Below are positions 1-43,150 of a DNA stretch of 43,150 bases, in pieces. Source of the stretch: Phoronis australis (taxonomy: Eukaryota; Animalia; Phoronida); the NCBI GenBank assembly GCA_002633005.1, contig NMRA01000255.1:59457-102606 (forward strand), written 5' to 3'. The notes beneath the pieces are model-generated. The model had not been told where the DNA came from. It did not search any database and saw only the letters and a program-made list of their open reading frames with translations. The translations under genes were made by a program, and so were the position numbers. How positions within the stretch are numbered: position 1 is the stretch's first letter; each line of letters begins with the position of its first letter.

Positions 1-2682
1 CAGCGACTGTTTGCATTTGGTTTACTTATTCATCAAGACCATTTTTCATACTTTCGTGAGTTTGTAGTTTTTGGATTTACATGTAATTCCAGCCAACAGG
101 TGTCAATAAGAAATGACGGATCCCACAAATCTCAGAGTACTTAGGCATGCGCATGCATCAGGGCTGCATACCGTTGCAAAATACAAGATCACGCAAGTCT
201 TTGTGAGACATAGTCAAGCATTAAGACCGAAGCACGTGATCACATAAGTTTTTCTCGCGAGTGTCGTGTATCTACAAAACGCATTCTCGGTTCGACTATT
301 CGCTTGAAGATCAAATGCATCCCCATTAAAAATTAACCTTTGATTCAGACCGCTTATCACTATTTATCACCTTTAGTCTTTTAAGTGATCTAAATCAGAC
401 GTTTTGGAAAATGTTAATACATTTGAAGCTTATTGGGAAATAGCCCTGATGTACACCAATCTAATACTATGCGGACTTAAGCTGAAGTTTCAAATTCCTG
501 AATCATACTATGTGCTTTGATCAAACATCAATCGTTTTTGAACTATTCATCAGCTTGCGCAAATATACTAAAATATAAATCGGCCATAATTAAAAGTTGT
601 TACTGTGACTTCAATTCATCAAAAGCAATTAATTTGGTATATAAACTGACTACATACCAGTCAATAACATTCGATCTGTCTACATTCTGCGGCCTTTCTA
701 TCGAGATACAAGTCGGCGGTTTCTGCATTTGACTGGTAATCAAGATTAAATTTCTTGACATTCTTGAGGTAGGTAAAGTTGCCATCTACTTTTTGTTCAC
801 CAAAGCAAATCAATTTGAAATAGATTACTGCCACCCAAAGAGGGGAACGCCAAAATGAAAATAATGCGGATCAAAATTATGAGGGTTAGGCTTATAATAA
901 GACCAGGGATGAAATGAGGTTGGGGCGAATCGGTGTGTTGGGTTTAAACCTTCCAGACTACAAGCCTATAAGACTATAGACCCTTCCTACTGCAGGACTA
1001 CAAAATTTTGCACTGACAGTGTCTTTGCTTTTTTAAATTGAGTCGGTGGTGCAGTGTTTCTTTATGTGGTTACATTTCAGATAGGAAAATCCACCTGAGA
1101 CGAACAGAACTGCCCTTGTGAAACTTCTTTCTTCAAGTCATGTTTATGCAGGTCCATGACATTTTCATGGTCAAACAGTGAGATTTGTGTATTGCCACGG
1201 AGGAGAGGAGTTGGACTGTTACCCGCCTGATTCATGCAGAAAATGAAAATTTCAATAAGTTAAAATTCGGCATGGCTGCTTCTAATGATAAATTACGGGG
1301 ATCAGAAAAAGAATGAACAGCGTAAAAAAGAAATCAATGTAAATAAAAAAAATTATTGATGTGAACTTTTCACATGGAGAATGTGAAATTTTCCAACTGC
1401 CCGAAAAAAACGCACAATTTTTTTGAACAGCATCAAAACACACATACTAAACTACAAATTATGGGAGACTGAACAAAAAATCCCAAAATCCAACGGAATA
1501 CGATGGCATAAAAGTTTTGGAAAATGCTAAAACCAAAGACGTCAGTTTGTGCAAATGAACACTGAAGCCAAAAGTTGTCGCAACTAAAAGCTTGAAACAT
1601 TTTGTGCTTCGAGGGCCTGAAAAAAATTTATCATGAGACTTACGACAATTTGTTCAGGGAAGACAGTTTGTGATCCAACAGTGTGCCGTCAACATGCATA
1701 TCCACATCAGATTCTAATTAAAAGTCACACATTTCAACTGTGTACCACCTTAAACCGACGAGGAAATATAGATCAGAAGCATTTTAAGTCTGGTCTGCAC
1801 GCTACCTGTTGGGCACATCACGCGACATAATAAACACAAGTCTGAAAAGATTTTTGCCTCCGTGAATTATGTTCATTTGCTGTACGCGAACTTGGAATCC
1901 TGCTTTATCTCAAGATCACTTGGTACTGAATATTCATTTGGGCAATCAGGGGAATTTTTTTATTCAGTGTAAAAAGTTTTTGTTATTATTGGCTTAATGA
2001 TTACCCATTTTCTCCTTGTGCCAAAGAATCGAAGGAACATGTGAATTGTTAAATCAATTATTCTTTGGTGAATTAGATCGCCAATAGTTGAAAAATGGTT
2101 GGTTAAAATTTACTTAATTTTATCAACATGTAATTTGATTTAGCGCAGTGCAAATCAAATCTCTAATTATTTATAGTCAGTTCGACAAAATAGACAAACA
2201 CTAGCCAAAGGCTAATATCACTGACCGTAGATAATAACATAAAACGTAAACAATAAAATAATGAAAAACCAAATACATGACAAAATGAGAAAACACATAT
2301 TGACGAAATATCATGAAAGTATGGCACACACGCATACACACACGCACACATACACACGAGATTTAAAATCAGCATACACTGCACCTGCATGGTGGTTCTG
2401 TCCAAGATTTAATAAAACTCTTAAAAAGTTTATAATCCATGAACTTGGACTCATTGGGAAGAGAGTTCCAAAGTTTTGCGCCGTTCACTGACAAAGAGTT
2501 TAAACCTTGGCGCAAGATTTCAAGTTCACGCACAACACATTAGCTCACATGATGACCAACAAGTGGCGCGCGGACCAGACCTAAAAGTTTGGCACCACCT
2601 CATTGTATAACACTTACATCATTGTAAAGTTCTGTGACAGACAGAACATGGTGACTATTTAATTTTTACATCGATTGCAGAC

Positions 2683-2767
2683 ATGAAAACGACAATTTGC
2701 CTCTTGACTATGCTGTTCTTGTTAGGGATTCAGTTTCTGCACGCGTCGACACTGAACTCGTTAAGAG
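2683..2767 (+). CDS. Defensin-like precursor, coding exon 1 (signal peptide MKTTICLLTMLFLLGIQFLHA + start of propeptide)
   Basis: ATG at 2683 directly after an acceptor-like ttgcag (2675-2680). It encodes a basic-hydrophobic signal peptide. The exon ends at a canonical G|GTAAGC donor (2768), phase 1, which joins in frame to the acceptor at 3473. Not in the ORF track because it is short. Confidence 0.85.
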
Positions 2768-2969
2768 GTAAGCTGTTCGTTACCTAAAAACTATGAGTTT
2801 TCGTAAACAAGTTTTTTATGGGTGGTTAGAACGTATTCATTGTTCACGAATTCATGTCTTTTTCGTTCGCAAAATTATGAAATGAATGTCAGTTTGTCCA
2901 TACGGAAATTTCAATCAGAGAGCACACTTACATAGATTTACCTAGACATACAACAACTTGCAGTGGTGG

Positions 2970-3154
2970 AACTTGCTCTGCGCTGGTCACACTAGTTAAT
3001 TCAAATTGCGTCCTCACAGCCCTCAACCTAGTGCAACTTGCTTTGCTTGTCACACTAGTTCAAATGGCGTCCACACAGCCCTCAACCTAGTGCAACTTGC
3101 TTTGCTTGTCACGCTAGTTCAGTCAAATAGCGTCCACACAGCCCTCAAACCTAG
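2970..3154. repeat. Minisatellite, 3 copies of ~60 bp, in the defensin intron
   Basis: Unit aacttgctttgcttgtcacactagtt..caaatggcgtccacacagccctcaacctagtgc starts at ~2970, 3035 and 3094. Confidence 0.9.
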
Positions 3155-3473
3155 AGATAACTCGTTCCAGGACTGAGTGAATTGTCTGTGTGTGGACAGT
3201 ACTCTAATGGGTCAAAGTGGACACAATTGGTCAAAATGGAAAAAATCGATAAATTCACATAATGGGTAAAACAACGTACCGTCGGATTTTCAGATCCAGA
3301 GCCCCCTTTTTAGGGTCACTACTCAAGTTCATATCGTGTTTGAAGGTGTATGCTTGTCCTAGTCAAAGTCACTGCTTCTAAATCTTTTGTTGGGTCAGTA
3401 ATTCGTACTCATTTGAAAGAATTTAACCCAAGATCAGTGCTTCATACATTTCACATTCAAGCTTGCTTTGCAG

Positions 3474-3715
3474 ACGATGTATCAAGTGAATCGCGCCGTT
3501 TGTTTGCCGCCGAGTTGGAAAGAAGTCGTCGAGCACGCATGACTTGTGATAATAACGAATCGTGCAGGCAGTGGTGCATAAACCAAGGACGTGCTAGTGG
3601 GCGCTGCTATAAAGCCAAGTGTTACTGCAGAGGGTGTGTAATCAAATTCTATACCCGGTATTTTAACTGCAGTTCATTTCTTCTTCTTTCTTCTTTACCA
3701 GCCGCTTCCCCGTGA
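3474..3715 (+). CDS. Defensin-like precursor, coding exon 2: propeptide + CS-alpha-beta mature peptide (3' end uncertain; possible donor at 3634)
   Basis: The acceptor ctttgcag|AC gives D-DVSSESRRLFAAELERSRRAR-MTCDNNESCRQWCINQGRASGRCYKAKCYCRG. Cys spacing C-x5-C-x3-C-x9-C-x4-C-x-C with a GxC motif is the CS-alpha-beta signature. RRAR is a furin-type site. The unspliced stop is at 3713-3715, but a GG|GTGTGT donor at 3634 may be used. Confidence 0.85.
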
Positions 3716-4503
3716 AACCGAAAATCATGCTGTTTTAAATCTACCGAACAGGATTTTGATATAATGTATTTGAAAAGCTGGTTTCCGAGGCATGATGACA
3801 TTGGCTTCAACCTTCATTTAGAACTGAGAAACGTCCTGCGACTGAACTTAGACCAGTCACGTTTTTGTTGGGTCTGTCAGCCCTAGGATTTTGTACAGTG
3901 TTGTACTCGTAAATGCTCTAGGCGCTTTTGGTAGCGTAATGTTGTTGAGAACACAGGCTTAGTTATTTGTCGCTCTGTCTTGAAGTAAAGTTTGTTTGTT
4001 TGCTTGTTGTGTTGTGTTCGCACGATGCAGACTACATTTTTGGATGATTGATATAAAATTTACTTTACCAAGGGGTTGAAGCCAAAGGTTTTTGATCTAA
4101 ATGGGAAACAAAATGATATCGTGGAGGACATTTCTTGTTTTCAAGGTTCTCGAAACCAAACCTCAGACTCTTTCTGAAAACCAGTGTATGAACTAACGGA
4201 TATTAGAATTTTATTCGGTGATGCCTACGGCACGACAGTTGTAGGGGCGTTTCTGAGTTCAATGACAACATGATCGTTCGTGTGTTATATACCTAATATT
4301 TGTTTACTCTAAAAGATTCTTATGGTTAAATGAGCACATTATCTGTAAAATGCATTTTGTGGATTTAACTATCTCACATGTTGAGCAGTGGAGGGATCAG
4401 CATCAGTCAAATACTCACACTGATGAATCACATGGCTTCAAGATTACTCCAGTATGGATGTTACAATTTGTGTTATTGGTTCCTGGTTACATTTTCAAAA
4501 TTA

Positions 4504-4789
4504 CATAGGCGGATTTAGGGGGGGCAGAGGGCCCGCCCCCGCCCCTTGGCTGCCGCAAGGAAAGTGGAACAGCAATAGCGCAAAGCTTGAGGAAATGCTG
4601 AGTGAGCAACCATGACCGGTAGCGGAGAAGGGGAGGGGGGCTCAGAACCTGGACCGCAGATTTTCTGAACAGAAGGGTTACAAGACCGGTGCCCGCAACT
4701 TTCGGGTCTCTGCTGTAAACACAAGCACGCTTTGCCAACGTCATCTTCGGATTTTGGGCCCCCCTTATGGTATCCTAGATCCGCCACTG
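4504..4789 (-). mobile_element. MITE / non-autonomous DNA transposon with CAGTGGCGGATCTAG-type TIRs (same family as 29011-29308)
   Basis: Ends are cataggcggatttaggggggg and cccccttatggtatcctagatccgccactg. It is a reverse-complement homolog of 29011-29308. No TSD recognisable. Confidence 0.8.
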
Positions 4790-4914
4790 ACTTATGTGAA
4801 CTCTTCTGATCCAATGGCATTCCAAGTTGTTACCTGTGAAGGAATATAATGATTGTAGTAGGGAAAGAATGGTGTCATGAGGTGTGAAAGGAATATGCTA
4901 GGGTTTCCGCACCT

Positions 4915-5290
4915 ACTCGTCAAGTCAATTTAACAGATATTTCGTCAAGTGTTTTCATGAGATAGTGTTGCCTTTTTATGGTTTTGGGTAATTCTTTGGT
5001 ATCTAAACATATTCTTAAACTACAACCAGATTTATCGACATGAGTCACAGCCGCGACACAATCAGTGGTCTCTGAAATCGGTTCAGTATCATCTATCGTG
5101 CCTCCTGCCACTTTTCTTAACGGGTGAAACCGTTTAACAGCTACTTTGAGTGGTGGGTATACCACAGGTGAAACATCTTTGACTACTACAATGTGGTGGA
5201 TTGTTTTGGTACAACCAGGTCCTCAAACACATCACTAAACTCGTCTAAGATTGAAATATTTAATTTGTTCAGTTAATTAACTCGTTTGAC
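4915..5290 (-). mobile_element. Ty3/Gypsy LTR retrotransposon pol relic (N-terminal part of RT)
   Basis: The minus-strand peptide VYPPLKVAV...EPISETTDCVAAVTHVDKSGCSLRICLDTKELPKTIKRQHYLMKTLDEI resembles the Gypsy RT motifs PVVHPPRKVP / EPTDWVS..V.K.NG.LRICLDP+DLNKAI+R.HYP+PT++EI. A frameshifted FSDVFE-like segment lies upstream. Degenerate. Confidence 0.8.
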
Positions 5291-5298
5291 CAGACCCG

Positions 5299-5508
5299 CA
5301 CGGGCGGCTGCGCAAAAGGGACGTCCAAGTAAACGGATGGGTACCTGAAGCGAATTCTATATCACAAACGCTGAGTAAAAATCGGTTATGAAATTAAGTG
5401 TCATGATCTCTGCGCCCAGGGTTCTGTATAAATGAAAAAAATGGAAATCATCTATTATCCTCGTGGCTAAAAACAGGGGCCAGGACCCCTTCACTGGGTC
5501 CGCCAGCG
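5299..5508. mobile_element. Degenerate MITE with GGCGG-type TIRs
   Basis: Left cacgggcggctgc and right ctgggtccgccagcg resemble the TIRs of the 4504/29011 family. Confidence 0.35.
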
Positions 5509-5806
5509 TTATGGTATGCACTTATTGCTCGTTGAACTGACAGGGGGACGCATCTTGTTCCCATTATGCCTCAATACAGTCATTAAAGACTACTCAGCAT
5601 CATCGAAAAGTCATCAGTTTTGCCCCTTGAAATGTGTACCTTTCCGCTGTTGTGTGACCTGCACATAAGAGATTGTGATATGGTATTAGCATCTTTGGTG
5701 AACATTGGCAAAACAACACAAGACCTAGTGTGTGCTATGTTCCTACTTTTCATTCCTTTTGTTACAAAACATCATCACTCTTTCTAAACTGTTTCACTTC
5801 AAACTG

Positions 5807-6075
5807 AGGCCTGTTTGATTAAAGTGATTTAAGTATTAAGACATCAATTTGGTCTTATACACGTTTGCTCAAGTAGGATTCAATTGCTTTTTAAGAATAG
5901 TTGTGTGGAGGGTAAGACCAATGTTTTTAATGAAGTCTTTTAAAAGACAAAAATTGGTCTTACGCCCGTTTGCTCAAGTGAGATTTAGTTGTTTTTCAGA
6001 TATAGTTGTGTGGAGCCTAAGGCCATTTTTTCCTGGTGTCTTTTAAAGTCATTGAAAACTCATGAAACAGATCCC
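5807..6075. mobile_element. PIF/Harbinger-like MITE with an internal ~105-bp tandem duplication
   Basis: Imperfect TIRs aggcctgtttgattaaagtgatttaag and gtcattgaaaactcatgaaacagatcc, flanked by ctg/cag. Two internal copies of aagac..ttggtctta..cgtttgctcaagt..atagttgtgtggag. The TIR resembles that of 37894-38164. Confidence 0.55.
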
Positions 6076-8167
6076 AGGGAATGTGCGAATTAAAGTATTT
6101 TTTGTATTATGCTACTTACAATGCTATTTTAACAATTTCTGTTGTGTAACGTGGCCAATCTTATTTTAATGTGTCAAATTGAATGTCTCTGAGGCAATAT
6201 TTTTGATTGATAAGGATAAAATATTGTACATCAACTCTAAATTTAAATATTTTGTCTGTTCATTGCGAATTACGGGCTTAGGTACACATAAGGAATGTTT
6301 GAAGGATCCTACAGCTCACTGACTACAAGTCCATTCTAAGTTAGACATACCTTTTTCAATGGATAACTGAATCTTTTATTTAAAGAACGTAAAAGCTGAT
6401 CTCTAAGAACTACTTTTCGAACCGATAATGTCACCTCTTGAGAGGCGTTAGTTATTGATGCTTTTATTCTTTGAATTGTTTGTTTTTGTGCGTGAATGTG
6501 TTTTGTTTGTGTACCACTCACGCAAGCAATGCTGTTTTGCTTTGAATTTCAGGTAAAGGAGTTATCTTGAAGGCTAAAGAGAACAATGCGAAAATATGTT
6601 CGTATTTATTTAAAGAAAAGCAATTTGCCTTGTGTCATTTGGTTCAAATTTTCTTGTAAAACAGTTAACAAAATTGGTTTCAAATTGTTCAGCACTCCGA
6701 TTGTTTGGCTTGGGAAGAACCAAATATAAGTTGTTGCACGCTACCAGACTCGAGCCTGATTAAAATTACGTGTCATTCTATGATATAAGCTTGACTCAAG
6801 TAATAACAAACTGCCAGTCAAAAATTTTTTCTAATTTTCGCTGATAATTTTACGAAGCTACTCTAATAGTCTCTAACCATATGAGTAAGTTGATCAGGAA
6901 AAAGCGTTTTACTCACTTTTCATAAAAAGCATCCAATTTCTACGTACCTTAAGTTTTCGACTACCTCTTTCTGTTTTTATTTAAAGGGACAGTTCCCTCA
7001 TTTATGCACACATTCACTGAAGGAACATGATCGCTTTCATGGAAGAAAAACGTATTTTGGGGAGTTTTTGAGCACGATATACCTGTCACCTGTTGCACTT
7101 GCGTCATTCTCCTGGTTCAGGTAGAAATCGATATCACAACCTCAGCAGTCGCAGCCCAACTCTCTGTTGTCAGAGAGAACTCTGTTTAATGAACGGAAAA
7201 TCCTTTTAAGTGTATTTAACTGGTGAAGTCATCGTCCTTAATATTAGGGAATGGCTGACTGACAAGGGCGAACAAGCTATCGCTATTGAATACCGGAGCG
7301 TTTCAAGTCAAATGCAGGTGACCTCTCTATTCCCTTTGTAGGTAGCAACCAATTGCCATTACTGCACCTGAAACTTTGAGACAAATTTGTGAATTTAATT
7401 CCAATGTTTAGGTCACAAAAGGAGTGCGTTTTTATTATTTCACCATAAAGCTGTATTTCTCAAACCAATCGTTACGTGGCTCGTATTTCGGCATCATTAT
7501 TTCTTGGGATAAAAACATGTACCAGACTATCAAGAATATCCTAATGAATACATGCTTGTATGGGTTGTGTTATTTTGTTCAATTTCTCGTAAATTAGTGG
7601 TTAAATACAGGTAAATTTACTTTTTGAGCATTTAAGTGGTTTTGGGAGGATATGCAACTATGTGGGGTGAAGATTTAACAACCCGGGGAGTGAAACAACT
7701 GGCAGTGACCGGGGAGGGTAGAGCAAAGCAAAAGGTCCGGTCATCACAATTTCACACCTCCCCGATGCAAGAGCTTCCAACAGGCATACCTGAGAACAAT
7801 GTTTGCTGAGAAGTATTCCGGTGCCATTTCGATCGACGGCCGTCAACTGTCCATGACCATTCAATACTTCGAATCACAATTCAGCTACTCGGCTGTTCTC
7901 AAGAGGCAAGTTTGGAACTGTATATACACTTACAAACCGTCATGTGCACTGAATACTTATAGTGCAGCTACTTTAAATGAGTGGTGGGATAGGGAAAATG
8001 TTTCAGGATCCGATTCAATCCGATTCTGAATCGGTTATGAGTAACATTACCACTGAGTACAGGCAAAGCTGTTCGCAATGAGACTCAAAACACATTGGTT
8101 CAATTTCTCTAACGAGCAACAGATGACGCTGCTCTACGTTACCGTACGAAGATTTGCATGCGGCCAA

Positions 8168-8533
8168 GGTGACTTCGCCTCGTTTACGAGACGTTTAACT
8201 TTTTTAGAACTACTAAAAAAATAACTACCAGCGGCCAAGGAGACACCATCATTAGTGATTACTGTCTCGGAATCCATTTTGATTCGTCGTTTTTCTTTAG
8301 CAACGACGAGTTCTTGCGATCGGGTTTGTGACCCTTTGCGTTTTATATTTACAAATAAAGCAATCCGTGGTAGATCATTAGAAGATTTTCGACATGACAA
8401 AAAACTTGCTTCTCATTGCATGGATCTTTACGAGTGTCTGTGAGTTATTACGCTTCGTGACGTTTTACGGAGGCTTGCGGCTGGTTACAATTTGGTGGGT
8501 CTCGTAAGAAAACTCCGTGGGTGTGAAGGCACC
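8168..8533. mobile_element. Degenerate Harbinger-like MITE
   Basis: Left ggtgacttcgcctcgtttacgagac versus the reverse complement of the right end, ggtgccttcacacccacggagtttcttacgagac. Confidence 0.45.
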
Positions 8534-10736
8534 ATTATTGAATCGGAGCATAGCTGGTCAATCAAAGCTTGGGCGTAGATGTCTTTCTTACTTAGCGAGT
8601 AAATCTACATACGCCATATATTGAAAATATGTCACATATTCTTTATATAAATTTGTTGTGGCTTAGAATGAAAGTCGGTGACTGAAGACGGTTGATACGC
8701 GGTAAAATGTAACAATTTCGTAAAATGCAACAACTCTTACATTTTACGTCATTATTACATTTTACGTTGCTAGGCCTCTCCTAAAATTTATCAAGTAGCT
8801 ACATTTTATGTAATTGTTACAATTTACGTCGAATGCATATGCGAGAAATGTGCCATTGTTACATTTTACGAAATCTACGTCATATTTCATGAGTTTGTAT
8901 GGTATTTGTCACACGGAGGAAAGCGGTTCATACACTTCTAACACCTTCTTTCTCGGATTGTTTGAATGAAATTCTATCAAATGTGAAAGCTCGAATTTAT
9001 AGATGTGTCCGTATGTGTTTTCCATTGTTTTTTAGCCTGGGTAGTTTCTTGGTATAGTAAAAAATGTACCCCGTACAGTTTCAATTCCAGACGAAAGGAG
9101 TTCCCAGGATCAGGTAACACGTTTTTATTGTTAAAGCGTTCTTGTAATAATTTTGTGGGCGGCCACAGGTCACACGCAATTGTGTGTCCCGCATTACAGT
9201 AAACACACTTCCCTTGTTACCTCGTAAGCACAACAGAAACAATGACACCGTATTTTGGCTAATGCATGTATTTATCACATTTCTTTAGGAACAAACGACA
9301 ATAACATTTTTTCACGGAGAATTCAGTTAAGGGAACCAATTAGATAGACAAAACCGTTTTAATACACGATGGCTTGATTTGCTTCAGTCAGTGTTTTATT
9401 GCCTTAGAGTCATGGCCAATGCTCCACACAAAAGTTTCTGACGCCGACGGGTTGTGTTTACCAACTTAGTTACGAATGACAATTTCTTTAAGTCATTATG
9501 GTGGAACGTGTTTTGAACAGCTAAAATCTGAATGAAATATAATTGTTCCTATGATGTCAAACCTGTCTGAAATAATGGTGGTAACAGTTGATCAAACCGT
9601 GACGTGTACACGTAAAATGGGAGGCCTAGCTGGGGAAATAAAAAATGTTTTACCACTCTGAATAGACACGGTCATTTGGCTCATACCGGGTCTTCGTCGA
9701 TAGTTTAAAGGAGCAACAGTTCAAAAAAGCTGACTGTGGGCGTTTCGGACTTCAAAAACATGCACTTTCTCTTTCTATTATCTTTTAAGATAAAAAAATC
9801 AATTAAAATTGCTAATTGGTCAATGTTCGTTAGTCCAAACTAGGAACCAGGTTCCTATGTCCGAAGCACATATCAATAAAGACAGAGACTGGGCCTTCTA
9901 GTATTAATGGATGTGTAGTAACGTGTCTTGTGAGGCGCCATTGTTGTGTTGCATCTCGCTGTCAACAACACGGGTGGCTGGTGGCAGATAAGGATCTCTG
10001 ATATGTTAAACGTTTTGCTACATCGCATAAAAAGCGCATATTAAACATCTCTGACTTTGACGTTGGCCGTTTTTGTTCCTTACAACCCATTTTCAGTGAA
10101 ACCTAGTTCAAATCATTCAGAAAAATCACTGAATACTGACCGCAGCCATAGCCGACTAGTCGCTATATTTCGAAAAATGTCTACATTCAAAATTCAATTG
10201 ATGTCCGCTTAACTTCAAAGCCGTTTTTCTCGACTCGTGATTTCAGGGTAGTGACAAGATTCTCGGGCCTATTTTTCCGCAAGATGTGGGTCGATTTTTA
10301 CGAAATGTGCAAATTTGAAATCCTCTAGATGTAAGTCGCAAGTAAAGAATACAGTTTGAATTCAGTTCTTCGTTGCAAACTACAGAAGGACAAAATAGTT
10401 TATTTACAAACAAAACCGTGCCTGCCGATAGATCAGAAATAATCCATTTTTGAAATGGCGCACGTCTAAACAAGATTTTAATTCTCAACACCCTTGTTTC
10501 TAAAAAGTAGGCCTACTCTACATCCACAGCTGTCATGACGCTTCTCATAATGTCGTTAAAGTTGAACATAGGAACCTCTTAAAGCACTCGCTGTCCATTA
10601 TGGGGAGCCCGGTGAAAACTTTGAACCATAAATAGAGGATTTTAAAATCTTTGAGGACCATGATGTATTAGCACTTTGCTAAAACATTTATTATACATAC
10701 TGCACTGCATCATTGTTAAATAAATTTAAAAATATC

Positions 10737-10850
10737 AATAATGATGATAATGATGTCGATAAAGATACCAAGTAATAGTAGTGAAAGTAGTAATAGTTGT
10801 AATGTAAGTAATAGCAGTAATAGTAATGTAATAATAACAAAAATGATAAT
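10737..10850. repeat. Degenerate (TAA/TAG/TGA)n microsatellite
   Basis: ataatgatgataatg...taatagtagt...aataataac. It explains the hydrophobic spurious ORF 10716-10958. Confidence 0.75.
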
Positions 10851-10875
10851 GGCTAGCCAAACTGATGCCGTGTCA

Positions 10876-11161
10876 CCCTGAAGGGAATTCCTGTAGAAGA
10901 GGTATACGAAAAGCGCCGCCCAAAGGGATGTTTTTTGCACAGCAAAAATGCTGTCCAAGATGGTGCCATTTATAATAAAACATTATCTAAAAGGGTGCTT
11001 TTTCTGAATTTCTGGAACAGAAATGTGCGAAAATGTGAATGTTTACGCAAAATTAGTCTCCAAATGGGTCATATTTATGTCCAAGCTCACTCTCGAAACG
11101 GTAGGTATTCAAATTTTTCGGGCGGCACCCCTTGTCCAAAAATACTCGAGTACCCCCCGGG
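10876..11161. mobile_element. MITE with CCCGGGGGGTACTC-type ends nested in the 2.7-kb element
   Basis: Right end gagtaccccccggg. Degenerate left end ccctgaagggaattcc followed by gtatacg..gccgcccaaaggg.tgttttt. Confidence 0.5.
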
Positions 11162-12829
11162 CCCAGTCAGATACCACTTGGTCTTGATTTTGGTCATGTT
11201 CTTTGAAATATGACGTTGGCTTCGTAAAATGTAACAATGGTACATTTCTCGCATGTGTATTCGACATAAAATGTAAAAACTACGTAAAATGTTACATTTT
11301 AGGAGAGGCTTAGCAACGTGAAATGTAACGATAACGTAAGATGTAACAGTTGTTACATTTTACGAAATTGTTACATTTTCCGTCGTATCAGACGGTCTCA
11401 GTATGCGTCATTTCCAGCTGCATGGTTACAGAAGCCGCTGCCGGGTCACCAGTTCGGACGCAAAGACAAAAGGATTAGAAATAACTTAACTTTATTTCCG
11501 CATCTGATCATGAATGCATGCTTTTTAAAATCTGAAAATTAATCGAAGGAGCAAAGTGGTGGACGCAGTGGCGCAGTTTGGGGGAATGCACGACAGGGTT
11601 GCTGCATTGGCGAGGAGGGTGGTAAAGTGACGGGCGGACAGCAAGAGAATAACAAGACTAGCATCTAACGTTGGTAAAGTACTTCATTATACACAGGATG
11701 TAGAATAACATGTAATTCACAAATATCACGGTATTTTGCGAAGCCTTCATGGCGATCACGTTAAAACGGTCCATTGAATTTTGATTGGTTAAACCAAGCT
11801 CAGCGGACTTTTTAAGCATTGCTCAGCGCATCATTTACTGGTAGTTAATCATTGTTTTGCCAACCATGGCCTTTCAAACCTTACTTACCGTTGCTCACGT
11901 GCCTGAGGCATTGGCTGAAATTCATGCGGACAGGCGCAGGCCAAAAAATGAGCTTGGGTACAGAGTAGAACCAACGATATTTTTCTAGATTAACCGAAAC
12001 CGTGTTTACAACTTTGAACCCCTTCCTCGTCGTGTTATCGACATTTCAACAATTTTTGAAAACCTTTAAAAGTTGAATTAATTTCACAAAATGTGCTATC
12101 GAATGTTTTAAAATTCGTGGCTATACGTCATTCCGATCGTCAGCTGCTTGTATGGAACTCACTTTTTGCAAATTATTTTTTTGCTTTTTACCATCTCTAT
12201 GGAAAAGTGCGTCTTGCAGGAAAATTTGACTAATAATTTTTGCGCCAAGGAAGGCTGTTGATATTGACCAACGGCTACCGTTGTGTCAGTTTGAAGCAGA
12301 TTTCTTATCATTTTCTCTCAAGTCAATAAATCAATACCTACTGAAGTACCTTCCTTCCACCATCTTGTTTACTATTACGTCTAATATACGTCAATGGTTT
12401 ACATCCGTTAAAGAACACTAATATTTTGCTGACGGCACTTCCAAAATCAATTCATTGTCTACCAAACAAAAGCTCTTTATAAGCATTTGTTTACGGATAA
12501 AGGAAATCGACTTGAACAATTGCCTAGTCTATTTGTATCTATCACCTGCAGAATTCCAACACTTGTTTCTAACCTTTGCTTATATTTTTCCGGGCTCAGA
12601 ACAATGGATGATCTCGGATCAGTTTTGAACACAAGCTATTAAGTAATTAAGATATTTACGAATTTAATGCAATTGTCAACCTTCATTGAGTCCAGTCGAG
12701 TTTCATCATTTGTCTTGTTACCTGTCCATTGTCTATACCTAAATTGCATATTTCTGAACTTAATGAATAAAAACTCCATCCATGCATTAAAAAGTGAGCG
12801 CGATTTCGTAGCTCAATGATATTGTTCAC

Positions 12830-15085
12830 TGTCTTTCTACGAGGTAACGTGTCTCAAGTGTTCTAAATACTCTTAAAAGCCACAGTAACATTCAAACACA
12901 CTCTCAGATTTCAGACCACCGTCCTATCCGTTTTTCTTCAAAATCAATAAAGGAACTCTATCCTAAACGCCCTACGCTCGTTTCAAAAACTTACTTTCTC
13001 AATGACTAGCGAAACTGCAACATTATGGAAAAGCTAGACCGCAGCTTAGATTGTGTCCCCAATCACAATTACACAATACTCAGGGATGCTTTGACTAATC
13101 TCACGAAAAATACTTTGGTCCTTAGATGCAATAACCAAAAATACGCGCGGATTACCCCTGGCAACTTAATGTCCATTCATTACAAAGACAAACACTACAA
13201 AGAAACCAAGACAACCCCTCGCAACCCGTAATCCCATGCTACCTTCATCAACAATCTCAAGGTATACAACAAGATTCTTAAAAACTAATTGATTCTGCCG
13301 AGCAATCTTACTACCATGATAAATTTGTAAAAAGTGAAGTCTGAGATGATTAAAACATGGAGTTCAATAAAGGCAGTTATGAAAAACGGTGTACGAACAA
13401 AAATGGTACCCCAGAGTACACTTTACATTCAGATAACACTACAACCATTGACCTACCGATATGGCAAGTCTATTCAACACCTATCCTACCCAAGTCGGCC
13501 ACCCCTTTCCGAATCAATAACTATGACAAACAACAAGAATTTCAAAGACCATTTTCCCACGACAAACAAACTTAAATTCTCTTTTAAACAGATAAAAATA
13601 AACATGCACAACATATTACAAGGGACATGGGTAAAAATAAATATCAATGGTAACGATAACTTATCCAAAATTATCAAAATAAGCAACTTTATAATTGAAC
13701 CTCTCACGGCCATCATCAACCAATGCTTGCATACCGGTATATTTCCAAATGATCTTAAGATTGCAACAACATGGTTAGCACCCAGAGCACCCTGGCAATT
13801 ATAGACCTATTTCCATTCTCCCCACAGTTTAAAGAATTATCGAAAAAAATTATCTATACACAACCTTAAAATTTCCTAAACGATATTTTTATAAAGATCA
13901 ATATGGGCTTCAGGAAATTTCACTCTACAGAGCTTGCTTCCCTTGGACTTTAAGACCACATTTGTTCCCATCTTGATAACGACAGGAGACCCCTGGTCAA
14001 CTTTCTCGCTCTCTAAAACTTTCGACACCATAGACCAACAACATAAATCACCACGGTATTACCAGAATTGAATATACACTTTTTAATAGTTATCTGTCAA
14101 ATCGCACCCAATATGTTTCCCTGGAGGTCCCACTTCCAGTTGGTTACCAATAGCTACCGGAGTTCCCCAAGGTTATATTCTTGGGCCACTTCTCTTCTTA
14201 ATTTACATCCAGGATCTCCCGTATTCTTCTCCCATGGACACTTGTCTCGTCACACCTTACAAACTCACTGAATCTTCCCAACACATTTTACAACAATCAG
14301 CCACTATCAACAAAAACCTGGAATCTGTTTTAGTCTGGTTTTTCGTGAACAAGCTTTCAATTAATACATCAAAAATCAAATTAATGGTCTTCCACAACAC
14401 CCAAAAAAAAGCTGAAAAAATATTATTCCCACCAGCAAAATAATCAGTCACGTCTACGATTTCCTTTTCTTTTAGTATTACCGTTGACAAAAAACTCTCG
14501 CGGTGCCCTCGCATAAACCCCATTTCAAACAAACTTAACAAACTCGGTGGACTCATGTATATAATTTGAAATCTTATATTCCTCTACCGACTTTCAGGTT
14601 CATGTATAATTCACTTGTCCTCCCATATTTAAACTACGACCCTACAACTTGGGAGTTTGGTATCACTAAGAAACCCCAGACAGTCTAGAAGGGAACCGTT
14701 CGGAATATATCACATTCCAAGTACTATGCTCACACTCTACCCATATGTAAGGAACTTCACGTCCCACTACTTCAATATATCTTGAAATATAATCCCAGCT
14801 GCAAATTTTTACTAAACATTCCTCAATAATCAGCTATTTAAGTATGTTTACACAAAAGACTTCTTCAGAAGACCGATCCAATATAAACCAACCACAAACA
14901 TGAAACTTCTTCTTGGTACCCGAATCAATATTCTACTGGTATTCCGACAATGGAAGGCAAAATTTTAATTCCCCCATCCAACAAATAGTCATCAAAAGCA
15001 TGTATCAGATTTGAAATTACTCGCCTAATTAATTACAACAAAATACCAGTCTCTGCTAACATTTAGCAAATTAGTTGCAACTACG
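12830..15085 (+). mobile_element. Non-LTR retrotransposon (CR1/L2/Crack-group LINE) ORF2 relic with many frameshifts
   Basis: Motifs in order across frames: ISDHRPI (APE endonuclease end, 12908), RITPGNLMSIHYKDKHYK, KTWSSIK, EPLTAIINQCLHTGIFPNDLKIA, NYRPISILP, QYG.RKFHSTELA, SKTFDTID, GVPQGYILGPLLFLIYIQDLP, WFFVNKLSINTSKIKLMVF, SKYYAHTLPICKEL. Confidence 0.9.
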
Positions 15086-15096
15086 ATCAAATCTCA

Positions 15097-15262
15097 CTCT
15101 CTCTCTCTCTCTCTNNNNNNNNNNNNNNNNNNNNNNNNNNNNNNNNNNNNNNNNNNNNNNNNNNNNNNNNNNNNNNNNNNNNNNNNNNNNNNNNNNNNNN
15201 NNNNNNNNNNNNNNNNNNNNNNNNNNNNNNNNNNNNNNNNNCTCTCTCTCTCTCTCTCTCTC
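15097..15262. repeat. (CT)n microsatellite spanning an assembly gap (N at 15115-15241)
   Basis: ctctct on both sides of 127 Ns. Confidence 0.95.
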
Positions 15263-16126
15263 AAAACAGCAAAAAGCGAATCCATGTTATAAAATCCAGA
15301 AACAGAGGCGTGACATTGAAACACTTTCCATCTCAGTCATGAGGTAGAGCTTGATATTGTATTTGTAATATAAACAAGACAGAATGTATATTTGTGCAAC
15401 TGTGTCAAGGTTTTCGTTCACATTAAATTGAGCAAATTACTCCGCAAACTTCACTCGTTCACTCAAAAAGATAAAAATTATACCACATCGTCTCCAGCAG
15501 AGTGTCGATGAAAGTACGACTTGGCTGTTTATTGAGCCTACTTGACCTTCTTACGGAAAGCGTAATCTTTTGGTTGAGCGTGCCTGGACACAGATACATG
15601 TATGTGCGACAGCCTTTATTCTGGTCCCCAACCCAGACCCTTTTAGCGTTTGAGTCAGGTGCAGATCTCGACTATATGGTTCTTAGTTGGTCAATCGACG
15701 ATGACGTCAACCAGTTTATTTATATCAGCTGAACATAAAAACGCAACCTTAACTGGGGTAACTTGGATAATCCAGACAATAAAGAACCATACAAAAGTTG
15801 GGATTACCATGGTCACACAGGTCACTCAAGCTCCTAACTCTGTTACGGTACAAGCATGCACTCTGTTGTCGTATTAAGTACAGATTATCCGAAAAAGGAA
15901 CAGTATGTAATTACAAACATTGGACATCGTATCGATATGAAAATTCAAAAATAAGAGAAACGAGAAAAAATACCGAGCATGAGAGAAGTGAGAAACAATC
16001 TGAAATTTTGAAATAACCATACAAACCAGACCATAGTTTCATATAGTAAAAAATCTGACCAAATGGTCTTGTTTTCGAGAGCTACACCTAACTCAAATGA
16101 CGATTGAGTCTATATTCAATAAAAGC

Positions 16127-16132
16127 TTTATT
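16127..16132 (-). terminator. Candidate AATAAA polyadenylation signal of the olfactomedin gene
   Basis: tttatt on + (AATAAA on -), ~215 nt after the stop. Confidence 0.45.
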
Positions 16133-16347
16133 ATCGCTCCTGTGGGCTGGAAATGAACATTTTATCTGCTGTGCGTAATTGACTTAGCTCATCCATTTGT
16201 ACATCAAACACCTCCCACTATCCGTAAAAAGGTCAATTGGTCGAGTATTATGTTGAAACAGAAACAAGTCGTTTCATTGTCAAATACAACAATTTGAAAT
16301 TGATACTTAAGAGCGAGAATTTTTGAGAATGTCAGGCCAATTGAACA

Positions 16348-17144
16348 TTAAAAATTAACTGCAACTTTGTACTGTTTGTTGCTATCGTATGCGTACAGCA
16401 CTTTGTCGCGATGGTCATAATGCGTATGTGCGTTGTAGCCAGCATTTTGGAACGCCATTGTGTTGGACGTGTCAGTGCTTCTGGTGGTGAAGTCCAAGAT
16501 ATGAGATATGGTTGTTGTCGAGGCGCTGTAACTGGATGTGAGATACATGCGCGCGCATATCATGAACGCCTGTCCTTTTCCACTTTTGGATACGTCGGTG
16601 TGCCATGTGTCAAGAATGGAATATGTCAGTGGGTCGATCTTGCTGATTGACAACAAACATCCGCTGTCGGGCCAAATGATGTACAGTCCCGTACTATCGG
16701 CTTCTACATCCACCGCGGAACCTCCACCCCATTGGTAACTGCACGAAGCGGCTGTGCGCGTTGTTGTCCCATCCGAAACGCTTGACAGAGAAATCGTATG
16801 AACTTTTGTTCGCGCATTAAGATCGTACACCATGACTGATTTCACGTCCGTGCACATTTGACAGTACAGCTTTCCTCCATAAACGAGCCAGCTCGCGCCA
16901 CAACAGTTGTCAGAAAGGGTAATCGTGATGCTCCTTGTGTTGCTGATGTAATCGGCTTGGTTGGGGTATACCTTTAGCGTATTTCTTGAACTGTAACCAT
17001 CCATAAAGTAAAACATCGACTCGCCGGCAGGTGTCAGAGCATCTTTGCTGATCATTCCTTGGCTGCAACATCCGCGGCTGGTGGTCAGATCAACCCTGGG
17101 GTACGTGAAACTGGTGGCATGACTACATGTCTGATTTGGAGGCG
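16348..17144 (-). CDS. PAN-OLF-OLF secreted protein, exon 3 (terminal): olfactomedin domain 2
   Basis: Acceptor ttcttattcatttcag| (phase 1) reads APPNQTCSH...GCCSQG into the ORF 16348-17055. A gapless alignment to exon 2 gives 150/235 identical residues (hand count). TAA stop at 16350-16348. Confidence 0.9.
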
Positions 17145-17274
17145 CTGAAATGAATAAGAAAATAGGTTTTTGTTACTATCTAAATCTAGGTTATGGGCCT
17201 CAATAGAAAAAGTTTCTGATCACCAGTACGATATTCCGCATTTGGACGCTATTCAAATCACTTTTTGATAAAAA

Positions 17275-17316
17275 TGTCCTCTAGTAATTTGAACGTGTCC
17301 TCTAGTAATTTGAACG
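17275..17316. repeat. Perfect 21-bp tandem duplication
   Basis: tgtcctctagtaatttgaacg x2. Confidence 0.9.
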
Positions 17317-20300
17317 TAACCCGATCACAATCCCTGTCAAGCCATTGTTTGTGTGAAGGAGTGAAAGGGGAAGCATACCACACAGTATTTTGCCTCCCAA
17401 AACAATGCGATCACCTATACCTTTTGAGTAGATTTTCACTGTTCTATTTTAATTTGAAACAGGCCTTCGTTTCGCAAAGAGAGTGCGTTCGGTACTTTTA
17501 CACCTCAGCCATGATGAAAACAAACTACAGTATTTTATGTTGACCAAGCACACCGTAACTCCGAATGAATGTTGAACGTTGAAAATAAAATGGACAGTGG
17601 ATAAATGAAACCTGAAAACGGGTACGCCTTACCGAAGCCTACTCGTCTTTACATGAGCTGCTCGTGCGTGATATTGGTAAGGAACTAAAGCCATGGACTC
17701 ATACAAAATGATGAATTCAGTTTTCTGGCAACATAAAAATGCACCGTTTGAGAATATAAGGCTATGGGCTTATACACTATTCGAATATGAGACCTGATTA
17801 TTTTTTCAGATGTAAGAGTATTTAGTTCTTTTTATTTCGTGAATGAATATGTTTTTTCACACAAGGACATAACTTGTGGGGCGTGCCGGGGTCTGAATCC
17901 CCACAATCGATAGTTATCGACTTATTTGGGCGAATAAAAAGTTTTAAGCGTTTTTCCAAATTAAGTTTCCAAATTTGAAAATTTTGCAAAACTGCGGACT
18001 TTTGTTCGTTTGTATTAAATTTGCACTACCCATAATTGTGTTTTTCTCAGTAATATGGTCGAATTTTGTTGTCAGTTTTTCCTCGCAATGGGATTTTCAC
18101 GTGTTGCTATGCGTAAAAATAAACAAAGATGAGCTACTCACAAGTTCATGATCATAACCGCCGAAAAATTTTAGATTTGCTCTGAGACCGTTGCACAATG
18201 ACAATATACAGTTAAGCAGGGTAAGAGCTTAGGGGATAGAATTAATGAGGCCGATGAAATATCTACCCCAGTTTCGTTCCCAAGATATTAAAAGGTCGAC
18301 AGCAACAAAGAATACATGGCAAACTCAAGTCTTTTTGTTTGACTGGTTTCAAGGCCGTAGGAAGCCCACAGTTACTGAAATATAAACGTGTTTGTGGAGT
18401 GGTAGTGTTTTTGCTCGTAAAAAGATTCGAGCCTCCATCAAGTGAATTCCATCTGGACAGATAATCAATCTACTTAGTAGAAATTACCTGCCCCATATTA
18501 TTGTCAAAAATGGCTTGACAGGGATGTGTATGATTGACATGCTCGAGTACTAGTTGATTATACCGCAGCAGTAACTTTGACCATTTTAGTTTTTGACAAG
18601 ATATTTACTGTCCTTTATTATGTTCAAAATGGCTTAAGATTTTAATGGGTTCTTGACAGAGATATGAGATATATGGCTGGGATGCACCCGCACCAGTCAA
18701 TTTTCAGCTTTGAAATCTAAGCGGCCAAATTAGTCTAATTATGTTGCATGAAACGTTTTCACCCTTAGAAACATCTATACTGAGTTGCCGTATAAGAAAC
18801 GACTCAACATTTCCAAGGTTTCATTTGTATATGTGCCAGAGAAAGCGACTAAAACTTCTGATTCATAAATAATTTTTTTCAGTTGCAAACAGAGCTTGCA
18901 ACAAGTCCATGCTTCATTTAAGTCTGAATATGCTGATTGCATACACTACAAGATCTTTGCTCAGTCAGTCTCGCCCAATTGCCCTCCGCCTTTTTGATTG
19001 TTATAACTGTTACTAAGTTGTGAATTCTAAACCAACGAGTTCGACGTCCATAAAATTACGCTCGTAACATACACTCGTGAAGTACGCCCGCAATTTTCGG
19101 GCGTACTGAGCGTGCATAAAGAACTATCGGAAGTTACGATCGTAAAACACTGACGTAAAAACTGCATTGCCTACCTAGTCGGTAGTCTGGTCAAAGCTAG
19201 TAACTTCAAGAAGTCTACCCATCCAATAATAGTCCCACAAAATGCATTGTTTTGCCGTAAAACTGACAAAGCCCTTTTAAGCGATCTAGAAACTATAATT
19301 GTTTTTCAAAAATTATCAACAGAATTAATTCTTTATTTTTACAATGAACAAGTTTGGAGAAAATTACTAACTTCACCCCATTTCTTCAAAAAATCCCAAA
19401 AAGGACGGTCCCAAAACTTCCCAACAAAAGTCTGAAAATTTGTCTCGAAACAGTCTGCAAATAGCAAGAGAATTTTCGATTTTTTTGTTCAGCACAAAAA
19501 ACACATAATGTCCGTTGAATCTGACCCTCATGTGATGCCATATCACATAATGCTTAAGCTGGCCTTTGACCGAAGCATCTATCTCACCGCACGTGGCATT
19601 TAGGGTAACACAGCAGTTGGTCACGTGATATTTAAGAAATTCTAATTGTTAAACGTGCACTAATTAGCTGATTCTTTCGATTTGTGATATTTACCGTTCC
19701 TTGACTAGCAAAATGAAGTAGGAAAACGTAAAATAGACTGAAATAAGTAGATTAAAGTAACCGATTATCGTTACTATGTTAAACAGGGTTAAGTATCTCT
19801 TTAAAATGTTGGAACAAGTGTTGCAATTCCCTTAGTTAGGCTTTGCCATCCAATCATAGCTTGGACTATCGATAGGACAGACGGATGGGAAAGAAAGACA
19901 CAAAGTGGGAAAGACGGAAGCAATGGGAAGGATGAAAGCATTGGTGAGAACGAAGCTGTGTAAGAAGTGCCATTAAAACGTGCAGAGAACAGCAGCTTTC
20001 GAAGAAGTCATCGTTCGCAAAATCCCAGCAACTGCATGGAAAGACGGTCGAATCACGTGTTTTCAGGAATTGATGAATATTTTACACAAAATTTAATTAG
20101 TTTTTTTTTTCGTGCGGGCGTACAATAGACACGCGACACGACAATGGCATTCAGTAACGCGAACTGCGATCACAAAATAAAAAGAGAACCCGTTCTTCCC
20201 TATTTTTCTTCCATCCGTTCCATCTGAAATTCCGCCCATCGTGTTTTCTGCCCGTCCTAAGTCCTTCCAATCACAAGGCCCATCCTTCCCAACGACACTT

Positions 20301-20536
20301 CGAGTTTTTAAAAATAGTTGATCAATAAAGTCTCAGTAATGATACAATAAATTAACCGTGAATTGAAAATACTTGAATTGTCACCGAATGACTGTTATAT
20401 AATTTTGCTCATTGGTATCACTGAACTGTTTTACAAAAAGGCATTCGTTTCCAGCCGGACAAATTCATAAGCGTGGACGTAAGCACATGGCTGTACGTAC
20501 GGCACACAGCTTACTTAGATTTCATGCAGTACTCAC

Positions 20537-21334
20537 CATTGTAAGCAATACTGACTTTGTATTGCTTATTGTTGTCGTAAGCAAGAAGCACGTCATCTTT
20601 GTAGTCGTAATGCGTATGTGAGTTGTAGCCAGCGTTTTGAAACGCCATTGAGCCAGACGAGTCGATGTTTCTGGTCTTGAAGTCGAAGATATAAGCCACA
20701 TTGGTTATTGAAGCACTGTAACTCGTAGTAAGATACATTCTGCCACAAAGCATGAATGCTTGGCCCTTCCCACTTTTGGATACATCGGTGTGCCACGTTT
20801 CTGTGATTGCATAGGTTCGTGAGTCAATCTTACTTATGGAGATTTTGCAGCCAGAATCAGCCCAAATTAGGTAGAGTCCTGTAGTATCGGCAGCTACATC
20901 TATATACGAATACCCACCCCAAGAATAAGAGCATGTAGCGCCATCACGAGACGAAGTACCATCGGACACACTGATTAGCGAAATGGTAGCAATTTGAGAC
21001 TTAGAGTCCATATCATACACCATAACATTTTTGCCATTTGAGCACATTTGACAGTAGAGCTTTCCACCAAAGACAAGCCAACTGGACCCGCAGCACGTTT
21101 GAGGCAGCGTTGTCGAGGCACCGTTTACGTCATTAACATAGTCGATTTCGTTCGGGTATTCCTTGATGGAATTTATAGAACTATATCCGCTCATGATATA
21201 GAACTTAGACACTCCACTGGACGTCTTGGCGTCTTTACTGATCATGCCCTGGGTGTTTGCACCTCGCCCAGTAGTGATGTCCACGCGCGGGTACACGAAA
21301 GCAACCGGGTGGTAACACACGGGTGGAGGTGTTT
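20537..21334 (-). CDS. PAN-OLF-OLF secreted protein, exon 2: olfactomedin domain 1
   Basis: Acceptor ttttaatttcag| and donor G|GTGAGT; 798 nt, phase 1-1. OLF motifs LVFGGKLY, YSWGGYSYIDVAADTTGLYLIW, ISKID..T....TW.T, AFMLCGRMY, Y...D.VL.AYD. Confidence 0.9.
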
Positions 21335-22401
21335 CTGAAATTAAAAACACTTTCCATTAAATAATCCATTTTGCCCAATGCGCCCCGGAGATTCGGAAAA
21401 CAGTTATAACATTTAAACTCCGTTTAACTTGGCGTAAACAATTCAAAACCAGTTGTAACAGTGTTGTGACTATAAGGTGGTTTTAGGGTGGGTTGACGAG
21501 CGTCAAACGGTTATTGAATTTGAAAAAAAGTAGTGATACTGACCATTAGTGACAAGAACCAGGGAGTTGTGTTACAACAATTCAATAGTCGAGATTGCAT
21601 AAAGCTGGATCTGTTAATGAATTGTAATACCCAATTTAGATAATGTGAAACCCCGCGAGAATCAGTACGGAGACCAGCAGTCACGCATATGTTAATGGAT
21701 GGGAAATCAGTGTTGACGCTGAAGTGGACCGGGTTGGTTAAAACGACATTATCGGCGACGATATTATATATTTGAGGTCAGCCCCACGACGGATTAAAAC
21801 ACATGACCTCAGCAGTCACAGTCCGACAGATTGCTAAATGCCAATGTGGCTAGTATCCGAGTATTTCAATTGTCTTTAATTGGTCATCAGACGCGCTTCC
21901 ATTCAATCCCAAGCCAACCTCGGCAATCAGTGATTTTTCATAAAATAACAAAACGGATTTGTTGTAGCTCTGGTCAAAGCCATCTGTCCTACCCCTCAAT
22001 GTTCCCAAAATGCGTTTTCGGCCAAAAAACCGAAGCGATTACGTCCCTTTAGAGCATATACACTGGACAAAACAAAGGTGTTATACTGTAAATTAGTTTT
22101 GTCGATGCCGTGCAACTACTAAAAGTATTCCGGCGGTAGATAACGCCTGGAGCACGTGTGTAGAAACTTTGCAAGAAAAATTCATAGCGATATTTTTCGA
22201 CTGTACATGAACATATCAAACATCTTTGTCGAAATTTTCGACAACGTACGATTCTTTGGAAAATGTCTTGGGAAAGCTTCGATTCGTGTTTGGCGAGCTC
22301 TGCATTTTTGAATTTTCATGCAACCCACCCCAGCTGAGGAAAATTTGAATAAATATTCAACTTGAATGGTACAGTTACAAAATGTACTGGCACTGCCATA
22401 C

Positions 22402-22708
22402 CTATCGGCTGAGTAACTTCCCAAAAGTCCCATCCTTCCGCTTCCTGTGACGTGGATTCAAACTGCTCACAAATCTCACACGTATTATTTCCAGCAAAGT
22501 AGTTCACCCCTCCACAGGACGACAAGTAAGTCAGACGAGTATCCAGACACTTTGTGAAACACGCCTTCAAATGTGGAACGATAACGGAATTTTGAATAGC
22601 GCCAACAGCTCGGAAATTGGTCTTCTTTTCCAAATACGCGTGCCGTTCATTATTACAGTTGACTTCACTTGTGGCAAGCAAAAATACTGCAAGAACAATA
22701 ACAAACAT
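22402..22708 (-). CDS. PAN-OLF-OLF secreted protein, exon 1: signal peptide + PAN/Apple domain
   Basis: First in-frame ATG is at 22708 (the track start at 22744 is TTG). Signal peptide MFVIVLAVFLLATSEVNC. PAN-type pattern CFTKC...SCGGVNY...NTCEIC...GWDFW. Phase-1 donor G|GTATGG at 22401. Confidence 0.85.
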
Positions 22709-23471
22709 GACTGCGAAGGATCTATCTCGGAGCTTTTGATGCAAAGGGTAGTTGTCAGAGATTTTTAAGCCATCAACAACGTATCATGCTTCGCGCTCAT
22801 TGGCCACTGCCATATTCACGGACAAAACCGAACATGCTTTTGTTCTTGGGCAGTGATCACGCTGGTCACTTTGACGTTAGGTATATTGTTTTGAAAAACC
22901 GATGTATTGATAATCCTTTTTAAGCAAATAACGATGATGAATATTTTATGAGAAATTCTCTCTTGCGAAACCACTTTCGTGCTCCGTGGCAACACGAACC
23001 CAGTCGATTAAATCCACATTGCATTCATACATGACTTTTGCTGGTCAGGTATGAACAAGAACTGCTGTTGATTGTGTTCAACAGAAAGTTTCCAGCAACA
23101 AGATAACCTAATTTTTGCATGAGTCAGATAATAAATAAGTTAAAAAATACTGTGGTATCGTTCAACAACTATATATGGTTGCAACCGCTCTACAAGGATA
23201 ACACCAACCTAAGACTTCCCTTGTTTGCAACAACTGCTATTGTGAGAATTATTAGAACGGCAGATGTGTTAGGTTTACCAAATTCTTCACCGTTTGTTTC
23301 ATTCTATATTTTTATCAACACAAGTAGTGTTTTTCAGGCATTATTTTTCCAAGCGGACTATGGCCAATAGACTTTCAAGTGGTTAAACATTACGGAACCT
23401 TTCTGATCTCAGGTTAAATTGTCACGACGTCATTTCTGAAACTGGAATCTCTGTTGGAATCTTGATTACAG

Positions 23472-23758
23472 TACAGCAAACTTTCTAATAGTAGCCGGGG
23501 CGTTTATTCTCGTCAGCTGTGCTCCATACCAGGCCTCTGGTACAGAGTGGCATTTATTAGAGACTAGGATTTTATGCTATTGAACAAGGACAAATAAAAA
23601 ATAGCCTTTGCCTATCGTCCTCAGTAAGGTGGTATTTGTTTAGAGGGGGCTTCTATTAGGGACCCAGTGTTTATAAAATTCAGCGTACCTAGACACGCGG
23701 CTTCTGTTAGAGGGAAGTGTCTATTAGCACCCGGGCTTCTATTAGAAGCTTCAAGGCA
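23472..23758. mobile_element. MITE (Tc1/mariner-like ends) with CTTCTATTAG subterminal repeats
   Basis: Left tacagcaaactttctaatagtagccgggg versus right cccgggcttctattagaagcttcaaggca. Internal repeats ggcttctattag, ggcttctgttag, gtctattag. Confidence 0.6.
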
Positions 23759-24571
23759 AGTGGTCCAAATAAAAAAATGCTTCTTGCACGGAATTTGAAT
23801 TTATAGCCGCTTCAGTAAACTACTAATAAAACACTTTTTAACTCATTCATAAACCCACGTACTTTACAAGAAGAGAACTTCTGTGTTAATTTCTTACCAG
23901 TTCAAAGTTGGTTTCAACTTGAAAAGCGATTTCTGGGGTTGCATAGGACTTGTGTTTCTTCTTTCCTTGAGTCTTTACATGGTGCATAAATTATATAGTG
24001 CGACAATGCAACGTGTAGAGCCTGGTCTCAAACAGTAACCAACCGTGCCTTCGGAGCCCCGAAATCCTAATTTGGCAAAGGAACGATTCGAGAACAATTT
24101 CATAACTGAAAGTGATCTGAAACAAAACTTCGTTTTTGTGATGGAATACGGGTTTGTAGCCGCTTTAAATTATCACACAATTTCTACATCGTTGTTAGCA
24201 ACTCTTAAGAAATAGTGTTTTGCTAGGCATAGTATCGGAGAACAAGCTTGGGTGACAAAAGCTCTATTCGCCTATGTGGATATTTCAATTTCCGCTCGCC
24301 GGTAAAACCTTCAATTCATGGCAAATAGATACTCTGATAAAGAGGGCAAACATTAGTATTGTAATGAGATATCTGTTTGTTGTGAGGCTATTAAGTATAG
24401 GTGACATTTTCAATAATAAATAAAATGCTCATTATTATGATAGCTTTAGCGAGGCCATAAGTATTTCTTTAAATTTAAACTGTAAGCTACTGTAAATGGA
24501 CCACACTTACCTATTAAAATTTGACCTCAATTCGTTCATTACTTGGGTATGAAGTCATTTTTGGGTTTGAG

Positions 24572-25008
24572 TGCCCGGATGCACGAAACAGTCCCAAATG
24601 GGGGCTCAACTAAGTTCCCTAAATACTGCGTATTTGTGGACTTGTGAAAACTCTGATTGTCCTTTCTTATGCTGTTCGAGTATCAATATACTTTAAGCAA
24701 GTACATGTATTAGGTGTTGGCTTTGACACAAATAGAGACTGAACTCTACGTTGAATTCTCGATATCATTAAAAATACGCAGCGATGTTTACATGCAACGC
24801 TCCCAATTTAAGAACTCCCTAATTATTTTGATTGAATTAAGGGCTCAGTTTTTAGTTATATCTTTAGAAAATGTCATTAGTCGCAGAGGAGCTCATGATC
24901 AAGATAAAATGATAGAAAAAAGTAACACCTTGAGCAAAGAACGAACCAAATAAGCAAAATATTTAGGGAACTCAGTTCCTTATTTGGGGCTGTTTCATGC
25001 AACCGGCC
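24572..25008. mobile_element. Harbinger-like MITE with ~60-bp TIRs
   Basis: gcccggatgcacgaaacagtcccaaat..aactaagttccctaaata matches the reverse complement of tatttagggaactcagttccttatttggggctgtttcatgcaaccggcc. Confidence 0.75.
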
Positions 25009-28000
25009 AGGGAAAAGCTAAGAACTGACATTTCGTGATATGCTGCTTTAAGTCAGGTTCAGCGAATAAAATGAGCCAGGGCGGGATTAAGCCGAGTTGT
25101 TCATTAAGCCTTGTATCAAGCCACGGTTCTCTCCATGTTCAGATTTTTTTTTTGTCTAAATAAGAAACAACTGGAGACCAATTCTATAATGGTAAAACTT
25201 CTAAATCAAGAGGCTGACATTTCACGGTCGGCCCATAAAGTGATTCGCCAGGACAAGCAAACTGAGTTTGGTCACAAGACAGTACTAACACATAGTTTGT
25301 TCCAAAGTCATTCTGAATTAGGAAATGGTTGTGGTAGGTTAGTTTTGTGACGGGGTAAGTATAGTCTAAAAGACGGAAGGCCGGGTCTGTGCCTTCAGTG
25401 ACGTGACCTTTTTCGCAAGCCATTGTAAACGGGATTGCATGTATATGTTGCTTAGTAGCCAAACAATCTTATGAGACGTATGTTGCAATTCAACATAACA
25501 GATGGCTGAATACTTTCATGGGTTTAGTAAAAGTGTTTGATCAACATGCAGCAACATTCCGTCCGTGCTAATTAAAACTATTGATCTGGAAAATCGGAAA
25601 TGTGGATGTTTGTATTGTTGCCTGATCCTGTTGTGAAGTCACTGATGTACATGTACAAGAAGTACTTCATCACACTTACGTGATGATCTAGGGATGTAAT
25701 ACGAAGAACTGGCTTTTAATCAACCAATCCACTAGGTTATCCACTAGGAGGCCAGCCATAAATGAAAGAAGTCAAACAACATGTCGTCAACTCTGCTGCA
25801 CTTCGTGAATGCGCAGACTGAAGTAGTCCCGGCGTTTAAATCCATAGAATTGTAAAATATGATATCGATTGTAACATAAAATCAATATACAAGTAATTTT
25901 TTGAGTCTGTCTATATTAAAGACATCCAGACAATGTGGCTAAAATGAAAAATGGACTGGGAAATGCTGAGCCTCCTCAAGTGGAGGCGAAGGCAAAGACT
26001 CCGGCCAAAGACCGACGCCGGATTGTCCCTTATTGGCGGTGGTAATGGCAAGCAAACTGTTATCAGGTGGAGACATAAAATCGTGAAATTCCTTCATAAT
26101 TGGAATTTAATTTCCAACTTTGCACCGGATCCGGCGACTTAGCTTGAGCAGCGAGCGACGGCATAGTTCTTAGAATGTGACTGCTATAGAAGGAATACTT
26201 GATATATGGGTAAATGATATAATTAAATTGTAATGAAATCTAAGATATAATGAAAATTTGTTAAGATGCGTTAGTACACTGGAAGCCCGACAGAGAGCGT
26301 GACTCTGCGGAGCTAACGCTTAATTTATTAGCTTTAACTCGTGAGACCAACACCTTAAAAAGACGCACTGTGTCACGCTCCCTACACTAGAATAGTTAAG
26401 CATCGCACACAATTAGCTAATAAACTACGGTCCACTACATTCCTCGCCACCTTTAAGCCAGTTTACGTTTTCAAATTATAAATCGCGGGCTTTTATTCTT
26501 AGACAGCGGTGCATAAGGTTTTTCAAGTTGATGTTTTGTCCAGTACTCAATTTAGCAACTGACATTTTTTTCGCGGCAACGTTTGGAGGCTCCTTCGCTG
26601 TTGTGGCAGGGCAACTCAAGTGAGGAGCCCACAGTTTTGGGTTCGAAAGTTTTGTTTGTTTGTTGAAAAATCAACGTCCGCAAGAGGAAATTGCAATCGG
26701 CAAGTTTAGTAACTATGCCGCAGCTTGTGCAATGGAATGTTTTTGCAAGGACTTCATCTGTGTCAGACTACCCACGTATGACCTGCGTGCAACACGGCGT
26801 CCAAAAATCAATAAACGACAAACTAACACGGAAAGTAATATGTGGTGCACGTGGTATTAAAGGGTAATGAGTGCAACTAATACTTAGTTCGTGTTTGAGT
26901 CTGCCTCAAATCCGAACAAAACACTATTTTTTGACCATTGGCATAATTTTTATGTTACATTTTCTTCAAACTTATACTACTTAGAAAAGGTGTCATGTTT
27001 CCGCTGTCCCGGATGTAATGGCGGTTTCTAGGCTGAACCCGATTGTGTTAAGCATTTGTGAACAACTGTGTAATATATATCTACGTCTCATTTAACTATT
27101 TCTTAAATTCGCCAAAGCGGGACATATGTCTGTAGGATAATAACTTTTGTACTTCTAAATTGCCCAGTATCAATCAATTGCGTATATAAGCTTGTTCTAA
27201 TCTTGAAGAGACCTTTGTCAGCCAAATAAATTTCTGTTGTAGTTTAGGCACTATTCTATATAATTCTAGTTCTGTGAACAACTCAATAAATTACGGCGAG
27301 AAGAATGATTTTCTGAGACTAACCTCGTACAAAGCTTCCATTGGTAGTATTTAAATCACACTAAGGAAAATTCGGAATTGTTGGATGCATAAGAGGAGCT
27401 CAAATTACTTTTCAGATAATGGATACAATTTTTGTACTTTTTGGTCGAATCCAAGTTTTCCCGAAACTAGAAATCGACGTCTCATGAATTAAAGGCCATT
27501 GTTAATGGAAAACCGTCGACTTTGTTACAGTGTCCCCCACTTAGTAGCTATTTGCTGTATTTGAAATGTGGCTGAATAATTCGTGGGCGTTCTTCAAATT
27601 GTAAAATGCCGTTATGTCTGTAATCCAACGACAGATCGAGTCCATTAGCGCACTTGAGTTGGACTCGGTAAATGCCAGTAGGCGGGACTCAGCAGTCGAC
27701 CTTCACCATGAGCTAAATCGAATTGTTGCATACTCGGCTGCGCTCGTTACAGAGAAGCTTATAGTTCCAAAAAGACTATCCCATCTAGAAACAATTCCAA
27801 AACCCGTTTTTCGGCAGTAAAACCGATGTCTTTTTAAATGCATAGAACTATTTAAATTTTTCTACCAGCAGTCAAGAAGATATAAGGAAACTCGACAGTC
27901 ATTTATATTTTGGGAAAATGTTCCCGGTTATTCATTAAATATTATTATAAAACAAATGCAAATAGCGATATTTCCATTAACGCAATTTCGTGTCATAACT

Positions 28001-29010
28001 TTATTGTCGTCACAGTTACGTCACATGGTGCGAAGGTTTTTTGGTCCATAGAAACGTTGGCGTAAAACGGTGAGCTTTTACTTATCATTGAGACAATACA
28101 GTGTTAGTTTTGTTGTTATTTACAGAACCATATACGTTAATAGAAGTATGATTGTCTATCGATGAAGATTATTTTAACTATTAACCATGGTAATTATATG
28201 CAGAGATCGTCGTGCGCGTATCTTAGTATGAAGGCATGAAGTCAAACAACCATCAACAAAATTGTTGTGAGTGACAATTCCTTGGATTTCCAGCTTCTTC
28301 GAATGCTTAGCCTCGAAAGTAAAGGAACCGATAGGTTACCCAGGAAATCGGATGTTACATGCATCGACGTACACTTGTACTCCTGATCACAACGTACAAG
28401 TGTACGAAAAGTCAATTAGCCCATGAATGTACCTATTGAAAGGATCCAAATGTGGTGTAACCATACGCAATATCTCAAGCTTGAATTTTCACATCATTAA
28501 AAAATCAATAACTGGAGATTGAGTTCAATCTGTTCTAACAACAATGGATTGTTGATTAGCGGAATCGAATACGTGCCAGGCTAGATGAATTGTGAAGAAA
28601 ATCAGGCTTAGTTAATAAAATTGTAGCAATTGATTAGTTCATATATGCCTTCACGTGCTTAGCTTAGCAAGGTCTTATTTTACAAGCTGGTTTACTTGTC
28701 GTTCTTTGCAATTCATTTTACAACTCTGTACTAAGTTTATCCTAGCACTCACTTGTGTCCTAAGTTTATCGTAGTGTTTGAACCACGACTACTTAGCTAT
28801 ACTCTGTTGCTCGACACTATGAATAATCCAAGTATCCGAATGTATTGAATCATAGTTATTCAGTCATTTGATCGCATTAGTTTGTTATTGTCCTATTAAT
28901 CGGTCGCTCATTTTCCCTCGCTACACGAGATCATGTCTTTCCAAAGCAAAATGGAGGACTGAAACTGTGTTTAACTTCAACTAGTGAATCTTCATCATTC
29001 AGCCACTTTT

Positions 29011-29308
29011 CAGTGGCGGATCTAGGATACCATAAGGGGGGGGGGCAACATGTTGACTAAGGAAATTGGGCAAAGCGCGTCAGCATGCGCACAGCCGGCC
29101 TAAAAGTTGCGAGGGCTGGGGATGTGGACCTTCTGTCCGGAATATCAATCGAAGGACTAAAAAACAGGGACACGATTCCGTCGCGGTCTGGGATCTGAGT
29201 CCCCTAGTTGCTGAACTCAATCTTTCCTCACCCTTCACGTTGTTGCTGTTTCATTTTGCTTGCGGCAGCCAAGGGGGGGGGGCGGCCCCCCCCTTAAATC
29301 CGCCTCTG
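29011..29308 (+). mobile_element. MITE with CAGTGGCGGATCTAG-type TIRs (second copy, inverted relative to 4504-4789)
   Basis: cagtggcggatctaggataccataagggggg ... ccccccttaaatccgcctctg. Internal blocks are shared with the 4.5-kb copy (e.g. ttgcggcagccaagggg). Confidence 0.8.
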
Positions 29309-29959
29309 GGCAGATAATGTTTTCAAAAGACATTTAGCCGAGCTTACCTTTGACTGCCGTGTATAAATTTAAATTGATTTTATCATAATTATGCCACAAA
29401 GGCATGTATTCAAAATAATTTGTGTGTCTGAAATTAACTTTGAGCTTTAATCTACACAATTAATACTTAACGACCAATTAAACCAACGTCGTCGAAATGT
29501 CAAGCTGTTATTTGGACTTACTAGCAGTCCCAATAATTGATTTCAATTCAGAAGTACTCTACATGCAGTTCCATGGAAATCGATTGCTACCCATTTTTGA
29601 TTATATTAATATTGTACATTTTCCTATGTAATTGAAATGGTAATTGCCAGCTTTTGTGTCAAAACATCAATCGGTCGCCCTGAAAGCCCTAATTATTGAC
29701 TGGGAAGCATAAGTGGAACACAGTTAATATTCGCACACGGTCAAACAGAGTTTGGCCAAACCCCTAATAAATGTCTTCCAAAAGGAGTTTGACGGTGAGA
29801 TACGTGTCAACCCGCTTCAATCATCTTCACTGCATGTTGAACTCAAGTGAATTCAAGATTTAAGTGCGTGACTAATGCTTGGCACTGTCTCAAAGACATG
29901 TTAACTGACAAAGAAACGCTACAGTACTACATCATGTCACCACAGTCACGGAGAGTTAA

Positions 29960-31220
29960 CCTTGAAAGGTTCATGAAGTACAAAAACATGCATTTTTAAT
30001 GTAATTTAATTGATGAATAAAGTCTATGTCAGAAATCACATCTTCGTTACTCTTTCACATTTTTGTAAAAAAGTGTTTTCCAATGTTAATTCCTATTGGC
30101 TAACGAGCGTCTGACGTCACTGAGGCTGTACCGTGGGTGAAGGCAATAAGATAAATCAAGCTTATTATGTATATAGCTCACTGAGCGAATGCCTCTCGGC
30201 TACAGAACCGTGCGATCTCGGCTCTCAAAAGTTCGTAATACAAGTTTACAGCCGTGTAGTGTTGTTTAATTCCGTTCTCGGCATGGGCTAGGAAAGGGCC
30301 CCGACTGCGTAGCCTTGCCTTGGTGGAAGCTGTTATATACAGCGGCCGTTGCACCGACGTGGGTAAAAACTGATCAAATAAAACCTGACACAAAATTAAT
30401 GTCATTAAAAATTACACTCTTCCTTGAGTATACTAAATTATTGACTGGAGTCAAGTTGAAAAAATTTGCGTTCTGCCGTTCACTCTGCTGCTAAAATTTG
30501 GGTTCGCTCTTTAAGGTCGGCTTTCGGCGCCGTCACCTGTTGCCTCATTGCATGGCCAGTTTCGTTGTTCTTCCAAGCAATCGAACTGTTCTTCGAAGTT
30601 GTGTACATGTCATAACAAATTACTAGACCTGATTTCATTGATTTTAGTTTTTAGTATTTTAATGCCAGGAAACCGATTTTCATAAAAAATTTGCTCCTGC
30701 GAAGCTGTCATCATTTCCCGACAGATGTCGTAAAATTTTAGGAAATAGCGTGTGTTGAGCATACCGTTTTCTTTGTTACAAAAGGCTGAGAATTATGAAC
30801 TAAAATAACGTTTACTAGATTGTTTGGGGCTTAAATGGCTTCAGCGGGCAAGGTGAGTGTCGGTTGGCACCCATATATGTGCACGCTCCCCTGCCGGTTT
30901 AGAGCTCTAAATGTTGATATAAGTTTCGCTACGAGTTGACGAACCGAACTACCCGGGCTATGTGAAATTTCGGAGTATAACGGAGCTCAACACACAGTGC
31001 TACTGGTACCTAGTTGTATTTTGAAGATAGTCTTCATACAGCTAGCTGGCTCAGTGACGTCACGAAAAACGGCGCTTGCAGTGGGGCTTTACGGAACTAA
31101 TAAATTTTCACTTTTCAAAGTAAAAAAGAAAAATACTGTGCACTATTTAGGAATATGTGGATGCCAGTAACCAACCTTTATACTTTCAAAAAGTAATATT
31201 AAAATGTAGTTCAACCTCCC
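29960..31220. mobile_element. Possible old DNA transposon with subterminal inverted TGACGTCACTGAG motifs
   Basis: Exact 13-bp inverted pair at 30112-30124 and 31050-31062 with weak flanking symmetry. Boundaries are approximate. Confidence 0.3.
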
Positions 31221-31365
31221 GTTCAGTAACACTAGGACCTCGCTAAAAATCAAGACTTCGCGAGATTACGTGAGATATTGCCGTGTATTTCAAAGGAAAG
31301 CACGTGACTTTGGCTAAGCTTTAGCTAGGTACTAGGGTAGGTCCTAGCATTACTGAACGCACGCC
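31215..31365. mobile_element. Short Harbinger-like MITE
   Basis: TIRs cgttcagtaacactaggacct and aggtcctagcattactgaacg. Confidence 0.65.
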
Positions 31366-31374
31366 AGGTCTCTT

Positions 31375-32110
31375 TTAAAATGACAGCTTCAAGTGCAGGC
31401 TGTTTGTGTTTTCGGTGGAACAGGGTGGCCTGTGACTTTGCAGCATTGATGCGCCAGATGAAGCACCAGTCCTCCAGCTTTGATGGTACCCGCTGAAGGC
31501 GTGCTTGGATAATTTTCTCTTGTCATGTGTCCATAACCCGAGATTGTCGTCGAACAATGATACCTGGACTTTGTCTCTCGGGTCAGCTGGGAAGTCGTTG
31601 ACATAAGTCATTAAGAATAGTACTGAGGACAGGTCACTCAGGTGTGCCGGCTTTTAGTTTCACAAGCTGTGAAATAGATTATCTCTGTCTATTCGAGTTG
31701 CATCTGTCTCAGAAAAGATGAGAGTCTGACCATTTTGCCAGGTAGACCCATATTGGAGAGTTTGTATCTCATGCCGTCATGCATACAGAGTCAAAAGATT
31801 TTTTATGTCTAACATCATGGCGCCCGTGCACCAGTGCTTGCCTAATGCCGCTTTGATATCAGTCTATGTGCTCGGTTCCCTCACGCTTTTTTCTACAGGC
31901 TCTCAGCCAACAGCTAAAGAAGCATTTGGAATTCAGTTCTACAGTGATTCTGTTCGTACGGATGCGTTCGAACGTTTTGCCAACGAATGATAGTTGAACA
32001 TTTAAGCCTTTGAAAACACGCCTTTTGTACTGATAGCGTGATGGTGGGAACTGCGATGCCTTCGTGAAGGTTTGCAATTGATTTATTTTTACGGTTATTT
32101 AAACAAGAAA
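31375..32110 (-). mobile_element. Non-LTR retrotransposon RT relic (Jockey/I-like)
   Basis: Minus-strand fragments PTITLSVQK, KTFERIRTNRI, RKKREGTEH, FDSV*HDGMRYKL, YVNDFP...VSLFDDNLGLW (degenerate YADD region). Frameshifted. Confidence 0.75.
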
Positions 32111-32164
32111 TGAAACGTTGGAATTTAAAGGATAACAAGCTTCAAAGACTTGAAAATTCTTTGA

Positions 32165-32350
32165 CATTTTAATGGTGCAGTGGTAACGTAGTGACATGCG
32201 AATAAGAAGATCCCTGTATCGAATCCCGATAGGGTTTAAAAATGCTGCATTTCACTTGTGCTAATCCATCGTCTGCCTGTGGAATGATGGCGCTCTTCGA
32301 GTTAACTCTGAAACGCTTTTTACATCATAATGTCCCCCTCTAAATAAAAT
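32165..32350 (+). mobile_element. tRNA-derived SINE (degenerate)
   Basis: Pol III A-box TGGTGCAGTGG (32173) and B-box-like GTATCGAATCC (32216) at tRNA-like spacing. No intact cloverleaf. A-rich tail taaataaaataa. Confidence 0.5.
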
Positions 32351-34665
32351 AACATAGCAAAAATATCCCTTTCAACAACACGTTCAGCTAATCAAGCTCA
32401 TCATTATTAAACGAATCAATTTCGGCCATAAGCCCACAACTTTTTCATTTCAACGAAAAATTGACTTTGAGATTTTTGGCAACGACATTTTATTATTTTT
32501 TGATTGTGTTAGGTTTTGGAAGTATTAAACAAATCAGAATATATGTTGCTCATTTTTACAGCGCAGAAGTCCCTCTTTCGTCTATTTTCCGATGCAGACA
32601 GAAAAACATAACTGCGGATGCAAAAAAACATTCCTTTTCAGTACAAAAATCCGGTTATGTCACAATTTCACTTTCATTTGTCACTGACGTCACTGTGTCT
32701 GGAGCAAACTACTCTTGTTGTCTGGCAACCAAACAACTCCATTGGAGGTAAAGTTAATAGCTATTTTAAAGTAGATATTCGCCTCGTGAAAGAGAGTTTT
32801 CCAGGGTGCCACATGTGGTGCAATGGTTTTCAGAGTGCGGAACTAAGCAACTACACGCCTTCCGTCTGCTCGTATCCCGTGAAAATGAAAACGCAAAGCG
32901 TAGCTATTTAATACTACTTCCATCAGTGGTGGCTTTTTGAAAAGGCCCGTTTCGTGTTAGTCTTTGTGTTTGTGTGTCGATAAACGAAAACAAAGGATTT
33001 CAAAAACACGGACAGCTTTTGAATCAAAACCGCGTAGTTCTGCGATAGTTAGGTAGACATGACGTTTTTGATCAACTTGCAGTTTTACGTTTTTGAGTGG
33101 ATTGGCAAATCACGCTGAAACCAAACCTCAACAAACGGACTGCAAAACATAAGTCTTCAAACATAAACGGAAGCATGCAGGGATGGCTAAGGGAAATTTT
33201 TCAGTTTTCTTAGTAAATATCTTTGTTTTGAAAACTGCTGGGAGATCCCTTACTTCAATATTACTTATTGGCTACTCTTTTGGTGACGTAGCGAAACACC
33301 AACTCTTGCAATCAACGAGTACATAGATTACACTTCTGTCAGGACTAGAATAAATCCAACAGTGTCTCCGGAATCTATAAAATTGTTACTTTTATGATTG
33401 TTATGAAAAATTCAATAGTTGTACAAATTGAAATAGAGAATAAAAACAGCTAGAGAACTGTGGCTGCGACTTCGTGGTTTCATCTTGAATTCTTCAAACT
33501 ATTTTCACTAGTGTGTTACTATGAAGTACTTTTGCTTTTGCTATGAATGTGCAATTGTTTTATGCCAAAGTGAAACATCGTCAAAACAGTTTCCTAAAGC
33601 TTTTCGGAATACAGTGCATAATTGTAGCATCTGAAAGTTTCAAACAACTGCATACTTTAATTCAAAATCGAATAAAAGTGACAGAAGTTGGGGTGTCGCA
33701 AAGAAGTCTCGCATCAAAAAGTTCCCCTCGTACTCATTTCTTTCCGGCACTACTTCCAGGATGGCTGAAAGACGATCCCAACTGACGTCATGATCGAGTC
33801 TTTTCTGTCAATCCCATGTGGCAATGCTGATTTTTTTACTGTTTGCGATGTTAAAACAAGTCTGAGTTTTGTTGTTTTTGGTATCCAATTATAAAAGGTG
33901 TTTCAACAATTAATAGATATGTATTTTCCATGGCGCAAATTTAGGCCTACACAAAGTACAGAAGGGAAAAATAGAATTTGGTAGTGACACTCCGCCGGGC
34001 TATCACGAGTCGACTACTTTACTGAGGAAGTTCCATTTTCCGTCTGGTAGCACAACAACTATAGCAAGAAGCATTGCGCCAGCATAATCTGTGCTAGAAA
34101 GGCCTAAACCGAGCACACGGGATTATTGTAGTCTATGGTACTCGTAAGACCGAAAGATGACACTTATAGATAGTACTGGAGCCTGCATCAAAATTTGTGT
34201 ACTCATTTGACCAGTTGTCCGTTCAACCGTGATGACCAGTCCTTGCGGTGGTGAGAGAAACGAGTTAGGGGGACTATTTGGAACAGATTTTTCTTGTAAA
34301 AACAGTTGATTATCTCGATTAACCAGCGACTGAAGCCGATATATGGGGGGTGAAAGGTTACTCATAAATAATCTGAAAGTGTGTGTCCAAACAACCCCGC
34401 AATGAGGTATCCACGTTGTTATGGCATAATTATATTACTAGCAACTCTATTGTCATTGTAAGAGAAATCTGCATTTTATTGTTTGGTCCCGCAATGGCGA
34501 CTTACTGACTCTCAGTACTTAGTTCTCTACCACGCCAATGCGCATGCGTTATGCATGCGCAACTCGAAACCGTGGATTTCATTTCACATGTTATCCGTAA
34601 AAACATCTTCCCAGGTTGATCACTGTAATTCAAGTGCGGAATGTTACTGGGAATTTCTGTGGACA

Positions 34666-34703
34666 GGCCCTCAAAATACAGGGCGCCCTGTATTTCGAGG
34701 GCC
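34666..34703. repeat. 38-bp palindrome (one mismatched pair, no spacer)
   Basis: ggccctcaaaatacagggc|gccctgtatttcgagggcc. Confidence 0.9.
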
Positions 34704-35393
34704 ATAGGTCTGCTTTCGGAGTCACAGTTAAGAATTTTCTGCAATTTGCAGGTTTCCAAAAATGGACATAATCGGAGATTTGCGAAAACAAAAACAAGTA
34801 TTTGTGACGAGAAACTGGACGATTTAGTTTAATTCTACACTTTTTGGTTTGTCAACAAAATAAATTCAGCTAATAGTACCACTTATACACATAATGGTCC
34901 TCATTCCATGTCGGCGTCGCGGACACACTTTCCAATTATAAGTATATTCCAAAAGTACGCTTTGGATTATAGTACTCCATTTTATTAGAATGTAACCAGG
35001 GGGTCAGTATAATAAATTCCCGACAGCATTCCCAGAGGTCTGTCACCAGTACAAATAGCAATCTTCTTTCAAGTGCTTTTATATCCTTTTTAGCAAGTTT
35101 TTAGCAACAGTTTTTTAAAGCGCACGCCTGTGCTACCGGACAATTGAGACTGATTTGATAACTTTCTCTCGAGGTCTTTAAAGCAAATACAGAACGAAAT
35201 TCAAAAAATCACTGCAGAGGTGATTTTCAAAAAGGATTTTCTTTTCTCTAAATACATTTGTATACAGATTGTAACGTAATCCTTTGATCGAGGCGTACTT
35301 AATACATACAGCGTAATTACAACAACTTCTCTTTGTTATCTAGATGAATTTATGAGAATACGCTTTGCAGGTCACTTATTTTAAGGACCCACG

Positions 35394-36726
35394 ATGGATT
35401 CCTCTCTGCACCAAAGATTAAGACCACAGGATGAACTAAGTTCAAGCCATCCGGCAGCTACAGAAGACCGTATCGCAACATTTGGCACGAAAGAATCCGG
35501 GGACCATCGTATGCCAAGATATCTTTCACCAACCAGTGCTGCCAAAGTGAAAACAAAACCTAAATACAACACTAAATCACCTAAAACATTCAAATTTGGA
35601 AAACCGGAGGTAGAAGAACCTAAACAGTTTTCCAACGGATCTCCCGTGGCTAAAGGAAAAGCGAAAATATCGACTGAACTGAGTGTTCCTGGCTATATGC
35701 AACTGACAACAGCAGCCAAGGATAAAATGCGACTTGAGAGCGAAGACGCAAAAATGGTTCCAAACTTACAACCTGGCACAGGGGATGAACTGTACTCGAT
35801 TAAACACCATCGAGCGGCAAAGCAAGAATCTGCAGAGCCCGTCTATTGCGAGCCAAACTCTCGTTACTTATCACCTACGAGCGCTGCCCAAAGAAAAATC
35901 CGAAACAAGATTAGCGTAGCTGAGGAGACTTCGCCAAGAATGAAGTTTGGTAAAAACGAGGCTGAAAAAATACCTTTTCTTAATTTGACTGACGTCCCAT
36001 CCCCACCACCTTCAAAACACCAAAAGAAACGAGGGGCAAGTTATGATGCCAATATTCCGAGGTATTTGTCAATGACAAGTGCGAGCCAGGTAAAAGCGAG
36101 GGTCAAAGTGGGAGACAAGACAAAATCTCCAAGAATGTCGTTTAATTTGAAAAGCAAGTCGCAGGAGAGAATACCGTCCAAGTCTCCACTAACAACAAAC
36201 TCTGCGCCCAAGCAAGATCATACGTCTGACTGTATGTCCGTTGTTGATGATTTGCTTAAAACAAGAACAATCAAGACCAGCAATGTTATTCATGCTAAAG
36301 AACCCTGTTACCGTCGAGTAGGTGTTGTGTCATCGTCTCCTCCAAAAGTCAAACTCAGTGGAACAAACGATTCAAGCATTCCACGCTATCTTGCCCTGAC
36401 CAGTGCAGCCAAAGTCAAGACAAGGCGTAAGACTGAGGTCCAACCTGGCCCGAAAATGCGGTTTGGAAAGACTGAATTGTCCATTTCACCAGCTCGCCTG
36501 TCGCCGCAGCGAATCATGGAAAGCACTGCAGTAGACGACGAAAAAACAACTTCGTGGTGCAATTTGAACGAATCGCGTGACGCATGCGGTAACAGAGATG
36601 AGCCAAGAGTTGTTAAAAAAACATTGAGCCCAAGGCATACCTCAGACCTGGCCTTGATCATTCGTGACGACTGTGAGAGATCAAAGAATGAAAAATTTAA
36701 AAATCGACAAACAAATTCTACTTCCG
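35394..36726 (+). CDS. Basic repeat protein (putative microtubule-binding, tail-anchored), coding exon 1
   Basis: Long ORF with five PRYL..TSAAK.K-type repeats. Upstream acceptor ctttgcag| at 35370 (5'UTR intron). Phase-1 donor G|GTATGT at 36727. Confidence 0.85.
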
Positions 36727-36919
36727 GTATGTACCTCTTTTTGAATATTGTTTATTTTTATTGTATTCTGGTGTAAAACACACACAGACACACATTTTGT
36801 CATTTCCTGTGGCTTTTTGAGGACAAATTTAAAGATTTAAAAAATTTGAACGCGTTGAATTAGATTTCGTAATCTTACACTGTGTTTCATTGATAAGTTA
36901 TGCGCTTATTTCTCCATAG

Positions 36920-37009
36920 AGAAGAAAGATCGACTTGGTTGTACCTGCGATTGCAGTCATTTCGTCGTTGACCCTAGAATGTACTCTTGTATTCATCAGA
37001 AGTCCCCTC
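36920..37009 (+). CDS. Same gene, exon 2 (90 nt, EKKDRLGCTCDCSHFVVDPRMYSCIHQKSP)
   Basis: Acceptor tttctccatag|, open frame, phase 1-1. The donor C|GTATAT is weak, so this may be a cassette exon. Confidence 0.55.
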
Positions 37010-37614
37010 GTATATATTCCGTACTATTTAGAGAAAATCTGGATCTAAAAATGAGGACGAGGGCCCAAAAGCAGCATTTCTGGGGGTTACGGCAGAAATT
37101 GTTTTGCAACACAAACTGTATTGCCTTGTATTTTGGATCCTATTTGAGCTTGCAGAGTATTGTTTCCAATTGAAAGACTGAACATTTCGTTCAAGTAGTA
37201 ACTATAAAATGTAATTTAAGTGGTTAGTGCGGGAACAACAAGACAACCATTGGAGCTCAGACAATATTTCAAAGTGAAAACGGGATTATGGCTGTGTAAT
37301 GCAAAATGATATAACAGCCAACAAATTTTTAAATGACGCTTCCATCGATCCCTTGGAATTCCCAGGCATTTATCGACTTTTCAGTGAAGGATGACATAAA
37401 CGTATTGAAATTGATATCGACCGCCTTGCCGACCACTGGACGGCTAGGTCAATAAAACATTAATATATTATTAGATTGGCATTATTAAAGTTGTCTGCAA
37501 TTTATTCACAAATATAGAAAAGTTGTTCACTAACTACCATATATATGTATGGCGTAATGGCGAGATTAAAAGAGCCGCAGAACATACCTAACTCATACTT
37601 TATAATTGATTTAG

Positions 37615-37793
37615 TGTCACCTATGAAGAGAAAGAAAAATTCACCAAAACTGAGTGCCAGTGATACAAACACAACATCCGGCTCAAACAGATTAGCCGCA
37701 AAAACCTCAAGATTGCCAAAACAAGGTGAAAGGAAGACACTACCGTCTTCAGTGCCTATCAAGAACAGAGCTGGCGGCGAAACTCATAAAAAG
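37615..37793 (+). CDS. Same gene, exon 3 (SPMKRKKNSPK...GGETHKK)
   Basis: Acceptor gatttag| phase 1 and donor AAG|GTTATC phase 0. The basic S/P-rich composition matches exon 1. Confidence 0.7.
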
Positions 37794-37893
37794 GTTATCT
37801 TTGCACCGGTTGTAAAACAACAGTTAAAGCTGAGGGAAATTAGTTTCTTATATTGATTTTTTCACTGTGTTCAAAACAAATAAACTGGGATCA

Positions 37894-38164
37894 GGAGCCT
37901 GTTTCATAAAACGTGACTTAAGACTTAAGACAGAAAATTAGTCTTGTGCTACACATAACTATTAAATCTCATTTCGGCAAAATTGCAGTCTCTGAGAATA
38001 AACACATAACTATTAGTTACTAAGTTAATTTCCATAAATATTTCTCGATTGTGATGCCCTCATAATTACTTGGCTAAACTTTTACTCACCAATTGTGAAT
38101 TGGGAGCGTAGGATCAAATTCCTGTCAGTGCTAAATCTTAAGTCACTTTCATGAAATGGACCCC
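37894..38164. mobile_element. Harbinger-like MITE in intron 3
   Basis: TIRs ggagcctgtttcataaaacgtgacttaagact and tcttaagtcactttcatgaaatggacccc. Confidence 0.7.
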
Positions 38165-38524
38165 AAAAGCAGTTGGCTATGTATCATTTCAAAATTGTTA
38201 AATTGTTGCGAAACCAAAGATGACCCATTTCTTAACTGTGTACTGTTTATGATCTGGTACGGATCTAATTGCAAGAGATTTTTGGGCGTGGCAAGGACCT
38301 GCTTGAGGCTATGCTCGGTGAATGGAATTGTTGGTCGGTCATGCCAACTTGTTGAGTCTCGTCTCAAGCAATAATGAAACTTACGAGTTCTTCCCAAAAA
38401 CATGTCAAGATCTGTTTTACAACATTGCACGATCTAAATCAAAGGTTCTTTTTTGATAGGAGGCCATTTTACAGCAGCTTTTAATATACCACAGAGACCA
38501 TCTTAATTTGATTTATTGTCACAG

Positions 38525-38932
38525 ATTAACGTATCTGAAGCAGAGACGACTGATCCGAAATACGCAACGGCAGGAATCTCCGCAGATGACAGTCACGGGT
38601 TGAATTTGGAAGTCATCCAAGACTCTTGTGCTAACCAAAATGAGGCAATTTCCAAACCGTGTGTTACCCATGGGTTCAGAAAGTTGTGGGTGAGCAAGTA
38701 TCATATCGACAAAGACCCCAAATGGGTGGACGCCATTGAACTGCGCCTGTGTGACATCAATGATGATGGCTCGTTGAAGCTCCCTCTTTCGGATCTCGAG
38801 GAAGTTAGCCAGATGTACGCTGAGTATGATGGCGACGGAAATTTAGGTGTCAAGACTGGAATTAACTTTGCCCTCACAGCAGGAATGCTCTATTTGGGTT
38901 ATCAAATCGGTATTCCACCTTTTAAGTGGTAA
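38525..38932 (+). CDS. Same gene, terminal exon 4: acidic domain + C-terminal hydrophobic segment
   Basis: Acceptor ttgtcacag| phase 0 into the ORF ending INFALTAGMLYLGYQIGIPPFKW*. AATAAA at 39030-39035. Confidence 0.75.
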   Translation: MNVSEAETTDPKYATAGISADDSHGLNLEVIQDSCANQNEAISKPCVTHGFRKLWVSKYHIDKDPKWVDAIELRLCDINDDGSLKLPLSDLEEVSQMYAEYDGDGNLGVKTGINFALTAGMLYLGYQIGIPPFKW

Positions 38933-39029
38933 CTGGATCCAAAAGATAGGGAACGTACACGATGAATCACCAATCAACAATTAAAAGATGAGACATAGGT
39001 AATTCAAATTAAGAGAATAGTCCTACTGA

Positions 39030-39035
39030 AATAAA
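39030..39035 (+). terminator. Candidate AATAAA polyadenylation signal
   Basis: ~100 nt after the stop at 38932. Confidence 0.5.
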
Positions 39036-39144
39036 GTGGTCTTTGCACTGATTGGTTTTGTGTCGGTCGTTTATCGAAATGCGAAATGCCTTCTTGGCAT
39101 AAATCAATACATATTCTGGAGAGTAAAACCTTTGTCGCAAAAGG

Positions 39145-39705
39145 ATGACATGTCGACGACGATGACAGCAATTACGGTAATGGTGATGACGATGATGATG
39201 ACAACTACGAAGATTATAATGATGATGAGAATGGTGGTGTTGTCGAAGGAGATGACAAATGTGAAGATTATGATGACGATGACGATGATGGTGATGATGA
39301 TGATGATGACGAAGATGGTGCTGGTGTCGATAGAGATGATGGCGATAATGATAAGATAAGAAATTTGAAAATTATGATGATGGTGATGATGAGAATGGTG
39401 GTAGTGTCGCTGGAGATGATGATAATTTTGAAGATTATGAGGATGATGATGAGAATTATCGTAGTATCGCTGGAGACGATGAGGATCATTTTGAAGATGA
39501 TGATGATGATGACGATGATGATGAAAATGACCGTGATGCTGATGGTGTTGATGATGATGACAACTGTAAAGATTATGATGATGATGCTGATGATAATGGT
39601 ACTGATGATGACGATGATGGCGACGTCGGTGGCAATGATGATAACTGTCATGATAGTAGTGATTGTGTTGACGGAGGTGATGTTGGTGATGGCTATGATG
39701 AATGG
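39145..39705. repeat. Long degenerate (GAT)n microsatellite with higher-order ~57-60-bp units
   Basis: gatgatgac/gatggtgat array with recurring gaagattatgatgatg..gagaat..gt.gt.tcgctggaga blocks. Confidence 0.95.
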
Positions 39706-40634
39706 AGTGGTTGCTACGCAATGCAAGAGGATGGTCTTGCACAAAAACAGACCCGTTGATTTTTTTCTGTTCTATTATATCTTCTGTACCAATACACGTA
39801 TAGCTTTGATATGTACACTTTCGCAATCGTAACTTCAGAAACAGTTCATAACGTGAGGCAAATCCAGTCGCACCGCTGGGGTGACAAACTCCAAACCTCT
39901 TTGAGTTACGGCCACGCCGTCACTTAAGGCTACCGTAAAGCGTTGTTCATTAGAATTACACAATTGTTGCAAATGACCAACTCGAAGCACCTACAGGTGA
40001 CCCTAATACCGTCACCGTGACGTCAAATAATAATTATACTCCTCCGTATTTTGCGAATTTCAGTGTGCCAAATCCGCATTTAAGTAACACAACTCTATAT
40101 AAATTTACAAAATCATTAAATAGAAATGGAACGTGAAAGATCGTGAAATATATCTTCCTGAAGAAAGTACTATCTTACAACGTCTAGTCCAGAGAAATTC
40201 ATTATCCCCTGTGAGAAAATTTTCAGAGAAAAATCACGCTTTCTGAAATACGCGCGAAAGAAAAACTCTGTGGTTACCAGAGAGTTTCTTATCTCCATCC
40301 CACGCATGATAAACTTGTCATTTTCTTAAGTTGTGTTTCACGGGTACACATGTAGGTAAAAACTACAGAAAATATTACTGCTCAGAAATCGAATTAACAA
40401 AAAGTATATGGGCAACGACTAAACAGTGCACAAATGAATTATAAAAGAAAGTAGAATACCGTAACATTGTATAGTTACATACATGCATACCCCCACACAC
40501 ACTTAGACACGCAAATAAGACTGCGAGTTTTTTGAAAGTTACATAAACCCACCTGTTAGTGGGGTCGTAACTTATCTTTTAAAATTTCAGAACAGACTCT
40601 CTTCCACTTTTTTCCGCAAAATATTGTAACATGA

Positions 40635-40910
40635 TTATAACATCCAAAATGCCTTGTTGAAAAATTCATAACATGCAGCTTGATACGGTGGCTCTAAAAC
40701 TGGAGCTGAAAATATATCAGCGGTTAAATTACTTCCCAGCATCCAGTCAAAGCCACAGGTCTGTGCGCACAAAGGATGGCCAGTGTAATTGTCGGTTTTG
40801 TTGGTGTCGAGAAATCGATGGTTGTCTGGAACCGTTTTTCGAGAGTTTGGATTGACGCTGTTCTCAGCCTCGTCCCTAAGGTTCAAGATGTCCCTGGTCG
40901 GTTTACCCAT
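40635..40910 (-). CDS. Possible small orphan ORF (91 aa), unassigned
   Basis: ATG-initiated, non-repetitive, with a strong acceptor (tttttattttcttgtattatactacag) ~95 nt upstream. No family recognised. Confidence 0.2.
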   Translation of the reverse strand: MGKPTRDILNLRDEAENSVNPNSRKTVPDNHRFLDTNKTDNYTGHPLCAQTCGFDWMLGSNLTADIFSAPVLEPPYQAACYEFFNKAFWML

Positions 40911-41389
40911 TTGAAGTTTGTTTGGGGAAAAATTTACTTGGCAGAAATCTGACTTGTTTAACTTTTTACGCAGTTCGCCGGATTATCAACTCTGAAACAT
41001 GCTGTAGTATAATACAAGAAAATAAAAATGAGTGGTATGTATGCAGAAATTTAGGCTTATACTCTTCAAAAATTGATGCATTTGAATTCAAAAGCAGGAT
41101 AATTTCCATGATGGTTTTAACAAAACAATAAGTACAACAGCGCATTTTATTTCAAGCGTGTGTCTTCTGCTTTCGAATCACGATTGGTAGGAACAACAAC
41201 GCCTGTGAAAATCGTTAAAATCTGCCTTTGGGTGTGACTTAGTATCTGGAGAAAATACTTAAATTTAAATTCACCACATCAATGGAGTAAGGACATGAAT
41301 CTTCAAAAGCTGGCATAAAAGTACTCAAGGATACAAATGTTCGAAGGATTCTTGTGTCGCCATTGTCAATGGTGAACGTCGTCCACGGC

Positions 41390-42160
41390 CAATGAGATAA
41401 ATAGAGAGTCCTACACGAGTCGGTTTAGAACATAAGCAAAACCTCTTGGAAATTTCGTCAAAATCTCGAGGCTTGCCGAGAAATATATTTCTCACGTGAT
41501 CTGGAATGTGTTACGACACAACTGGTTAATAACATCGAGTACGTAATTTTTGTTACATGGACGAATCACAAAGCAGTGCAAAGTAGAAATCCACACCCCT
41601 TACATTTTATCGTCTGCAAAACACTAATACCAACATTCAAACGCACGCCAACCAAACATGCCATGTTTTCGAGGTTTTGACAAGGTTTTGATTGACAAAT
41701 CCGGTGTCGCAACTGTACGTACTCCCAGCTGGAAGGTCACGCAAACAACTTCTTAAACGGACTCATCTGCGGCGGCGAATTCCTTATCCACCTTCATTCA
41801 AACGGAAACGAAACCCAACTCAAGAAACGCACACTGCTGACTTATATATTTAATTTAAGATGAAACTGTTAACAAAATGTATCTGAGTTAACTTAACATT
41901 GCGCAAGCGTGTTTTTACAAAGTTGTTTCATGTGGTTGAAAGTTTTAGATATGTCAAGATTTTCGGCAAAAAAGATTTTTTTAACGGTTCATGTGAGAAA
42001 ACAAATCCTGCACCAGTCTCAGGTGTATAACATAGACAAAAGCTCCTGGAACTTTCGTCAAAAACTCGCGGCACGCCTTGGGATTTTGACGAAATTTCCA
42101 AGAGGTTTTTCCCATGTCATAAACCTGACACGAGAGTAGGATTCTCTTAATAACTCATTG
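41390..42160. mobile_element. Non-autonomous DNA transposon, ~770 bp, with ~90-bp TIRs
   Basis: 41390-41480 (caatgagataaatagagagtcctac..aaacctcttggaaatttcgtcaaaatc..) is the reverse complement of 42065-42160. Confidence 0.8.
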
Positions 42161-42520
42161 TCCTCGCCATGCCTCAAATGGCTAAAGCGATCAGTGCCAT
42201 CTTGAAGCTTGAGGATGAGACTGCTCTGTTTATCAGTAATTTTATTTTCCGTGAAGCACGTGCTGTGGGAATAACTTGCTTGTTTTCGTCAAGGAAAACG
42301 AGATTGCAGTATTAAACGACGCGCTCGCGGAAAGCACTTTCATTTTTGGTTAGCGTGTCTCAAGCTGCATCGACGACAAAACCAAGATGGAAAGCAGCAT
42401 TAACAACGTCTAACAATTCGAAGCGCTCGCGGAAAGCGCTTCGAAACGCTTTCCTTATAGAGCAAGGCTGATCTAAAAATGGCTGAGAACGAAGGCCCTC
42501 CGACTGGAACGAATCCTCCA

Positions 42521-42581
42521 GAGCAGGTGAGTACTGATGAGTCACTTGAAATAGTAACTTAAAGCTGCACTTCGCCTGTTT
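42521..42581 (+). ncRNA. Degenerate minimal type I hammerhead ribozyme-like fold (probably inactive; Penelope/retrozyme-type relic)
   Basis: Stem I gagcaggtgagt / acttcgcctgttt, core CTGATGA (42534-42540), stem II gtcact/agtaac. Then ttAAA instead of GAAA, followed by a palindromic AGCT. Confidence 0.4.
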
Positions 42582-43150
42582 CGTAGGCTGAAAAACTAAA
42601 ATCGAGTAAGGTGTTTTACTTTTATAAATCGATCTAATAATAATCCTTACAATGATGGGCTCTATTTCTGTTATCAACAAGAACATTGAAACTGTCAGCA
42701 ACTCAAGAAAATTCTTCAGTCAGAGCTAATTGAGGTTGGACGAAAGGGCTCATGTATGCATACTCACGATCGACAACCGAACGATTTTCGTTGAATGAAA
42801 AAGCATGTCTTAAGTGCTACATTGAACTCTGTTCAAGTCTCGGACACTAACAGCAATGATGAGCTTAATTCATCTCATTGGCTAAGCCAATGGGCATTGC
42901 AACAAAGTGGAATGTGTGAGTTGGAATAGTAGCCGCTTTCGTCAGCAGGCGTGAAGCGCAATGGGCTATTCGGAGAATTCTCCTCGCGGTGTCGCTGCTG
43001 TACTAGTGGTGATTGAATTGCGCATGCGTGACTGTCTGCATGTAAACAACTGGTAAAAGATGGAATTTTTATCAAAATACGTCGTCGCGCTAAGCCTTAT
43101 TACTGCTAATTTCCCTGGTGCAAGTCTTCGACAGGTGGCCACAAATTCCC

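What the first reader, a model, noticed from the sequence alone, without database searches (positions are those of the whole stretch)
16348..22708. Secreted PAN/Apple + tandem double-olfactomedin protein built from domain-sized exons
Seen: three exons (307+798+797 nt, all phase-1 junctions) give a ~633-aa protein consisting of signal peptide, PAN domain, OLF1 and OLF2. Known: characterised olfactomedin proteins (myocilin, noelins, OLFM4, gliomedin, latrophilins, sea-urchin amassin) carry a single OLF propeller and usually oligomerise through coiled-coil or collagen stalks. Inference: here bivalency is built in by a tandem OLF and the stalk is replaced by a PAN carbohydrate/protein-binding module. 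I do not recognise this architecture. It could be a lineage-specific mucus, matrix, clotting or immune cross-linker.
Basis: partly seen in the sequence, partly recalled or inferred. Interest (0 to 1): 0.8.

Follow-up and report, generated by a model that had tools for sequence, protein, structure and literature searches.

The report
Stalkless double-headed olfactomedin protein
This three-exon invertebrate gene encodes two olfactomedin propellers behind a likely PAN module, predicted to make one secreted chain that likely cross-links its targets without the stalk its studied relatives use; each half of this design already occurs in other unstudied gene models, so it is a new combination rather than a new kind.

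Summary
Three GT-AG, phase-1 exons (307, 798, 797 nt) give an open 633-aa frame. Exons 2 and 3 are each a full olfactomedin (OLF) domain (Pfam 128 bits; OLF1 model pLDDT 90, Z 35 to noelin). They are 63% identical and under purifying selection (dN/dS about 0.1). Exon 1 is a signal peptide plus a likely PAN domain (Pfam below cut-off; ESM Atlas 0.94; fold prediction failed). Expression is low. Depth arithmetic fits one read spliced from exon 2 to exon 3; exon 1 has no reads. No stalk fits between the domains. Both propellers carry an Asp-Gln-His calcium-site triad (only these 2 of 140 rows) and extra cysteines, several on the top face, which is better conserved between the copies (51/70) than the bottom (22/53). 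Best reading: a secreted, single-chain bivalent cross-linker made by exon duplication; ligand untested. Novelty is less than claimed: a soft-coral model has PAN plus one OLF, and lamprey and amphioxus models have two OLFs. PAN-OLF-OLF was in none of 149 relatives scanned, and my searches found no paper on it. Origin is unresolved between an invertebrate cysteine-pair group and a bacterial/anthozoan group.

The parts
22402..22708 (-). Exon 1 (coding): signal peptide plus PAN-like domain, residues 1-102; phase-1 donor
   Evidence: GT donor at 22401; no RNA read covers it; an AG ends 3 nt before the ATG, so a 5' UTR intron is possible
22655..22708 (-). Predicted signal peptide, about residues 1-18 (cleavage after residue 14 or 18 both plausible by eye)
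   Evidence: Kyte-Doolittle 11-residue mean 3.44 at the N-terminus; no later hydrophobic segment (max 19-residue mean 0.97), so no membrane anchor; no SignalP available
22415..22648 (-). Likely PAN/Apple domain (Cys 50, 54, 65, 77 in PAN-like spacing, plus Cys 80)
   Evidence: Pfam PAN_1 E 0.009, below cut-off; ESM Atlas PAN_1 0.94; single-sequence fold failed, pLDDT 37.5
21335..22401 (-). Intron 1, 1067 nt, GT-AG, phase 1
   Evidence: no hidden in-frame exon candidate passed my filter; junction not covered by reads
20537..21334 (-). Exon 2: complete OLF domain 1 (residues 103-368), symmetric phase 1-1; triad Asp248-Gln294-His344; 8 Cys
   Evidence: reads in runs X2 and X3 and a contig in X4
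20511..20536 (-). In-frame read-through into intron 2 (8 codons, then stop); would end a 376-aa PAN-OLF1 form if the donor is skipped
   Evidence: no read depth in bin 20259-20519; only one ATTAAA and no AATAAA in the next 1 kb
17145..20536 (-). Intron 2, 3392 nt, GTGAGT donor, phase 1
   Evidence: one spliced read inferred; only repeat reads at 19186-19217 inside it
16348..17144 (-). Exon 3 (coding part): complete OLF domain 2 (residues 369-633) and stop; triad Asp514-Gln560-His610; 10 Cys
   Evidence: reads in X2 and X3
15351..16347 (-). Likely 3' UTR of about 1 kb; AATAAA at 16132, 15720, 15620, 15533
   Evidence: X4 contig pieces 15351-15506, 15838-15988, 16027-16332 and X3 reads in bins 15300-15821; signals

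Best explanation
The three exons encode a likely PAN module followed by two olfactomedin propellers, predicted to form one secreted chain that likely works as a stalk-free, two-handed cross-linker, gripping two copies of the same still-untested target with its two similar top faces. Shown: exon structure, OLF identity and fold of OLF1, duplication of one symmetric phase-1 exon, purifying selection, low transcription from the likely correct strand. Inferred from one read: exons 2 and 3 are spliced together. Inferred from sequence only: exon 1 joins exon 2, and the protein is secreted. Inferred mechanism: studied OLF proteins gain avidity by oligomerising through a coiled coil or collagen stalk. 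Here the OLF exon was duplicated instead, so avidity is built into the chain over a short span (linker about 8 residues). The PAN module would anchor it to a glycan or protein partner, and an odd cysteine (5 in the mature PAN part if cleavage is after residue 18) could dimerise it to four heads. The central calcium site is probably lost or weak (Asp-Gln-His), and added disulfides likely stiffen the top-face loops instead. The most likely setting is extracellular matrix, mucus or body-fluid aggregation in a restricted tissue or stage.
For: Gene model. OLF domains; OLF1 model pLDDT 89.9, pTM 0.89, TM 0.88 to noelin 4xat, Z 35.0, rmsd 1.8 over 249 residues to 6qhj. Duplication: the two OLFs are each other's closest relatives (100/100); the best outside relatives are 31-40% identical. 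Selection: dN 0.29, pS 0.74. Splicing 2 to 3: in run X2 the only two wholly laid reads (99%+ alike) give 91 letters at the exon 2 end and 36 = 2 x 18 letters up to the exon 3 acceptor; no pair of unspliced reads fits, and 72 spliced placements do. All near-perfect reads have the first mate on +, as expected for a minus-strand mRNA in a usual stranded library. Top-face loops 51/70 identical against bottom-face 22/53 (Fisher p 0.0008); only 3 of 163 control pairs at 55-72% identity show as large an excess. PMC4463452 (Discussion read) says oligomeric state matters for many family members and proposes receptor clustering by conserved top faces. PMC2173732 (passages) shows amassin clots cells as disulfide-linked multimers. 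PMC6719662 (parts 1-2 of 4): the nearest tested triad, Asp-Asp-His, showed weak if any calcium binding.
Against: No read touches exon 1. The 2-to-3 junction is one inferred read and the tool's own joint table lists none (it needs 3). Exon skipping (367 aa) and read-through (376 aa) both give open single-OLF forms. PAN is below the Pfam cut-off, has no significant match to the soft-coral PAN (E 0.41) or to PDB sequences, and did not fold. Top faces are more conserved than bottom faces in the family generally (control means 0.68 against 0.57), the control pairs are not independent, and synonymous identity is higher in the 3' two-thirds of the exons (54/110 against 10/44 codons), so partial gene conversion could contribute. 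Face labels and disulfide pairs come from the DSSP string and family topology, not from coordinates. OLF2 was not modelled. No ligand or tissue data.
Confidence: 0.6

Rival explanations
1. The locus is mainly a head-switching gene: exon 1 is joined to either OLF exon (PAN-OLF2 by skipping, PAN-OLF1 by read-through), and the double form is a minor product. It would then be an ordinary PAN plus single OLF protein like the soft-coral model.
For: Both single forms are open frames (367 and 376 aa). PAN plus one OLF exists in Dendronephthya. Unreviewed notes on this genome describe several genes with alternative terminal exons, one with a fibrinogen or OLF head (not tested here).
Against: Exon 2 ends in a consensus GTGAGT donor in the right phase. 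The only informative read joins exon 2 to exon 3. There is no depth and no AATAAA after the read-through stop. The near-equal selection on both copies does not separate the two readings.
Confidence: 0.17
2. The two propellers bind different partners, or PAN is the main binding module, so the protein is an adaptor or decoy receptor and not a same-target cross-linker (closer to the lectin-plus-OLF head of latrophilin).
For: 37% of residues differ between the copies, OLF2 has two extra cysteines in a top-face loop, and the long top loop differs at 9 of 25 positions. A binding module followed directly by OLF without a stalk is the latrophilin arrangement (SUEL lectin plus OLF rows).
Against: The differences concentrate on the bottom face.
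Confidence: 0.15
3. Origin rival (independent of function): the OLF module came from bacteria as an intron-free gene, was captured as a phase-1 exon behind a PAN exon and then duplicated.
For: The highest identities are to prokaryotic-type OLFs (32-33%). Each OLF is one uninterrupted exon. With the two shared cysteine columns removed, the tree puts both copies with bacterial and anthozoan OLFs (95/99). The AU test does not reject that grouping with all columns kept (p 0.384).
Against: Both copies share a cysteine pair with 27 of 138 other rows, whose four named members are Owenia (2), Lottia and Nucella; none of the 11 prokaryotic-type rows has it. The site-mixture tree places them with that group (94/89), which the AU test does not reject even without those columns (p 0.382). 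The branch is long (1.1-1.5), so attraction to short-branched rows is expected.
Confidence: 0.17
4. Exon 1 does not belong to this transcript; the OLF exons are spliced behind another, unseen front exon, or the gene is longer.
For: No read on exon 1; an AG just before the ATG may be an acceptor.
Against: Exon 1 lies 1067 nt upstream on the same strand, has a signal peptide and a donor in the matching phase; none of 100 other ORFs in the window gave a Pfam match that suggests another front exon.
Confidence: 0.07

Closest known systems
Noelin/olfactomedin-1 and myocilin (PDB 6qhj, 4xat, 6qm3, 4wxq)
   Same: Five-bladed OLF propeller (Z 33-35, rmsd about 1.8-1.9); N-terminal and blade-D cysteines in the positions of the family's closing disulfide; secreted; multivalent display of propellers.
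   Different: They have one OLF per chain on a coiled coil and a calcium triad Asp-Glu/Asn-Asp (PMC4463452, PMC6719662). Here: two OLFs per chain, no stalk, Asp-Gln-His, 8-10 Cys per domain, 23-28% identity.
Sea-urchin amassin (PMC2173732, passages read)
   Same: Secreted invertebrate OLF protein that cross-links cells through multivalent, disulfide-linked display; the functional model for this protein.
   Different: Single OLF, coiled coil, large disulfide networks; triad Asp-Glu-Lys (PMC6719662). No sequence comparison to amassin was run.
Dendronephthya gigantea 'noelin-like' XP_028411438 (P0069), predicted model
   Same: Hydrophobic N-terminus, PAN_1 (E 3.5e-8) and OLF, no long stalk.
   Different: One OLF; its PAN is not detectably similar to exon 1 (E 0.41); its OLF lacks the cysteine pair and is about 29% identical. 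Common descent or convergence is unresolved.
Tandem-OLF gene models: Petromyzon marinus LOC142918167 and paralogs (P0076 cluster); Branchiostoma lanceolatum CAH1271698 (P0155)
   Same: Two OLF domains in one predicted chain; 10 of 13 lamprey cluster members carry two.
   Different: Lamprey repeats are 99% identical, group with latrophilin OLFs, and P0164 has a C-terminal membrane-like segment (by eye). Amphioxus repeats are 44% identical with a spacer of about 80 residues and may be a fused model. Neither has PAN; both are independent duplications and uncharacterised as far as I found.
Latrophilin (ADGRL) lectin-OLF head (PDB 5afb, 5cmn)
   Same: Small disulfide-rich binding module directly followed by OLF, no stalk.
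   Different: Part of a membrane receptor, SUEL lectin rather than PAN, single OLF.

Membership tests
OLF-domain proteins (Pfam PF02191) | Pfam OLF score above gathering cut-off over most of the profile | tested here: met
   128.4 and 128.7 bits against 23.9; profile 13-242 and 16-245 of 246
OLF-domain proteins (Pfam PF02191) | Five-bladed OLF propeller fold | tested here: met
   OLF1 model pLDDT 89.9; Z 35.0 to 6qhj; next non-OLF entry Z 13.7. OLF2 not modelled; it aligns to OLF1 without internal gaps
OLF-domain proteins (Pfam PF02191) | Cysteines for the N-to-C closing disulfide (present in noelin and myocilin, absent in gliomedin; PMC4488277) | tested here: met
   Cys109/Cys299 and Cys375/Cys565; the second column is Cys in 122 of 138 other rows. 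Bond geometry not inspected
Stalked olfactomedins (noelin, myocilin, OLFM4, amassin, gliomedin types) | Coiled-coil or collagen oligomerisation stalk before a single OLF | tested here: not met
   No Noelin-1 or Collagen match; linkers of about 12 and 8 residues leave no room; two OLFs
Stalked olfactomedins (noelin, myocilin, OLFM4, amassin, gliomedin types) | DExGLW motif, called invariant in PMC4206993 (passage read) | tested here: not met
   Both copies read D-[T/S]-T-G-L-Y
Calcium-binding OLF domains (myocilin, noelin) | Triad Asp380, Asn/Glu428, Asp478 (myocilin numbering, PMC6719662) | tested here: not met
   Asp-Gln-His in both copies, in 2 of 140 aligned rows; actual metal binding not testable here
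PAN/Apple domain (PF00024) | Pfam PAN_1 above cut-off | tested here: inconclusive
   16.3 bits against 21.4, E 0.009; ESM Atlas first hit PAN_1 0.94
PAN/Apple domain (PF00024) | PAN fold with C-x3-C helix and two core disulfides | tested here: inconclusive
   Cys spacing fits (the expected pairing is recalled knowledge); single-sequence model unusable, pLDDT 37.5
   Cys183/Cys197 in OLF1; shared with 27 of 138 other rows
   With the columns 94/89; without them it moves to the bacterial and anthozoan group at 95/99; AU tests reject neither
Amassin-like clotting cross-linker (works-like claim) | Aggregates cells or particles, disulfide-dependent multimers | not testable with these tools
   needs protein assays

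The most novel reading that the evidence does not exclude
A bacterial-type olfactomedin propeller was captured by an invertebrate as a ready-made single exon, placed behind a PAN exon and duplicated, and its calcium core was rebuilt with histidines and its binding face stapled with new disulfides. The result would be a stalk-free two-headed lectin-like cross-linker with a second, non-vertical origin of OLF in animals.
Probability: 0.15. Interest if true: 0.72.

Novelty: new variant of a known kind. Interest (0 to 1): 0.42.

Why it matters
How OLF domains act is still largely open, and avidity through stalks is the leading idea (PMC4463452). A natural single-chain, stalk-free double propeller with an altered calcium site would let avidity and calcium dependence be tested separately in one small soluble protein (about 68 kDa). 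It also shows that OLF behaves as a shuffled phase-1 exon in invertebrates and that two-OLF chains arose several times. The value is limited by one species, low expression, no ligand, and the presence of each half of the design in other predicted proteins.

Tried and rejected
No whole genome is held, so paralogs elsewhere in this genome could not be counted; within the window tblastn found no third OLF exon or second PAN exon. No RNA holder was listed by the index; the four runs came by species label. Word-index protein searches were nearly blank: OLF1 among longer proteins gave 1 hit of 1649 candidates, OLF2 gave 0 of 246, the PAN part gave 0 of 10; these are weak evidence of absence. The single-sequence fold of the PAN part failed, so no fold search was run on it. 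PDB sequence search with it gave only chance-level hits. Assembly-artefact duplication was rejected (64% nucleotide identity, synonymous sites near saturation). Pseudogene was rejected (open frames, dN/dS about 0.1, reads). Membrane anchoring was rejected. P0002 (grenadier fish) and P0008 (Holothuria) also show two OLFs, but I set them aside as likely model artefacts: near-copy repeat and two stalk-plus-OLF units, judged by eye. P0087 (Bulinus) has only overlapping partial matches. A quick FastTree placement among long branches was unsupported and not used. No complex prediction was run because no specific binding pair is claimed. Literature searches with no paper: olfactomedin + tandem + PAN domain, 'two olfactomedin domains', olfactomedin + 'PAN Apple', olfactomedin + mollusc + annelid + secreted + expanded. 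Searches returned listings with nothing on this architecture by title or abstract start. The library lacks most subscription papers (for example Zeng 2005 and Hillier 2007 were not seen) and no supplements were read, so a listing of this architecture in a table cannot be excluded.
Full report
Observation. The minus strand carries the three exons as described: 22708-22402, 21334-20537 and 17144-16348, of 307, 798 and 797 nt. Both introns are GT-AG, both junctions are phase 1, and the joined frame is 633 aa plus stop. Exon 2 and exon 3 each hold a whole olfactomedin domain (Pfam OLF 128 bits, cut-off 23.9). Exon 1 has a hydrophobic N-terminus and a weak PAN_1 match (E 0.009, below cut-off). The ESM Atlas ranks PAN_1 clusters first for it (0.94, 177 of 256 features). 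Its single-sequence fold failed (pLDDT 37.5) and it has no significant PDB sequence match, so PAN is likely, not proven. No later hydrophobic segment exists, so the product is predicted to be secreted and soluble.

The OLF domains are real, old duplicates. OLF1, folded with a 40-row alignment, gave pLDDT 89.9 and matches noelin and myocilin propellers at TM 0.88 and Z 33-35, with the first non-OLF entry at Z 13.7. OLF1 and OLF2 align without internal gaps at about 63% amino-acid and 64% nucleotide identity; pS is 0.74 and dN 0.29, so dN/dS is roughly 0.1 (dS is near saturation, so the ratio is rough). They are each other's nearest relatives in every tree. Exon 2 is a symmetric phase 1-1 exon, which is what duplication of a whole-domain exon requires. 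No third OLF exon lies in the window; the rest of the genome was not available.

Expression and splicing. The index listed no RNA holder; three raw RNA runs and one contig set of the same species label were laid, about 18-19% of each raw run. Depth is very low. X3 has 8 reads at 99%+ identity and X2 has 2, on exon 2, exon 3 and the region downstream of the stop; X1 has none there. All have the first mate on +, as expected for a minus-strand mRNA in a usual stranded library. Four of the 5 X4 contig pieces lie in exon 2 or within 1 kb downstream of the stop; the fifth is a 32-nt repeat in intron 2; X4 being RNA is only the tool's guess. The joint table is empty because it needs 3 reads. In X2, however, the two wholly laid reads give about 91 letters at the donor end of exon 2 (79 of them in 20537-20615), 36 letters in the 18-nt stretch up to the exon 3 acceptor, and 172 letters beyond. 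No pair of contiguous reads fits these depths, and 72 placements with a spliced read do; the 40 printed all have 89-92 nt in exon 2. This is one inferred read across 20537^17144. It argues against two separate genes but gives no isoform ratio. Exon 1 has no reads. Skipping exon 2 (367 aa) and reading through its donor (376 aa) both give open single-OLF forms.

What is unusual inside the propellers. The calcium triad (myocilin Asp380, Asn428, Asp478; PMC6719662, parts 1-2 of 4 read) is Asp-Gln-His in both copies, a combination found in only these 2 of 140 aligned rows, with a second His two residues before. In that paper the nearest tested triad, Asp-Asp-His, gave weak if any calcium binding, and invertebrate triads vary widely, so a changed site is not rare in itself. 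The domains carry 8 and 10 cysteines; within the aligned envelope they have 7 and 9, whereas 121 of 138 other rows have 3 or fewer. One extra pair is shared with 27 other rows. By the DSSP string and family topology most of the added cysteines fall in or beside top-face loops, the face that PMC4488277 (passages) calls a common interaction site. Top-face loops are 51/70 identical between the copies and bottom-face loops 22/53 (p 0.0008). Control pairs at similar identity also favour the top (0.68 against 0.57), but only 3 of 163 reach this excess. The controls are not independent, and higher synonymous identity in the 3' two-thirds leaves room for partial gene conversion.

Mechanism. Studied secreted OLF proteins present several propellers through stalks: olfactomedin-1 is a V-shaped disulfide-linked tetramer, proposed to cluster receptors through conserved top faces (PMC4463452, abstract and Discussion), and amassin clots sea-urchin coelomocytes as disulfide-linked multimers (PMC2173732, passages). 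Here no stalk fits (linkers of about 12 and 8 residues). The best reading is that exon duplication supplies the second head inside the chain, that both heads bind the same target, and that PAN anchors or dimerises the protein; the mature chain has an odd cysteine count (23) if cleaved after residue 18. Every functional step is inferred. I put this at 0.6, against mainly single-OLF isoforms (0.17), different ligands (0.15) and a wrong front exon (0.07).

Comparison with what is known. The exhaustive profile-free search found 366 relatives at E up to 0.001 and listed 150; the best are 31-40% identical, so no close family member is in the library. I scanned 149 of the 150 against Pfam (for eight rows with many families only the best five were shown). 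One has PAN plus OLF: Dendronephthya gigantea XP_028411438; its PAN is not detectably similar to exon 1. Four have two substantial OLFs: a lamprey family with 99% identical repeats (10 of 13 cluster members), a Branchiostoma model with 44% identical repeats, and two that I judge by eye to be likely model artefacts (P0002, P0008). None has PAN-OLF-OLF. Because the library keeps one protein per 50% cluster and only 150 of 366 hits were listed, absence elsewhere is not shown. Four paper searches on the architecture gave no paper.

Origin. The top identities are to prokaryotic-type OLFs. Only P0003 is named as bacterial; P0004 has 47-51% matches in three bacterial MAGs; I labelled the others from co-domains or metagenome source. 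With a site-mixture model and all columns, the pair groups with the cysteine-pair rows (94/89; 71 rows chosen from the 140), whose four named members are Owenia (2), Lottia and Nucella. With those two columns removed and a simpler model it groups with bacterial and anthozoan rows (95/99, bootstrap not settled; 47 rows); with the columns kept under the same simple model it does not. AU tests reject neither placement (p 0.384 and 0.382). The shared cysteine pair, the long branch, and unreviewed notes that this genome is likely molluscan (not tested) favour vertical descent; transfer from bacteria stays open at about 0.15-0.2.

Verdict. A real, expressed, three-exon gene with an OLF exon duplication; a new variant of a known kind. 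The combination and the remodelled propellers deserve a look, but both design elements recur in other predicted proteins and function is untested. Interest 0.42.

Noticed in passing
window 3344-3712 (+), cysteine core near 3538-3640: Defensin-like cysteine-stabilised peptide after a dibasic site; Pfam Gamma-thionin E 4.9e-5, 23.9 bits, just below cut-off. Exon structure not worked out.
   Followed up: partly
window 13331-14440 (+): Decayed LINE-type reverse transcriptase fragments (RVT_1 E 1.1e-5 for 14090-14440), in a stretch of strong negative GC skew.
   Followed up: no
window 35385-36776 (+): 463-aa Ser/Pro/Lys-rich open frame with internal repeats of a short motif and no Pfam match; probably a large exon of a neighbouring gene.
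   Followed up: no
window 39149-39832 (+): Very Asp-rich, GAT-repeat region with self-similar blocks; may be an acidic protein exon or a simple repeat.
   Followed up: no
window 8681-8889 and 11204-11402; 24572-25009; 42004-42143; 19186-19217: Inverted-repeat, MITE-like interspersed elements; they attract most of the RNA reads at 90-95% identity.
   Followed up: no
proteins P0057 (Montipora) and P0069 (Dendronephthya): Anthozoan OLF domains nest with prokaryotic-type OLFs at 100/100, apart from bilaterian OLFs; unrooted, so ancestry or transfer is not decided.
   Followed up: partly
proteins P0076, P0157-P0167 (Petromyzon marinus): A multi-locus lamprey family of latrophilin-like OLF-OLF models, at least one with a C-terminal membrane-like segment and no GPCR part.
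   Followed up: partly
proteins P0048, P0055, P0067, P0068: OLF fused to chitin-binding CBM14, TSP1 plus ZP, Kunitz/thyroglobulin/LDLa, and VWA domains: OLF is shuffled more freely than the textbook families suggest.
   Followed up: no
loci L001-L003: OLF genes in three bacterial MAG contigs at 47-51% identity to P0004, confirming prokaryotic OLF domains.
   Followed up: partly
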